This document shows positions 1 to 64,000 of a DNA stretch of 64,000 bases, one piece after another. Numbering within the stretch: the stretch's first letter is position 1; the number at the start of each line of letters is the position of its first letter. Source of the DNA: Cyanidioschyzon merolae (Eukaryota). Where the stretch lies: the NCBI GenBank assembly GCA_000091205.1, contig AP006484.2; one strand, 5' to 3'. The position numbers and the translations under genes were made by a program. The notes under the pieces are model-generated. The model did no database searches, had not been told where the DNA came from, and saw only the letters and a program-made list of their open reading frames with translations.

Positions 1-731
1 CATTGGCGAGTGCTCATCAGACCAAGCAGCATCATCAACACCGTCGCGGATGTGAGCGCAGCGACGCGTCTCTGATTCAGCCCTTAGCAGAGACAACAGA
101 CCAGCGTTTTGGCGTCCGTAAAACTTATAAATGTTTACAGCGAAAGGAATCAGCTTATGACGATCCTCTAGCACTGCACATGCGAATAAGGAATGCACTC
201 TGTTGTGCTTGGAGCGCAGCATAAGCGGACGGTGTCCCGCAGACCGTCTGCCTGAAGTACTGCCAGCACCTCGTCCAGCTCGTAAGCCCCGCCTCGTACC
301 TTCTAACTCTACAGCGACACTGCTCATGGAAATAACTCGCAGTGATTGTATTGATGCTCGGATATCGTTCTCGAGCAGCAGGGTATTTATTGGCTTGCTG
401 TCAAGCAGCACTTTGCCGGAAATCCGATCATCGTGTTTACAAAGCCGCGTGTCGCGATGTCTGCCACCGAAAGCTAACGAATAAGCAACCTTTTTCTTTG
501 CGGAAATTCAACGGAACACGAACAGACGCGTCATCATTTTGGGCATGCACCATGTGTCGAGCTCGGTCACACCAGATGAGGCTCTCTGCTCACCAGTAAT
601 ACGTTTCTCTGTGGCTAGATACGTATGCCTGGGCGACTGCTTGTGCGTAAGCACGTCCATGTTCGTTTGCAAGTGCTTCGGAGTCTGCGTATGCATATGC
701 TTTTGCGTATGCATATGCTTATGCGCGTGCG

Positions 732-2561
732 TCAGCACAAGGCAATGACTTCACCTATTGCCACCAGGTTCTGGCGAAAACGGAGCACAAAACAGCCCAG
801 CTCACGGGAGCTACTAGCGAGCGCAAACGGTTGCAGCGCGATATCTTCCCCGAGCAATGCATCTCGTTCTCCGATCCCTGTACTGCCTTCCATTACACAA
901 GTTATTTCTGCGATAGAGAAAGCGTTTTCCGGGAGCCGTCGCAGCTTTTTGCGCGAACTTCCAGTATCGTCACTGTGCAATGAACGAATACGAACGATAA
1001 TGCCCCATACGGCTGCCGTAAAAAGTTCCAGTCGCTGACCTGGTAGGACGGGCATCGTTGAGGCGAGTCCAAACAGTCGGGCTCGAATGCGACTCGCGAA
1101 ACGCACACGCTGCTCTTCCGGGGCGGTGATCATGAGCGCCCCGCTGCTGGCAAACTCTCCGGCATCGGACTTGGCTCGCTGCCGCCCTCGAGCGGATAGC
1201 CGCACCGTGCCGAAACAACGACTTGGGAGCGCATCGACGGCAAGGCGTTCCGGTAGTGTCTCGATGCTGTCGAGAACGCAGTCCAGGGTATCGCCGTTTG
1301 TCCGCCAGAGTGTTACCGCTTGGCCGTCATATAGGGTGCCGGTCAGAAGCGTCCCCATGAAGGTCGTGCTGTCCGCAGCGAGCACCGCAAAGATCCCAGG
1401 CTCCCTGAGACGCGTCACGCGTGATGCGGCACTAGAGCGCAAATACCTATCCATGGCTCCCAAAAGTGACAAAGGCTCATACTCAGGTGGTCGATACCAT
1501 TCACGGAGCTGAGCAGGCGCTGTACCGTCCACGGTGTTCTCGCCGTATCGACCGCTGCACGGCACGTAAACGATTTGCTGCCAGCCAAGTTCGCCGCACA
1601 GCATGTGGTCCAGTCTTCTCCGCAGAGCCACAAAGTGTGACTCGTCGTAATGGCAGCTATCCATTTTGTTTATCGCCACCACGAGCTGCTCAACGCCAAC
1701 ATGACGAAGAATCTGGGCATGTCGCCGGGTCTGACCACGCTCATCCTCGATGGCCCAGTCAGACGCACCTGGACGCGCGTCAATAACCAGAACCCCAAGA
1801 TCCGCCAAGAACGCTCCTCGAAGAAATGCAAGCACAAAGTCCTGATGCCCAGGGCAGTCCAGAAAGCTGATCGTGAAGGTTCCATCCGGAGGCGACGCTT
1901 GACGTATAGCCATGTCCACAGTGACCCCGTGCTGCCGCTCGCTCTGCTCGCTGTCCAACATCCAAGCAAGATTAGGAGCTTCTTGGGGCGTCTGGAAAGC
2001 TCTTTGGTCAGCATGGGATAATTCTGTCAAGGTCGCGCCTCCTAGTTGTATGAGCATTTGCGCAATGAGCGTTGACTTGCCAGCGTCTACATGACCAGCG
2101 AATACAACAGTAAGATGACGGCAGCTCTGTTCCTGGAGTGCTTCAGCTAGGCGTCCTCGGCTGGAGGCAGCGTCACGCTTGGGTTTGCTCTCTTGTGGGT
2201 GCGCGGTCGGCGTCATGCGCACCGTCGCAGGTTGAGGCTGCTGTGCTGGGAGCGTCGACGTCTCTACAATCTTCGCAGAGTGCAATACACGCTTCCCCGC
2301 AACAGGATCAGACCTGTTCGACGCCTTCATGGTTGCTTTGCTGTGCACACCGACTTCTGGTGCGGTCCGAGATGCCCTTTTCGTCTTCACTGCAGGGTCC
2401 TCCCGGCTCGTAGTCGACTGGAAACTTCGCGCCGGAGGAACATGGGCACGGAGCGAATCGCCTTCCAATGAAAGAGATTCTTCGTCATCATAGGTGCCGT
2501 CATCAAGCTCGTCACGATAGTCGTCCAAAGCTTCGGCAATCTCTTGCGTCCAGCGGGGCAT
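732..2561 (-). CDS. EF1-alpha-family translational GTPase, HBS1/eRF3-like (609 aa)
   Basis: P-loop VVFAGHVDAGKSTL is present, with the G3 motif DCPGHQDF and the G4 motif NKMD. The segment NLAWMLDSEQSERQHGVTVDMA matches the eEF1A/HBS1/eRF3 switch region. The C-terminal region resembles beta-barrel domains II and III. The acidic, low-complexity N-terminal extension is typical of HBS1/eRF3/Ski7 rather than eEF1A. Confidence 0.7.
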   Translation of the reverse strand: MPRWTQEIAEALDDYRDELDDGTYDDEESLSLEGDSLRAHVPPARSFQSTTSREDPAVKTKRASRTAPEVGVHSKATMKASNRSDPVAGKRVLHSAKIVETSTLPAQQPQPATVRMTPTAHPQESKPKRDAASSRGRLAEALQEQSCRHLTVVFAGHVDAGKSTLIAQMLIQLGGATLTELSHADQRAFQTPQEAPNLAWMLDSEQSERQHGVTVDMAIRQASPPDGTFTISFLDCPGHQDFVLAFLRGAFLADLGVLVIDARPGASDWAIEDERGQTRRHAQILRHVGVEQLVVAINKMDSCHYDESHFVALRRRLDHMLCGELGWQQIVYVPCSGRYGENTVDGTAPAQLREWYRPPEYEPLSLLGAMDRYLRSSAASRVTRLREPGIFAVLAADSTTFMGTLLTGTLYDGQAVTLWRTNGDTLDCVLDSIETLPERLAVDALPSRCFGTVRLSARGRQRAKSDAGEFASSGALMITAPEEQRVRFASRIRARLFGLASTMPVLPGQRLELFTAAVWGIIVRIRSLHSDDTGSSRKKLRRLPENAFSIAEITCVMEGSTGIGERDALLGEDIALQPFALASSSRELGCFVLRFRQNLVAIGEVIALC

Positions 2562-5355
2562 ATACCTTTCCTACCCGCACAAGCGCAACGTCGAAAACGG
2601 AATTGTTTTCGCAGTCTACATACGTGGCAGAAGACCATGGAACGCTGAAGTACTCGCTCTGTTCCTGCCTTTCGATATTTTCTTGGAAGTTTTGTATACG
2701 TCTAGCCTTGGCGTTCAGAGTGAAGCAATAAGAGCATATGGATTCGTACGTTGGTTTAGAATTCTGGGTCGTGGATTCGGGTTAGCTCCTTCGACATTTG
2801 CCACTGGAATCCGTTACGAACACGGGTAAAGAGATGATTTACGACATCACCGAATCAGGGGTGATAGCGCAACAGACATCGTTATCCAGTGTATACAGGC
2901 TGGAATCCAATGTCATCTTTTCCTTGCGTTTAACATGATGGGGTCACATATCCGTCAAGTTTTCCAGCTTTCGCTCTCAAGGCAACTCGTGAGCGCAGGT
3001 ATTCGCCGCACTGGTTCGACGAGGAAGAATACTCGACTTTGTCACTCTTTGACTTGTTCAAAAGCTCACGTGACGATACTGCTCTGGAATCGCCCCGTAT
3101 AATACTCGACTCTGTTCAAAACATGAATCATACCGTTTTTGTAGACACCGACGAATTCGTAATCACCAGCACCAGCATGATCCACCTAACAGTATACGCC
3201 CTTAGCGACTCCCGTTTCTTCTATTCTGTTCCATTGGAAATGCAAAAACTGGAATTGGACTTGAATCATCGTAGCGATCGACTCCAGTGGGGCATGCGTT
3301 ACCGCTTTGCACAAACCGAGCGATCGCTGATCAAAATTGCTCTACTTGCACCCCAACATGGATTTCCTTTCCCGTGCTTGGTTCATCGTTGACAACACCA
3401 TGTTCCGGGAAACCGCCATCGAGCATGACAGTGTGCGGTCGCGCATGTATCGGACAGAGTACGAAAAGCGAGAATCGACCAGAAGAAGGTTACGATCGTC
3501 GGGCATGGCTCTGGACGTGGAAACGGAGGGCATCGAGTCGAGCCCTCTGTCCACGTCGAGGTCGTATACCGAGCAATGAAGAAAGCCTTCAAGCTGAGGT
3601 GGCCACCAGGGTAGAGAATATGGGAGACACATGGGGAAATGTTAGCAAAATACAAGTGTCACCGTTGCGAAGGGCGCACCAAGGCTTACGACAAAGAGCG
3701 TAAACATAGCGAGAGAAACCTTCACCGGAATCGTCGTCTGTTCATGAAACGCATAGCCCACAGCCTGAACCAGATAAGTCACGACTCGAACGCTGTCATG
3801 AACATCCCTCCATTGCTGGAAGCGGATCTAGGAGTAAAAGAGTTTCCAACGTATTAGACGCAGTAGATAAGCGCGCGGAAAGGTAGCTGTCGCAGAAGAA
3901 ACCAGGATGGGCTGGTATTGATGACGCGAGGAATACGCCAAAGATTCGTGTGTGTACGCCTCAGTTAGACGACTCGTTCCATTCTACTCTGACGAGGGCG
4001 CAGCGAAACGACGCGAGCTCTCAGCCGCATCGTACAACCCTAGCGGGGTGCGGATGCTCCAGAGAACCCTGTCCACGTACAAGCTTTCCATGATTTTAGA
4101 TACCATTCGCTAGAGGTAAATATGGATTGACTAGGTAGCTCTAATTGCCGAGTTGCAGCTTTCAGAGGCATCTCAGGCGACGCGAGAACTTTTCAGTTGG
4201 ACACAGAACGCGCTGCGTCTTTCGGTTCCGAGTACGTTCAGTTCCAGATCCGAGACTGCGTCCTGCCATGATACTTGTCCCGTGCGCATTTAGGATAAGG
4301 GAGGGCTTTTCTGTGGTTTGTCCCCGTTAAGAAAGGACGTTCGGAAAGGTGGAACCTTCCTATACAACATATGCATATGGGTTAGTGGCGATACGTCGCC
4401 GCTGTGCATTCCGTGGAGGTTCGGTCCCAGTGCCGCCTCCACCGCAGTCGAATGGTGTCCGTGTGAGTCGATGCCTCACGGCCTTGCATTGCACACAAAC
4501 ATGGAACATGGAAACGTGATCTTGTTAGAAAAGCTCCTGGGCAACCAAGCTGAAGCCTTACTCTACTTCAACGACGGTAGGAGTGCACAGTCTCGCTTCA
4601 TATCGCCCGTAAATGTGGATATCATCGAGGACGCACCAATCGCAATGTGAACGGGCTCCAGCCCAGGAAACAATAGACTCGACATGAAAACACGGGAATG
4701 AAACAGCACATTTGATGTTGCCGCCTTCCTAATCCATTCGAAACAGCTCACGTGGCACAATTGCCTTGTTGAGTAGCGTCGCTCATTTTCAGACAGACCT
4801 GAACGGGTGTACAAATTTAGGGGTCAAGAGCAAGGTTCGCTCTGGAATGCGCGCCCGGAGGCTTGCTTTGGAAACAAACTTAAACAAGAAGCTCCTCTAT
4901 ACCGTCCAACTATGTGTCATGATGCGTTTTTTCATCATCAGAGCAAGATATGCTGGACAGAGCACCTTGTCCGGCGCATGAGCGGTACGCCCACCGAGTC
5001 CTCCGGAATACACGGGGGATACCTGCAGCGCTCGCTGCCATACTCCCGTGTTTGCAGGACATCGGAGTTCAGCTTCGCTGCAACAAGCACAAAACGCCTT
5101 GATTGTTTGTCTGTCCTGAACTTTTTATAGTGTCTTCGGAACGGTAGCAGAGGCATATTTAACTTACGGAGACTTTTCGGGAACGAGGACCCACAGACGC
5201 TTTTCTCGAGCGGAAACCCGGTGCAGACACCGTCTCTGGTATCCCTGAGTTGGGGTTCACGCGAATCGGCAACCAGTGTCTGGTGTCGCTTTGGAGGGCC
5301 CATTCAAGCGCCTTGCTCGGTACGCTTCACGTGAGCGCTGCTCGAAGAGCCGAGT

Positions 5356-7554
5356 TTGCCGGCGAATCCCCGAGGAAAGCGAATGCAGCAGGTGATACCC
5401 GGAGCGGTTCCCGGGCGTCAGTGGTTGCTTGCGCTCCGCCGGCACTCGAGAGCGCTCTTCCGGTGTTGGAGCAGCCGTTGTGGTAGGGTGTACGATGTCA
5501 TCGTTATTGGTGGAGGCCATGCGGGCACTGAGGCAGCCGCCGCAGCCGCACGAAAGGGTGCAAGAACAGCGCTCTTGAGCCCGAGGCTGGACAGAATCGG
5601 GGTCATGTCGTGTAATCCTTCCATCGGAGGAGTCGGCAAAGGCCATATGGTGCGAGAAATGGATGCGCTTGGCGGCCTCATGGGCAGAGCTTCCGACGAA
5701 TCATGTATGCAAACTCGTGTACTTAACCAGAGCCGAGGTCCAGCGACCCGCGCCCCGAGACACCAATGTGATCGTCGACTCTACCGCTTGGCGATCCAGA
5801 GGGCGTTACAACAATTGACCGAAACGAATCTCACACTCATCGAGACAGCCGTACAGGACCTTGATATTGAGAGGCTGCAGCCGTCGTCCGCGCACGCTAC
5901 AGAACCCGCCTGGCGTTGTCGTGGAGTCATCTGCGCTGACGGCAGTATGATACGAGCTACGGCCGTTGTACTCACGACGGGCACATTCCTCAACGGTCTC
6001 ATGTATTTAGGTGCCGATAAGACAGTAGCGGGAGGTCGACTTGGCGAGGACTCGCGGAGCGATCAAATGTTCATGGGCTCTGGCGAGTTACACCAATCAA
6101 CGGGAGCGTCCACCTCTGAGGCAAGCCGTCGAGTGTCGGTGAATGATGCACGCGGGAGTCTTTCGCAGCTGGGCCATACGTTGGCGAATGTGCTCCAGTT
6201 GCGAATGGGACGCCTCAAAACCGGCACACCGCCGCGACTTGACGCCTCAACGGTGCGACTCGACGGACTCGAGCGGCAGGACAGCGATCCCGCCTTGCCG
6301 AGGTTCCAGTTTATGCCGCCGGAGCCCTGCCACTTGGAAGCACTCGTGGCTCGTCTGCAGCCGTGTTATCGAACCGCTACCCGACCAGAAACGCACGAGC
6401 TCGTTCGAGAAGCCACAGAGGCAGGGCTCTCACCGCAGTACCGAGGCGGAGGCCGTGGACCTCGCTACTGTCCATCGTTGGAGGCCAAGGTGCAGCGCTT
6501 CGCCCAGCGGGATGCGCATCCTGTTTGGCTAGAGCCAGAGTATACGCCCCAGAGTGCTGCACTGGAAAACTTGCCGCAAAATATAATCTATCCAAACGGT
6601 ATTTCGATGGCATTGCCTCCGGACGTCCAGCAGCGCATCCTTCGAACTATTCCGGGCCTGGAGCAGGCTCGCATCCTCCGTTATGGGTACGCTGTAGAGT
6701 ACGACTACGTGGATCCCCGTCAGTTGCGCGGACCCACTCTGGAACTGCGCTGCTGTGAGGGTCTCTATCTGGCGGGCCAGATTAACGGCACAACGGGGTA
6801 TGAAGAGGCTGCTGCTCAGGGTTTGGTTGCTGGTGCAAATGCCGCCGCCAAGGCAGGCTTCGGGAACGCTCTCCTCTTAAGCCGCGGTGATGCGTATATT
6901 GGGGTGCTCATCGATGATCTGCTGCGCACTGGAGTGACCGAGCCGTACCGCATGCTCACTGTTCGCTCTGAGTATCGCCTGCACTTGCGAGCGGATAACG
7001 CAGACCTCCGTCTGACCCCGATTGGCATCGAGTGCGGGCTTGTTGGACCTGCACAGACAAAATATTTTGAAAAAAAGCGTGAGCGACTCGAGGATGCGTT
7101 GCAGCAACTGAGTCGCATTCGCTATTCAGCGGCAGATTGGAAGAAACGCGTACCTGAAAGCCTTGCAGCAGTGCTGGGTGCTGACGGACGAGTATACTCC
7201 GCACTGGAGATGCTTGCGCACCCGGGGATCCAACTGGTGAACTTACGCCTGCCAGTAATGATTGATTCTGATCTGCACGACGTGATTGAGGCACAGTGCT
7301 TGTATCGACAGTATCTTGCTCGCCAGGAGTCACAGGCGATGCGGCTCAGACGCGACGAGGCATTATCATTGCGAGGTGTGGTGTTCGCGGATATGCCGAG
7401 CCTCTCCGCAGAGGCCAAAGAGAAACTACAGCAACGACAGCCGGCAACACTGGGTGAGGCTGCTCGAATCGAGGGTATCACACCGACTGCATTGCTTTTA
7501 TTGCAGGCACAGGCTTTACGAAATGCACGGGAGTCGTCGAGCACCAGTCCCTGA
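5356..7554 (+). CDS. MTO1: tRNA uridine 5-carboxymethylaminomethyl modification enzyme MnmG/GidA (mitochondrial MTO1-type)
   Basis: FAD-binding N-terminus [16 protein letters not shown] is the GidA signature. A long C-terminal helical domain ends in ...[12 protein letters not shown]. The basic N-terminal approximately 40 aa before the Rossmann fold is consistent with an organellar presequence, so the true start may be an internal Met. Confidence 0.85.
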
Positions 7555-8337
7555 TGGACCGATGTGCCGAGACGCTGCGGCTGGTACGGTCTCGGAGTGA
7601 ATTGTGGCTGCGTTAACTGCACGTCATGCACGATTCCAGGCGTTGCTCGTTTTTAGAGACTTGTTTGCTAAGATCATGTTTTTGTAGTACCGCGTGGGCT
7701 ATGGCAGACACTGGGAATTTTAGTGGATAGGAAGCTGCCCAGAAGAACCACTTTCGGTTGCGCATGGACGGTAACAGAGTTTTGCGGTGTCATTGAACAA
7801 ATGGTGCACGCTCTGGGGATGTACAAGTGCACGCGTTGCCGAAGACGCTGCGTCAATGCCTCTCTGTGTACGCAGCGTGCATCGACCTTGCAAGCGGGGC
7901 CAGCTGCGGTGACGCAGTGCCCGCCCGAGCACGACACTGTAAATGTATAGCTACGCTGATGACCGGCGATTTTCGGGTGCATGTGCTGGTACCACAGTTC
8001 TCTGGTGCCGGCCAGTCTCGGGAAGAGACTAGCTGATCGCATGGCGTCCAAGAACACCCGACGCATGCCTCGTGCTCGTTGTCACCGCTTTGAGAGAACA
8101 TTGATCGCCACGAACTCGGGCGGTAGAGATGAGTATCTGGAACCTCTCGCGCTGCAGCTTTCGTGCATGGACCAACACGCTTTAGTCATTTTTCAGCGAG
8201 CGATCACGCCACTGCTGCTCCCGTCACACAACATCGTTCACCCCGAACTGTTGCGTGCCATGAACGCTTCGCAATGCACGTGACCGACTACTAGGCGAAC
8301 CCCTTTCTTCCCCAGAGTGCCTCGAAAACAATCCCAT

Positions 8338-11300
8338 TTACAAGACACCTTCCAACTGAGCATCAATGTCCTCGTAAAGTGCCCGAAGTTTGGCGAGTCG
8401 TTCCTCATCCGGATGTCGCCAGATGCCGCGCCCGGCTGCCTCCAGCAAACGGCCGACGATGTTGCGAAATGCCTCTGGGTTACTCTGACGTAGCCGCTGA
8501 GCTATCTCCTCATTCAGGGCATACTGATCGGCGGCTTGTTCGTAAACAAAGTCGTCGCCAAAGTCGGCGACACCACCCCAGCCCAACAGCGCCGTCATTC
8601 GTTGTGAAACCTCGTAGGCACCGCCACTGCCCTGCGTAACCATTTTCTCTGCCCAACGCGGATTCAGCAGCTTCGACCGGTACTCTAAGCGCAACAGCTC
8701 TTCCAGATCTCGAGGTCGGCGAGTCGACGCATTTCCAAACGACTCCACGAACGACGCTGTGACTTTTGCGTTGGCATCGCCGGAAACTCTCCGCTTTCGC
8801 ATTTGGGCTGCTCGCGCTAGCGCACCGGTGTTTGCATAGTACTCCTGGATATCGGTCAGGCCGTACTCCACGGAGTCTATCTGTTGGACCACGCGATCCA
8901 CGGTGCCCAGCAGACGCTCGAAGAGCTCTGGTCGCTGTTTCCCCCGCTCACCGCGACCGTAACTGAATGCGTTCCGGGAGACGAAGGTATCGGCGAGCTC
9001 ATCGCCCGACTGCCATGTAGAGGTCTCGACGCGGTCTGCAACCAAAGAACCAAACTCTGACGGAGGATTCGACCAGAGACGTCGTGGGCGTCCGGCTTCG
9101 CGCTCATTATCGTAGTGCTTTTTGATGTAGTTCTGTTCTGGGGTCTCATCGGGCACCGTGGCCGCCCGTGCGAAAAGATCATCCAGCAGACAGACGACGT
9201 GCTCGAAAGCATCGCGGAAGATACCACTCAGGCTACAGAGCACGTCAATGCGCGGGTGCGAGAGCATCGACAGCGGCACCAGTTCGAAGCGCACGATGCG
9301 GCCGGTAGCTTCACGAACAGGCTCTGCCCCGACCAATTCCAGGACTGTACCGATGGACTCACCGCGCGTCTTGATGGAGTCGAGTCCCCAGAGCATTACC
9401 GCCACCGTCTCTGGGAAAGTTCCCGGATGTTTCTCTTGGTGCTGGGCGATGATGGCGCGGGCAATCTCTGCTCCCCGCTGAAAGGCAATCCACGTCGGTA
9501 CTCGATACGGATCCAGCGCGTGAATATTGCGTCCAGTGGGCAAGACGGCGGGTCCATCACGAATCAGGTCACCTCCGGGAGCCGGTGGAATATACTGACC
9601 CTGCAGCGCTCTGATAATGTTCTGGATTTCATCCGTCCGCTGCTGGAGCAGACGCTGCAGCTCCTGCGGCTGCCACGAACGCTGTTCCGCCGGCTGCTGC
9701 TCCGCTAGCGCCGCGACATACTTCTCCATATCTGCAGCACTGGGCGGCATGCCGAGGATATGCAATCCTTCTGCAAAGAGACGGTTCTCCAGTTCAGCAA
9801 GATAGGTTTTCAACTTGGCTGCGTCGGCCGCCAGTTGGTCGAGATCGTTTGCCTCAAGTCCCTGGAGCGGGAGATCGCAGTCGAGACCCGCCTGCTCGAT
9901 GGATGCTCGCAGGCTCTCAACAACGAGGGCGTCCAATGCCTGCTTCCCGGACGCGGAAGCCGCCTGGAGTTCCTCTTCGAGCTCCCGTAGCTGATCACGC
10001 ACGTTCAGAAGTTGACCGTAGAGGCCAGCACGCCCATACGGAGGCACACCGTGCGAGATGAGCGTCGCGTAGGCCCTGCGCTTCGCCAGTGTACTTTCAC
10101 TCGGATTATTCTGGGCGTAGACGTAGATGTGGGGCAAGTCTCGAAACAGCAAATCGGGAAACGACGTATCATCATTGCCGAGGGGTAAGCCAGGTAGCCA
10201 CTCTGCGGTGCCGTGCATGCCCAGATGGATCACTGCATCAAAGTTGCGACGAATCCACAGATAAAACGCTAGATACTGGGGATGTGGTGTGGCGTCGCGT
10301 TCAAACAGCAGTCGCATTGGATCGCCTTGGATGCCCACTGGAGGCTGAACTCCCAGCCAGATATTTCCGAGCGAGACACCTCCGAGGCAAAGGTACGCAC
10401 CTAGACGTTTGATATCGGAACGCGTCAGGGACCCGCCCCAGTTCTTGGCTACCCGCGTGGCAATCTCCCTGGGCAGCCAGGACTGTAGCTCATCGGCGTG
10501 CACGGTGGTGATCTTGTCCACCGGCACGCCGCTACCCTCCACGACTTGGTCTGCAGCGCGAATGGCCTCAAGAAGCCGCTCACCGGACTCGTCTTCCAAG
10601 AAAGATTGGTATACTTCGGGGGCTCCCAAGTTGAATCCGGCCTCGTGAAGCGCACGCAGCAGACGAACCAGCGAGCGTGGTACATTCAGCAATGCCGCCG
10701 TGCCCGTTGCACCGGCGCCCGGTGGAAAGCCGTACACTACAACAGCGATGCGTTTCTCCTGGTTCGGTTTGCATGCCAGACTCGTCCAACGACGAATACG
10801 CTCCGCTAGGACGCGCACACGATCCGGGAGAAGCACGATTCGATCACCAACGAGTCCACCGAGCACAATCGTATCGATCGCTCCATCCAGTTCAGGCAGG
10901 GCATACAGCACAATCGACTGGAGTCCAACGACTCCGTTCTGTTGCCATGACTCGAGGTCCTGAATGAGCAGCGGCGCCGCCACCATATACGGTACACCCT
11001 TGGCGCTGAGGAGGCGTCGAGCTACTTCTGTCTGTCGACCTGCTTCCATGGTGCCTGCTGGTCCGCCAACGAGCGGAAACCCGATCGTACTGACAATAAC
11101 ATCAACGCGTGCTGCATCGGGTTCACGGAGGGAGGTCTCACGAATGCCACGACGTCGTTGCGCTAGTTCATAACTGGTCGTGAAGAGATCGCGCACAACC
11201 ATATGTGCCTCTACGCCATTGATGAACACAGGCACAGGGAGGATACCTGCCTCCTCGAGAGCCAAGATAAGTTCCCGAATATACGACTGTTCAGAGATGA

Positions 11301-12570
11301 CATGCTTGCGATAGAGCAACAGGCCGGCTCGCGGATACGCTGCTCGCTCAGGCCAAGTGCGCAGATACCACTCCAGATACGCTGCCGGTGTCCGAAAGTA
11401 CGGTGTCGATGATGGGGCCCGTGGATGGGTCACCCCAATGGCTGGAACTTCGACGACTTCGGGCACTGGGGTCACCAGGGGGATCTCCAGGACCTCTCGT
11501 GCGATGTAGAGTATCATCGAGACAATATTGGCGCGGCCTCCGGCGTTCCAGCGGGCGTAGACCTCGAGCCAACGTCGCAGGTCCTGTGCCTTCCCCAAGG
11601 GAATGTATTTGAGCAGCTTCGGTCCAGTCTTCAGGAACGAGAGGTACCCCGCCATTTTGTCTTCCTCACGACCAGCGAGGCCGAGTTTGCGGAGGACCAT
11701 GCGCAGCGCCGCAGGCAGCGAACTCGACTTGGCGTCACCGCGTTTCGCATCGCCCATGGTAAAAGCGCCCACCTGCGTACAGGACATCAATTCAAGCGAG
11801 CATTCGTAGACAAAGCGAAGCGGAATCGATCGGATGTGGTCACGGAGCCACTCGACGGCATCGTAGTCAAATAGGAGCGAACAAAGCACCGCGTCGGTCT
11901 CTCGTAAGACCTGGGCAAGATATTGCCGCCCGGTTTCATCCTGCAGGTCACGGTCTGTGAATACCAGTACCTCCAGCGTTGGAACCTGCCGATGTGCCTC
12001 CTCCGCTGCCGCCTTATAGAGCGCAATGTTGAACTTCTCGAAACCGGTAATCAACACCAAACGACGCAGCGTTTGTACGACAGGGCTCGGGGTGGTCGTA
12101 GCTCCGACCAGCTCCCGTTCTGAGGCCACTTTCGCGAGATTGGCGCTCTGTTGTTGGCTTGCATCCGTCTGCTGCACCGCCACGAGTAGACGGCGCTGCC
12201 GGCTGCGGCTGCGCGGTTGCACCCAGAAGCTGGCACGCGACCGTCGCTGTGCTCGCCACTGATAGCGGTAAGCGTGAACCGAAGCGTGCACTCGCCTGGG
12301 AGCACCCCACTGGAACAGCAAGCGAGCGTGTCGGCACGTGCACGCTGACGTCAGCGGCTGCTCGGTAACAGCGGACACGCGCTGCCCGGCGCAGTGCTCG
12401 ACATAAGAACAAGAAACGAGAAGTTTTTGACGACTGATGTGCCCTGCAGGCCAGGGGTTTGCTCCGAAAACGCTTTGCGCAGTGTTCTTTTCCAAGTTTG
12501 TACGGAAGCAGAGATCAATGTCTTTTGTTGCAGCTGCTCCAAGCGACTGCCCGCCCTTCATACGGTACAC
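8338..12570 (-). CDS. CHLH: Magnesium-chelatase subunit H (CHLH, CobN-family), with N-terminal transit-peptide-like extension
   Basis: The 1410-aa ORF has CobN/Mg-chelatase motifs (…LGMHGTAEWLPG…, …FVESFGNASTRRP…). Its length matches plant and algal CHLH (about 1380 aa). The first ~150 aa are Arg/Ser-rich and ill-conserved, as expected for a plastid transit peptide. Confidence 0.85.
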   Translation of the reverse strand: MYRMKGGQSLGAAATKDIDLCFRTNLEKNTAQSVFGANPWPAGHISRQKLLVSCSYVEHCAGQRVSAVTEQPLTSACTCRHARLLFQWGAPRRVHASVHAYRYQWRAQRRSRASFWVQPRSRSRQRRLLVAVQQTDASQQQSANLAKVASERELVGATTTPSPVVQTLRRLVLITGFEKFNIALYKAAAEEAHRQVPTLEVLVFTDRDLQDETGRQYLAQVLRETDAVLCSLLFDYDAVEWLRDHIRSIPLRFVYECSLELMSCTQVGAFTMGDAKRGDAKSSSLPAALRMVLRKLGLAGREEDKMAGYLSFLKTGPKLLKYIPLGKAQDLRRWLEVYARWNAGGRANIVSMILYIAREVLEIPLVTPVPEVVEVPAIGVTHPRAPSSTPYFRTPAAYLEWYLRTWPERAAYPRAGLLLYRKHVISEQSYIRELILALEEAGILPVPVFINGVEAHMVVRDLFTTSYELAQRRRGIRETSLREPDAARVDVIVSTIGFPLVGGPAGTMEAGRQTEVARRLLSAKGVPYMVAAPLLIQDLESWQQNGVVGLQSIVLYALPELDGAIDTIVLGGLVGDRIVLLPDRVRVLAERIRRWTSLACKPNQEKRIAVVVYGFPPGAGATGTAALLNVPRSLVRLLRALHEAGFNLGAPEVYQSFLEDESGERLLEAIRAADQVVEGSGVPVDKITTVHADELQSWLPREIATRVAKNWGGSLTRSDIKRLGAYLCLGGVSLGNIWLGVQPPVGIQGDPMRLLFERDATPHPQYLAFYLWIRRNFDAVIHLGMHGTAEWLPGLPLGNDDTSFPDLLFRDLPHIYVYAQNNPSESTLAKRRAYATLISHGVPPYGRAGLYGQLLNVRDQLRELEEELQAASASGKQALDALVVESLRASIEQAGLDCDLPLQGLEANDLDQLAADAAKLKTYLAELENRLFAEGLHILGMPPSAADMEKYVAALAEQQPAEQRSWQPQELQRLLQQRTDEIQNIIRALQGQYIPPAPGGDLIRDGPAVLPTGRNIHALDPYRVPTWIAFQRGAEIARAIIAQHQEKHPGTFPETVAVMLWGLDSIKTRGESIGTVLELVGAEPVREATGRIVRFELVPLSMLSHPRIDVLCSLSGIFRDAFEHVVCLLDDLFARAATVPDETPEQNYIKKHYDNEREAGRPRRLWSNPPSEFGSLVADRVETSTWQSGDELADTFVSRNAFSYGRGERGKQRPELFERLLGTVDRVVQQIDSVEYGLTDIQEYYANTGALARAAQMRKRRVSGDANAKVTASFVESFGNASTRRPRDLEELLRLEYRSKLLNPRWAEKMVTQGSGGAYEVSQRMTALLGWGGVADFGDDFVYEQAADQYALNEEIAQRLRQSNPEAFRNIVGRLLEAAGRGIWRHPDEERLAKLRALYEDIDAQLEGVL

Positions 12571-15516
12571 GACAATACTATGCTAACGGTAACGCAAACG
12601 CTCAGTTACAGCACACAAGTTGCCTGAAGAACCAGCAAACACCAACTCCCGGATGATCTGCTTGCAACCGTGCTTGCTATCCAGATACAATTCGATGATA
12701 CAGAAAAACGTTTACTGGAAAGTGTAACGGAATCGAGACGTTGATCTCGTGGCTGTCGCCAGCGCTGGAGATCGCACCCAATCGCCCGTGCGGATCTTTA
12801 TCGAAGCGGTGGAGGTCGCGATTCGTACCCTTCCAGGCTGGCATGTGTGTCGTTGCAGTGCGACTTTTTGTTTTCATGACCCGGGATGGATTGCGTCCGA
12901 CGCTGGATGCGACGTATCTACTCATGAGCGTGTTCGATGCGAATAGGATATGGAACTGCTCGTTCGGTTCCTTTCCGTCGATCCTTTTCCGAACTTGGTT
13001 TCGATGTACCGTTTCGAGATTGGACGTGCAGCGATCAGTGCTTTCGGATTCATACGTAATTTTAGGATTTTCGGTCGTTGATTCGGAGTGGCGTCTTTGA
13101 CGCTTTGCTGTTGGAATTCATAACGTGATCGCAATCAAGATGATTCGAGACGCGATCGAACGAGGATTCACCAAAGAACCAATATCAGGATCCAATGCGT
13201 CCACAGATATGATTCTCTAATCTTCTTGTCGTTTCTGTCAGACCAGCATGTTCAAATCACGCGTGCTTCAAGTTTTCAACCGTTCTGACTCAAGGCCTCT
13301 GGTGGGCGCAGTGATTCTCACCCTTTGAGTAACGAGGAATCAAACTCGAGGTTATCTCACACCGAATTCCTCACAGGATCATGCCGAACGTTTACAAGGC
13401 TTCTCCTGCAAGTTCATCGATTCCGTTCGAAACACGAATTCGGCTATCTTTTGTGGCCATGGACGAAGCGGTACTCCACAGGAAGATGAAGCTCCGCATG
13501 AGATCAGCGCCCACAGGCCCCCGTCCTTTGTGTTCCCATTGAAACCGGTGTTGAACTTTCTCATCGGAGCGATAAGGTCAGATGGAGACTGCGTCACCGC
13601 GCTGCACGGAGGCGGCGTAGAGGGATGGAAATCTTTCGATTTTCTGTCCAGCCTGGATTTTACTGCCTGTACTTGTTTCTTCATGGACTACATCGATTTC
13701 CGCAAATCTCTTTTCATCGAAATACAGAAAAGAATCAATATTGGGCTATCAGAGAAACTCAAGCTGATTCTCCGTGGTTCGACCAGACTGAACGCCCCCA
13801 AGGCCGTCACGAACAGGCTTAGGGAAACAAACGCGTATATCGATCACACAGCTTGTCCTCAGCACGAATTTGTGCTCGATGCTTTCGGCATCATTCACGA
13901 GGCAATCCGGGCTCGTCGGAACCTGTTTTCCACGGGCCTTTGGCTTCCGCGAACTGCGAATGTCCGATGAGGCATACTGAAAAGAGATGAACCAGGCCTG
14001 AAGAGCAAATGCATCATGCATGCGTATCAAGGGAGACACGCGGTCCACACACGACAGGTATGCCAGCGAAACAACTCTATGAACGAAACAAAGAAATCCT
14101 GGTGCTTTTCGAAACGAGGTGCGATTAAACGCCGGAGAACGTCTCCATTTAAAAACGATACACGTTCCTGAATGAAGCTCGTGTTTTGGGTGTCCTCATA
14201 GAAGCGACGCTGCGCACATCGTCATTCGAAGATGCTATGGTCTGAACAGGATACCGCAGGACGTACTTGCTTTTGCTGAAACACACAGAGCGCGTGCAGA
14301 AAAAATGCGTTCTTTTTTCGCCGCGAGCTCCTGCAACACGCTTGTGTCACGCCCAAGATCGCGTATTTTGGATGCGTCGAGGATCTTGTCGACCTGGAGA
14401 ATGTTGTAGAGGTACATTCCAGACTGAAGACAATTCTTGTTCTTGATCGTTTCGAGAAGGTGCTGGGTACACCTTATTCGCTCCGTGCTCTCTTGGACGC
14501 TGCGCGCACATCAGCTCCCCAACTGAACGACATGGCGGATGACGCGGACCTCATTCGCTCGGTGTCTCAATGCGAACTGTATAGCATAGAGAAGTGTGTT
14601 GTAAGATGCTCGGGCAGCGACCCTGAACCGTGTCAGGGTCCATGTCCAGCGGTGCATCAACGATTCGATGAAATGAATGCGAGCGGCCGACTACTCGCTT
14701 ACGGTGCTTGGCGGCACGACGGGGCGCTTCATGACCGGGGCTTCGTCGACGGCGACCAGCTCGGAAGATAGATGCACCGTAATGAACCTCCGTGGAATAT
14801 TCTGCGAGGGCGAACGCGCAGATGAGCAGATAGAACTGGCGCCTGTCAGCATTCTGCCGACGAAGCAAAGGCGCTTTTGCAGGCCGACGACTGCCCCGAT
14901 GCGCATGAAGAGAAGAGATTCTCGCCTTTTCCGAGCGCATCTCTCTGTCAGTTGTACCAGCGCAGGGATGGAAGCTTCTTTCGTCTACTTTTGTAGACGG
15001 GCATCCGCGCCGAGCTGCCGCAGCTGCGTCCGATTGAGAATAAGGTCATCGAAGACGAAGAGGAGCTGACTCCATCGAACTCTATGGAGCAGCCTTTCAG
15101 GCACGAAATGTGCCGGAGGCAACTGAATCCGATAGCAGGCAGCCGGTCAAATACCGGGAGGCGTCTATGAGTGGTTTTAGTTTACGCTCCATGATCATGA
15201 AGCTTTTTTTCCTGTTTCAATGATGACGTATCGCCATACCTGCAGGGCACGTTGAACGTGTGGTGCGCGTTGCTCGCACGCACGCATGCCCCGATGCGTG
15301 CACGCACGCATGCACGCACGCATGTCGATACGCAGCCAGCGCTGCCGTGCGTTTATCATCGAAAATCGCTTCTGAACTGGATACGAACAACGTATCGCGA
15401 TTCAGGCATTCCGTGGAGGTATCACGGGAAAGGCGGTCTCTTTCAAGCAGGTATTATACCAGCGTTTTTGTTGAAACGCTTGAACAAGCTGCTAGTAGCC
15501 TGCAGAAGTCTCCCTC

Positions 15517-16611
15517 ATGCAACAGAAACCCGAAAATATAGCGTTTGTGTCGGCAGCTTGGACCCGGCTTCGAAGTCAACGGCCGATTCTTGGCGGTACG
15601 ACCCGGGGGCTCACGCTGCCGAAACGAGCGCAGTGGCTGCCCTCTGGGGTATCCCTAGTCGTTAGACGACGGTGGCATCATTTGAATCCGTTTCGTGTGT
15701 GTGCCGCTGCGGATAGCGATGAGCGTGATCAGAGCCCGGTCGGCGGTGGCGAGGAGCCACCCACGGGACCCGGTAACAAGCCGGACAAACCTGTGGGCTC
15801 GCGTCCGTATATCGCAGTGATACCCGCACCGAGGCCGGTGTTGACAACAGGAATTATAGGCATCAACATCCTGACATACTTGGCGGAGCTCTACTTTGAG
15901 GTTGAGGGAAAACTCAGCGGGGCGAACTCTAACATCCTATTGGCTCTAGGCGCAAAGATCAACAGTGCGATCGCTGCAGGCCAGCTGTGGCGATTATTCA
16001 CGCCGATATTCCTGCACGGCGGCCTGCTGCATCTCCTAAGCAACACCTATGCATTGTACGCAATCAGCTATGAATGTGAAATGGCATATGGACCGCTTGC
16101 GTTTGCCGTGATCTACCTCGCGAGTGGCGCTTGGGGGAACCTGCTTTCCTACTGGTTCACGCCCTACTTGTCCGTAGGCGCCTCATCATCCATATTTGGT
16201 CTCTTTTCCGCTTATATTGTGTATCTGGTGAACAACTATGCAATTCTCGGTAGACAGGCGCGTCGCCAGATCACTGTGCTTGTTGCGCTCGTGGTTTTCA
16301 ACTTTGCATTTGGAAGCACACCAGGAGACGCTATCGACAACAGCGCACATCTGGGTGGTGCAATTGCCGGGGCGCTTCTGAGCGAGATCGTTGTCCCCGA
16401 ACTGATCCTTCGTGATGCGAACGGCCAGCTGCTGGAAAATTTGAAAGCGGAAGAGGTTGAGATGCAGTTACGAAAAGGAGGGAAGATTGAGGTGAAGCGC
16501 AAACCTGCTGCAACAGTTGTAAGCGCTGGTCTGTGGTTCTCTCTCTTGGCCTGCGGTGCAGCGATCTTGCGCTCGAGCCCGGCGGAGAATTTTGGTGGTG
16601 GCATGCTCTGA
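15517..16611 (+). CDS. Rhomboid-family intramembrane serine protease, with organellar-type N-terminal extension
   Basis: WRLFTPIFLHGGLLHLLSNTYALY is the rhomboid TM2 signature. The catalytic Ser lies in VGASSSIFGL, a GxSx motif where the canonical form is GxSG. The catalytic His lies in NSAHLGGAIAGALL. There are six or more predicted TM helices, and the N-terminus is basic and hydroxylated. Confidence 0.8.
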   Translation: MQQKPENIAFVSAAWTRLRSQRPILGGTTRGLTLPKRAQWLPSGVSLVVRRRWHHLNPFRVCAAADSDERDQSPVGGGEEPPTGPGNKPDKPVGSRPYIAVIPAPRPVLTTGIIGINILTYLAELYFEVEGKLSGANSNILLALGAKINSAIAAGQLWRLFTPIFLHGGLLHLLSNTYALYAISYECEMAYGPLAFAVIYLASGAWGNLLSYWFTPYLSVGASSSIFGLFSAYIVYLVNNYAILGRQARRQITVLVALVVFNFAFGSTPGDAIDNSAHLGGAIAGALLSEIVVPELILRDANGQLLENLKAEEVEMQLRKGGKIEVKRKPAATVVSAGLWFSLLACGAAILRSSPAENFGGGML

Positions 16612-18401
16612 ATGTAAACCGCAGAACAACTTGTATCGATAGATGGCGGGAACAGGCGCCGTTCGAATCCCACCAAGAACAGGGTTTGCAGGGAGTAGAT
16701 CACTAACTTGAGTTAAAGCATGACTGCCACGAAACAAGTTCCTTTGGGAAGCATCATACGCGCTCACAGCTGAAGCAGCTATCGCCCAATGCAATCAAAA
16801 GACTCGATTTTTTTGGCATCCAGAATCAAGTTCACTATCGTCGATCCCGGAGTGCAAAGCTCATGAGCGCTAGCACACCAGAGAATAGGCGGTCATCGCA
16901 TCCAGGGATAGCGTCGAGCGTTGGCGTGCGGTGGCTGTGCGGTGTGCGCACCTGCGCTCTGTCGTCGAGAAAAGGGCACTCGAGCAGATCCATCCGAGTG
17001 GTGACGCTCTGAGGCCCCCATCCGAAGCACGGCAGACACAACAGTATCGAGGATGCAGTTTCGGGGGGCATCGATGCGCCAGCACGCATATGCGCCAGCT
17101 CAGAGCCAAAGTTTTCCCCATTGATTTGTCTCTTGTCTTTTAAAAAGCTCAGTTCTGTTTATAGCAGTGAATTCTGGAATATCAGCACCATCATGCTTTT
17201 ATATTGTCCTTTCCTATTCTTGCAGGGATGCAGTAAAAGGCCTGTCTCTGATAGATTGACGAAAGTTCGTGAACAGAGTTGGTGTCGTCATTGCTCGCTT
17301 GCGACAAAGCAGTATTCGTTGTGAAAGTCATTCATACGACGGTCAGCAGGCGAACGAATCATGCATCTGGAGGTTCGTATGGTGAACGTCGAGCACGAAA
17401 GACATATCGTACTAAGCGCCATCGATGCTGCAGAGCTCTCGTCATTCCATTCTTCTGCGCCTGCTCTCTAAGAAATGCGAACAAAGAAGCCACCATGTGT
17501 GAAGTTTCTGCACAGTTCATATGACCGGCGATGCAGGGATGGGGATAGAAGACAGCGCGATTCTTTGGGCGACCGTCGCGCCTAGAACAAAACATGATCG
17601 ATTCCGTACTGCAACGCAAACGCTCATGAAAAGATGGACGGTGATCGTTTACCTCGATACAACATCACTCGGGAGATATGGTACACCTTTACATGGGTAT
17701 TCAACGAGCAGCAACCCGCTGTTCCTTAGTCAGAGACAAGCGAGTATCATCACATGATCAGCCCTGGTGGCGATGCTGTCGAGTCCTCGCCGACAACTCG
17801 CCAGAACGACATGATCGCTCAACGCCTCATGCGTCCTCGATACACTTTTGGTGGCTTCTTCTCCAGATATTCAACTGTTGGGGTATTAGACAACGTCGCT
17901 TTCCGTCGCTAATACATTGGTCTAAGAGGCCCCCTGCTGCGATTCCTATGGAACTGCTCTTCGTGAAATGCAAAGCGCTGCATCAGGAGCCAAGTTCGTC
18001 ATCTGGACTTGAATTTGCGGATACCAGCTAGCTCGTTGCGAGTCAGGATATGCGTCCATAGAGTTTCTGCAACAATAGTCGATTCAGGGACCTGTTCGAT
18101 GCGGCGCTAGCGAAAAACGTGCCGTCAAAGCTCGCAATGTATCTGGGCTCACTTCAACTGAGATCAATGCTGAAGGTTGGTCCTTCCCGCATTGTCGAGA
18201 AAGCGACGTTCCAGAGACATCGCCCCTGACGAGAGAACTTGTTGTCTGCATAAAATGCACCGCGACAAAAAAAAAACTGCTGCCATACCCAGGTTGCGCA
18301 AGTCGCTCCCGGAAGCGTCCGAGCGTGGTAGAGCGCTACGCTGGCTACCTGACGGATCAATAGATGGGGGTAAAGTTCGAGACCAAGTTTCATCAGTTCA
18401 T

Positions 18402-19826
18402 TTTACACCCACGTCACTGTAAAATACAATCGATTTATCACCAACGCCGCATAACCGAAAGCTCGGATCGCTTCAACCTCTCATAAGCACCAAACCGTTT
18501 GCGAGCAATGCTAGGCTTGCCATCCGTTGCCGTGCTCATCTCCGGCATTCAATACACCGGTATCGCTATTCCACCAGGCCTCGTCCGTAGTCGTCGTTCA
18601 GCGGCGCTGGTGGCAGCGCTCAACATTCACGATGACCCAGTTTCCAGCTCGTATCGATGTATTCCACACAACAACGAAAGTCCTCATCCATACAATGCCT
18701 GGCAGGTTCAGCTTCTGGGTACACAGCCGCGGTGCGCCCTTCGCAGCCGCTAACACTCGGTTGTCGTCAGGGATGCAAATGTTTCCGCCACACCGCCGCC
18801 TCATGCTCCCCTGAGCGCCGCTCTGAGGCACATCAAGACTTGGCCCAGCGCTCGCTTCTCGGCATTGACGGACGCCCACAGAGCGCTATTCGAGACGCCC
18901 TCACCCGCTGTCGATCCTGGTGCGGTTTCCCGGGATGTCGTCCCGCTTCTGGTTGATACCTTGCGCCGGTGCTCTGTCCGCTGTGCATACGATGGGGGCG
19001 CCATGCTCCCAGCCGCATCCGCATGTGGGATATTCGGTCATGTACAGGATGCAATACGTGCGGGACGGGAAATCCATACTGCACAACTGGATCCTACGCG
19101 TCGATCCGCCTATGCTTCGTCCATGAACAACGGTGACGCAGGCTCCACTGGAGTGCGGGTGCTGTGATGGCTCCAGCCCGAGTCCAAGGCGCTTTCGCGA
19201 GGAAACAGAAGAGACGGAGACGTCTCGCGGACGCATCCCACGAGATGTGATGTGCAGCCGTGGACTCGCGTCTCGTCGGTGTTCGCAACGAGACAGAGAG
19301 CGAGCGCGTGGACAGCGGAGATTGTTTCTCGAACGGAGTCGATGATTCGACGCACGAAGCTCAGTGAGCGTCTGGCACGATGCTGTGACATACTCGTCAA
19401 GCGGCAAGGTAGAGTGCTTTCCCTCGTCAGTCCGGACGCGGCACCTGCTGCGCGTACGTGTTGCCTCGAAACCGAACGATCGCATACTTGAGGCGTGTGT
19501 GGATTCGGCACGCTTTACGTAAGGAGAAGCGAAGAACAGACGCTTGCCCGTCTGCACTGCATCGTGATACCGTCCAGCTTACGAACACTGGGTCGAGGGG
19601 GTCGCGACTCCTCTTGGACTCGGTCAGGAGTACGGATAGCAGCGGCGAGGCGTCCGTGAAGTCACTTGGAAAAACTTCCGAGCCTCTCTGAATGACGCAC
19701 GAGTCCGTGAGCCGTCGTCGCTGGACTTGGAATACCGAAGCTGTCCATGTAAAGCATAGCTCGGAAAAATAGATACAGACAAATAGAACGAGCAGGTCAG
19801 TGTTTCCTTTTACCTGAAACGTGTAT
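18402..19826. repeat. Left copy of 1425-bp direct repeat flanking the GH31 gene
   Basis: It is collinear with 24365..25789 at a constant offset of 5963 bp, differing only by scattered point substitutions (about 99% identity). The same spurious ORFs appear in both copies at identical offsets. Neither copy has a recognisable coding capacity. Confidence 0.9.
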
Positions 19827-20177
19827 CGTGAAAAACGCGACAACTTGGACTACTGGAGAGTTGCGCCCCGCCATGAAAGACGTCAAACAGCATCGTAGAA
19901 GCTTAGCTTTCTGGTTTCGGTAACCACTGAATTGTCACACTCACACAGTTTACGTAAAGTACCTTCCTCATCAATAAAAATGAGAGAGCAATCAAGTCCT
20001 CGGGACGCTCACGTCTCCTGAGCCTTGGCCAATACCATATGGCGAGTAGCAACCTCCAGCGTTTCACTTGTCCGTTGTGGTTGCTTCTGGTCGAACGATA
20101 GACGCTGGAAAGACACGCTGGCCTCTCATTCGTTTCAGCTGCAGTAACCGCGTATTTATGTTCACTGGTTTTGTGTT

Positions 20178-23171
20178 TTGCGCGGATTACTACAGGGCAT
20201 GAGGGCGTACCAGAGCACGTGGCCCTGCGGGTTCGTCACGGTGCTTCCGGCAGACCCAGAAGCGCGAGCACTATGCCCGAGTGAGCACTGGCTTCCATGG
20301 AAACACGCCGAAGACGCCCGCTACCAGCAATTGATCGTCGATCTCATTTCGAAAGATGAGAGCGTTGTTGTGCTCATCCTCATAGAGCGAACACCAGAGC
20401 AAACCGCCGAACCAAGCACAAACGCTCCGCTCGAACCGCTCCTGGGTATCGCCTTGTCGTTGCCGTTACGCCAACCCACTCAAAGCGTGACCCCAAGTCT
20501 AACGAGCCTGAAAACAGAACACGAATCTCGACGAGCAGTGAACGAGCACCTCTCGCGGCTGACGCCACTGGAAACTGGTGCGCTGGACCCAGCACCTGGC
20601 TCCTCACCGCAGAATGTGCTGCATGTGCAAGGCACTGCACATGAAGGCCTCTTAGAGTGCCACGTTTGCTACAGCCAGACTAAGGCATATGCGCGCCTCC
20701 AGCGTGATGTACTGGTATGGCGAGTCACTGACTCCCCTGACAACGAAAGGTTTCCCGAAGTTCGGATTCACTTGCGAGCGGCAGGACGATGGTACGGCAC
20801 TGGCCACCTGATGCAACAGCACTGGCCCAGCTGCGCGGCTTGCCTTGAACTAGGGCCTTTCTATCCTTTCGATAATGGAGTGTGCGGGCTAGGGACCCTC
20901 GCTATTCCCGGCTGGTGTACCACCGGGGGATTTGCAATTCTGGTTGACGAGCGTAGGACACCCTATCTTCATGTAGGTATGAATGCACCACGTGAAACAG
21001 ATGCTGCAGCCTCACGTCGTGCCTGGACGGTAGGCCATGAGAACGCGCTGCGACAGGTACTTCCACTGCGAGACAGACGTTTTCCGCCTCGAGCCTTGGC
21101 TGGATCACACCAGAGCCCGTTACCTCTAGGTGACGACCTGCTCCGCATCCAGTCACGCTACGGTTACGACTACGAACGTGTCTGGCATCCATTATTGGGT
21201 ACTCGACTCGGATACGAAGACGAACTTGTGGTCTATGTGCATCTAGTGGTTACTCCTCGGCCAAACGTGCGCGCAGCGCGTGAGGCGCTCCTCGAACGCA
21301 TGGGTGCAGCGGCGACGGGGAGACGACTTTTGTCCCCACCTCGAAGCCTGCTCCAGCATCCTATTTGGACGACCTGGGCCCGCTTCAAGCAGAACGTAAC
21401 ACAGGAGGATGTTCTGAGTTTTGCGCAAGAGATTGCAGCGCGGAACCTGCCGCGCAGTGTGATGGAAATCGATGATCGTTGGTCCGAAGCCTATGGTGAT
21501 TTTCGCTTCGATAGGGTCAAGTTTCCGCAACCAGCACAGATGGTGCAGGCGCTGCATGCTCTGGGCTTCAAAGTAACGCTTTGGTGCACTGCTTTTATTG
21601 AGGAAAAGAGTCAAGCGTATCTAGAGGGGCGTTCGAAAGGGTATCTGGTTGCCGATGGGGCCCTCTTTCCCTGGTGGCAACCGCAGCCGGTCGCTGCGCT
21701 CGATGTGGCCAATCCAGAGGCCTGTCGCTGGTTCTTAGAGCGGGCACGAATCCTACGTGCTGAGACCGGGGTTGACGGGTTCAAGTTTGATTCAGGAGAG
21801 CCGTGTTGGTTACCCCGGCAGCTCGAGGCGTACACCCAGCTCGCATATCCCGGTCAGTATACGGACTGGTGGCTGCAGCGTGTTGTTCTGCCACTCATTC
21901 TTGGAACAGAGGCGCCGCAGGTCACTGGTACAGATCACAGGATAGGCATGGAGGCGAGTGCATCGCTTCCTGTGACCAGGATGGATGCTGGAAGCGTAGC
22001 AGCATCCGATGCATTTCGCGCGACTCGAGAAACCCCTTACCTCATTCGGAAAGCAGCAACTCGCGAAGCACAGCCCGAGACAGAGAGCCCGCGCTTCTCG
22101 GTAGAAGCCGAAGCGCGAACAAACTCAGGAGTTGCCGCCCATGCCGTACTGTCTGCGACAACCTTGGACGACGCAGAGCAGGTGCCTGTTGCTCCCGCCG
22201 AGGCTCGCGCAGCGACAGCCACTGGACTCGCGGCGGGTGCCCAGCCAGCCCAGTGGATCCCTTGTCTGTACCGCATGTTCGATCGTTTCTCCCATGACGG
22301 GATCGACAACGGGCTAGCGTCGGTGATCCCCACCATGCTTACCAGTGGTGTGTTGGGATTTTGCTTCGTTCTCCCAGATATGGTCGGTGGTAACGAGTAC
22401 GATCAAGTGCAGGCTGGCGCTGATCTCATGATGCGTTGGCTCTACGCGAATGCGCTGATGCCCTCCATCCAGTTATCACTGCCGCCCTGGAAATATGGAG
22501 CAAGCGTTGAGGCAGCGCTTGTTGAGGCTCTTGCTGTTCGGAAGCATATCCTCGAGGATAGCGGCCTTTTGGAGGCGCTCGTGCGTTCGGCTTGTGAAGA
22601 GGGAGCCCCCCTTGCACGGCCAATGTGGTGGCTCTGTCCTCAGCTCGCTATCTCGTGGGATATCGATGATCAGTTTATGCTGGGCGATGACGTGTTGGTA
22701 GCGCCAATGCTGACACCGCTGAGTGCGGTATACACCAGTGCAGCGATCGATGCTCTGAATGCAGACCAAGATACCCACGTACCCGGGGTGACGCATCCAC
22801 TCGGGCCGACGCCGTCGACTACCGCTACGCACACACTTGAGCGCGTGCCGCAACAAGTGCCTCCGAGCAAGTCGCCGCGTTCCTCATCCTGTACGCCAAA
22901 TATGACAGATTCACGTTCCCTGCAGCCTCGGCAACGTCAGGTCTGGTTGCCCCCTGGTAACTGGTGTGCCTATCACCCCAGCAGCAGTATCGGCGCAGTG
23001 CGGCTTGCTACGCCTGCTCCAGCACCGCTGACGGGTCCCTGCACGATCACAACGACAAGCGTTCTCCCGGTTTACGTGCGAGTCGGATCCGCCGTAGCGC
23101 GTTTCGTTTTCGCTGATGCTGAAGAAGCGGCGGCTCACCTGGTCGAAAGTCATGGTATCAACGACGCCTGA
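20178..23171 (+). CDS. Glycoside hydrolase family 31 protein (alpha-glucosidase/alpha-xylosidase-like, YicI/KIAA1161-like)
   Basis: MEIDDRWSEAYGDFRFD...FKVTLW is the GH31 (beta/alpha)8 N-terminal segment. GVDGFKFDSGE resembles the GH31 acid/base region (compare YicI VDCFKTDFGE). The motif VLPDMVGGNEYD is also present. The ~250-aa C-terminal tail is low-complexity, Pro/Ser/Thr-rich. Confidence 0.75.
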   Translation: MRGLLQGMRAYQSTWPCGFVTVLPADPEARALCPSEHWLPWKHAEDARYQQLIVDLISKDESVVVLILIERTPEQTAEPSTNAPLEPLLGIALSLPLRQPTQSVTPSLTSLKTEHESRRAVNEHLSRLTPLETGALDPAPGSSPQNVLHVQGTAHEGLLECHVCYSQTKAYARLQRDVLVWRVTDSPDNERFPEVRIHLRAAGRWYGTGHLMQQHWPSCAACLELGPFYPFDNGVCGLGTLAIPGWCTTGGFAILVDERRTPYLHVGMNAPRETDAAASRRAWTVGHENALRQVLPLRDRRFPPRALAGSHQSPLPLGDDLLRIQSRYGYDYERVWHPLLGTRLGYEDELVVYVHLVVTPRPNVRAAREALLERMGAAATGRRLLSPPRSLLQHPIWTTWARFKQNVTQEDVLSFAQEIAARNLPRSVMEIDDRWSEAYGDFRFDRVKFPQPAQMVQALHALGFKVTLWCTAFIEEKSQAYLEGRSKGYLVADGALFPWWQPQPVAALDVANPEACRWFLERARILRAETGVDGFKFDSGEPCWLPRQLEAYTQLAYPGQYTDWWLQRVVLPLILGTEAPQVTGTDHRIGMEASASLPVTRMDAGSVAASDAFRATRETPYLIRKAATREAQPETESPRFSVEAEARTNSGVAAHAVLSATTLDDAEQVPVAPAEARAATATGLAAGAQPAQWIPCLYRMFDRFSHDGIDNGLASVIPTMLTSGVLGFCFVLPDMVGGNEYDQVQAGADLMMRWLYANALMPSIQLSLPPWKYGASVEAALVEALAVRKHILEDSGLLEALVRSACEEGAPLARPMWWLCPQLAISWDIDDQFMLGDDVLVAPMLTPLSAVYTSAAIDALNADQDTHVPGVTHPLGPTPSTTATHTLERVPQQVPPSKSPRSSSCTPNMTDSRSLQPRQRQVWLPPGNWCAYHPSSSIGAVRLATPAPAPLTGPCTITTTSVLPVYVRVGSAVARFVFADAEEAAAHLVESHGINDA

Positions 23172-24364
23172 CAATGGGCTATTGCGGGCCCTGAAAAATT
23201 GAAGCGTCAACCGTTCGCAGCGCTGGAGGATCATGCAGATCCGCAGCGATATCGTGGTTTGGTGGTGTCGGGCTTTACCACTTTAGAGCACATGAAGATC
23301 GTTGATATCTGGAGCATCACGATGCTTTGCTGCTGGTGCCAGTGCTGGTGCTGCTCCAGGAACCACTGGAAATGACTTTGTACAGGCGTCATCACCCGCA
23401 TCTATGCTGTGACCTTGGCCGAGGAGTCTTCGTGGGGGAGCTTCCTGCTGCCCGCTGGGCCCCGAATAGTGGAACCCTTGTCATACTCATTTCAAAATGG
23501 TCTGAGATACAAGCTGAGCGAACGCATTGCTCGCCAGAGCGGTATCATTTGCGCACCAAGGACAAACAACAACCACACGAGGTTCAGTCCGCCGGGCTCA
23601 GAAACGTCAGGAAGGCGTCATCGTCTTAAGATGCACAAGTCTGTCAGTTTGTACAAAAGAGCGATCGGGCTGAACTGAGTCCGCCCGTTCGTAGGTAAAA
23701 GTGACGAGGTTCACCCTGGCTGGTGTCTTGGGTCGAATGCGGGTCCACACGGAGCACTGGTGCAAAGTTACGTGAGACGCTGGGAGGTTTTTCTTTGCCG
23801 TACCACCTGCTCCAGGAACAGCGAGCTTAGCACAACCAAGAGAAGTTGCTTCATGAGGGGAGGCGCTATGATGGCCGTCTATTCTCGAAACTGTCGACAA
23901 GTACAGAGGAGATGTGGCGCGAAAAGCACACGTGAGGTTAAGTGGTGCACGCCTTGCTGCAGTGCACGCGAAGACGCAGAGAAGTACAGCTGCTGCACGG
24001 GTGCAGCCTTGTCAACGAGGATGCCGTGTGTGAACGGTACGAGCAGTGCATCGTCGCTTCCGAGACGCTGCGCTACGCAATAGGGCATAGTTTGATACAT
24101 GGAAGCTTCTCTTGGCCCGATACGGAGGCGACTGACCGTGATCGACGGTTCGGGTATCCGTCTCTCTGAAACGACACTGCACCGTAGTCAAGCGAGTCAA
24201 GTGCAGTTCGCTATGCATCCAATATACGGGCGAGGTCAGCGCCGAAAATCAGTACCAGGTCTTGCTGGTGTATCGTGGAAGAAGCAGCTGCATAGGAACG
24301 TATTGGAACTGTGTAAGACAAGCTGCGAATTTGATCACTGATCTATAGTTTAGAACCGGAATTC

Positions 24365-25789
24365 TTTACACCCACGTCACTGTAAAATACAATCGATTTA
24401 TCACCAACGCCGCATAACCGAAAGCTCGGATCGCTTCAACCTCTCATAAGCACCAAACCGTTTGCGAGCAATGCTAGGCTTGCCATCCGTTGCCGTGCTC
24501 ATCTCCGGCATTCAATACACCGGTATCGCTATTCCACCAGGCCTCGTCCGTCGTCGTCGTTCAGCGGCGCTGGTGGCAGCGCTCAGCATTCACGATGACC
24601 CAGTTTCCAGCTCGTATCGATGTATTCCACACAACAACGAAAGTCCTCATCCATACAATGCTTGGCAGGTTCAGCTTCTGGGTACACAGCCGCGGTGCGC
24701 CCTTCGCAGCCGCTAACACTCGGTTGTCGTCAGGGATGCAAATGTTGCCGCCACACCGCCGCCTCATGCTCCCCTGAGCGCCGCTCTGAGGCACATCAAG
24801 ACTTGGACCAGCGCTCGCTTCTCGGCATTGACGGACGCCCACAGAGCGCTATTCGAGACGCCCTCACCCGCTGTCGATCCTGGTGCGGTTTCCCGGGATG
24901 TCGTCCCGCTTCTGGTTGATACCTTGCGCCGGTGCTCTGTCCGCGGTGCATACGATGGGGGCGCCATGCTCCCAGCCGCATCCGCATGTGGGATATTCGG
25001 TCATGTACAGGATGCAATACGTGCGGGACGGGAAATCCTTACTGCACAACTGGATCCTACGCGTCGATCCGCCTATGCTTCGTCCATGAACAACGGTGAC
25101 GCAGGCTCCACTGGAGTGCGGGTGCTGTGATGGCTCCAGCCCGAGTCCAAGGCGCTTTCGCGAGGAAACAGAAGAGACGGAGACGTCTCGCGGACGCATC
25201 CCACGAGATGTGATGTGCAGCCGTGGACTCGCGTCTCGTCGGTGTTCGCAACGAGACAGAAAGCGAGCGCGTGGACAGCGGAGATCGTCTCTCGAACGGA
25301 GTCGATGATTCGACGCACGAAGCTCAGTGAGCGTCTGGCACGATGCTGTGACATACTTGTCAAGCGGCAAGGTAGAGTGCTTTCCCTCGTCAGTCCGGAC
25401 GCGGCACCTGCTGCGCGTACGTGTTGCCTCGAAACCGAACGATCGCATACTTGAGGCGTGTGTGGATTCGGCACGCTTTACGTAAGGAGAAGCGAAGAAC
25501 AGACGCTTGCCCGTCTGCACTGCATCGTGATACCGTCCAGCTTACGAACACTGGGTCGAGGGCGTCGCGACTCCTCTTGGACTCGGTCGAGAGTACGGAT
25601 AGCAGCGGCGAGGCGTCCGTGAAGTCACTTGGAAAAACTTCCGAGCCTCTCTGAATGACGCACGAGTTCGTGAGCCGTCACCGCTGGACTTGGAATACCG
25701 AAGCTGTCCATGTAAAGCATAGCTCGGAAAAATAGATACAGACAAATAGAACGAGCAGGTCAGTGTTTCATTTTACCTGAAACGTGTAT
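24365..25789. repeat. Right copy of 1425-bp direct repeat flanking the GH31 gene
   Basis: See 18402..19826. This copy has identical length and differs only by point substitutions. Confidence 0.9.
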
Positions 25790-26149
25790 AGATCTCGTGG
25801 TGCGAAAAAACAAGATACTCGTGCGCTTGTTCGGCGAAACCTGAGAGCGTTCGCAGGATCTGTCTATATTCTGGAGCAGTGGACGCCCGCAGGTTCCAGG
25901 CCCCGGTCAAGACCCGTTCTTTTTCACGCAACGAGCTGCCGGAGACGCCCCTGCAAAAGCACATGTGCGCTGGCGTTTTTCCCATGGACGTCACGAATGC
26001 TACGTTTCGAACAACCGCCCAAGTCCAGAGCTCTTGAACGACTCCAGCAACTATCGTCACAGCATGCCTGTGCCGTTCAGATACAAAGCACGTTCTCTTG
26101 GAGACGCATTGCCCGTCCTTCCTGGACATCACGACGACACCTGCACCGT

Positions 26150-28339
26150 TCACACATTGGACACGTTTTTCTGGATACGCATCGCCCATCTTTCCAGGAG
26201 ACGAGATTTTCGAGCGAGCGGGTCCGCAGCTAACGCCCGAATAGCATCCCGCAGCTGAATTGTCGAGTATGCGCTCATCCCACGTGGCAACGTCGAAGAC
26301 GCAGCCGACGCTTCTGGTGCTGTGCTTGCGTGCTGCCGCGCAGCCAGCCGTGGTTTGGTACGACGCTCCGACTCCCAGTCTGGCTCCGCTGTGGTGCCAT
26401 CGTTGGCGTCTGCTCGTTCGTAATCGGTTGTAGAGGGACGCGTACGCGTTGGAACAGGACGCTTTCGGCGAGCTGCAGTCAGTGCAGCGAGCATTCCACT
26501 CAGCGCCACATTGGTCTCCTGGACTTTTTCCCGTTGACGAGCTTGCTCCAACGCAAGCCGACGGTGATGGAGCTGGACTCCAGTATCGGCGTTCTCACCC
26601 TCGTCTGGCAGGTTCAGCGCATATCGCTTTCGAGCTCGCTCTTCCAAGAGTTTCTTGCGCTGCTGTGCCAGCACACGTCGTACAGATGATTCGGGTACAA
26701 CCAGAGTCAGCGCGTATCGGGGATATGCCTGGCGCCTAGCTGCTGTCCACTGGAGCGTGCGCTCGAGCACTTGCCGCAGTCGCGTCTCTGCGGCCTGACT
26801 GAGCAGGGCAAGGCATGACTTGGCTGCCCGCAGGTTCCCGTGTCTCTGGAGCGCCTCCAGGAAACGCGCTGTTAACGCTTGCTGATCGAGGAGAAACGAT
26901 TCCGGTGCGGCGTCTACGACCGCAGTGACAACATTCTCCTGTTCCAGAAGAGCTCGTTCTCGTTCCAAGTCTACCTTGACGAGACGCTCTACATCGTCGT
27001 CATCGTCGTTGCCAGTATCTTCAGGCCCAGGGCTTGCAGCACTTCCGTCTGGTTCATTGGCGGCATTATCTTCATCGTCATCATCATGCTCCCTTGTCTG
27101 AGTACCTGCTGCTGCTGCCGACGATACAGCGCTTTCGATTGCAATCATAGGGCCAGCGCCGGCTGCTGCATGGCGTTGCGAAGCGAGGGATGCTCCACCA
27201 ACAACTCCGCCCGCCTCGCGAGCACTCTGCAACGACTGCGCGTAGGGTAGTGAGTTCGCACTCGGCACCGGCCTGGAGCCTGGCATGGATCGTCGCTCAG
27301 CGCTGGCTCCTCCGGGGCGCGTGCCCGAGGGAGTAGGGTGCGTTTTGGGAAGCGCAGTGACCTCGCTCCCGACGACAGCTGCCGGCATGCCCGTTCGGCT
27401 CGTTACTGGATCAGCGCTTGGTGGCTCCGTTCGTGATGCAGGTGCGGGAGCGTCTCCAGTTGCCGACCCAGCCGTCCCTGAAGTCGATGCTGCAGGTGCC
27501 TGCCGCGGTGCAGTGCAGAAGCGCACAAAGTCGCCCCAGAGATCCGGCACAGCACCATCCGTCGCTCGGTGAAAGAGTTCCCGCAGTGCTCTCCGAAATG
27601 AATGATAGTCTGTACGATCCTCGGCGAGTTCGCAGAGCTTATCACGAATCGCCCGTCGATACGAATTGAAGACATTCAACTGCGATGCATCCAGGCTATT
27701 CAAAGAAGCCTGACGTCCACGCATATGCTCTAAGAGTCGTCCCATGAAGTAACGCGCAAAGCGTTGGGCGAGGAAGAGCTCCGACTGGCGCTGCTGCGGC
27801 GTTCGACTCGAGTTCGGGTTCGCTGCTGGTGTTGCCCCCGAAGGCGCCGTTATCGTTGCTGTTGTTAGCGGCGGTGGCGGCAGTGGTGGTGACGTACCTG
27901 CACCAGTCGATGCTGCTCGTTCGCCTGCACCGGCTCGGGCTGCTGTCCCGATGCTTGCCGCACTCGCCACCGCGACTGGCGTCTGTGCTGCACCCTGGCG
28001 ACCGGCGAGGGCGCTCGCACTGGATGACGTGCTCAGTGGCACGGAAAGCAACGATGCTCCCACTCCGTTCCCATTGCCACCCTGTCGGTAACTGCTTGAC
28101 TGGATCAGCGACGCTAGGGTATCGATTTCCCGCTGTAGCGCCCCGTCGCCATCTGGAGCGCGTGCTCCCCGTAAACTAGAAACGTACTCGTCTAGGGCTG
28201 CACCGGGTGCAGCCGCTTCCGACTGATCCCTCGTTGGTCCGGCAGATCGTGCCCTAGGCGATGCCCTTCTCATGGAACGCGGTTGACAGGGGGTTTCCTT
28301 GCTGGAGTACGTCGCACCCGCGGACGCCTGTGCTTGCAC
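26150..28339 (-). CDS. TAF4: TAF4-like protein (TFIID subunit 4), highly low-complexity
   Basis: The C-terminal region contains ...LTARFLEALQRHGNLRAAKSCLALLSQAAETRLRQVLERTLQW...LAQQRKKLLEERARKRYALNLPDE...NVALSGMLAALTAARRKRP. This matches the conserved TAF4 C-terminal domain pattern (LLSxAxxxRLxxLxE… then ANLTALAAIGPRKKRK). The rest of the protein is Ala/Ser/Pro-rich with a DDDDEDN acidic tract. Confidence 0.55.
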   Translation of the reverse strand: MQAQASAGATYSSKETPCQPRSMRRASPRARSAGPTRDQSEAAAPGAALDEYVSSLRGARAPDGDGALQREIDTLASLIQSSSYRQGGNGNGVGASLLSVPLSTSSSASALAGRQGAAQTPVAVASAASIGTAARAGAGERAASTGAGTSPPLPPPPLTTATITAPSGATPAANPNSSRTPQQRQSELFLAQRFARYFMGRLLEHMRGRQASLNSLDASQLNVFNSYRRAIRDKLCELAEDRTDYHSFRRALRELFHRATDGAVPDLWGDFVRFCTAPRQAPAASTSGTAGSATGDAPAPASRTEPPSADPVTSRTGMPAAVVGSEVTALPKTHPTPSGTRPGGASAERRSMPGSRPVPSANSLPYAQSLQSAREAGGVVGGASLASQRHAAAGAGPMIAIESAVSSAAAAGTQTREHDDDDEDNAANEPDGSAASPGPEDTGNDDDDDVERLVKVDLERERALLEQENVVTAVVDAAPESFLLDQQALTARFLEALQRHGNLRAAKSCLALLSQAAETRLRQVLERTLQWTAARRQAYPRYALTLVVPESSVRRVLAQQRKKLLEERARKRYALNLPDEGENADTGVQLHHRRLALEQARQREKVQETNVALSGMLAALTAARRKRPVPTRTRPSTTDYERADANDGTTAEPDWESERRTKPRLAARQHASTAPEASAASSTLPRGMSAYSTIQLRDAIRALAADPLARKSRLLERWAMRIQKNVSNV

Positions 28340-30007
28340 TCGCAGGAAGCGTACGCGTTTTACGGCTGCTCGACGGCACCCCCGGCGACCGCGGAGAAGC
28401 TCACTCGAGTCTACGCAGTTGTAGACGCTGGTCCTAGGGCTCTGAAACTCCTGCTGGAAGCGCGTTTAGTAGGAAAGCGACTCGCTAGAAGAACGCCCCC
28501 GTAAAAGCGGTCGGTATATATAGACGCTGTTGGTTGAAGTGTTCAGCGCCGGAGCATGAGGCGCAGGATAGCGGCGTTCGCGTGCCCTGGAACTGTTCTC
28601 CCTGCAGTGCTCCGGGAAAAGTGTTTGCAACAGCCGTTTGTTTACACTGTGTGCTTCAAGTGAGGGGTTCACGAGGAAGGTTCCTGAGGACGAGAACTGG
28701 AGTGTGCCTGAAGGGTTCGCGCTCGCGCCTCTAGAAGTGGCTTTTGGGCGCGAACGACGCTGCTGTTGTGGGTGTACGCTTCGGCACCAGCTGACAGGTC
28801 ACTGGTAACGTGGAGAACCCCTGTGAGCAGTTGGAAGTATTTGGTTCGTCTAGGTCGGCACAGGTGTTGCATCCTGGTTCGCTTTTCGCGTTCTTGGCTT
28901 TGTTGAGAGCAAGTTGGAGCACGGGCGGTAACGAGGCCGGACGAGCGCCTATAAGAACCGAACTTCAACTGCTTGTCCAGTGCTGTGGCCGTGCTTCCTT
29001 ATAGCGTTCACTGTAGGAGGACCGATCAAAGTCTCTGGTGGCGTTACAGGCTTGGGCGGCGACTCGCTCGCGCAGCTTTACGTCATGGTCTACGAGTGCA
29101 CGGTAGCGGGCGGGTTGCGAGCACGCGTTGGGGAGAACGCGCTCGAGAACCAGGCTCTCTGTCGAAGTGCTCGGCAGAACGACTGGTGGTTTCACCTCGA
29201 GTCGCTGCCGTCCCCGCACTGCGTCCTGGAGAACCCAAACGGGGCCTGGAGAGAGCCCCCTCGCGAAGCAGTTTTGGCTTGTGCTCAGCTCGTGAAAGAG
29301 CGTTCAAAATGGCGTCAGGTGCATCGCGTCACGGTTATCTATCTACCGGCCAAATATGTCAGCAGGAGACATCTTCAATCGGACGAAAAACCTGGCAGTG
29401 TCGTGTTGCTGAAAGAGCCCCGTCGAGTCGTCATTTAGGGACCCATAGGGATATCAGGAGAAAGAACGCGAGCGCACATCGGCACACTGATAATCATATG
29501 CAGCGCCACTGAAACGTACTTACTCATTCATGCGTACCGTCATCGACATGTGACGGAGTGCTTCGTCATGCTTGCACATAACGACGATCCGCGGGCAATT
29601 CGGTAAAGATACGCATTACCTTGCACCGCCAGCGTGGATTTGTATCCCCGCGCATCAAGTTGGTACGTGTGAGAACCGTACATCATTCGACATGGAGAAG
29701 CGCTCGGCACCTGCGTCACGAGATGCACAGTGCGATCCATGAGCTGTTTTCTACAGGCGTTGGAGAAGGTCGCTTTGTGCACACGTGCAGCCAACTGACG
29801 TATTCTTAACTGGTTTCTGAAACCGTCTATCCGAGAAACATTCTATAAGCACAGGATGGTCCTCTCGACAGAGGTAACCATCAGCCGGCGTATACGTGTT
29901 CGTGAAGCGAAGCACCGAGAAGCTGTATCTTATGGGTTCGTGCTCCGGAGCCGAGCGCTGCCTGCGGTAACAAGGTGAAAGCCGTTGACGATCTAAGGAC
30001 GGCCTGC

Positions 30008-30030
30008 CTGTCTCTCTCTCTCTCTTTCTG
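30008..30030. repeat. (CT)n dinucleotide microsatellite, about 9 units
   Basis: Reads tgtctctctctctctctttctg. Confidence 0.8.
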
Positions 30031-30392
30031 AGAATGCTCATTCCCGCCATTGGGACCGTGTCGCATACGTACCTTCACAAGATTGATGGCGATGCAAACG
30101 GAACGGTTTCCTCTTGCTTCGAATAGAGACGCAGGATGCATACGCGGAGGCCCCTAACAGCGTCAAGGCGCATGCGACACCATTCCGAGCGACCTTCACT
30201 AGCATAGGAAGCACTCGCTATCCCGTTCGGATACTTGATCCAGGGTGCCTCGACGTCTGCTTCCGCGTAAAAACTGTTGTTCTGACATGCTACAGTCTAC
30301 TTCGGTTCCAGCTTCGAAGACGTGAGCATAGCCCGTAATTTGCCTGCAGTCCACACAGCAATTCCGCTCCAGATCTGTATTTTACGCAATGT

Positions 30393-30752
30393 TCATGCAG
30401 CGCGCGTCTCGAGGTACGCACGCGCCTTTCGAAACAAGTGGTACAGCCCGGTCGCGCACACGAAAACGTTCACCGTTGCCAGACTGTAGTTCTTGGGTAC
30501 TATCTGGAACGACCACCGTGCCCAGATCGCCCCAGTTGCTGCAAGCGCTACGTTCTGTGCCGTGGACACTCGATCAACAGGGCGATTTAGATCCCGGATA
30601 CCAGCGATGACTAGCGCCCACTTCATAGCCGGCGCCCAGAAGAACACCGTGCGTGGCCCCGCCGGGCTATTGATGAACTGGCGAAGCCGCGACGCAGACG
30701 CCGTGGAGGCAGTTCCAGTGCCAGACTGACCCGGAGGCTTCATTTCACCCAT
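30393..30752 (-). CDS. MPC: Mitochondrial pyruvate carrier (MPC/UPF0041 family), 119 aa
   Basis: FFWAPAMKWALVIAGIRDLNRPVDRVSTAQNVALAATGAIWARWSFQIVPKNYSLATVNVFVCATGLYHLFR aligns along its full length with the conserved MPC1/MPC2 core (HFWGPVANWGLPIAA...MRFA..VQPRN.LLFACH..N..AQ). Confidence 0.8.
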   Translation of the reverse strand: MGEMKPPGQSGTGTASTASASRLRQFINSPAGPRTVFFWAPAMKWALVIAGIRDLNRPVDRVSTAQNVALAATGAIWARWSFQIVPKNYSLATVNVFVCATGLYHLFRKARAYLETRAA

Positions 30753-31001
30753 AGTCAGCAGATAACGAATAAATCGTATACACGTAAGTTGCCAGCGCTA
30801 GCCCTCGTCTGATACCGTCCAGACAACGGCCAAGCAGCGTGCGCAAGCGATCGAGGGTAGGGCGTTAGAGCGTCGTGCGCTGCAACTGAAGCGCCAACGA
30901 TCAAAAGCATCGAGATCGCAAAAGAAGTATGACACTAATGTATAGAACTATACAAAAGGTGAATGCGCCTCTGACGCTGCTGCATGCTGGTGTGTGATGT
31001 C

Positions 31002-31158
31002 CACGCACAGCACGGCACGGCACGGCACGGCACGGCACGGCACAGCACGGCACGGCACGGCACGGCACGGCACGGCACGGCACGGCACGGCACAGCACGG
31101 CACGGCACGGCACGGCACGGCACGGCACGGCACGGCACAGCACGGCACAGCACGGCAG
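31002..31158. repeat. (CACGG)n microsatellite, about 31 units, with occasional CACAG variants
   Basis: The pentanucleotide run is visible directly. The overlapping ORFs in all frames (poly-HGTAR, poly-AVPCR) are artefacts of the repeat. Confidence 0.95.
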
Positions 31159-31649
31159 CGGCGCGCGAAACGTCGAGCAGACCTCTGGTCGGTCATGCAC
31201 GCACGCAGCATCCTCGTGCATCGAAGCTTTTCATGGCGGCAAGCACGTTGGAAATGAAGCAGGAACGATCATCCAGACGTGTACGTACTGTGTTCCATGC
31301 AGAACAGTGAATGCTGGAACAGCAGTGCCAACGCGTTCTTTCTGTTTCTATTTGATCCCCTCGCGGGTGTACATCAATGGGAATGCACCTTGGGATTGAG
31401 TCAAGGTCGAGCAACAAGGCTTCAGGCTACTACTGCTCGCTTTGGACGGAATGGCACCACTTGCACGAGTCTGATATGCTACGGTTAGCAGGTTGATGGA
31501 CCATCATTCATGTAGTTCGTACCCTGAACGTACTGCACCACACACAGAACTTTTCAAGTCTGTCCATGGGACTGCATCCTCTTCAATCGGTAGCAATCCA
31601 TAAGGTCTTTGATTAGTACCATCAAAGGAGCCATAAAATGTCGAGTTTG

Positions 31650-32200
31650 CTACTCGGTCTATATGAGTGGCGGGTCATAGACGGGGCTAGGAAGAGACAG
31701 CGCTCTTCTAGACATGCTCAAAAAACAGAATATTGTCCAACGATCATCGAAAGTCTAGAAGTATCGAATGACAGGCGCTTTCGAGCCTTTTCTGACCCGC
31801 TCCCTGCCATCAGCTCCAGTTCCTCCTTGTGCACTTCGACCCCGAGTAGCTGCCCCACAAATTTAGATCGCCTTAGCTCCACTGGTCGTGTCTCCAGCAC
31901 CGCATATCGTCTGATGTTGACAGCGGCTTTAGAGTGTCAGTTCACAAACCCCGTGCATTTCTTGCCGCTCGTTGAACGCACCTCTACTCCACCTCCTCCT
32001 TCGTTTTCGTCACTTGCTTTCCTTCGCTCGATGGTCAGCGAGAAGAGGATTTTTCCGTTTTTCGTCTGGCACCCGATGATGACGGGCCTCGAGGACCCCC
32101 GAATTCCATCTCTATGCCTTCCCCTGCGACCCTTTAATTTCTTCAAAATGAACGCACTTCATACACACCTTCTATAAATCACGACAAAGCATTTGATAGC
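31650..32200 (-). mobile_element. Truncated copy (3'-terminal ~450 bp) of the DNA-transposon family seen at 42.4–43.85 kb and 57.65–59.0 kb
   Basis: Block-wise DNA similarity to 42480–42860, e.g. gtctccagcaccgcatatcgtctgatgttgacagcgg versus gtctcgtgttcagcatcaaactttgtctgatattgatggcgg. Also ...gatggtcagcgagaagaggatttttccgtttttcg versus gattgtcagcgagaagaggactttttcagtttttg. The shared peptide motifs in ORF 31638..32177 are spurious. Boundaries are approximate. Confidence 0.6.
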
Positions 32201-32212
32201 ACGCATCCGCAG

Positions 32213-33118
32213 GTGAAACACTGTTCAGGTAAACGACTAGAAAACAGATACACCAGTGAAACACGGTTCAGGTAAACGACTAGAAAGCAGATACACCAGT
32301 GAAACACTGTTCAGGTAAAGGACTAGAAAACAGATACACCAGTGAAACACGGTTCAGGTAAACGACTAGAAAACGGATACACCAGTGAAACACTGTTCAG
32401 GTAAACGACTAGAAAACGGATACACCAGTGAAACACTGTTCAGGTAAACGGCTAGAAAACGGATACCCCAGTGAAACACGGTTCAGGTAAACGACTAGAA
32501 AACGGATACCCCAGTGAAACACGGTTCAGGTAAACGACTAGAAAACAGATACACCAGTGAAACACGGTTCAGGTAAACGACTAGAAAACGGATACACCAA
32601 TGAAACACGGTTCAGGTAAAGGACTAGAAAACAGATACCCCAGTGAAACACTGTTCAGGTAAACGACTAGAAAACAGATACCCCAGTGAAACACGGTTCA
32701 GGTAAACGGCTAGAAAACGAATACCCCAGTGAAACACGGTTCAGGTAAACGACTAGAAAACGGATACACCAGTGAAACACGGTTCAGGTAAACGGCTAGA
32801 AAACGGATACACCAGTGAAACACGGTTCAGGTAAACGACTAGAAAACGGATACACCAGTGAAACACGGTTCAGGTAAACGGCTAGAAAACGGATACCCCA
32901 GTGAAACACGGTTCAGGTAAACGACTAGAAAACGGATACACCAGTGAAACACGGTTCAGGTAAATGACTAGAAAACGAATACACCAGTGAAACACGGTTC
33001 AGGTAAACGACTAGAAAACGGATACCCCAGTGAAACACGGTTCAGGTAAACGGCTAGAAAACGGATACGCACCAGTGAAACACTGTTCAGGTAAACGGCT
33101 AGAAAACGGATACACGAG
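32213..33118. repeat. 43-bp minisatellite, about 21 tandem units (consensus gtgaaacacggttcaggtaaacgactagaaaacagatacacca)
   Basis: Near-identical head-to-tail units with a few recurrent variant positions (acgg/actg, cacca/cccca, acagat/acggat/acgaat, cgact/cggct). There are no unique spacers, so it is not CRISPR-like. Confidence 0.95.
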
Positions 33119-33250
33119 TACACCGTACGTCAAGCCACGAGTGAGCGCTGTGCACCATGCGCGCCATGGCGCATCGGCTGCGACGCTGGAGCCTATACGA
33201 CTATCATACGGTTTCGAGGCCGTTGTATTCACTGCCTAGCGCAGCTGCGT

Positions 33251-36200
33251 TTGGCAGCTGTCTTTTCATCCGTTATGTATTTATTAGGTGCTAATGACGA
33301 AAGCGAGAAAGTAGACTGCCCCGAAGACGGCAATCAGGCGGCGGCTTTTGTAGGGGTGAACAGCTCGCACTCCCTGGGGAAACAGCGCAAAGCGCGTTGG
33401 CGCTCGTACCGAGCGGTGCGGCGACGCTGGGAGCGTTCCGCAGCACGCGGCTGGGCTCTGCTACTGACCAGCAGTAACCAGAGCATCCAGCGGAACCCCG
33501 AACTGCAGACGGAAGTGAGCTCAGGAGCGCACGAGGTGGAGCTGGGTGGTAGTGCTGGTGCCGGTGTCGACAGTACCGGAACCAGACAGCCTGGCGTCGA
33601 GGAGGTGGCAAAGGCGACTGATGCGGCGAAAAGGGCGGCTGCTTGCAAGAATGATCGCATCGGAGCAGGCCTGGTCGAAGATATTGTTTCTGTGGAAGAT
33701 TCCGAGGCCACCAATGACGCTATCACTCATGCAGGTACCGTAAGCGACAAACGGGTCGTTTCTCGCGATACCGGAACGTGCGCTGGTGTCAGTGCCCTGC
33801 CGCCTCTGCCGCGACTCTCCTCGAAGAATCGTCAACAGCGGTTGCAGTTTGCCCGCCGTTCGATCCTGGTGTCCCGGTCATGGCGACAATGGGAGCCACC
33901 GAACATCGCGCCTGTGGCTAGCGTGGACTCGCTGACGCAACAGCAGATGCCGAGAAGGCCCCAGAGGACATTCATGATGCGTTTGCCTGCACCGCCGCCA
34001 GGCTCGGGGCTGCTACGTTTTCTGCCTGGGTCGAAGCGTGCCGCATATCGACGAGCTGGACATCGTCTGTTTCAGGTCTTCCGCCGTATGCAGCACACGG
34101 CGCCCGCGGAGGAACCCATCTTGCCTTCGAAGGTATCAGACCTAGCGGGTGATCTTGGCCCTGATCCAGAGCATATGAGAGCCAGCATGGGCGACTTTGG
34201 CGTGCAACAGACGTCCACTGAGACGAACGAGAGCACACGAGCATCAGCAACACCAGCATCGCAGACGAAACGCAATACATGGAATCGAACGCAAGGCTCG
34301 CATGCACCCACTCTCCGAGGCCTGAGCCTCCTACCAGCACTCTTTCGTGACGGTAGAGATGGCACTTGCTCTAGTGAGCGTCCGGTTGTGCAGCGAGCGT
34401 TTCACGATCCCCTCCGAGTCACTCGCTTGCGCGCCCGTCGACTGCGTAGACCGTTGCTGCTTGCGTTGCGGGCATCGCTGCTCTCGGTTCAGATCATTTT
34501 TCGGTCGATGATCATGAACTTTCCTGGCATGGCAAGATGGTTGCGGGCACGTCAAGCCGCCCACGTGAACGCTATGATTCGAAAACACGCAGCGATCGCT
34601 TTCCCGATGCTCGAAGAGGTTGAATGCACACAACTGGAGGATGACGGGAGCAGCATCCATTCCGATAACGAATCGGGAGCATGCACGCCTGCGGAGCAAA
34701 TCTGCATCGATGAGGACGGTGTCGCAGAATTCCTGTGTGCAGATGGCCATGTAGACGCATGCCTAGGAAACATTGCCGGTATGGCGAAGAACAACAACCC
34801 CGATACATCTCTGGCATCGCGTGTGCCGTGGCATTCGGATCTTGGTGATCCAGCGCCTCGCCTTACCGGTCCTGGAAAGGCGCAGGTATCGAAACACACA
34901 CAAAGTGAATCCCTCACACAGGTGCTCGATGCAGCAAGCGTGGGCTCTACGGGGAGCGCAAATGCCGCTGCCGCCGCGTCTTGTACGCATCATCCACCCG
35001 CAAGGGCGACATCCTCCCGCGGGACATCACAGGCCCGGTCGAGACGCTTGCTCGAAACAGATTCGCACTCGGCCGACGACGACGACGAGAACGACGAGAA
35101 CGTGAAACTTTTCCATGCCCGACCGTCTGCGTCCCTGCCACACGAAGAGGATGACAAAGATTCCCGAGATCGTTCGAGCTGTAGGGTCAGCACCTTGGAA
35201 CGGCCTCAACCGAAACGAGGCTCGCGACCAAACAAACGCGCGACAGCTGGTGCCTTCAAAAGGACGTTCAACGCAGGATCGTCTTTAAGCGAGACCTCGA
35301 ATGATCATTTTCGGGTCCTGGAGATAGGCGGTGTTTGGACGGAGGTTCTCGTGATCCACTCGAATGCGGCACAAGCGACGCGCGCATCCCCACAGGCCGA
35401 GCGCTTGCCTTCGCTCGGTTGCAAGTCGCTGTCGGTGAGCTCCATGGGATCCTCAATAGACCTGGACGACTGGAAGACGCCCTCGGGGAACGACATGATC
35501 CTCGATGATGGTACGGTATCACCGGGAAACAACCGCATTTCCGTGAACAACGGTGAACCTGCAGCCGCTTTGCATCGGGGATGCAGTGTCTCCCTGGGAA
35601 CAGGCGTGCACCTGGACTCGACAAGCTCGGATGCGCCGACGATGAATGGAATGCGTCGCATCCGCAGCAGCAGCAGCAGCACGCTGCCCTACACACGTAC
35701 GTTCATTCGATCCCAGCAGCACGGTGCGGTAGCGGTATCGCGTTCACAGCCGTCCGCGCAACAAGCACCCAGCGACTCGCAGCGGCATCTCGATACGAGT
35801 AGGAATCCAGTCCAACCGGGGCGTCGTCGCCGGTGTCAGGTTGTGTTCCTACCGGGTAATCCGGGCTGTATCGAGTTGTACGAGTCCTTTCTCCTGCAGT
35901 GCGCAGCGATGCTGGCTCAGGCAGGCAACCCGTCCGTTGAATTCGTCATCCATGGTGTTGGACTCGCCGGGCACGACCTTAGAGGCCTGAATCGCCCCGG
36001 ACGCTTCTTCGACCTGTCCGAACAGACCCGCCACAAACTCGCCTACATTCGGGAACACGTCGGTTGGTCATTCGCCGAGGATTCGAACTACATCAATGAC
36101 GACATCGACATCGACGATAACGAGGACCTCGTCTTGATTGGCCACAGCACCGGTGCACATATCATCTGCCGGATGCTGGAAGCGAGTCCAGCGCTAGCGG

Positions 36201-36769
36201 AACGAGCGCATGTGATTCTACTTACCCCAGCGATCGCTGAGGTTGCCGACGGTATCCGCACCGCTTTCCGTCAACGAGCGTTTATATTTCAGCGCGGAGC
36301 TCGACACATTACGGCGGGTTTGGCGAGCATGATCCTCCGCGTCGCGCCCGAGCGTATGGTCAGTGATCTCATTGATGAGTTTCTGGCACATCGGGCGACA
36401 CCTCAGGTTGCTCGCCGTATTCGGGACCTCTTCCGACTCGCCGCCGACAAGTACCATCTTTTCCTGAACGTTCTCGCGCTTGCTGCTGACAAGTGTCTTC
36501 ACATTGGCGACATGAATATCGCGCTGCTACGCCGTTTCGCGCGCCGACTCGTCATGTACTATGTGCCGGATGACCCGTTTGCAACTTCTGATCAGTGCGC
36601 CCGAGTTCGCCGACAAGTCCCCGAGGCACATGTCGAGTATGAGAGCGGTCAGATTTACCACGGCTTTATCTTGAGCGAGCAGCAAACCGAATACGTGGCC
36701 CGCAAAGTCGTTCACTGGGTGCTGGAGGCAGTGCGTCGGCCGCCGTCTACATCCGGTGCCGGTGGTTGA
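33251..36769 (+). CDS. LDAH-like (lipid-droplet-associated hydrolase, DUF2305) alpha/beta-hydrolase with ~800-aa disordered N-terminal extension
   Basis: The C-terminal ~330 aa contain QVVFLPGNPGCIELYESFLLQCAAML…, the LDAH N-terminal signature, and the nucleophile elbow LIGHSTGAHI (GHSxG). The first ~800 aa are Ser/Ala/Arg/Asp-rich and low-complexity, with a DDDDENDEN acidic tract and no recognisable domain. Confidence 0.6.
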   Translation: MAAVFSSVMYLLGANDESEKVDCPEDGNQAAAFVGVNSSHSLGKQRKARWRSYRAVRRRWERSAARGWALLLTSSNQSIQRNPELQTEVSSGAHEVELGGSAGAGVDSTGTRQPGVEEVAKATDAAKRAAACKNDRIGAGLVEDIVSVEDSEATNDAITHAGTVSDKRVVSRDTGTCAGVSALPPLPRLSSKNRQQRLQFARRSILVSRSWRQWEPPNIAPVASVDSLTQQQMPRRPQRTFMMRLPAPPPGSGLLRFLPGSKRAAYRRAGHRLFQVFRRMQHTAPAEEPILPSKVSDLAGDLGPDPEHMRASMGDFGVQQTSTETNESTRASATPASQTKRNTWNRTQGSHAPTLRGLSLLPALFRDGRDGTCSSERPVVQRAFHDPLRVTRLRARRLRRPLLLALRASLLSVQIIFRSMIMNFPGMARWLRARQAAHVNAMIRKHAAIAFPMLEEVECTQLEDDGSSIHSDNESGACTPAEQICIDEDGVAEFLCADGHVDACLGNIAGMAKNNNPDTSLASRVPWHSDLGDPAPRLTGPGKAQVSKHTQSESLTQVLDAASVGSTGSANAAAAASCTHHPPARATSSRGTSQARSRRLLETDSHSADDDDENDENVKLFHARPSASLPHEEDDKDSRDRSSCRVSTLERPQPKRGSRPNKRATAGAFKRTFNAGSSLSETSNDHFRVLEIGGVWTEVLVIHSNAAQATRASPQAERLPSLGCKSLSVSSMGSSIDLDDWKTPSGNDMILDDGTVSPGNNRISVNNGEPAAALHRGCSVSLGTGVHLDSTSSDAPTMNGMRRIRSSSSSTLPYTRTFIRSQQHGAVAVSRSQPSAQQAPSDSQRHLDTSRNPVQPGRRRRCQVVFLPGNPGCIELYESFLLQCAAMLAQAGNPSVEFVIHGVGLAGHDLRGLNRPGRFFDLSEQTRHKLAYIREHVGWSFAEDSNYINDDIDIDDNEDLVLIGHSTGAHIICRMLEASPALAERAHVILLTPAIAEVADGIRTAFRQRAFIFQRGARHITAGLASMILRVAPERMVSDLIDEFLAHRATPQVARRIRDLFRLAADKYHLFLNVLALAADKCLHIGDMNIALLRRFARRLVMYYVPDDPFATSDQCARVRRQVPEAHVEYESGQIYHGFILSEQQTEYVARKVVHWVLEAVRRPPSTSGAGG

Positions 36770-38865
36770 GGTGCCCGGCCCTGTTCAATCAACGATCGTA
36801 GCGTGGATCGAAACTGTGCCTGCAAGCCAGGCTCGATCAGTGCATCGATTAGGGCGATGAGTTCCCATAGCTCAGCAGCCGCGCGAGGACTTGCGAGGTC
36901 AAACGCATCTCCGAGGTAACGCGTGATCCAGTCGACGAAAGCGTTGACGGCGCGCGTCCAGGCCGCGCTCTCGGTGGTCGACGCCGCCTGTTGTTGTTGT
37001 TGTTGTTGTTGCTGTTGCTGCTGAAGGAGTTTGAATGCCTGCGTAAATAGCATCCGCAACAAGTGCGTGCCCTTCTCACTCGAGAGCGCCACCTGGGTCA
37101 GGACGCGTGAGCGCGCATGACCAGTGCGAAAGGCGTCCAGGAGTACGGCAAGCTCGTGCAACGACGTATACTGCAGAATGCCGTCGGTGATGATGCCCCA
37201 GAATGCTTCAGTTACGTGCTGATTTGCAGGATTTTCCAGTTCAGTACTGCAGTAAGCGGCGAGACGCCCCAGAAAGAGCTGATAGACGCGCTGGCGATCT
37301 GTGGCACGCAGTAATTGCCACACTTGCGTGAGTAACCGCTTGCCTTTGGGAATCGCGCAAATACTGTAGAAGAGCTGAGCAGTTGGCGCACCAGACGATG
37401 CGACTGCACCCATCGCAGACGACCCGTGCTCGTAGAGGCCCAGCAGCTTGCACAGCGTCTCCTGATAGGCGGTCTGCTGCGCAGCAGACAAGGACGCGAA
37501 GAGCGCTGGCGTCACTAGGCTGGATCCGGTCTCCAGCGCCATCCCGTGAAGCACATCGTACGCTTGCTCGATGCGACCACGTGCTTTGATGCGCGGGTCT
37601 TCGTGGAACGAGCCGCTGGGGTTTGCTTCACCATTCGCCTGCTCGGTTGCTTGCCATGTCGCTGAATCGGGGTCGAGTTCCAGGGATAGCACCTGACGGG
37701 GCGCTTGTGGCGTCCACTTTGGTGGAGCACCCAGCGCTGACGCCAACGCTGCTGCATTGGGCGGATGCCTCCGGGGCCCGCGGACACCTCCAGCATTGCC
37801 CGTGATGCTGGTGGAGGTGCTATGCGACGGTGGCATGCCTGCCATCGAAGGCGTCCGTTCAGCTTGTGCCTGGTTTGCCTTCCACAGTACCTTCGAGCGT
37901 TCGTGGACGTTATGCTGCTGACTTGCAGCAGCGTGTCGCCGAGCCGCCAGCTCAGTGGCATAGAAGGCCTCGGCCCGTACGGCGTCTTCGGACTCGGTCA
38001 GGTGCAGGGAGCGTTGCTGCAGGTAGCGAACTTTCTCAATCTCGTGCGGCTTCATGGCCTGGAGGTGACTCGATGACTCGCGCGGGTGCTGCACCTCCGC
38101 AGGTGCAACATGAATACCGGTCTCTGTCGCTGACCAACACGGAAAAGCGCTCTCATATGTGGAAGGATCTCGCGATCTCGCGTGCTGCTCTGCTCGTGGA
38201 ACGCTGCCAGCCATATGAGGCGTCGTTGAAGCGGTACCTGACCGCAAGCCCGCTGACAAAGAAGAATTCCAGGGTGTCTTCAAGGCGCCGGTGCCCGGCG
38301 TCTCTGCTGTCGCCTGTGTAGGTGGTGCTGTTGGCGTCCGCGCCATTGTCGCAGACGTCGTGACTCCCTGAAAGCTGCGCTCCAGCTCAGTGACCGACAA
38401 GACGCCCGGGACGTGCCGCACGACCGGCTCGGTGTGTGCGTGAAATTGCGCCGGCGGAGCCTCGAATCCGGGGGCAGGCCCCTGCGGTGCACTGTAGCTC
38501 GCGGAGAAGAAGCCACCGCTGCTAGAGCTGTTCCCGCCGCTGCCCGTGCTGGGCACTAGCGGCCGACCAGCGAGCAGCGCCTCTTCCAAGGCACGTGACT
38601 CGAGCACCCTCTCCGTGTGAGGCTGGGCGATGGACCACCCGGCTTGGTCGTCAGCATCGATGACGGGGTGCGTCTCAGCGCATGTCCTCAGCGGCGCTGC
38701 ACCAGGCTCCATGCGGGTGCTTTGCGGCTTTGGGTAACGCGCTGGTCTAGCGTCGACCGCTTGCGGGGCACGGTCTCGAACCTCGGGCACAAAATGGCCG
38801 GAACGCTTCACCACCATTCCATGTGGACGTAGCCTAGCGCCAAAAGCTATCGCTTGTCGGTACAC
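36712..38865 (-). CDS. Low-complexity hypothetical protein with polyQ tract; possibly PAT1-like (mRNA decay) C-terminal helical domain
   Basis: This is a 717-aa ORF. The C-terminal 250 aa are helical and contain ...ICAIPKGKRLLTQVWQLLRATDRQRVYQLFLGRL..., reminiscent of the Pat1 C-terminal domain (IPKGKR...). The middle is Pro/Ser/Ala-rich. A Q12 tract is encoded at 36989..37023. The 3' end overlaps the convergent LDAH-like gene by 58 bp. The functional call is weak. Confidence 0.4.
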   Translation of the reverse strand: MYRQAIAFGARLRPHGMVVKRSGHFVPEVRDRAPQAVDARPARYPKPQSTRMEPGAAPLRTCAETHPVIDADDQAGWSIAQPHTERVLESRALEEALLAGRPLVPSTGSGGNSSSSGGFFSASYSAPQGPAPGFEAPPAQFHAHTEPVVRHVPGVLSVTELERSFQGVTTSATMARTPTAPPTQATAETPGTGALKTPWNSSLSAGLRSGTASTTPHMAGSVPRAEQHARSRDPSTYESAFPCWSATETGIHVAPAEVQHPRESSSHLQAMKPHEIEKVRYLQQRSLHLTESEDAVRAEAFYATELAARRHAAASQQHNVHERSKVLWKANQAQAERTPSMAGMPPSHSTSTSITGNAGGVRGPRRHPPNAAALASALGAPPKWTPQAPRQVLSLELDPDSATWQATEQANGEANPSGSFHEDPRIKARGRIEQAYDVLHGMALETGSSLVTPALFASLSAAQQTAYQETLCKLLGLYEHGSSAMGAVASSGAPTAQLFYSICAIPKGKRLLTQVWQLLRATDRQRVYQLFLGRLAAYCSTELENPANQHVTEAFWGIITDGILQYTSLHELAVLLDAFRTGHARSRVLTQVALSSEKGTHLLRMLFTQAFKLLQQQQQQQQQQQQAASTTESAAWTRAVNAFVDWITRYLGDAFDLASPRAAAELWELIALIDALIEPGLQAQFRSTLRSLIEQGRAPQPPAPDVDGGRRTASSTQ

Positions 38866-39059
38866 GAGGGTGTACGCAAGTACGTGTTCACCCGTCGCCG
38901 CAGTGCTCCTACCGTGCGTTCCGCACCAAGCGGGCGTTTCGAAGCACCCGCGTTCGCAGCATGAAAACGTGGTGCGCGATCAGCGGCTTCGCCGCCGCCT
39001 TCGATGCTGGATAAAGATGTATTTTTAGGTAGAAAGTGACACTCGCTCCGTTCGTGCGT

Positions 39060-39445
39060 GTTTGCTGCAGCCATCTTTGCGTTTGTGTCGATCGCGTCGA
39101 TCGATCGTATGCGTACATACACCGACGTGCAGAGGCTTCCCGGCCTTGTTCGACCGGCCATCTGTTATCGTTTTCAGCTTCTCGTTGTACATTTCGACCC
39201 GGAGAGGCTGCCTCACCAAGTTCGATCGCGTCAGTTCCTCGGGTCTCGTCTCCAGTACCGCACATCTCCTCGTATTGATGGCAGCGTTCATGCCAAGGTT
39301 CATGAACTCTCTGTGTTCATTGCCACTGGTTGAACACAACCATGGAAGGATTCCTCGAGCACGTACCCTCTGCGCCGTTCGCTGCTCTGTCAGCTCTCCG
39401 TGCTGTTCTACCTCCGAAGCGCTCCGCTGGCTTTTTTCCATCTCG
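39060..39445 (-). mobile_element. Truncated copy (3'-terminal region) of the same transposon family
   Basis: DNA similarity to 31700–32050 and 42480–42700, e.g. gtacatttcgacccggagaggctgcctcaccaagttcgatcgcg versus gtgcacttcgaccccgagtagctgccccacaaatttagatcgcc. Also gtctccagtaccgcacatctcctcgtattgatggcagcgttcat. Boundaries are approximate. Confidence 0.55.
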
Positions 39446-39708
39446 ACGCTCTGAAGCGTATACCCTAGCTTATAGAGTATGGTTCAGGTACGGAACTGAC
39501 CTATCGGTGCTGTGACAAAACGATGTGCACGCTCTTTGTACGCTCGTGTCGACGGAGCGAGTATGCTCCCTTTTATGGACGCCCAGCTCGCTGCTCCGTA
39601 TGCTACTACGGGTCTCTGACTCTCGTCCTCCCTCAGGGCGCTCAAGTGATTGAAAAAGTTGGCAAGTGCACGTTACTTCCCTCGGTACAAGTTCACACGC
39701 CAATGAGC

Positions 39709-41352
39709 TCACCGGAACCTGTTGTTCTCTTGCCAAAACGCCTCCCATTGCGCAACCTGAACTTCCACGAACTCCTGAAAAGCTTTAAGGTCCGCTCCAA
39801 GGTTTGTCGCCCCGCTCATCGCTTCGAGGTGATTCTTACCTCCTGTATTCCGCATCTCACATTTTTTCCTTGCATTCATTCGTTCCGACCCTCGATAGTA
39901 GCGCGCGTTCGAGGACTTTCGAAGACGCATGTCGCTCTGGTGTAAGTTGCCGTCGTTACCATCTTGCCCGCGCTTAGGCACAGCGACGATCATGGTATCC
40001 GTGTTCCCAGGGCGTTCCGTGCCGATGACAAAGTCGTTCCCGTGCACGTTGTGCGCCGCAGGGCCCGCCTCCTTTTCATCTTCATGCTTCGCCGAGGGCG
40101 ACAACGACGACCGAACAGGGTGATCCACATTCGAGCGCCGATAGTGTACACCTATGGATACCCCATCGCTTTCGATCTTCCCCGTGAATACCTTCTTCTT
40201 ACTCGTTTTGCGACGTTTGAAATCGAAGATATCCCTCCAATAGGTGTCGCGGTCTTCGCCCGTGAACTCCTCCCTGCTTACATCGAACTCGGGACAGATC
40301 TCCTTCATAATGCCGAAAAGGACGCCAGAATCGATTGTGATAAAGTGTGACTTGTCCTCGCATATCGGAACGACATTGAAGCGCTGCTCCAGAAGCGAAG
40401 CCCTGCGTTCCACTGAATCTTCATTTTCCTCCACGTCCAGCTCCATATCGGCCATGCGTTCGAGCTCTCGATTCAGAAACACGAAAGAACGCAGGATGAA
40501 GGGACAACATCTCTCTTCACCTTTTTTCATCTCTGATACCTTTTCTGTTGGGTTGACCAGCCCCAGTACCGCACGGTGCTCTTGAATTGCCGCACGAATC
40601 ACAGAATCCACATTCGTGCTCGTCCATGATGTCTTCTCGTCGACGAACTCGATCTCCTGGTCATCCCGAGGATCGTTCGTGATGCCATCGATGATGGCCC
40701 ATATTCCTTTGCGAGACAGGCCCGGGCACAGCGCGAAGACGGAGCGTTTCATGAAGCGTTTGAGGTTCATGATCATGTGGTTCTTCAGGTTCGTGACGTA
40801 CTTCATCGCTCCGTAGGTGTCAATCTCTCGGTGGCCCCTGTATCGAGCACCGCTGAAGCGGTATTCGGGGTGGTTCTCATGGAAGGTTCTCACTCGCTCA
40901 TTGCTCGTCGACATTTCCCCTGCGCCAACCATTAGTTGGCGAATGAAAGACACGTGGAAAAATTCTTTCGGAACCTCGACCGTTTTGATGTCGGTAACGT
41001 CGGAGAACAAATCGTTCACGAATTTCGTCAGTCCTAAAGAAGCGTTAAGAATACTACTGGAGTACGACTCGACAGGTTTTCTGATGGACTCTCGCAACTT
41101 TCTCTTGTAGGGTTCCTTGATAGGGCTTCCGAGAAAGGCTTTCACTACGACCTCGTTCTTGTGTCGTCTTTCGAGTTGCATTTGTCGTGAGGCCTCCTGC
41201 TTCTGATACGTCTTCTTCTTCTGTTCATCTGGAGTTGGCACTGGTTTCCGTTGCTTTGTCAAATCCGGCGGCAGGGGGCCTCCAGGATCCTCGAATTTCG
41301 TGTTCATTATTTTTATTTTTGAAAACGAACGCGGTTCGAAAGCGTCTACCAT
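39709..41352 (-). CDS. Hypothetical basic 547-aa protein with no recognised domain, lying in an AT-richer island between transposon-family copies
   Basis: The ORF is uninterrupted, but it is Lys/Glu/Arg-rich and clearly lower in GC than the neighbouring genes. I recognise no catalytic or structural motif. Confidence 0.4.
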
Positions 41353-42399
41353 TAATCACGAAAAACACTTGACTAGACTTGTTTGATGTTCCAAAACTAA
41401 TGAACTGAAAGACTGTACTTGGTTACGACCTCAACGGAAACCCAACTTTTTTCCGGTAGAACAACACGCTACTGATCAAGATCGCGTTTTCCTTCAACGG
41501 AGGCATATGCGTCGTGTCTCATGTCGGCCTGATCTCCCAGATGCGCTCATTTAGCGCAATGCGTGTACCGCGCAAGACGCCTCACCGATCGATGAAGGAC
41601 ACGTGTCCGACGCCCCGCATTGGCACATGCGTGTTTGCATCGCACTGCAGCTGAAATCGGGTGCCGTAGATCGGAAACTCCCGTAGAATGCACTCCTGCT
41701 ATAGGCTATGTCGCTGGTGCCGACGCAAATGCCCATCGCAGTACCGCCCTGACATACATGGAGATGCAAGGGCCTAGCACGATACCCCGCGATGCTTCTA
41801 TCAAAAGCGTATCCATCGCAGTATCCTACGCTCGTGCGGGTGCGGTGTGCATCACTCTACTCAATAGGAATTTCGTCAGTTTTATTGATCGTAAGCAAAC
41901 AAGGCACGGTCTCGTTCCCGAACTCGTATATATGTTTACTCCCTATGCTTGTTATGCACACTGCACGGACGCTGGAACGAGGAACTGACCTGAATTTTGC
42001 TTCTATCCGGCGTCATGGCCTGGTACTGATGACCGTTCAAGTCATTTCCATTCTGCCGTCGTTGTCTAACTTATGGTGCCTGCTTCATCCTCCGGGTCCG
42101 GTGATCTTGGCAGAGGCATCGCACACAAGTAGCGCCCATATCTATCAGTGCGTTTGACCAACGCATCTAGTCTGGCATGATCGAGGCATATGACAAAGAG
42201 CGCATGCTGCATCCTGTTGCACCCTATCGGTTTACTTGCAAGAGCGTACCCTGTATGTAGTGGTGAAATCGCCAAACCGGGAACTTTTTCTGGACCCCTG
42301 CCGAGCCCTATGCTCCCGAATATTCGATGGCTACTTTCTGATTTCGCATTCCCAGTAGTAATACAGTAGAACATACGGATTTCTTTCTTTCTGTACGAA

Positions 42400-43850
42400 T
42401 GAACACACACTAGGGTCAGTATGGAACGAAATGGTGCCACGACCATAGAGCGCATATATAAACTCACTTGCAGACGCCTCCAAAACTTTTTTGACTGGCC
42501 CTCTGGACTCGGGTTCAGCTTCTCCATTTACATCTCGAGCATGACACAATGCCTCTTAAAGTTGGATCTCGTCAGCTCCGTGGGTCTCGTGTTCAGCATC
42601 AAACTTTGTCTGATATTGATGGCGGCGTTAAAGTCTCGGTTCACGAACTCTACACGTTTATGGTAGCTTCTTGAACTCACCTTTGCTGAGATTCATCGAA
42701 CTCGCGCCCTCTGAGCCACTACAGTCTCGCTATCGCCACGTCGCGCAAACACTTTCTCTCGCCTATCTCTCATCGTTATAATCTTCTTGCTCTTTTTCGC
42801 TTGATTGTCAGCGAGAAGAGGACTTTTTCAGTTTTTGTCGGAGCTGGCGACTCCGGGTGCCCAAAACCCTCGACGTCCATGTTCATAACTTTCTCCTCGC
42901 TTTTTTATTTCCGGAAGCGAACGTACTTCTCTATGCCCTTGGGCGACGACCTTCCCAGAGCGAGAAGGACTTTCGCAAGAATGACGACATGTGCCCCGGT
43001 GTGTCGAAGTGTGCTGAACGCTTCAGCGATTCGCACAGTGGAGCGCTCATTACGTTTTACAATTTGGAACGCTTCTTCGATGGGCTCGAAAATTACACCG
43101 TTTGGAAGAATGGAAAGTAACTTTATCGAGATAGACTCGGCAAAAGCCCAAACGCAAGCAGAACGGTGGGAATGCCATGTTGTCCAATAGAAGAGCATCG
43201 CCAGACGTCAGCGGCAAAAGTCTTTAATGATTCGACGAAGTGGTTGGCGCTGTTGTACGTGCCTTCTCTACCATCGAAACTGAAGCCGCCAGACGAATCC
43301 GCTGCGCCTAGAACAGATGATTTCGTCGTTCTCTTCCCGTTGGTTCGTACATAGAATGATCTTCCCCACCGCGAATACCCATGTACGATCCGACCTTTTC
43401 GTGCGAAGGATGTCTCGTCACCTGAAAAAATGAACCGATGCCCCTGTGCTTCATATCGAAAGTGACGCTCCAGGAACGCTGTCGTTGCGATTTCGGTGGA
43501 AGATGTCCGTGAATGAAATAGAAATCTTTTTTGCGACTGTATCCAAGTATTTTCAGGACCACAACAACAAGCTGTTTAGAGGCAGAGACACCTGTTGTGG
43601 CTATTACCGTCGCTTTCGCTCTCCGTAAGGTGCTCAAAGGGTCGTTCTGTGCAATTGACCACGAACCGTCTTTGAGAATATCGGTTTTTGCAACGGAGCG
43701 CATATACTTGTTTCTTTCAGTGCTCCGCAACCGTCTGAGTTCTATGGTATCATTGACCTGAAGGAGGCATGCAGTCTTCATGCACTGTCCAGTAAAGAGC
43801 ATACATCTAACAGGCAATTCGTTTACGATCTATACGGTACATCGCAAAGT
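42400..43850 (-). mobile_element. Degenerate DNA transposon, copy A, with a frameshifted DDE-transposase-like pseudogene (PIF/Harbinger- or IS1595/Merlin-type C-terminal motif)
   Basis: It is collinear at the DNA level over about 1.3 kb with the reverse complement of 57650–59000, at about 75–80% identity. Minus-strand ORF fragments 43308..43817 and 42905..43198 share RIAEAF.TLRHTGAHVV with copy B. They contain ...PIEEAFQIVKRNER..., resembling the conserved E-x-x-F-x-x-L-K-R motif of DDE_Tnp_4 and IS1595 transposases. The reading frame is broken, so this is a relic. Confidence 0.55.
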
Positions 43851-44142
43851 AATTTCTTCCTCGTGCTGCACCCGGCAGCGCAAGTGGAACAGAATTGAAT
43901 TCGAAAGACACCATGCACGTACACACCTGAGCGAACTGACACCGAAGCGCGGCGTGTTGCTATCAAACTCGTGAGACTCGGGCGCGTTTCTGCTTTAGCG
44001 GCGGTCTCTTGACGGTGCTTTGGCAGCGCGGACGCAACTGAGGGAGTCTGGTTCGACTTACTGGTGTTTCTGCAGTCGAGAAACGCCAACGAAATCTGGT
44101 TCGGCGTAAAGCGCTGCGCGCTGTGTTTTTATGATGTCCTGA

Positions 44143-44694
44143 ATGCAGGCGTTAGACCGGCGAGTTCAAGTGTCTGAGGAGACGGCTAGTGATGTCGGTG
44201 CGGATGCGGCGGACGAAGAAGAGGCAGTTGTAGGAGGCACGGACTATTTCAGTCTTCTAGGACTCCACTTCGATCCGAGTGCGCCGCCCAGCGCCCAGCA
44301 AGTCGCACAAGCTTACCGCCAGGCAGCCAAGCGCTATCACCCAGACCGAAATCCGGCTAGCCCAGCAACAGCTAAACGACACTTTGAACGTATCTATCGC
44401 GCCTACGAGACCTTGAGAAACGCGGAAACACGAAACGCGTATATAAGTTGGCTTCTGCGGCAGCGGTCTGGAGCCGATTTTTCGTACAGGGTTGCTCCAG
44501 AGCGGCGAAGAACGTACCTCAGCATGCGCAGTCGACGGCGTCTTCAGTTTCGCCGCGAGCTCGAAGCACGCGAACAGCGAACAAGTGCGTGCTACCGAAA
44601 TCGAAAGCAAGAAAAGAACGTAGAATCTCTAGGGCCTTTATCGACAAACCGTCAGAGCGCCTCCTCTCGTGATGCTCCGGCCACAGAGTCATGA
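44143..44694 (+). CDS. J-domain (DnaJ/Hsp40-type) protein, 183 aa
   Basis: DYFSLLGLHFDPSAPPSAQQVAQAYRQAAKRYHPDRNP...RIYRAYETLRNAETRNAY is a canonical J-domain with the HPD tripeptide. Confidence 0.7.
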   Translation: MQALDRRVQVSEETASDVGADAADEEEAVVGGTDYFSLLGLHFDPSAPPSAQQVAQAYRQAAKRYHPDRNPASPATAKRHFERIYRAYETLRNAETRNAYISWLLRQRSGADFSYRVAPERRRTYLSMRSRRRLQFRRELEAREQRTSACYRNRKQEKNVESLGPLSTNRQSASSRDAPATES

Positions 44695-45022
44695 GAGATG
44701 CAACTGAGCCGAGCATTGCCACCAGAGCATGGATGTTGAACGGGCGCCTTTACGGTTTGTAACCATTTCACCGAGTCAAGATAGTCACCGAGTAGAAGCC
44801 GTGGCAGCGCTATCCATCCTGATGCGACGCCACGATGAAAAGCCCGTGTCCGCCACCTCGTCCGTGAGTTGCTGCGGGTTACCACCGGCGCGGTAGTGCA
44901 AGCGATATACCGCGTTGCGTTCGTGCGAACAGTGCTGTCTCTACGCGGCATAGGATTGTTTCCGGACATCACGGTACCCTGGAGTTCCAGAGGTCGAGCG
45001 ACTTGCGGACCCCTGGTGCGCG

Positions 45023-45475
45023 CTACGTGTCGTCGCCGCGGAGAGCCCGTTGCAAGTTGCGTCGTCCCGAGCCTGTGATAAGCAAAAGCGGCCAGATCAA
45101 CGTGAGTATCAGCTTTGAAGAAGAGTCGAAGGTTGTGCGCTCAAAACCTCGATAGAAGCGATATGCAAAATAGAGGTAAAGAACCGCTACCAACCAGTTG
45201 GGAACCAGTGGAATCAGGCCTGCGAGGTGCATTGAGGCACCTTTGCTATGGAGCCCCGAAGCGCTTGGCGCCATGCCTGCCTCTTCTGCCGCACCTGACG
45301 AGACCAGGCATAGTTTGATAGGTGCTGGCTTTGTGCGCAGGGCCCGTGCGCGTCGCAAGTTCAGGTGAGGTTCGCGTGCTCCGGCCCTGGTGGCAGCAAA
45401 CGAAACTGAGTGACCAGTCCGACCAGCCAGAGGTACAAGTCCCCAACGGGCTGTGGCGGCAAGCTCAACGAACAT
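45023..45475 (-). CDS. Hypothetical small protein with presequence-like N-terminus and two predicted TM helices
   Basis: The 150-aa ORF has hydrophobic segments LIPLVPNWLVAVLYLYFAYRFY and LILTLIWPLLLITG. The N-terminus is basic and hydroxylated. No motif is recognised, and the ORF could be spurious. Confidence 0.3.
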   Translation of the reverse strand: MFVELAATARWGLVPLAGRTGHSVSFAATRAGAREPHLNLRRARALRTKPAPIKLCLVSSGAAEEAGMAPSASGLHSKGASMHLAGLIPLVPNWLVAVLYLYFAYRFYRGFERTTFDSSSKLILTLIWPLLLITGSGRRNLQRALRGDDT

Positions 45476-46081
45476 GCCGACAGAACCAGAGATTCACTAT
45501 ATGCGATATTCGCTATTTGGTGGGACGTGTCCTAGCACACACCAAGTTCGTAGCGCTTACGGTGCGCGCTGAGCGCGCTCGACACTTTTGAGAACAGCGC
45601 TCGAAAGCGTGCACCGAGATCCACGGCGCTAGGTGTACAGACGGCCATCTTCTGCCCGTGTCCAGCGAGGGGCGATTCTGAAGCAGGCACCCCGCACCCC
45701 AGTGTGCACATCCTGCATGCGATGGTAAAATCGAACGTGCAGCGGATGCGCGCGTACGGCCATCACTGGCGCGTCTGAGCAGTGTTCCCCTAAGAGCGCC
45801 GTCTATAGGATTCCACGGACTTGTGAGTGTGCTCTAGCGGCAACTTGGGGCTACTCACACCGGCAACTCGAGAAGGCAGCGTCGACGCTTAGAGGCAGGC
45901 GCTGTGATCAGAGGGCGGTGTGTGGTGACTCGGGACTTTTTTCATCGTCTGGCACCAGTAGGCGGTACCTGCGTTGGTGCTCGGAGCACCAGGGTGTCAC
46001 AGCGTGCCTGTTTGACACTGATCAGCGCTCGGGCACGGGAAGCAACGCAACAACGGCCAAGGTGCTGTCGAAACTGGAGCC

Positions 46082-46804
46082 ATGCCGACGTCGCAGTCGT
46101 CGAGTGTGGCAGCGCTCGGGGGCACGCAGGGATTTGCCCGGAAAGAGCCTGCGACTGGCTCCCAAAGCGCAGTGCAGCGTGTTGTCGAGGCAGTTGCCGA
46201 GCGTGTGGAGGCTATCCTGGACGGGGAGCTTCGGGAGCAGGAGCGCGGCGCCTCTTTCGGCGCTTCTGCGACGACGACCGAGACGGACCCCGAGCTCGAA
46301 GCGCTGCGCGAGCGTCGTCTGGAGGCGCTGAAGCGAGCAGCGGCTGCGCGCTCGCGATGGTGCGCGCTCGGGCATGGTAGGCTGCATGAACTTGATGACG
46401 AGGAGGCGCTCCTCGAGGCCTGCCGATCCTCAGAGCGCGTTGTTGGCGTGTTTTGGCGTTTGCGAACAGCGCCCGAAACCCAGCCGCTGCAGGATGCGCT
46501 TGCACACGCGTTGCGTTCCCTGGCACAGCAGCATCTGGAGACGCGCTTTTGGGTCGCTGAGGCGGAACGGTTTCCGTCCATGTGCGAGCGGCTCGGCGTC
46601 CAGGTCCTACCATCGATTCTGCTGATCCGGAACCAACAGGTCGTGCGCACCTTTGCCGGTCTGGGCGAGTGGGTCATTGCGGGCCGCGCTGGAGTGCGCT
46701 TTTCATCGGAGCGCCTTGCGAAAACGCTTCGGCGGCACCGGATCACCGGCGTGAGCCTGCACCCTGATGCCGAGTCCCGCGACGCACCATCGGATTCGGA
46801 TTGA
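46082..46804 (+). CDS. TXNDC9: Thioredoxin-domain protein of the phosducin-like PhLP3/TXNDC9 family
   Basis: GHGRLHELDDEEALLE...RVVGVFWR...HLETRFWVAEAERFPSMCERLGVQVLPSILLIRNQQVVRTFAGLGEW is collinear with TXNDC9/PLP1 (GHGEY.EI..E..F......VVCHFY...HLETKFLK.N.EKAPFL.ERL.IKV.PTL.L.KDG...D...GF..LG). Confidence 0.8.
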   Translation: MPTSQSSSVAALGGTQGFARKEPATGSQSAVQRVVEAVAERVEAILDGELREQERGASFGASATTTETDPELEALRERRLEALKRAAAARSRWCALGHGRLHELDDEEALLEACRSSERVVGVFWRLRTAPETQPLQDALAHALRSLAQQHLETRFWVAEAERFPSMCERLGVQVLPSILLIRNQQVVRTFAGLGEWVIAGRAGVRFSSERLAKTLRRHRITGVSLHPDAESRDAPSDSD

Positions 46805-47738
46805 GGACGAGACGTGCATGGCGGCGTCGAGCTCGAGCTGCGTACCTGTGCAGCACCTCGTGTGACTTTAATAAACATTTCTGGACGTTCGCTCACGTGT
46901 TTCGACAACGTTCATAGAGCGTGCCCGGGACCTGGGTCCCGCAGTGGTGTCCTGCATTCCGTCTCCGGGCAGATGCATCCGCCCCGTCAGATCGACGCGT
47001 ACCAGTTCCATCCTTGTCGCCATCGAGACGCCGCCAACAGGCAACAGTGATTTGGAGGACGTATTGCGCGTTTTGCGAAAATTTGGGTGCCCGCCGACAT
47101 CAGAGGCTGCTTGCGGATAATCGCTGCGAACTGGGCGGATGCGCTTTATTCGTCGCGCGGTGTCGTTGCAGGCACATCCGTGGTAGTCACGACACTGCGA
47201 ACGCGCCGTGCTGTCGCCCAGCGCATGTCGCTTTGAGGCGCTCTCGCCCAAGGTACAGAATGTGCGCGTTACCTGCACGTACACGGATCGGCCCATCCTT
47301 CGATGCAATGGACGTGATCGACGTGCCGCTATCGACGGCCGTACGCATACGTGCATCCGTACTGTCAGTAGTGCGTATGCCCCCAAGGGATGCGCCTTCG
47401 ACGCCCTACAGGTAGCTGTGACGTGCTATGGATACCGGCTATTGGGGTACGCGCTACCTCCTGTTCGCAATCGAGGCGTCGTTCGGTGAACGTCCGGCAC
47501 TCGGCAGGTCGCTGGCTCCACGAAGCTGTCGTTGTTTAAAGAAAAACCGTTCTGGAGTCGGTACAGCGTGAGCGCATCTGCGGCGGAGCACACGTCGGTG
47601 CGCTGGTATCCGGGCGTGTTCGCGCACGGTATCGGCGGTATCGGACAGGAATGATGGAACGCGTCCCGCTGAGGGCATATGTTTGCTCTGTACAATTACA
47701 TTCTAGAATGTTCATGATGTCGTGAGCGCCTGCATCGA

Positions 47739-50700
47739 TTGCCTGAAATTTTGAACGCCCGCTATCGGGGCGGAGCAGAAGCGCTGTGGCCCGCGTCCAC
47801 AGCAGCAGTGCCCTTGTGTCGCTCTCTAGGTCGTTGCGGCAGCTCTGGCTCCGGCAAGGCGGCAACCGCTCGTCGCTTTGGCTTTGATTTCTACATGTCA
47901 GGCGGCCGTGATGCGACTCCCGAGGCCAGCGACTCGGAGAAGTGGGTTTTGGGGTCGAAGCAAGCGTTAAACCGCCGTGCGGGACAGCTGGACGCAGTGG
48001 CGACGGACGCGTATGCGCAGGCACCCGACCAGGCCAGCAGCGCGACGAGCGAGACATCGGCTTCGAGTCACCTGAAGCGCCCGACACGAGAGACCCTGGA
48101 GAAGTTGCGCCTACGCGTTCAGCAGCTTCGAGGTCGTCGCCAGTCGGCGGAGCAGACGCACAGCAGTGCTTCGCGCTCGCCGTGCTCACCGACGCGAAGC
48201 GCCGAGGGCCTGATGACGCCGCCGCTACTGCGCTTGCACGTTGTGGCGGCCGTCGGCACAGGAGGCGATGCCGCAGATCACCTGATACCGGCACCAGTCG
48301 ACCCAGGGGCTACGTCGCCGCAAGCGCAGCGCACAGAGACACCTGCAGCCGTAGCGCCGCATCCACGCACCTTGAGCGCGTTGCCGAGCGCGTCTTGGAC
48401 TGCAACGTTCCGCGAGGTGTTCGGATCCTCGCCTCTGACTCTGGTTCCACCAGCGTATCGGGAATATGCGTTCGAGGCGCTGGAGACTGCGCTCGCCCGT
48501 GCCGACACCACGCACCTGCGGACACTCGCCGCGCGGCCGTCGTGTCCGAGTACTTGGCTGTCTTTCCTGCAGTCGCTGGAGCGGGCACTCCTGCCGAGCG
48601 GGATGCCACCGCGTACCCCCACCACCGACGCCAGGGCGCGTGCAGTGTTGCGCCTCCTGCAGCGGCTCTATGAACGGGCAACGCGGGCGGTGCCTGCGCG
48701 AGGCCACCGACGAAACAGCGACTATGTCGAGCTCTGGCTGGGAGCCGTCCGCTTTCAAATGGCACTCACAGAGCAGGAGGACGCCGAGGAGCTACGAGAT
48801 ACTTTTCGCTACCTGAAAGCAGAGCGCATTGGCGAGCATGACCCGCGCATCTGCGAGCTATGGGCGCGTTTCGAGCGGCGATTGGGAAACGAGCGCAAGG
48901 CGCGAAAGCTCGAAGAGGAGGCAGCTGCTCGGCGAGAGGCAGCTGAGCAGTTTATGCGCGGCACGTGCTTCTGGCTGTGCGCGTCATCGGACCCTGAAAA
49001 CGCCGTGCCCGAAGTGGTGCGCAGCGCGCACCATAGCAGCGGCCACAGCGCCGACGCGCCCGATGCCGCCTCTCTGCTGACGATCACGGCGGATGTGTTA
49101 CAGCCCGCTGCGCGGGTTGGCAAGGCACCATCTGGTGCGGGGCTCGCCACCGCGCTCGACCCAGCCGCACTGACCGGGTTCAGCACCGCGACCGGCACTG
49201 GTGCCGGCATTCCACCGCCAGATGAGGACGCCCCAGCGACAGCCATGTCTTGGCATCGCTCCGTGGAGACTGCTCCAGAGCAGCGCGCCACGCTCTCACC
49301 ACCGCACCAAGCGTCTCGCGATGAGCATCGCGCTCGCACTGCCCTCGACGCTGCAGGCGGTGCAGAGGCGGCGCTCTCATCACCGCGCATCGACCGGGAT
49401 CCGGCTGCCTCGACGACACCCCCGCCGTGGACGCGTCTCCGGCAGTCGCCACAGGCAATCGAACTCGCAGTGGATGCGGTGCCGGCCCGGCAATCCTCGA
49501 CGACCGATCGCTGGCCGATGCAGCGCGCTCAAGGCGACCCCGAAGCCAGTCAAGCGCCTCACATTATATCTCGTAATGTGCCTGCTGGTGTGCCTGATGG
49601 TACCCAGGCGGCGCCGGATGAGCGCCCGGCTGCCGCGGCATCGAACCCGATCGACAGCAAATCGCGACGATGCGCGGGAAACGATGCATCCGCAGGACAC
49701 GTGTCCATCAGAACAGGTGCGTGCGTGGCACCCGCAGCGCGAGAAGCGCACGCACCGACAGCGCAACAGCCCCGCGGGATGCAGCGCTCCGTCGACGGCC
49801 CTGTTGCCGTGCAGGGATCGGCAGTTGCTGAGGCTGCAGCGGCGCCCCGTCGACCGCTGCGACGCCTGGACGCTGGGAAGGAGAATGTGGCTCCATCTGA
49901 CGGTGGTGACGGCACGAGCCTGCTGAGCCTACCGCCAAGCCTCGCCGACACTGTGGTGCACGTTGGTGGATACCCGTACATCAAGCTAGAAATCGTCGGG
50001 CGTGGGGGATCTTCCAAGGTGTTCAAGGTGATGTGCGCGCGAACCCGGAAGATTTTCGCGCTGAAACGCATTCGCATCCGCAAGGCCGATCGCGAGACGC
50101 TCCGGAGCTACTGCAACGAGATTGCGTTGCTGCAGCGCCTCCGCGGCCGCGACAATATCATCCAGCTGATCGCTTCGGAGGTGCGCGAGCACGCTGGTCT
50201 CATTTACCTCGTCATGGAATGTGGCGAGATTGACCTCGCGAGGCTGTTACTGCGCAACGCTGGACGACCCATGCATGCGAACTTTCTGCGTCTCTACTGG
50301 CAGCAGATGCTGGAAGCGGTTCATACCATTCATGAAGAGCGCATCGTGCACTCCGACCTCAAGCCAGCCAACTTTCTTTTCGTTGAGGGTGTCCTGAAGC
50401 TCATTGACTTTGGCATCGCCAAGGCGATTCAGAACGACACCACCAACATTGTCCGCGAGAGTCAGGTGGGTACCCTGAACTACATGTCCCCTGAGGCAAT
50501 TCTGGATACCAACGAGGCAGCTTCCGCTGGCGCCAGCGGCGAGACGGCGGCGGCTCCCTCGCGGCGCCGCTACAAGCTGGGACGCCCCAGTGACATCTGG
50601 TCACTCGGCTGCATCCTGTACCAAATGGTGTACGGTCGCACGCCATTCTCACACCTGAACGTGATTCAAAAGCTCCGCTGCATCACGGACCCGACGTACG

Positions 50701-50915
50701 ACATTGCGTACCCGCCTGTGGCTGGGATCCAGGGCATAGGCTCGGAGGCATCGGCCGCAGCGCTCATGGATACGCTACGACGTTGCCTGCAGCGGGATCC
50801 CGTTCGAAGGGCCAGCATCCCCGAGTTGCTCGCGCACCCGTTTCTGAATCCGGATGTACCGTTTGTGGATGCTGCGAGTGCTCCGAGCAACCAGCCAGGC
50901 ATTCGAGAACAGTGA
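47739..50915 (+). CDS. MPS1: Mps1/TTK-family dual-specificity protein kinase (spindle-assembly checkpoint kinase)
   Basis: The C-terminal kinase domain has IVGRGGSSKVFKV, a Gly-loop with the Mps1-specific GGSSKVF. It also has ...IYLVMECGEIDLARLL, HSDLKPANFLFVEGVLKLIDFGIA, and VGTLNYMSPEA. The ~700-aa N-terminal region is low-complexity Ala/Pro/Ser-rich, and the true start may lie downstream of 47739. Confidence 0.8.
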   Translation: MPEILNARYRGGAEALWPASTAAVPLCRSLGRCGSSGSGKAATARRFGFDFYMSGGRDATPEASDSEKWVLGSKQALNRRAGQLDAVATDAYAQAPDQASSATSETSASSHLKRPTRETLEKLRLRVQQLRGRRQSAEQTHSSASRSPCSPTRSAEGLMTPPLLRLHVVAAVGTGGDAADHLIPAPVDPGATSPQAQRTETPAAVAPHPRTLSALPSASWTATFREVFGSSPLTLVPPAYREYAFEALETALARADTTHLRTLAARPSCPSTWLSFLQSLERALLPSGMPPRTPTTDARARAVLRLLQRLYERATRAVPARGHRRNSDYVELWLGAVRFQMALTEQEDAEELRDTFRYLKAERIGEHDPRICELWARFERRLGNERKARKLEEEAAARREAAEQFMRGTCFWLCASSDPENAVPEVVRSAHHSSGHSADAPDAASLLTITADVLQPAARVGKAPSGAGLATALDPAALTGFSTATGTGAGIPPPDEDAPATAMSWHRSVETAPEQRATLSPPHQASRDEHRARTALDAAGGAEAALSSPRIDRDPAASTTPPPWTRLRQSPQAIELAVDAVPARQSSTTDRWPMQRAQGDPEASQAPHIISRNVPAGVPDGTQAAPDERPAAAASNPIDSKSRRCAGNDASAGHVSIRTGACVAPAAREAHAPTAQQPRGMQRSVDGPVAVQGSAVAEAAAAPRRPLRRLDAGKENVAPSDGGDGTSLLSLPPSLADTVVHVGGYPYIKLEIVGRGGSSKVFKVMCARTRKIFALKRIRIRKADRETLRSYCNEIALLQRLRGRDNIIQLIASEVREHAGLIYLVMECGEIDLARLLLRNAGRPMHANFLRLYWQQMLEAVHTIHEERIVHSDLKPANFLFVEGVLKLIDFGIAKAIQNDTTNIVRESQVGTLNYMSPEAILDTNEAASAGASGETAAAPSRRRYKLGRPSDIWSLGCILYQMVYGRTPFSHLNVIQKLRCITDPTYDIAYPPVAGIQGIGSEASAAALMDTLRRCLQRDPVRRASIPELLAHPFLNPDVPFVDAASAPSNQPGIREQ

Positions 50916-51055
50916 GAAACGCAGGTCCCATCGGACGCAGCCTCAACACAGCGCTTGTTCCATTGGTGATCGAAGCTTGCATCAATATGTATGGCCCATC
51001 CATCCATCCTTGGATATCGCCTCCGGCAGCTCGCAGTCCAAAGCACAAATGCTCG

Positions 51056-52039
51056 CTAGATGTGCCACTCCAGCTCCCCGCCGAGCGATTTTGGTAGGCT
51101 ATCGTTCGGAAAGTCGTGGCGGAACGTTGGCACGATCTCCGACTCTGGCACCCAGTGTATTTTCGCGCGCGTCTTATCCTCAATGAATGGTGACAATAGT
51201 CGATAAAATATATGGATATGACGACTATAGTGGATAATGTAAACTTTTCCTAGTCGCTCTGGGTAGTGGTTCTGTACAAGTCGAATCATATCAGAGTAGC
51301 ATCCTAGTTCAGCGTTATGAAAGACATCAAACCCGTGTCCGAGGTCGAAGACGACCGTAAAGCGCTCCTGACTATGCGGAAACGGCGACGAGTGTTCGTC
51401 TACGGCAGCGGCATCCGCCGCGTAACAGCAGTGCTCGAGCAGTGCTATCGTCGCTGCTCGAAAGGCATCCCGGTTCACGTCCCGCTTGCGGAACAGCACC
51501 ATTTTCCCGTAGAGTAGCCGATGGCCGTAGTTGTTGCGCGCACCAGGGACCAGCGTGAACGGGAAGCACGCAGCAGGATTCTTGATGATCTCCTCTCGCG
51601 CTATGCAGCAGACCTGCGTTCGGCTCCTCCACAGCAGCGTATCCGTGAAAAGTGCATACGCGGCATCGACACGAAAGTCACGTGCGCGTAAAAACTGAAG
51701 AAGAACACGTCGCCGATGCTCCAGTGAATGGTTCATGAACGCGAGCATCGCGTCAACGTGTCCGCAAGCTTTCGGTTTCAACTGGTCGCCGTCGGCACTC
51801 GCGTCGACGGCATCGTCTTCGGTGCGAAGGTCCTGGCTATTGTAATCCGACCGAAAACGTCTGGGAAGAACGTCTTCCGTGACGAGTTGCCGCTCGAAGG
51901 CACTGAGCGCATCTGCTTGAGCTCCAGTCAGGCAACCGGGATAGCCTGTTTGCGGGTTCAGTACTGAGTCGTAAGTTGCGTTGTCACAGTGGTAACGGCC
52001 TCTCGCAGACTCATTAGAAAAAATTCCGAAGAAATTCAT
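51056..52039 (-). CDS. Sec14-like phosphatidylinositol-transfer protein (CRAL-TRIO domain)
   Basis: LLQFLRARDFRVDAAYALF is the CRAL-TRIO N-terminal helical motif. RLGKVYIIH...FIEDKTRAKIHWV...LPKSLGGE is the conserved core and C-terminus of the Sec14 domain. Confidence 0.8.
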   Translation of the reverse strand: MNFFGIFSNESARGRYHCDNATYDSVLNPQTGYPGCLTGAQADALSAFERQLVTEDVLPRRFRSDYNSQDLRTEDDAVDASADGDQLKPKACGHVDAMLAFMNHSLEHRRRVLLQFLRARDFRVDAAYALFTDTLLWRSRTQVCCIAREEIIKNPAACFPFTLVPGARNNYGHRLLYGKMVLFRKRDVNRDAFRAATIALLEHCCYAADAAAVDEHSSPFPHSQERFTVVFDLGHGFDVFHNAELGCYSDMIRLVQNHYPERLGKVYIIHYSRHIHIFYRLLSPFIEDKTRAKIHWVPESEIVPTFRHDFPNDSLPKSLGGELEWHI

Positions 52040-52210
52040 CGATACTACTGCAATACCGGTCCTCGTAAGGGCTTTCGGTGAGACCTCGTTGACTGGAGCG
52101 CCCTACCCAGCATGCCACACGTTCAAGAGCATCGCTAACCTGCGTGTCCCAAATATCGGCATTGCCGGCGGACTGGCCGCGCCCGCCGTCTGCGCTCGCC
52201 CAAGCTGGCT

Positions 52211-52305
52211 CGCGCTGCGTTTCGACCCCCGCGGGAATGCGTGCTTGAGCGGCGCGCTGCGTTTCGACCCCCGCGGGAATGCGTGCCTGAGCGGCGCGCT
52301 GTTCT
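52211..52305. repeat. Tandem duplication, 2 x about 45 bp (gcgctgcgtttcgacccccgcgggaatgcgtgc[t/c]tgagcggc)
   Basis: Direct reading of the sequence. It creates the duplicated peptide in spurious ORFs 52089..52337 and 52103..52411. Confidence 0.85.
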
Positions 52306-52879
52306 CAGTATCGCTCCGACGCGGAGTTCTGCTCTGAACGCAGCTTCTTTTCGAGGTGCAACGCGGTGTCGTGCTTGGGCGTCGCAGCGCGAGCCGCCCG
52401 GCCTCGAGCAAGACAGCTCGATATGCCGCGTGGCTGCTACGACGTCGTTTACCGTGCCGAGACTAGGTCGCTCGCGTGCCGCGGAAAAGGCGATAGCTTG
52501 TTCGTGCGGGAGGAATGCAGAACCTAACCAGAGACTTTGGTTAAAAAGCAGCACGAACCGTGCTCGATGTCGACGGCGCCCGCACAGCTCAGGCAGATAA
52601 TCGCTGTGCACAGCAACGTGCAGGCGCAACTGCAGGCCTGCGAAGTCGAGCATTCGGGCGCTGACTCGGAGCGCAAAGCAGCACGCAAGAACGACAAGTA
52701 CTGGTCAGGGAGTGCGCAGTGTGCACGCACGCAAAATTCCCACAGCGCTCTAGTGAAGTGCGCTTGGAATGCTCGCTGCGCACCTGTACCCTGCACAGCA
52801 CCAGTGCCGTCGTGCGCCTGGTGCCGCGTTGCGCGCAAGTTTGCAGGTGCACGCATATGGGCATGCACGCATAGCCGAA

Positions 52880-52975
52880 TATACACGTGTCCCAGTGCAT
52901 GCATTGTCGACTGTACACGTGTCCCAGTGCATGCATTGTCGACTGTACACGTGTCCCAGTGCATGCATGCGTGCT
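52880..52975. repeat. Tandem repeat, about 2.9 x 32 bp (acacgtgtcccagtgcatgcattgtcgactgt), within a GCACGCAT-rich block (52.5–53.2 kb)
   Basis: Direct reading of the sequence. Surrounding DNA is rich in (g)cacgca/tgcatg motifs, similar to 15250..15330. Confidence 0.85.
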
Positions 52976-54222
52976 TCACGGCACGACAGCTGTGTATTCC
53001 TCTCTAGATATATGCAGTACGCATTTGCGCTCGCTGCAAGCGTATCGCGGAGCACAGACGCACTGTACACGAGCAATATGCACGCAAACGCGGACCGTCT
53101 GCTCCGTCCTTGCACATGGTTTTCGTATGGAGCAGAGAGAGCGTCGTTGATTTCGCGCTGAGGTCGCCCGGAGCCCAGTAGCAGACATATCCGCTTTGAG
53201 AGCCGTCACCGGGAGCATACCATTGCAGCCGCATGCTTCTCTTGGCAGTATGGGATCGGTGTCCGATTCGAATGCTGCTGGTATGGGGGCATAAGGTTCA
53301 GGGCTTTACGCCGAGCAGGATCTCGGAATGACCTAAACACCGCGCGCGCTAGCAATAACACCTACAGCATGGCTAGCGCACTGGTTCGAAGCGCCTGCGG
53401 ATGCAGCGGCGAGCATTGCATATCGACAACATCCAATAGGGTCTTGATAGGCTCGGGCACGCCCCGCATGCAACTTTCGACACATTTTCGAGGCCGTTCA
53501 CGGAACGTATGCAGCGTGGCGGCGGCATGCCCTCAGCGTCGTAGAACGAACGCGAGGCAACAGAGGCAGCAGGCGCAACCACAGGCACGATCGCTGCCGA
53601 CAAAGCCGATACCGCTGGAATCCCGTCGCTGTGCCGTTGCAACGCTTCGATGCGGCGCGCTTCCGCCCGATCACGTCGTTTTCTGGTGACTCGCACGCGC
53701 CACTGAGAAAGCGGTCATGTGTCTTGGGTGCAGGCATCGGGCAGGCAGCGGCAGATGGGCGCGAAACTCCGCGGCATGCGCTCTACGTGTTGTGGCGTCA
53801 CCAGGTGGCATTCTGGTGCTGGCGAAGGCGTCGGTATATGACGTACCGTCGATTGCTCTCTGGCGTCGCGTTCGCTACACGGCTCGGAAGAGCGTCGACT
53901 GCAAGCGCAGTCGCTGTCGTTCCCGATATCACTGACCCGATGGCTCTGGGCTGCTGACAGAAACCGCAGCGCTGCCGGAGCACTGCTCCAGCACGTTGGC
54001 CCAGGTCCAGCAATCTCGCTCGGACACGGAGCGCTTATCGGCGTTCTCGGTAGCTGCAAATCACCTGCGCCATCACGATACTGAGAACGAGCGAGAAACT
54101 CCTTGCGCTCGTGGCATACCCAAGTCCCAGAGGCTTAAAACGCCCGCGCAGGTGCAAATCGCAAGCGCCCGTTGCTTTCTCCTCGGATTCCCGTTCGACG
54201 CCCGACATTCCGCTGCACGCCT

Positions 54223-57200
54223 CTAGCTAAACTGCTCAACAAGCAGCTCCCAGGTTCCAGTTTCAGCATCATAACTAACGAAACGTGCGCCCTGCTGCTC
54301 CGCGTATTCTTGTAATCGTTGCCGAAATCGTTCAATCGCTTGTGGATCATTCGTTGGCTTTCCGGTTCGTTTGTCCATACGGAACACCTGCTCAAAACGC
54401 AAGAGCGCCCTTCGATTCAGGCCCTGTCCCGGGGGCGGGAGACCACTCCATCGATCGGACCTGGATGGCTGTTGTTGTTGTTGTTGCTGCTGCTGCTGCT
54501 GCTGAGCAGTCGTGCGGGTGCCTTTCGGCGGCATCGCGTCAGTATCGCGGGTCGGGTACAGGATGATCGTGCGCGGCTCAATCTGCACAATTTGATCCAG
54601 ATTGGCGTAGCGTAAATCCACCGGCTCCAGGAAACGAATTTCGGCAATGTGGCGACGGCCTAGTACAAAGTTAGAGACATGGGAGAGTGCTGCTTCATCA
54701 AGGGACTGAAGCTCGGCGAGCGGCGGTTTCGTATAGTACCCTGGTTTCGTGAGTCGCGGCACCCAAGCTGGCAATCGATCGCCCTGATCGGACGTTGAGG
54801 CTCCTGACGACACCGGTCCCTGTGCGTGGTACTCGAAGTGCGCACCTGGCGTCTGCTCGGAGCCTGGTGTGGCCGCTGACTCTTTTCCGGAGCGCTTCTC
54901 CGTACCCTGGCTACTGCGCAGTGGTACGATGGGTGACATGTCGGCAGCAAATGAAGGCGTTACGGTACCAGGAGCGTCGACGTTGGTGGCACGTGTTCGC
55001 TCCGGAGACGCATCCCGATCCAGAAGGTTTGCGCTCGGGCTCGCCAGCACTGCTTCCTGCGTGGTAATATCGGCGAGCGTCAATGTCGGTTCGGTTTGTC
55101 CTTGTGCGGCTGCGTCGCGGATCAGCTGCCTGATGCTTCGTTCTGGTTTGCCATTCTCGGTCTGGCGCAGGCGTCCGGGTGTCCATACGCTCGACCAGGA
55201 ATCGCCTGGCGTCTGATTCGGACGACCCCGGGCGACTGCTCGAGGTCGGTCAAACAACTCATGGAGCGGGACGCCACCAATGGAGGCTCCGTATGAGAAG
55301 GCTCGCACTTGACTTCTGGGCCGAACTCGATAGCTCGTCACGGGCGCGTTTGGTATCGATGCTAGTGGGGCCAGCAGCGACGCATGCGTGGTATCTAGCA
55401 CAGGCTCCGAGGTGACTCGAGTCCCTTGCCATCGCTCCGCATCAGTGGAGATGTTGCCCGCAGCGCCCGAGAGTGTCGGCAGCGGGCCGTACGGCGATGC
55501 GCTACTGGCGTTGCTTGCAGGCTGCGTTTGAAACGGAATCCCCTGCGGAGAAGCGTTCGTGGCAGCACCGAAGGCAGGCATCGCACCACTGCCACTACCA
55601 CCACCGAGGCCAAAACCTAGTCCAGACGGCATTCCAGTACTCGTAGCCGGCTGCATAGGACCCATATTCGCATTTGGGCTCGCCAAGGGTCGGAATGCTG
55701 ATCCCCCAAGACCGAACATGCCCCCAGAAGTTGAGGCACCGCCGCCAGGCTGTGTGCCGCCTAGGTTCGACCCACTCGATGACACTCCAAAGCGGAATAA
55801 ATCCCCAGTCGGCTTCGCACTCGTCTGGTTCGCTGCTCCGAATATGCCAGTTTGCTCCGAACGAGGTGTACTTGCGTTTCCTGACTGAAACGCGGGCGCT
55901 CCGCCTGCAGTCACCGTAGTGCTCCCTGTGCCAAAGAGGCCACCGGTACTGGTGCCGCTCTGTGCGGCACCAGCACCGGTTGATTGTCCACTTGGCTGAT
56001 TCGCTTGCGCTGCACCAAATCCGCCCAAACTAAATCTCGGAAGCGAGCTCTGTGCGCTTGGTGCTTGACCAGGCTGGCCACCAGTACCACCACCGCCTCC
56101 AATACCACTGCCACCAGCACCGAAGCTGCCTGCCGTACCCGGTGCGCCGCCTCCAACCAGGCCCGCCGACTGCGTGGATCCGCTGCCGCTTCCGCCGAAA
56201 AACGACCCGGGCGCGTTGCCTCCGAGACCGCCTCCGAACGATGGCATTGTATTGCTGAGACTACTCGTATTCTGGGTCGCGTTCAGCGTACCGAATGATG
56301 TTCCAGTGCCCAGCGGCCGCGATCCACCGAAACCGAGGCCACCGCTTGCAGGCGCACCGACAGTGCCTGACGTAGGAAAAGCGCCCGAGGTGCCCAGTGC
56401 TGCACTTACCGCTGGCTGATTTGTATTTGATCCGGCGCTCGCTCCAAAGCTGCTGAAAGCACCGGTCGTTGATCCAGGTGCACCAGCAAAGGGTGAAGGT
56501 CGGGCATTTGCGTTCGATCCAAACAAACCAGAGCCAAAGGGCGCATTCCCAGCACCCGTTCCGCTCCCTGCTTGATTGGATCCGAATGATGTCGTAGCAG
56601 AGGACCCGACACCACCGCCAAAGAGGCCGCCTGACTGACCCGCGTTTTGTCCAGGGATACCGAATCCCGTACCAGAACCTGTGGCGTTTGCATTCCCGAA
56701 ACCACCAGCTGAGGGTGCCGACCCAAATGCACCCCCAGTACTCCCAGCGGATGTGTTTTGTTGTTGTCCGAATGTCGTTCCCGAGATCGCCGATGCACCA
56801 AACGGGGAAGCGGCTCCTGAGGTACCAGCGTCACTGCGGAAAAGACCGCTGGGAGCAGTCAAACCGGTCGATGGCTTTGCTGCACCAAAAAGTCCTGTGT
56901 TCGTTGTGGAGGAACTGCCAAGGTTTCCAAAGAGCGAGCCACCACCCGTTCCGCTGGGTGCTGAACTACCTCCAGGGCCGCTTTGCCCCCGGTTACCCAG
57001 CTGGTAGTCTTCGAAACGGAGTTCCTCGAAGCTCTTCGATTCGAACCCGCTCATAAACACGATCGAATCGAAGAGTACCTGTTTGGTTCCGTGTGCCGTT
57101 GTTTCTGAGCTTGGTACTGGCCGAAAAGCCACCTGACCAGTGCCCTGGCTCGGTGCGGCACCCAGAGCAAGAGGCTGTGACCCTGAGGTGCCCGCTTGCC

Positions 57201-57546
57201 AGGCACTACCGCTTCCGGAGAGCGCACCCCCGCCAGCAGCGGCACCGGGGGCTCCGGTCACACCCGGGCGCAACCCGCCAGAAAACGAAGCACTCCCAAA
57301 AGGACTTGACCCGAAGGTGCTTGATGTGTTCGCGTTGCCCCCGAAAGGACTCATTGACGCTGAGCCCGTGTTTGGGCCTGGTTGTGCCGCTGGCCAGCCG
57401 CCAGCCTGGCTCAGCGCTGTTTGGGTGCCCGGCTGGCTCTGTGTGCTAAACAGCGACTGTGTTGGGGTTTGTGTCGGTGGATTTGCCCCGAAAGCACCCG
57501 CCAGTTGGTTATTCGACGGCTGCGTAGACGCGTTTCTACCGAACAT
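54223..57546 (-). CDS. NUP98: Nucleoporin Nup98-type (GLFG/FG-repeat nucleoporin with C-terminal autoproteolytic peptidase-S59 domain), encoded without Nup96
   Basis: The N-terminal ~800 aa hold dozens of FG/GLFG/FGxxxG repeats. The C-terminal domain reads ...YYTKPPLAELQSL...VSNFVLGRRHIAEIRFLEPVDL...YDAETGTWELLVEQFS-stop. This matches the Nup98 autoproteolytic domain that ends ...VSHF|SKY in the human protein. A Q12 tract is encoded at 54469..54506. Confidence 0.85.
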   Translation of the reverse strand: MFGRNASTQPSNNQLAGAFGANPPTQTPTQSLFSTQSQPGTQTALSQAGGWPAAQPGPNTGSASMSPFGGNANTSSTFGSSPFGSASFSGGLRPGVTGAPGAAAGGGALSGSGSAWQAGTSGSQPLALGAAPSQGTGQVAFRPVPSSETTAHGTKQVLFDSIVFMSGFESKSFEELRFEDYQLGNRGQSGPGGSSAPSGTGGGSLFGNLGSSSTTNTGLFGAAKPSTGLTAPSGLFRSDAGTSGAASPFGASAISGTTFGQQQNTSAGSTGGAFGSAPSAGGFGNANATGSGTGFGIPGQNAGQSGGLFGGGVGSSATTSFGSNQAGSGTGAGNAPFGSGLFGSNANARPSPFAGAPGSTTGAFSSFGASAGSNTNQPAVSAALGTSGAFPTSGTVGAPASGGLGFGGSRPLGTGTSFGTLNATQNTSSLSNTMPSFGGGLGGNAPGSFFGGSGSGSTQSAGLVGGGAPGTAGSFGAGGSGIGGGGGTGGQPGQAPSAQSSLPRFSLGGFGAAQANQPSGQSTGAGAAQSGTSTGGLFGTGSTTVTAGGAPAFQSGNASTPRSEQTGIFGAANQTSAKPTGDLFRFGVSSSGSNLGGTQPGGGASTSGGMFGLGGSAFRPLASPNANMGPMQPATSTGMPSGLGFGLGGGSGSGAMPAFGAATNASPQGIPFQTQPASNASSASPYGPLPTLSGAAGNISTDAERWQGTRVTSEPVLDTTHASLLAPLASIPNAPVTSYRVRPRSQVRAFSYGASIGGVPLHELFDRPRAVARGRPNQTPGDSWSSVWTPGRLRQTENGKPERSIRQLIRDAAAQGQTEPTLTLADITTQEAVLASPSANLLDRDASPERTRATNVDAPGTVTPSFAADMSPIVPLRSSQGTEKRSGKESAATPGSEQTPGAHFEYHAQGPVSSGASTSDQGDRLPAWVPRLTKPGYYTKPPLAELQSLDEAALSHVSNFVLGRRHIAEIRFLEPVDLRYANLDQIVQIEPRTIILYPTRDTDAMPPKGTRTTAQQQQQQQQQQQQPSRSDRWSGLPPPGQGLNRRALLRFEQVFRMDKRTGKPTNDPQAIERFRQRLQEYAEQQGARFVSYDAETGTWELLVEQFS

Positions 57547-57649
57547 GGTTTACCGCGTCAACGCTTCGTGGAAGCACAGCTCGTAATCGCTTTCATCCTG
57601 GTGCGGTGCATAGCAGTCGATTCGCTTTGGTGTGTGCACGATGCCGAAC

Positions 57650-59000
57650 AGAATGTAGACGAATCGCCCTCAGGATCTATATTGTTTACTGAATAGTGTA
57701 AGGAGTACTGCATCTCTGATTCGGGTCAGTCGCACCACAGTACTCAGATGGTTGAGGAACTCTAAAAGAAAGAAGGATATGGGCTCTGTGCCAAAAAACT
57801 GGTATGCTCTATAACTGCTTTCGGTCTATTGTAGAGAACGACTTTTTGATCACCTGACAAAAAGCGAAAAAGCGAAGATTATAGATGCCATGAGCGTCTC
57901 TGTTTCTCAATAGCTTGTTCATGGGGCCTCAAAACGCTGGGACACAGTCGCCGAGAAAATGTCCTAGTTCACATACGGCTATCTTCTACAGATATCGCAA
58001 CGACAGCGTTTCTGGAACGTTGCGGTCGGTATGAAGCAGAGGTAAGCCAGTTTATTTTCACAGACGATGAGACATCCTTCGGACGAAACGGTCGGATCGT
58101 AGATGGGTATTCGCTGAGAAGGTGCGCGTTCTGTGTGCGATCGAACTCGAAGAGAACGACGACATCATCATCTGTTCTAGGAGGAGTGGATTCGTTTGGC
58201 GGCCTCGGTTTCGCTCGTGGAGACGGCGCATCCTACAGTACCAACCACTTTGTCGAATGATTGAAGGGTTTTCCCTGGCATCTGGTGACGTTCTTCTATT
58301 GGAGAACGCGGTATATCACCATTCCCTTGCGATGGAGCTTTCGCCGAATCTATCGGGATCGAGCTGCCTTTCATTTGTCCATACGATCCGTGGTTCAGCT
58401 CCATCAAAGACGTGTTTTTTATGTTGAAAAGTAATAATCGCCTCGGTGACCGAATCGCTGAAGCGTTTCGCACACGGCGACACACTGGGGCACATGTCGT
58501 CTCTCTTTCGAGAGTCCCTCCAGCTTCGGAAAGTTTCTCACCTCGGAGCAGAGAGAAGCGCATTCATTTTCAAGAAATAGAACAATCCAAGGGAAGGTTA
58601 TGGACATGGAAGTCGAGGATGCTGGAGCGCCGTCATCGCCGGGTGCATGAAAGAAACGAAAAGTAATCTCCTTCTCGTCGACCATCCCTCGGAGAAGAGC
58701 AAGTGAAGAAGAATAAAAAGAAGATAGATACGCGAGCAAAGTTGTTTGCCCAACGAGATGATGACGAGACTGGCATGGTACAGAGGGCGCGAATTCGATG
58801 ACTCCTTGCACGGAGGAGTTTCACCAGCGGCAATAAACGCCAGGAGTTCATGAAACGAGACTTGAACGCCACTGTCAATATCAGACGATGTGCGGTGCTG
58901 AAGACGGGACCCGAGCATCTCTCGCGACCAACTTCATGCGGCAGCCTCGCAAACTCGATGTGTTCAGGAAGAAGCTGAAACCGGTATTAGGGGGCCAATC
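57650..59000 (+). mobile_element. Degenerate DNA transposon, copy B (same family as 42.4–43.85 kb), with a transposase pseudogene, in the Nup98/Nup96 divergent upstream region
   Basis: The reverse complement of 58600–58940 aligns with 42560–42880. The region 57700–58100 aligns with 43380–43700. Plus-strand ORF fragments 58122..58427 and 58412..58666 share RIAEAFRTRRHTGAHVV with copy A. The frame is broken. Boundaries are approximate. Confidence 0.55.
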
Positions 59001-60484
59001 AAAATAGCCGGGAGGCGCCTGTGCGTGTTTCTTCATATCCACTCCATGGCCGTGGGACATTTTTTGTTTCTCTGATCACACGTAACTGAAACGAATGTAG
59101 ATGAACGCTAGCTGAGCGTTTAGTGGCGCAGCAGCGGCGACCGGACATATATGGTGCGGTGGTACTGGATGCACTCCGAGGGTGTCATTTTTTTCGTGGT
59201 ATCGCATCAGTGAACGTATTGCGACTCCCGTATGATGCAGATGGAAGCATGGAAGGCGACGAGTATACGAAAATTTCTGCGGCAAAAGACCTGCAGTGCA
59301 CGGAAGAGAAGGAAATGTTTTTTAGAGCTTTCTTTTACCGAGACGTGAGTGAAATCTGTAGTGCCTCGAATCTACCAAGTCTTTACAATGCAAGTCTTAT
59401 GAAAAATTGCTGCCGATTTCTCTGAATGTCCATGTTCGCCGTCTAGTGTGGCCTGTAACCTGTACCTCTTGAAGGCTACCCGTGTCTGACAGCGTTCTCT
59501 AGACAACCAGAAGGACGCAATCACCTCTGGATGCATCCACAGGCGTTCCGATCCGGCACTGGATAGCATCTGCTCGTGTGGCTTGGGCGGGGGCGGAGGC
59601 GGGCGCCACCAAGTGGGATACACTTGCCTGCTGCTGCATACGCTCGAATGGCGCTCCGACACTGAAGAGCAAATGCTCGCGTAGCATCTGCTAGATACGT
59701 CTGCTTTCTTGTGCTCCGGCCCGGAAGCGACATGAAAATTGTCGGTTCCTCACGATCTGGAGTCCTCGCTCAGCGGCCTGCGTAGGCATGCGACAAGTGC
59801 CGCGCACTCCTGAAGCTATATGCTCTTGCGGCAGAACCGGCCCCGGCTGAGGAGCCATTCAGAACGCGACAGCATTGAAGTGCTGCAGGCCCTGGTCGCA
59901 TATATCTCGGACAGGAGCATTCCGGCATTCGAAAAGCATAACAAGCGTTTTTATTTAGCCGAACGCGAGTTCGATTGTCTCGAAGCCCGAGTTCAGCGGC
60001 AGTGCTCCGAAGCACGCTGGTGTTGCGGTGCACCGAAGCGGTAGATCCTCGTTACCTGCATATTCGCTGCAATGCACAAAAACGCCACAAATACCGCGTG
60101 GAATACGGAGATAACTCTTCGTCGACCACTTGCCCCAGATCATCTGATAATTTTTTCAAGGCATCAAAGCGCCTTGCCCTGCTTTCGACGCAGATAGAAA
60201 CCATGGATACGTACCGCCTAAATGCACACCGTAGATAAGATTGACAAAAAGGTCACGTGCTGCAGACGCAACACAGTTCTTTCTCGCATGCCTGGTGCCG
60301 CTTGGCTTTACTTTTTGCATAAAGCGCCATTGTTTTGGGTTAACGGTCCTGTTTACAAAGGGACTTGCTTTTCAGAAAGCACGGACAGGTCGTCTCCGGC
60401 AACCGAAACTGAGCGCGCCTCGAAAAAAACGTTTCGTGGGCGCCGACGCTGGTCTTCGCTCCGTACGACCTACGCCAGCGCTCC

Positions 60485-63400
60485 ATGGTTTCATCACCCG
60501 CGATTCAGGTTTCTGCTGTCCAAAGAAACGTTGAAAGTGGTTGGCGGGCACCCACAGGCTACTCTGACTCAGAAGACACTGATGACGGGAAGGATGAGCG
60601 CCTTTTTCGCTCAGGTCCGCGACGGATCGAGGTGCCATCAAGTAGCGAGAGCGAAACATCGACCTCGCCGCCGTCAAAGCTTGCTCGATCGACACCGTCT
60701 GCGTCGAGTGCCTCTACAGATGGGATAACTGCTGGTGCAGGTGTGGATGAAGAAGGAAACGAATCGGATTACGTCGCACCAGGTGTTTCCTTTTCTCGTT
60801 TAGCACGACGATACACGCTTGCTAGGTCCTGGCTACCCGGTGTGCACCGTGCCCTCTTCGCAACGCCCGATGAAGCATTCGGAGCTCCCTCGACGGACAC
60901 GCCCATGGATATGAAACAGCATAATCGCTCCGTAGCGCGGACCCAGAGACCCGAGTCGCGTCACATACAGGCTACCGATGGAACCGGGGACCGCGCTGCA
61001 GCTGAGCGTTTAGAGCCGCTCGACGCGGCAACAGCGGCAACGCTGCAGCTGCTGCAGTCAAGCACGTCAACGGAACTGGGTGAACAACGTGAGCTGCATA
61101 AAGCAGTTGAGTTGTCGCGCAAATCCCTCATAGCGGATACCGCAAGCATGCATGCTACTGGGCAAGTATCCGACGCATTTCGCTCGCGGATTACGGAACA
61201 GACTCGCGCTCCGTCGCTTCTTGCGTCCGAAACGAACGTTCAAGTTGTTTCGGTGGCGGGCACTTCACCGAGAACGGCAGTTCTTCGATCCTTGGATCAA
61301 CTTCTTGAAGAGCGAATGCGTGGACTGGATATCGCCACAGCTTTCATGCCCATGGCTCGCGTCATAGGTCCTCTCGTGTTTGCGAATGGAGGCGGGCCTG
61401 AACGCAGCGCGAAGCGCGCTGCTTGTGGGGTCGTATACCCTTCCATGAAGATGTGGACGCCTTCGAAAGGCACCGCTGATCGGTCAGAGCTTCATCTCGG
61501 CCTGGTTCGTGTTGCAGACGACGCCGCAATAGAGGCATCCGTACACTGCGAGGCGACCAGCCGCTACCAAACACTCGGTGAAGCACTTGCCACGGGAAAT
61601 CGGCGCCATGATTTTTTCCAGGAACTGGTTACTCGCTACAGGACACAAAAGGATGAGCACGGTGAGATTGTTGCAAGCTTGTTGGACGCCCTGTATGGTG
61701 ATCACGCTGGAGCTGCATCAACATGGTATAGGTTTTCAGCATGGCTGAGGGATTGTGCCTGCCCCAAGATGCAGAGCGTAGATGAATTTCGAGACGATTG
61801 GCAACATGCGCGTGCCGTTTCTGCGGTTTCCGCTGCATCCGACGGGCAAGCACTCGACGAAGCGCTTTTTTTGCTATCCGGAGGCCAGGTGCTGGCGGCA
61901 GCGCAGCGGCTGCAAAAGGCCGGCGACTTGCGCCTCGCACTCCTTTTGAGTCGCTGTCTGGACCCGCATGAAGACTTGGCATTGGATGCGGCGAATCAAG
62001 TGGAAACGTGGGAAAACGATGGCCTTTCTGAAAAAACGCTTGGAGCGCGCCGTCTTGATCTCATGTACTTGTTAGCAGGCCAAGTACAGCGTGCTTCTGG
62101 TCATGCCCTCGTGTCAATGGATGAACCGCCTTGGTTCTGTGGACCGCATTTGACGTGGATACGGGCCTTTGCCTTATTTTTTTGGTACGCACGCATGGAT
62201 GCCAGTAGACGGGACGCTCTGCAGGGATCCATGGATGCCACTGCCGGTGCCGCTGATACGAATGATTCGTGTACCGACGCATACGCGGATGACGTGCGCT
62301 TCCGTATGCGGCTTAGCGCTGCGCTAGACGCCTACGAGACAGCCTGGAAGGCGGCGATGCACTTACGTAGCCGCAGTCGCGACCTAGATGATGATGAGGA
62401 GCAGGACGAGCACGAGGACGCGGAGGATGCGGTGCGACCGTCGGCAACAAGGTCACCGCGATCATCACCACCGGCGATGCACGCATCCTCTAGATCGCCA
62501 TCACCGATTCCCAGATCGCCTAGATCGCCTAGATCGCAGCTACGTGCATCCTCTAGATCGCCTAGATCGCCTAGATCGCCTAGATCGCCTAGATCGCCTA
62601 GATCGCCTAGATCGCAGCTGCGTGCATCCTCTAGATCGCCGTCACCAATGCCTAGATCGCCTAGATCGCAGCTGCGTGCATCCTCTAGATCACTGAGGGC
62701 GGTAGCGGCTGCGTCACTCGCCCGTGTGCCACCGCCGCTGCCGCCGGCCCTGGATCGTGCGCATCGCAGGGGCGAGCTGCGGCAGCTGCCGCTCACTGCA
62801 GATGAGGCAGAGACGGGGCCCGAGGATCGCGTCACCACCCTAGCGGTATTCGATGCTGTCTATGTACTCTTGCGGTGGTATTGTCTTTCGCCTACGTTCT
62901 GTAGCAGGCGTTATCAGCTTATGCCAGAGTGCTTTGGTCTTCACAAGAGTGACTCTTTGGATTTCCGGCTTGTGTGGTTGCTGTGGGAGTGCATAGGCAG
63001 CGGCGCATGGGTATCCGTGCCTTTTGACTGGATTGATCCGCTTCTACGAGCACAGTGCTACGAGGCGTATGCGTTGCAGCTTGAGTCTGCCGGGAGGCCG
63101 CTCGAGGCAATCTACGTTCGGGCGACGCTCAGTCGCGGATCGGATCTGCTCCAGTATCTGTGCTATCTGTGGCCGCGTCTGCTTCGAGAAAATGTCCCCG
63201 ACTGGCCTGTTTCGTTGCCTGTTGCAGGTGAGTTGCGAGGATCAGGACCCAGTTCGGAGGCTTCGTGGTCAACGGTGCGCACTGCCGCTGACATCGACTC
63301 GCTGCCGGTGATGCGTTGGCTCCGAGAGCGCGTCCGCCTGCCGCGGTGCTGGCTCCTGCAGGCACACTACCAATGGCTGGAGTTTGCGCTTGTGGCGGCG

Positions 63401-64000
63401 TTGTCGGATCTGGAGCATAGCGGGTCTCTGGCTGCTGGCATCTGGGATCCGCGGAAACTTGTATACGCGGCAGAGCTTGGTTGTGCCCTGCTCCAGACGG
63501 GAATCGCCTGGCTTGGAGCGTCGACCGCTCCACTAGGTCGTCTAAGAACGGGATCATTCGAGGCGGCTTGCGAGGACGCGGTGACCCCAAATGATGCCAT
63601 GGATACCGAGTTGTCGCATGACAACACGGACGGGTCCTTGTCAGCGTTTAACCATGCTGCACGCGTTGGGCTCGGTCCGCGGACCCGACTCATGATGCAA
63701 CTTCACCTCTGGGCTGCAGTGAGACTCGCGCCTCTTTTCCTCCTACAGCGTGGTATCGCCGGCTCGAGCGCTTGGAGCGGCGCGTTTGCTTCTCGAGAGC
63801 ACGCAATGCGTCTAGCGAACGACTGGCGTCAGATGCTCGAGGCATTTCAAGCGCTCGAAGCGGCAAGTTCCAGTCATCTGACTGTACCATCGCCGACACA
63901 GGCGCATGATTTGACGTTTTCGGACCTCGGCGGCTTGTTATTGGATCTGATTGCGGTCAGAGAGCACCTGGGGATGACGCTCCGCGCGGACGGCGTCGAA
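60485..64000 (+). CDS. NUP96: Nucleoporin Nup96/Nup145C-type (partial; ORF runs off the 3' end of the window)
   Basis: By manual translation, the frame containing ATG 60485 has its nearest upstream stop at 60410 and stays open to the window end. The ORF track omitted it because no stop falls inside the window. The protein contains ...QRLQKAGDLRLALLLSRCLD..., matching Nup96 SGDHRLALLLSQ. It contains ...PHLTWIRAFALFFWYA..., matching LDWKRSLAIHLWY. It contains ...DFRLVWLLWECI..., matching DYRLSWHLWEVL. It contains ...QLESAGRPLEAIYV..., matching QLESEGLWEWAIFV. Confidence 0.7.
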   Translation, partial: MVSSPAIQVSAVQRNVESGWRAPTGYSDSEDTDDGKDERLFRSGPRRIEVPSSSESETSTSPPSKLARSTPSASSASTDGITAGAGVDEEGNESDYVAPGVSFSRLARRYTLARSWLPGVHRALFATPDEAFGAPSTDTPMDMKQHNRSVARTQRPESRHIQATDGTGDRAAAERLEPLDAATAATLQLLQSSTSTELGEQRELHKAVELSRKSLIADTASMHATGQVSDAFRSRITEQTRAPSLLASETNVQVVSVAGTSPRTAVLRSLDQLLEERMRGLDIATAFMPMARVIGPLVFANGGGPERSAKRAACGVVYPSMKMWTPSKGTADRSELHLGLVRVADDAAIEASVHCEATSRYQTLGEALATGNRRHDFFQELVTRYRTQKDEHGEIVASLLDALYGDHAGAASTWYRFSAWLRDCACPKMQSVDEFRDDWQHARAVSAVSAASDGQALDEALFLLSGGQVLAAAQRLQKAGDLRLALLLSRCLDPHEDLALDAANQVETWENDGLSEKTLGARRLDLMYLLAGQVQRASGHALVSMDEPPWFCGPHLTWIRAFALFFWYARMDASRRDALQGSMDATAGAADTNDSCTDAYADDVRFRMRLSAALDAYETAWKAAMHLRSRSRDLDDDEEQDEHEDAEDAVRPSATRSPRSSPPAMHASSRSPSPIPRSPRSPRSQLRASSRSPRSPRSPRSPRSPRSPRSQLRASSRSPSPMPRSPRSQLRASSRSLRAVAAASLARVPPPLPPALDRAHRRGELRQLPLTADEAETGPEDRVTTLAVFDAVYVLLRWYCLSPTFCSRRYQLMPECFGLHKSDSLDFRLVWLLWECIGSGAWVSVPFDWIDPLLRAQCYEAYALQLESAGRPLEAIYVRATLSRGSDLLQYLCYLWPRLLRENVPDWPVSLPVAGELRGSGPSSEASWSTVRTAADIDSLPVMRWLRERVRLPRCWLLQAHYQWLEFALVAALSDLEHSGSLAAGIWDPRKLVYAAELGCALLQTGIAWLGASTAPLGRLRTGSFEAACEDAVTPNDAMDTELSHDNTDGSLSAFNHAARVGLGPRTRLMMQLHLWAAVRLAPLFLLQRGIAGSSAWSGAFASREHAMRLANDWRQMLEAFQALEAASSSHLTVPSPTQAHDLTFSDLGGLLLDLIAVREHLGMTLRADGVE
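62487..62693 (+). repeat. In-frame 9-bp (cctagatcg)n array, arranged as three higher-order units, encoding (SPR)n-SQLRASSR within Nup96
   Basis: The DNA repeat is visible. In the Nup96 reading frame it translates to ...RSPSPIPRSPRSPRSQLRASSRSPRSPRSPRSPRSPRSPRSQLRASSRSPSPMPRSPRSQLRASS... Confidence 0.85.

What the first reader, a model, noticed from the sequence alone, without database searches (positions are those of the whole stretch)
18402..25789. Near-identical 1425-bp direct repeats, 5963 bp apart, bracket the GH31 glycosidase gene
The two copies differ only by scattered point substitutions. Neither encodes anything recognisable. Their only cargo is the single GH31 gene and its flanks, so there is no gag/pol and no obvious TG…CA ends, and the structure does not look like an LTR retrotransposon. 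Direct repeats of this length and identity are efficient substrates for unequal crossing-over. They could drive copy-number change or excision of the GH31 gene. They could also mark a recent insertion of a repeat-flanked cassette, or betray an assembly collapse or expansion.
Basis: seen in the sequence. Interest (0 to 1): 0.5.

Follow-up and report, generated by a model that had tools for sequence, protein, structure and literature searches.

The report
Old dispersed repeat duplicated around GH31
Two real, nearly identical 1.4-kb non-coding repeats flank a glycosidase gene in the red alga Cyanidioschyzon merolae; they are copies of an old dispersed repeat that exchange sequence with each other, and the gene between them was always there, so the structure is ordinary.

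Summary
Window 18402-19826 and 24365-25789 are 1425-bp direct repeats, 5963 bp apart, with 18 substitutions and no indels (98.74%).

The window is the finished C. merolae 10D reference (GH31 is 100% identical to BAM78907.1). Independent metagenome assemblies reproduce all four repeat/flank junctions, so this is not an assembly artefact.

GH31 is not cargo. The order GidA-ChlH-rhomboid-GH31-TAF4-NFACT-MPC is conserved in Cyanidiococcus and another relative, and both lack the repeat.

The unit is one complete member of an old dispersed, non-coding family. nhmmer finds two more copies in the window: 2618-4004 (55% identity, full length) and 12929-13708 (59%, truncated). They share the same termini. 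The unit has no ORF family, Pfam or Rfam hit, coding periodicity, TG..CA ends or target-site duplication. It evolves at the neutral intergenic rate.

No other young copy turned up in the metagenome scan or the protein database.

Alleles read-linked to the junctions are shared between the two copies, and some are strain-specific in both. This indicates interlocus gene conversion, so the 1.26% divergence does not date the duplication.

Repeat-mediated deletion or amplification of GH31 is plausible, because C. merolae pops out cassettes between direct repeats experimentally. It is unproven: one solo-repeat-like contig and one loop contig are ambiguous. Interest is low.

The parts
18402..19826 (+). 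Repeat copy c1: a full-length unit of the dispersed family. Its right end lies 372 nt upstream of the GH31 ATG.
   Evidence: Metagenome contigs L013 and L016 span it with both flanks.
24365..25789 (+). Repeat copy c2, 98.74% identical to c1. It lies between the 3' ends of GH31 and TAF4.
   Evidence: Its left junction is in L007 and L008; its right junction is in L011, L012 and L014.
19827..24364 (.). Unique 4538-bp segment between the repeats (GH31 plus its flanks).
   Evidence: GH31-bearing contigs in other assemblies cluster at 4505-5224 bp, meaning they break at both repeats.
20199..23171 (+). GH31 glycosidase CDS (990 aa), 100% identical to C. merolae 10D BAM78907.1.
2618..4004 (-). D1: an old full-length family member (model positions 6-1407, about 55% identity). 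Its right end lies 56 nt upstream of the first ATG of an EF-Tu-like GTPase gene (732-2561, minus strand).
   Evidence: nhmmer E=7e-51. Homology stops at the unit ends when whole intergenic regions are used as queries. Family HMM.
12929..13708 (-). D2: an old, left-truncated family member (model positions about 590-1402, about 59% identity). Its right end lies about 367 nt upstream of the ChlH start.
   Evidence: nhmmer E=5e-42. ChlH ORF and metagenome gene call.
15517..16611 (+). Rhomboid gene, the left syntenic anchor.
26150..28339 (-). TAF4 gene, the right syntenic anchor. Its stop codon is 360 nt from the end of c2.

Best explanation
The two repeats are real. Each is one complete copy of a roughly 1.4-kb, non-coding, neutrally evolving unit from an old dispersed repeat family specific to the C. 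merolae lineage. GH31 is an ancestral resident of this locus. One family unit was copied as a whole, in the same orientation, to the other side of the gene before 10D and the sampled hot-spring strains diverged. Since then the copies have been kept alike by interlocus gene conversion, so their 1.26% divergence does not date the event. The pair does no known job. Its consequence is structural: it makes GH31 a potential target for repeat-mediated deletion or amplification.

Shown: the repeats are real, the unit belongs to a family with shared termini, GH31 is syntenic, there is no coding or RNA signature, the rate is neutral, and alleles are shared between copies.

Inferred: the copying mechanism (transposition-like or recombinational), the timing, and any actual rearrangement.
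For: Reality. The window is the finished 10D genome. Junctions J1-J4 recur in independent assemblies. L007 is one 5963-bp period plus a 123-bp exact end overlap. Many GH31 contigs are about the length of the 4538-bp unique segment.

Family. D1 and D2 are found by nhmmer at E=7e-51 and 5e-42. With whole intergenic regions as queries, homology ends at 18404-19826, which matches the pair's own boundaries. D1 and D2 share the right terminus to within about 5 nt. No flank extension is significant.

GH31 is ancestral. Synteny holds in L009 and L010, with no repeat homology there.

Non-coding and neutral. There are no Pfam or Rfam hits, no 3-periodicity, and no homologs of the 218-aa ORF beyond its own cluster. 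Between strains the unit diverges 1.2-1.3%, unique intergenic DNA 1.0-1.5% and the GH31 CDS 0.3-0.5%.

No other young copy. A 26-mer scan returned only this locus.

Gene conversion. Unit position 17 is T in both 10D copies and C in all 8 wild junction-linked sequences. The T..T haplotype at positions 40/56 occurs both J1-linked and J3-linked. The CGT and TAC haplotypes occur on both J2 and J4. Orthologous copies are no closer than paralogous ones.
Against: The copying mechanism is unresolved. There is no target-site duplication, no real terminal inverted repeat, no poly-A tail and no autonomous partner. I could not search the rest of the genome, so other young copies are excluded only by an exact 26-mer in one metagenome collection and by a protein search. 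Metagenome contigs are population consensus sequences, so sites far from the junctions could be mis-phased. The shared-allele evidence that does not depend on phasing rests on a handful of sites.
Confidence: 0.65

Rival explanations
1. Both copies are ancient, independent insertions from the family's original burst. They landed in the same orientation on either side of GH31 and have been homogenised ever since by gene conversion. No recent copying event occurred.
For: Gene conversion is evident. The c lineage is about as far from D1 and D2 as they are from each other, a star-like pattern. No other young copies exist. Differences are denser near the right end (7 of 18 in the last 227 nt, p=0.016), as expected if conversion is weaker near the edges.
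Against: Identity stays near 99% right up to both termini, with no eroded margins (0 differences in the first 187 nt and the last 19 nt). The model needs two insertions 4.5 kb apart in the same orientation, plus unbroken homogenisation while D1 and D2 diverged by about 45%.
Confidence: 0.22
2. A recent transposition or retroposition of an active non-autonomous element (a 'local hop'), with no gene conversion. The shared alleles would be assembler or population artefacts.
For: The duplicated segment equals the family unit end to end. D2 is truncated at one end only, as in 5'-truncated non-LTR copies. C. merolae has non-LTR retrotransposons with intact RT transcripts and transcribed repeats (PMC1955436).
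Against: There is no target-site duplication, tail or terminal inverted repeat. There are no other young copies. The shared alleles lie 17-56 nt from the junctions, so the linkage is at read level.
Confidence: 0.08
3. Assembly artefact: a collapse or expansion in the reference.
For: None found.
Against: The sequence is the finished telomere-to-telomere assembly. The 18 differences distinguish the two copies. J1-J4 are seen in several independent assemblies, and L013 and L016 span c1 completely.
Confidence: 0.02
4. A mobile, repeat-flanked cassette (LTR-like or composite-transposon-like) that brought GH31 in, possibly by horizontal transfer.
For: Only the A-B-A layout.
Against: GH31 is in conserved synteny in two relatives that lack the repeats. 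There is no gag/pol or transposase, no TG..CA and no target-site duplication. The nearest GH31 homologs are from cyanidiophytes and then green algae.
Confidence: 0.01
5. The unit is a functional upstream (promoter-proximal) module. D1, D2 and c1 each end 56-372 nt upstream of the start of a gene on the same strand.
For: The positions and orientations of D1, D2 and c1. The family shows patchy conserved blocks. Repeats in this genome are transcribed.
Against: There are only three cases. c2 faces the 3' end of TAF4. The unit evolves at the neutral intergenic rate. The orthologous promoters in relatives lack it.
Confidence: 0.07

Closest known systems
Low-copy repeats (segmental duplications) that undergo interlocus gene conversion and non-allelic homologous recombination. 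Example from general knowledge: the CMT1A-REPs flanking PMP22 in humans.
   Same: Direct repeats over 1 kb and over 98% identical bracket a single-copy gene. Paralogs share polymorphisms. Deletion or duplication of the intervening gene is the predicted outcome.
   Different: The repeats are much smaller (1.4 kb, 4.5 kb apart). Each is exactly one unit of an older dispersed family. No rearranged allele has been demonstrated.
Engineered direct-repeat pop-out ('marker recycling') in C. merolae and Cyanidiococcus (Takemura 2018/2019 cited in PMC8504449; PMC13353863).
   Same: A cassette flanked by direct repeats in the same organism is excised by intrachromosomal homologous recombination.
   Different: That system is artificial, uses shorter terminator repeats, and recovers excision by counter-selection. 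Here the configuration is natural and stably retained in every strain sampled.
The 'novel interspersed repetitive element' of C. merolae: 253 copies, about 3.2 kb, with a truncated WSV486-like ORF (Nozaki 2007, PMC1955436).
   Same: A dispersed, intergenic, lineage-specific repeat in the same genome.
   Different: This unit is 1.4 kb with defined ends, and no ORF family is detectable. Whether it is that element or part of it could not be tested. A second family in the window (42429-43844 / 57639-59062) is an equally good candidate.
LTR retrotransposon, or a pair of solo LTRs.
   Same: Long direct repeats a few kb apart.
   Different: It has no TG..CA, target-site duplication, PBS/PPT or gag/pol. 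The interior is an ancestral host gene. No LTR elements were reported for this genome.
Bacterial-type composite transposon.
   Same: Two copies of an element flank a cargo gene.
   Different: The flanking units have no transposase or terminal inverted repeats, and the 'cargo' is syntenic in relatives.

Membership tests
LTR retrotransposon | LTRs begin with TG and end with CA | tested here: not met
   The unit starts TTTACACCC and ends ACGTGTAT.
LTR retrotransposon | A 4-6 bp target-site duplication flanks the whole element | tested here: not met
   The left flank ends ...GTTCAT and the right flank begins AGATCT....
LTR retrotransposon | Internal gag/pol, with PBS and PPT next to the LTRs | tested here: not met
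   Only GH31 is recognisable inside. The sequence after c1 is CGTGAAAAACGCG and the sequence before c2 is ...AACCGGAATTC. Neither is a tRNA-complementary site or a purine tract.
Mobile cassette / composite transposon carrying GH31 | The cargo is absent from the orthologous site in relatives | tested here: not met
   The rhomboid-GH31-TAF4 order is conserved in L009 (Cyanidiococcus) and L010.
Mobile cassette / composite transposon carrying GH31 | The flanking elements encode a transposase or have terminal inverted repeats | tested here: not met
   There are no Pfam hits. Only a 5-nt TACAC/GTGTA inverted match is present.
Dispersed (interspersed) repeat family | Several copies at unrelated loci whose homology ends at common termini | tested here: met
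   c1, c2, D1 and D2. Homology stops at 18404-19826 with whole-intergenic queries. D1 and D2 share the right end.
Nozaki 2007 WSV486-like interspersed element | A truncated ORF with BLASTX similarity to WSSV WSV486, and a mean size of about 3.2 kb | not testable with these tools
The unit is 1.4 kb, and its longest ORF has no homologs outside its own cluster.
Non-LTR retrotransposon-derived element | 5' truncation with a constant 3' end | tested here: inconclusive
   D2 lacks model positions 1 to about 590 but keeps the right end. This is a single case.
Non-LTR retrotransposon-derived element | A 3' tail (poly-A or microsatellite), a target-site duplication, or RT/EN coding remnants | tested here: not met
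Low-copy repeat pair under interlocus gene conversion (NAHR substrate) | Direct repeats of at least 1 kb and at least 90% identity on one chromosome | tested here: met
   1425 bp at 98.74% identity, in the same orientation.
Low-copy repeat pair under interlocus gene conversion (NAHR substrate) | Polymorphisms shared between paralogs, or lineage-specific alleles present in both copies | tested here: met
   Unit position 17 is T/T in 10D and C in all wild J1- and J3-linked sequences. The 40/56 T..T haplotype occurs on both junction types. CGT and TAC each occur on both J2 and J4.
Low-copy repeat pair under interlocus gene conversion (NAHR substrate) | Observed deletion, duplication or circle products | tested here: inconclusive
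   L015 joins J1, the unit and about 10 nt of J4. L007 is circular-looking. Both are also what assemblers produce from an A-B-A layout.
Simple tandem duplication (period 5963 bp) | Homology continues past the repeat into a second copy of the unique segment | tested here: not met
   Identity drops to background at 25790, and no flank homology is found.

The most novel reading that the evidence does not exclude
The repeat pair is an active natural pop-out switch. In hot-spring populations, recombination between c1 and c2 would generate GH31-less chromosomes carrying a solo repeat (like contig L015) and 5963-bp GH31 circles or amplified arrays (like loop contig L007). That would give a presence/absence or copy-number polymorphism of a glycosidase in one of the most streamlined eukaryotic genomes.
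Probability: 0.1. Interest if true: 0.5.

Novelty: new member of a known kind. Interest (0 to 1): 0.2.

Why it matters
The result mainly closes questions. The repeat is real, GH31 is not a mobile or horizontally acquired cassette, and the repeat is one unit of an old dispersed family.

Three things have modest value:

- It gives a clean, small example of concerted evolution between two 1.4-kb paralogs in a haploid alga with efficient homologous recombination, visible from junction-linked alleles in environmental assemblies.
- It flags GH31 (CMB locus, chromosome 2) as a gene whose loss or amplification could occur spontaneously in laboratory 10D lines. That matters to people who use this model strain.
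- It shows that the longer intergenic regions of C. merolae at this locus, compared with Cyanidiococcus, are built from old repeat units that standard BLAST misses and profile searches detect.

Tried and rejected
- Coding content of the unit. Pfam on all ORFs of 60 aa or more in the unit and flanks gave no hits. A search of 5.8 billion proteins with the 218-aa ORF found only its own 98% cluster. Substitutions among c1, D1 and D2 show no 3-periodicity. tblastx hits appear in several frames at once, which indicates DNA-level rather than protein-level homology.
- Structured RNA. Rfam at E≤1 over 16600-26200 found nothing.
- Homology in relatives. blastn, tblastx and the family HMM against L009 and L010 found nothing.
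- Degenerate homology beyond the repeat ends. blastn with word size 7 and an anchored extension test against 1500 random intergenic pairs were not significant (best p=0.06). An apparent 45-nt extension of c2/D1 homology is therefore not accepted.
- LTR, Helitron or TIR hallmarks and target-site duplications at either copy: none. The GAATTC and AGATCT palindromes abutting c2 are natural, because the same junctions occur in metagenomes.
- Exact look-ups of the 10D GH31 protein, the 218-aa ORF and P0082 in the contig index: not on record.
- Viral and prokaryotic collections scanned with a degenerate family block: 0 hits.
- Clustering of the four copies within 23 kb: p≈0.14 by my own range statistic, so no claim is made.
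- Link to the WSV486-like element: could not be tested, and no further literature exists.
- Using L015 as proof of a GH31 deletion allele: rejected as insufficient. It extends only about 10 nt into the flank, with two mismatches to the 10D sequence (one inside the unit, one in the flank). The same assembly leaves L014 unjoined, which implies a fork in the assembly graph.
Full report
**Observation**

Comparing the window with itself at an offset of 5963 bp, identity rises from about 25% to 96-100% exactly at 18402/24365. It falls back after 19826/25789. The two 1425-bp segments differ at 18 positions (11 transitions, 7 transversions) and have no indels, which is 98.74% identity.

The 4538 bp between the copies hold one recognisable gene, a GH31 glycosidase (ATG 20199 to stop 23171; PF01055 and PF21365). 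Its closest solved relatives are MYORG and GH31 alpha-galactosidases. No other ORF in the repeats or their flanks matches Pfam. Rfam finds nothing between 16600 and 26200.

**Source and reality**

The neighbours are eukaryotic: rhomboid at 15517-16611 and TAF4 at 26150-28339 on the minus strand. Further upstream lie GidA and the Mg-chelatase H subunit.

The GH31 protein is 100% identical to Cyanidioschyzon merolae 10D BAM78907.1, which sits on a 457,013-bp record. That is the length of chromosome 2 in the telomere-to-telomere, Sanger/BAC-finished genome (PMC1955436).

Independent metagenome assemblies about 99% identical to the window reproduce every junction:
- Left flank into c1 (J1): L001, L002, L004, L013, L015, L016.
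- c1 into the GH31 side (J2): L007, L008, L013, L016.
- GH31 side into c2 (J3): L007, L008.
- c2 into the TAF4 side (J4): L011, L012, L014.

L013 and L016 span c1 with both flanks. L007 is 6086 bp, which is one 5963-bp period plus an exact 123-bp end overlap. That is what an assembler produces when it loops through collapsed repeats. At least nine other GH31-bearing contigs are 4505-5224 bp long, close to the 4538-bp unique segment, so they break at both repeats. An assembly artefact is excluded for practical purposes.

**GH31 was there first**

In Cyanidiococcus yangmingshanensis (L009, GCA_026122185.1; GH31 54% identical) the gene order is GidA, ChlH(-), rhomboid, GH31, TAF4(-), NFACT-R, MPC, LIDHydrolase, as in the window. 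The same holds in a second relative (L010; 53%).

Their rhomboid-GH31 and GH31-TAF4 spacers are about 0.95 and 1.16 kb. In C. merolae they are 3.59 and 2.98 kb. The relatives have no detectable homology to the repeat or to the C. merolae spacers by blastn, tblastx or a family HMM. The 'inserted cassette' and 'horizontal GH31' readings therefore fail. The repeats came to the gene, not the gene with the repeats.

**What the unit is**

BLAST finds no third copy, but nhmmer does:
- D1 at 2618-4004 (minus strand) aligns to unit positions 6-1407 at about 55% identity (E=7e-51).
- D2 at 12929-13708 (minus strand) aligns to positions about 590-1402 at about 59% identity (E=5e-42).

When whole intergenic regions are used as queries, homology between the c1 region and D1 stops at 18404-19826, the boundaries of the near-identical pair. 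D1 and D2 share the right terminus to within about 5 nt. An anchored extension test finds no significant homology in any flank (best p=0.06).

The duplicated segment is therefore exactly one unit of a discrete, old dispersed family and not an arbitrary stretch of DNA.

The family shows:
- no long ORF in any copy;
- no codon periodicity in its substitutions;
- no protein relatives of its longest ORF among 5.8 billion sequences other than the same locus in metagenomes (P0087);
- no TG..CA ends, target-site duplication, tail or real terminal inverted repeat.

Between 10D and wild strains the unit diverges by 1.2-1.3%. Neighbouring unique intergenic DNA diverges 1.0-1.5% and the GH31 CDS 0.3-0.5%. 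The unit evolves neutrally.

Nozaki et al. report no LTR elements in this genome. They do report 253 copies of a roughly 3.2-kb interspersed element with a WSV486-like ORF remnant. I could not test whether the present family is that element.

**Why the two copies are so alike**

A scan of JGI metagenome contigs for a 26-mer about 30 nt inside the unit's right end returned six contigs, all from this locus. No other young copy is visible.

Alleles physically linked to the junctions are shared between the copies:
- Unit position 17 is T in both 10D copies but C in all six J1-linked and both J3-linked wild sequences.
- The T..T haplotype at positions 40/56 is J1-linked in L002 and J3-linked in L007 and L008.
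- At the right end, the CGT and TAC haplotypes (109-122 nt from the junction) each occur on both J2 and J4.
- Position 1406 varies on J2.

Over the full unit, c1 of 10D is no closer to c1 of wild strains (17-19 differences) than to its own c2 (18 differences). 10D c2 is equally close to a wild c1 and a wild c2 (10 of 1303 each).

This is the signature of interlocus gene conversion. Mis-phasing by assemblers could add to the mosaic seen far from the junctions, but it cannot explain sites 17-56 nt from a junction. The 1.26% divergence is therefore not a clock.

Two histories remain open. In one, a whole unit was copied across GH31 at some time before the strains diverged. I prefer this because identity is undiminished right up to both termini. 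In the other, two ancient insertions have been homogenised ever since. The physical copying mechanism is not identified.

**Consequences**

C. merolae 10D is haploid and has efficient homologous recombination. Cassettes flanked by direct repeats are excised by intrachromosomal recombination in the laboratory (PMC8504449; PMC13353863). Deletion or amplification of GH31 through c1 x c2 recombination is therefore mechanistically expected.

Contig L015 joins the rhomboid-side flank, one unit and about 10 nt of the TAF4-side flank. That looks like the deletion product, and L007 looks like the circle. Both are also routine assembler outcomes for an A-B-A layout. The L015 tail is short and differs from the 10D sequence at two positions (one just inside the unit, one in the flank). 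The same assembly leaves the overlapping contig L014 unjoined. I therefore treat rearrangement as unproven. All sampled populations retain GH31 (58-member 99% cluster).

**Verdict**

The structure is a low-copy direct-repeat pair made of an old dispersed repeat unit, undergoing concerted evolution around an ancestral gene. This is a known kind of structure in a well-studied genome, so interest is low.

Noticed in passing
window 2618-4004, 12929-13708, 18402-19826: In three of the four family copies (D1, D2, c1), the unit's right end points at the start of a same-strand gene 56-372 nt away (EF-Tu-like GTPase, ChlH, GH31). c2 is the exception and faces the 3' end of TAF4. This could reflect an insertion preference, promoter use, or chance with n=3.
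   Followed up: partly
L015 (Ga0078972_1007737), equivalent to window 15225-19826 plus 25790-25799: A metagenome contig joins the rhomboid-side flank, one repeat unit and about 10 nt of the TAF4-side flank. It is either a solo-repeat (GH31-deleted) allele or an assembler walk through collapsed repeats. The same sample also has a separate J4 contig (L014) with a different tail haplotype.
   Followed up: partly
window 42429-43844 vs 57639-59062 (inverted); fragments at 39111-39376, 31849-32160, 15053-15271: A second, unrelated dispersed repeat family (about 71% identity over 1.4 kb). It may be the published roughly 3.2-kb interspersed element of C. merolae.
   Followed up: no
window 17149-17565 vs 31289-31710: A third diverged dispersed repeat (nhmmer E=3e-21). 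One copy lies in the spacer just left of c1.
   Followed up: no
window 32084-33200: A long tandem array of a 43-bp unit (about 26 copies, about 94% identity) in a low-GC, strongly AT-skewed stretch.
   Followed up: no
window 30970-31189; 62447-62694; 52864-52968; 52211-52294: Simple and short tandem repeats: (GCACG)n, CCTAGATCG 9-mer arrays, a 32-bp x3 repeat containing TGCATGCA, and a 42-bp x2 repeat.
   Followed up: no
window 24359-24364 and 25790-25795: c2 is abutted by two palindromic hexamers, GAATTC on the left and AGATCT on the right. The same junctions occur in wild metagenome contigs, so this is natural and not a cloning scar. The significance is unknown.
   Followed up: partly
window 20199-23171: The gene annotated 'similar to alpha-glucosidase' is closest, among solved structures, to MYORG and bacterial GH31 alpha-galactosidases (E=2e-69 and 1e-48) rather than to alpha-glucosidases. 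Its N-terminal stretch of about 350 aa has no Pfam match.
   Followed up: partly
window 16612-20198 and 23172-26149 vs L009 9053-10000 and 12869-14024: Intergenic spacers at this syntenic locus are about three times longer in C. merolae than in Cyanidiococcus. Roughly half of the excess is the 1425-bp repeat units (one per spacer), and other diverged repeats visible only to profile search account for some more (e.g. 17149-17565).
   Followed up: partly
window 18402-19826 (10D c1): 10D c1 carries several private alleles (19323 T, 19326 T, 19600 G, 19626-7 AG) that are absent from 10D c2 and from all wild contigs. c1 therefore looks the more derived copy in the laboratory strain's lineage.
   Followed up: no

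Follow-up and report, generated by a model that had tools for sequence, protein, structure and literature searches.

The stretch of Cyanidioschyzon merolae DNA that was analysed (contig AP006484.2, 64,000 nucleotides; referred to as the window) is nuclear DNA of strain 10D, four flanking proteins being identical to entries from that strain, and contains a 5.3-kb spacer between divergent PAT1-like and DnaJ genes, in which two copies of one repeat family are located. On the minus strand of this spacer the basic, Lys/Glu-rich ORF of 547 aa that had been announced in a preliminary description was found at 39709..41352 (pI 8.85; 90 K+R, 83 D+E). The same description had called the surrounding island AT-richer than the flanking genes, and this was borne out: in 1-kb bins, GC was 0.485–0.531 at 39–44 kb vs 0.58–0.64 on either side, and the GC of 39120–43844 (0.505) lay below that of all 997 equally long stretches without overlap with it (mean 0.567, sd 0.028, minimum 0.521; 0/997 as low).

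The 547-aa ORF constitutes the N-terminal three-quarters of a Fanzor1 pseudogene at 39025..41352 (minus strand), which is a single 775-codon frame with no frameshift, interrupted only by three in-frame stops; family homology ends at ~39211–39217. Stop 1 (TGA, 39709..39711, minus strand), at which the ORF ends, occupies the position of a W in relatives and is also present in the sister strains L006/L007; stop 2 (TAA, 39673..39675, minus strand) is found where relatives have Q or K, and stop 3 (TGA, 39484..39486, minus strand) where the EFR[ST][ST] motif of relatives shows an S or T. Continuity of the frame was seen with tblastn, where residues 1–584 of homologue P0004 aligned to 40893..39217 in one frame and one HSP at 54% identity and homologue P0031 likewise gave a single in-frame HSP across the pseudogene, and with the family HMM, positions 8–603 of which covered 41205..39211 (score 532). 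The preliminary description had placed the ORF between two element copies. The right-hand one is indeed a repeat, but the left-hand 'truncated element copy' at 39.06–39.45 kb is the 3′ end of the ORF's own frame. This left repeat forms the C-terminus and 3′ end of the gene; repeat and ORF are one gene, of which the ORF covers no more than the part between the ATG and stop 1.

Fanzor1 proteins are eukaryotic relatives of TnpB and Cas12, the characterised members of which bind an omega-RNA whose template is the element's 3′ end, and cut DNA matching the 3′ guide of this RNA beside a short motif. The ORF is not unrecognisable, as it had previously been termed. A Pfam search with the 547-aa sequence alone gave no match; remote-homology searching and structure prediction, which the preliminary description had proposed for this protein, both point to Fanzor1. 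Searched against the PDB (177,635 sequences), the profile of the family alignment matched only 9cf0 (Parasitella Fanzor1, E 8e-12) and 8gkh (SpuFz1, E 7e-9), and no TnpB or Cas12 structure was matched directly by sequence. The 547 aa were modelled with AlphaFold2 (pLDDT 69, pTM 0.58); when the model was submitted to Foldseek, ranks 1–7 of the PDB matches were all Fanzor1 structures (SpuFz, PpFz, GtFz; E 3e-8 to 5e-7, prob 1.00), followed by a next match at E 0.35; TM-scores vs the Fanzor1 structures were modest (0.35–0.42). The sequence profile and the predicted fold of the N-terminal/RuvC-I part identify the ORF, which aligns to SpuFz1 through RuvC-I inclusive, as Fanzor1. Weaker signals came from the TnpB/Cas12f TNB domain (PF07282, OrfB_Zn_ribbon), which matched the distant homologue P0042 at E 1e-5 and 25.9 bits, below the curated cut-off of 26.3 bits, and was weak in homologues P0035 and P0043. 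At the site of the C4 zinc finger, between the [TS][TS] and RD motifs, the C. merolae consensus reads THHELGC...KC (H-H...C...C) without the second CxxC; unlike in SpuFz1, a clear C4 zinc finger is not evident in the family. C. merolae is listed under Fanzor1 by Bao & Jurka (PMC3627910).

The reference for the catalytic residues was SpuFz1 from the Spizellomyces punctatus element Spu-1 (PDB 8GKH; Saito et al. 2023, PMC10432273), in which D383, E541 and D606 coordinate Mg2+ and with which the window protein shares the profile and fold match and the aligned D/E/D positions, at ~14% sequence identity. The Fanzor1 triad was tested as D ... E ... D using the motif D-X(125,275)-[TS][TS]-...-RD; the D and E of the family were placed on SpuFz1 D383 (chain D777) and E541 by counted numbering, and the NRD Asp on D606 by motif order only. 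The family consensus contains all three motifs (GADPG, DEFRTS, NRDFNAAINI), as do the intact copies L016 and L005, whereas the window copy does not show the split RuvC triad, 3/3 aligned metal-binding residues being substituted (ER, Q, G). RuvC-I (40003..40020, minus strand) is degenerate, with TERPGN vs the family xD-PGx and loss of the D383-equivalent Asp; in RuvC-II (39487..39501, minus strand) GQFRT* replaces DEFRTS and the E541-equivalent Glu is Gln; in RuvC-III (39274..39300, minus strand) NLGMNAAIN replaces NRDFNAAIN, and the NRD Asp, equivalent to D606 by motif order, is Gly.

The limits of the element were set by its paralogues, of which >75 copies in unrelated contexts delimit it. 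Across 80 paralogous loci, homology depth increases at ~39110–39150 and drops at ~41550–41555. When 22 non-redundant paralogues were made into an nhmmer profile, this matched 39120..41560 on the minus strand (profile 2–2453, E=0), giving a core of ~2.44 kb of a CMe-1A-like Fanzor1 transposon copy. From the consensus of these 22 copies an uninterrupted protein of 734 aa can be translated in which none of the three motifs is missing, and the window copy is 75% identical to this consensus; family copies are ~85% identical to the consensus per column, and an uninterrupted frame was retained in only 2/85 loci (L005, L016). Upstream of the core lies a subfamily 5′ module ('class C', 41561..42255, minus strand), for which six loci (L039, L065/66, L071, L076, L079) are homologous up to 42005–42255; other family copies bear other upstream modules. 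Core (2.44 kb) and 5′ module (0.69 kb) add up to ~3.1 kb. No inverted repeat between the two ends of the element was reported within the window. At the 3′ side, the window copy departs from the consensus of 51 non-redundant 3′ ends after ...CTGCACGTC, beyond which the consensus runs on for ~80 nt; this main-type terminus, including its hairpin, is missing from the window copy. The segment 39070..39119 (minus strand) bears a weak resemblance to the terminus of relic-type copies and of L048/L045/L067, and may be an alternative-type 3′ terminus, an uncertain assignment. Compared with shuffled sequences, the consensus 3′-terminal hairpins have only a moderate folding advantage (z −2.1 to −2.4). 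Pairing in the hairpins drawn by hand reaches 83%, which column shuffles equal: covariation was not significant, with 82.7% of cells paired vs 82.1% in shuffles (87/500 column shuffles). An Rfam search of the window gave no match.

These features agree with those published for CMe-1A, which has a ~3-kb consensus, ~150 copies ~80% identical to it and no TIRs, and the 5′ 635 bp of which correspond to TE-N2_CMe (Bao & Jurka 2013, Mobile DNA 4:12, PMC3627910). The window element and CMe-1A are both from C. merolae, encode Fanzor1, measure ~3 kb, have many old copies of which few are intact, lack TIRs and carry a separate 5′ module; the window copy is more diverged (75% to the consensus built here) and dead, and nothing essential differs. 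Judged from its sequence and the published description, the window element matches the CMe-1A family, with the subfamily label (1A or other) being inferred, and the 5′ module at 41561..42255 is probably the TE-N2_CMe-like 5′ 635 bp of CMe-1A. Spu-1 has 30–33-nt terminal inverted repeats and TA duplications, and CMe-1 is without both.

The second copy, at 42429..43844 (minus strand), is a separate, internally deleted, non-coding family derivative in head-to-tail arrangement with the full-length copy. It consists of the last ~85 Fanzor codons with the 3′ end (42460..42718, minus strand; nhmmer profile 2193–2454, E=1e-34; protein HMM 552–604, E=1e-11) and the 5′ UTR end with the first Fanzor codons (42808..42928, minus strand; nhmmer profile 226–348, E=8e-9), joined via an internal deletion of ~1.8 kb. 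No frame of this relic was better conserved than the others, and no coding signature was present. It is 71% identical over 1436 nt to an inverted copy at 57639–59062 and also matches L072 7080–8284 and L085; its architecture is repeated at 58556–58763 + 58775–59026, inside this inverted copy, and at 32241–31993 + 31980–31752, two more copies in the window. ORF-less 'ghost' Fanzor copies of this kind, and an omega-RNA from the 3′ end of the element, are known from S. punctatus (PMC10432273).

The preliminary description had favoured a composite or cargo-carrying transposon; in such an element the co-oriented copies at 39.06–39.45 and 42.4–43.85 kb would mobilise whatever lies between them, a foreign 547-aa gene included. 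The co-orientation itself was confirmed, as 39111–39376 and 42452–42717 are direct repeats of ~265 nt (68% identity), and the geometry recurs: 5/5 independent subfamily copies (window, L039, L071/79, L076, L065/66) have a same-orientation Fanzor 3′-end fragment 0–875 bp upstream of the 5′ module, vs 0/~45 of the remaining cores for which ≥1 kb upstream could be inspected. The composite reading is nevertheless highly improbable, since the left repeat encodes the C-terminus in the frame of the ORF, the ORF is not cargo but the Fanzor1 gene of the transposon itself, and the relic is an independent derivative. In addition, >50 other copies have the ORF without an upstream 3′ fragment, the combination of relic and full copy is seen at the orthologous locus only, and no fixed unit exists, as the five upstream fragments correspond to profile 2446–2536, 2433–2537, 2023–2542, 2290–2423 and 2193–2454 at variable distance. 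A two-copy composite was accordingly rejected as a candidate, the DNA between the repeats being the element's own gene and 5′ region. The preliminary description had itself held that relatives in unrelated contexts with normal codon usage would speak against it, and such relatives were found (404 tblastn-confirmed, in unrelated contexts, in hot-spring metagenome contigs) together with a host-like GC3. For the upstream fragments as such, it is conceivable, if rather unlikely, that CMe-1A-type copies prefer to insert immediately downstream of a family member already in place, next to its 3′ end, or that the 3′ terminus of the element is present in it a second time as a direct repeat. If true, such a tandem bias could hint at how a TIR-less unclassified Fanzor1 element transposes, and insertion of a site-specific, recombinase or rolling-circle type or homing assisted by the omega-RNA would be the candidates.

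With regard to base composition, the dip in GC was statistically supported; third-position GC was host-like (pseudogene frame GC2 0.41, GC3 0.61; GC3 of host genes 0.51–0.69). Low GC is a trait intrinsic to the Fanzor1 family, the consensus of which has a GC of 0.493 and the protein of which is Lys/Glu/Arg-rich with low second-codon-position GC; it does not point to a recent foreign origin. That foreign DNA, of viral origin or from another horizontal source, was acquired recently and landed beside a transposon, an alternative raised earlier, could draw on the GC below that of the host and on the viral spread of Fanzor genes between eukaryotes proposed by Bao & Jurka (PMC3627910). A recent acquisition is very hard to reconcile with hundreds of paralogues within the same lineage and with the host-like GC3; moreover, the copy has drifted towards host GC, not away from it (AT→GC changes vs consensus 257, GC→AT 198), and is 25% diverged from the consensus, with identical lesions fixed in several sister populations, which have the same locus at 99% identity and all three stops in common.

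A lineage-specific gene had been the remaining alternative, and it can be phrased more specifically as a domesticated nuclease-dead Fanzor fragment or host gene with a role in RNA-guided binding or regulation, by analogy with TldR, the nuclease-dead domesticated TnpB (PMC10705468). As in TldR, RuvC residues and the C-terminal part are lost; the 547-codon frame is still open despite 25% divergence, with 0 frameshifts in 775 codons, the locus lies between divergent promoters, and dN/dS vs the consensus is 0.43. Such a ratio is, however, what a lineage that diverged as an active element should show, so that much of the 25% divergence predates inactivation. The start ATG is ATA in the sister strains L006/L007, and between sister strains and window there are 14 non-synonymous vs 5 synonymous changes, which is near the neutral expectation, although numbers are small. 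Furthermore, in-frame nonsense decay is common in other family copies as well, and the exact 547-aa protein is absent from the protein collection in which the neighbouring proteins are recorded. As the losses in the window copy accompany nonsense codons, start-codon loss in sister strains and near-neutral substitution, they argue for decay rather than TldR-like domestication, which is only faintly probable. By its sequence, the window copy is a neutrally drifting pseudogene and a presumably catalytically dead member of the family.

Bacterial TnpB (IS200/IS605, IS607; OMEGA) belongs to the same superfamily and likewise has a RuvC-like nuclease with a split D-E-D triad, a guide RNA at the right end of the transposon and ORF-less derivatives that retain the ends. 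The CMe family differs by its eukaryotic nuclear setting and K/R-rich N-terminus, and a TnpA-like transposase was not seen beside any CMe-family copy.

Very probably, then, the island is composed of two adjacent same-orientation dead CMe-1 Fanzor1 insertions, and the 547-aa ORF is part of a broken Fanzor1; gene identity, decay, element limits, copy relationships and composition are direct observations. Copy 1 (~39.07/39.12–42.26 kb) is a full-length element, the single gene of which once encoded a Fanzor1 of ~730 aa and is now a neutrally drifting pseudogene, with three nonsense substitutions, substituted RuvC metal-binding residues and no main-type 3′ terminus. Copy 2 (42.43–43.84 kb) is a 'ghost' derivative without the nuclease ORF, in which some 5′ sequence and the final ~260 nt are left. 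The once-active ancestor would have been an omega-RNA-guided nuclease, by analogy with characterised Fanzor1 proteins. The transposon family itself has been described previously (CMe-1), and the stretch is ordinary repeat DNA, not a cargo island. The significance beyond annotation is small: the 547-aa ORF should not be annotated as a gene, and the stretch should be masked as a CMe-1 (Fanzor1) repeat. For C. merolae, the locus provides a worked example of copy decay by nonsense and missense substitutions with few frameshifts, and low-GC patches in its compact genome mark old Fanzor-element insertions.

Four flanking ORFs were identical to proteins of C. merolae strain 10D (EF-1α-like BAM78903, rhomboid BAM78906, DnaJ BAM78913 and CRAL/TRIO BAM78917), which are carried on a 10D chromosome of 457,013 bp, and the remaining long ORFs of the window belong to ordinary genes of the nucleus, among them ChlH, GidA, TAF4, Nup98 and a kinase gene. 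These neighbours have entries in the protein collection, whereas the 547-aa ORF at 39709..41352 on the minus strand had no exact one. The basic, Lys/Glu-rich character ascribed to it in the preliminary description was found again (pI 8.85, mildly basic; Arg-, Lys- and Glu-rich), and no Pfam match was obtained for this ORF alone, for the downstream 138-aa and 92-aa ORFs or for the ORFs of the relic, the second element copy at 42429-43844 (minus strand).

The ORF had been called unrecognisable, which was overturned by profile and fold matches to Fanzor1. A database search yielded 43 relatives; those of full length (580-680 aa) finish with ...VDEFRTS...NRDFNAAINIR..., the TnpB/Fanzor C-terminal signature; one distant relative reached 25.9 bits for PF07282 (TnpB/Cas12f TNB zinc-ribbon; cut-off 26.3). 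When the family profile was searched against 177,635 distinct PDB sequences, only the Fanzor1 proteins of Parasitella parasitica (E = 8e-12) and Spizellomyces punctatus (E = 7e-9) were matched, and no TnpB, Cas12 or Fanzor2 among them. For the 547 aa, an AlphaFold2 model (pLDDT 69) gave seven significant Foldseek PDB matches, all seven to Fanzor1 (SpuFz, PpFz, GtFz; E = 3e-8 to 5e-7); the match ranked after these lay at E = 0.35.

The 138-aa ORF at 39025-39441 (minus strand), previously taken for a truncated element copy, contains ...NLGMNAAINTRRCAVLE.... Residues 1-584 of the homologous protein P0004 were aligned by tblastn to 40893..39217 in a single frame with 54% identity, and translation from 41352 to 39025 yielded a single frame of 775 codons that is broken internally by three stops on the minus strand: TGA at 39709-11 (Trp in relatives), TAA at 39673-5 (Gln/Lys in relatives) and TGA at 39484-6 (Ser/Thr in relatives). 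By this alignment and frame, the 547-aa ORF belongs together with the left-hand "element copy" to one broken gene. The conserved family Asp (xDPG) and Glu (DEFRTS) were aligned on SpuFz1 D383 and E541 (HMMER; chain numbering counted), and the NRD Asp was equated with D606 by motif order; in the SpuFz1 cryo-EM structure, D383, E541 and D606 hold the two Mg2+ ions by coordination (PMC10432273). All three residues of this RuvC triad are substituted in the window copy, which has TERPG, GQFRT* and NLGMNAAIN there. An alternative genetic code as the source of the in-frame stops was rejected, because the host genes of the window are normal with standard stops, each stop replaces a W, Q or S codon by one substitution, and the catalytic residues have been lost as well.

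A scan of metagenome contigs gave 404 confirmed relatives, of which about 80-85 loci were retrieved. Homology depth along the window rose steeply at ~39110-39150 and dropped at ~41550, with six loci homologous past this core edge on to 42005-42255. Built from 22 non-redundant copies, the consensus codes for an intact protein of 734 aa that has GADPG, DEFRTS and NRDFNAAINI. The window copy shows 75% identity to this consensus and few indels relative to it. An uninterrupted full-length frame was present in 2/85 retrieved loci (L016, L005); many other copies are broken by in-frame stops, as is the window copy. The family corresponds to CMe-1A, the C. merolae Fanzor1 published by Bao and Jurka in 2013, with about 150 copies ~80% identical to their consensus, a length of ~3 kb, no TIRs, undetermined TSDs, some intact copies and a 5' 635 bp common to TE-N2_CMe (PMC3627910). 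Upstream of the common core, the copies fell into several classes with different 5' modules; that of the window copy's class extends to about 42255 and is inferred to be the TE-N2_CMe-like part. No TIRs were found in the element, and none of the copies inspected had a recognisable transposase next to it.

A 77-78-nt segment (profile 1477-1555, in coordinates of the nucleotide profile built from the same 22 copies), which encodes the acidic linker immediately preceding RuvC-I, has undergone tandem duplication (2-4 times) in several paralogues (L039 5216-5293, L072 4291-4369, L076 3298-3527, L079 4259-4337), and the duplication is also visible in the proteins P0004, P0005 and P0007. In two further loci (L078 4137-6545, L084 5061-7469), an 803-codon open frame starts as a Fanzor C-terminal fragment (HMM 551-603, RDFNA intact) and continues into downstream sequence; this is either a fusion or a frame left open by chance in GC-rich DNA.

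The repeats are real, namely a direct pair at 39111-39376 and 42452-42717 (68% identity) and an inverted copy of 42429-43844 at 57639-59062 (71% identity). Of the two element copies on which a composite or cargo-carrying transposon had been proposed, the left-hand "copy" is the C-terminus of the gene that holds the 547-aa ORF, and the cargo arrangement is an artefact of taking that C-terminus for a separate element. Against this proposal also stand two observations of the kind that the preliminary description itself had named as refuting it: the unrelated contexts of the relatives (beside SMC, CcmE, peptidase M17 and other genes) and the normal third-position codon usage of the window-copy frame (GC3 61%; host range 0.51-0.69), whose GC2 is 41% because the protein is Lys/Glu/Arg-rich.

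The AT-richer island was borne out: GC in 1-kb bins was 0.485-0.531 at 39-44 kb compared with 0.58-0.64 on both sides, and the 0.505 of 39120-43844 lay below every one of the 997 stretches of equal size outside this interval (mean 0.567, sd 0.028, minimum 0.521). A RIP-like or deamination source of the low GC was rejected, since the family consensus already has 49.3% GC and AT→GC changes of the window copy relative to it (257) exceed GC→AT changes (198). The dip is accordingly a family trait under erosion, and a mark of neither RIP-like decay nor recent import.

The orthologous locus was recovered in five metagenome contigs (L001, L006-L009) at 98.6-99.2% identity, and the relic is present in those long enough to reach it. 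Codon-by-codon examination of two orthologues (L006, L007) showed all three stops to be shared and ATG to be replaced by ATA. Between L006 and the window frame, 14 non-synonymous and 5 synonymous changes were counted (~1,700 non-synonymous and 480 synonymous sites), a ratio close to the neutral expectation, and the same comparison of the neighbouring PAT1-like gene gave 8 and 7. The gene is accordingly a pseudogene that evolves neutrally. Relative to the consensus, dN/dS was 0.43 and dS 0.57, which shows that the lineage was still coding for a functional protein when much of the divergence arose.

With the 547 aa as query, tblastn turned up the ORF body nowhere else in the window, which ruled out the relic as merely a more decayed full copy. 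Neither tblastn nor the protein HMM detected Fanzor in the relic beyond the last ~55 codons. By nhmmer, the relic joins profile 226-348 (5' UTR end and first codons; 42928-42808) to profile 2193-2454 (42718-42460; last ~85 codons and 3' end), and this junction architecture recurs in the window at 58556-59026 and 32241-31752. By this join, the relic-type copies are internally deleted derivatives of the element and resemble the Spu-1 "ghosts" of S. punctatus, which have no ORF. The other ~900 bp of the relic (42929-43844) are common to the loci L072 and L085 and carry no coding signature, the six frames being about equally conserved between copies.

The two further derivatives in the window with this 5'-part/3'-part junction extend over 57639-59062 (plus strand) and 31752-32241 (minus strand), and a ~100-nt Fanzor 3'-end fragment lies at 15063-15167 (plus strand); at each of the three sites, GC falls to a local low of 0.49-0.51. 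The 5' side of the 31752-32241 derivative is abutted by a 43-bp unit repeated 21 times (32213-33119; 94% matches), strongly A-rich on the plus strand. A dispersed repeat family unrelated to Fanzor occupies two low-GC spots of the window (3259-3537, 13500-13642) and the flank of metagenome contig L002 (13130-13472; 64-68% identity). Tandem arrays were seen at 30970-31190, with (GCACG)n-like 5-nt repeats at about 31.0-31.15 kb, and at 62447-62700, with 9-nt CCTAGATCG repeats at about 62.5-62.7 kb. A 1425-bp direct repeat (18402-19826 and 24365-25789; 98.7% identity, spacing 5963 bp), which may be a recent segmental duplication or an LTR-like pair, brackets a GH31 glycosyl-hydrolase gene (20178-23171).

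In each of the five independent copies of the window subfamily (window, L039, L071/L079, L076, L065/L066), a Fanzor 3'-end fragment of the same orientation lies 0-875 bp upstream of the 5' module (module/fragment regions: window 41561-42460, L039 3000-3685, L071 1931-2731, L076 923-1745, L066 902-2744). No such fragment occurs in any of the remaining cores (about 50 compared) for which 1 kb or more of upstream sequence was available. The fragments' profile ranges differ (2193-2454, 2290-2423, 2446-2536, 2433-2537, 2023-2542); in L071 and L076, fragment, short linker and module are co-linear and homologous. In the window, the sole upstream fragment found is the relic's end, about 175-205 bp from the module, and no main-type 3'-terminus repeat was detected directly upstream of the module (local score 17; shuffles 14.5 ± 2.1, with 67/500 at 17 or above). 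A terminal direct repeat in the master copy could account for the fragments, as could insertion in tandem or at specific sites, or chance.

The core starts with the palindrome GCGCTCggtGAGCGC (window about 41545-41560; consensus 4-18) and the main-type 3' end (e.g. L002 5975-5997) closes with the hairpin CGTTCGActttCGAACGGCGTT(T), so that hairpins, and no TIRs, lie near both element ends; in some copies a variant arm GTTTTTC/GAAAGG occurs, with which pairing would still be possible. A few full copies (L045, L048, L067) have an alternative 3' terminus in common with the copies of relic type. The full copy of the window departs from the main-type terminus directly after ...CTGCACGTC (about 39121) and weakly resembles the alternative one, and its 3' end was therefore placed somewhere in 39070-39120.

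The consensus 3' region contains hairpins, including the terminal CGTTCGActttCGAACG, and had a modest folding advantage over shuffles (z -2.1 to -2.4). For 30 3' ends, the RNAalifold consensus was weak (-4.9 kcal/mol), covariation in four hand-defined hairpins was not above shuffles, column conservation was 0.8-0.9 throughout, with no extra conservation of the 3' end over the body as a sign of omega-RNA, and Rfam at gathering thresholds gave no match in the whole window.

The locus is an ordinary decayed copy pair of an already known, published transposon family. Beyond the gene identity, loss of function, element limits and copy relationships described here, an ancestral mechanism can be proposed by analogy with the Fanzor1 proteins characterised in PMC10432273: an active ancestor would bind omega-RNA transcribed from the element 3' end and would cut double-stranded DNA matching the 3' guide of this RNA, beside a short motif, and such cleavage would help the element persist.
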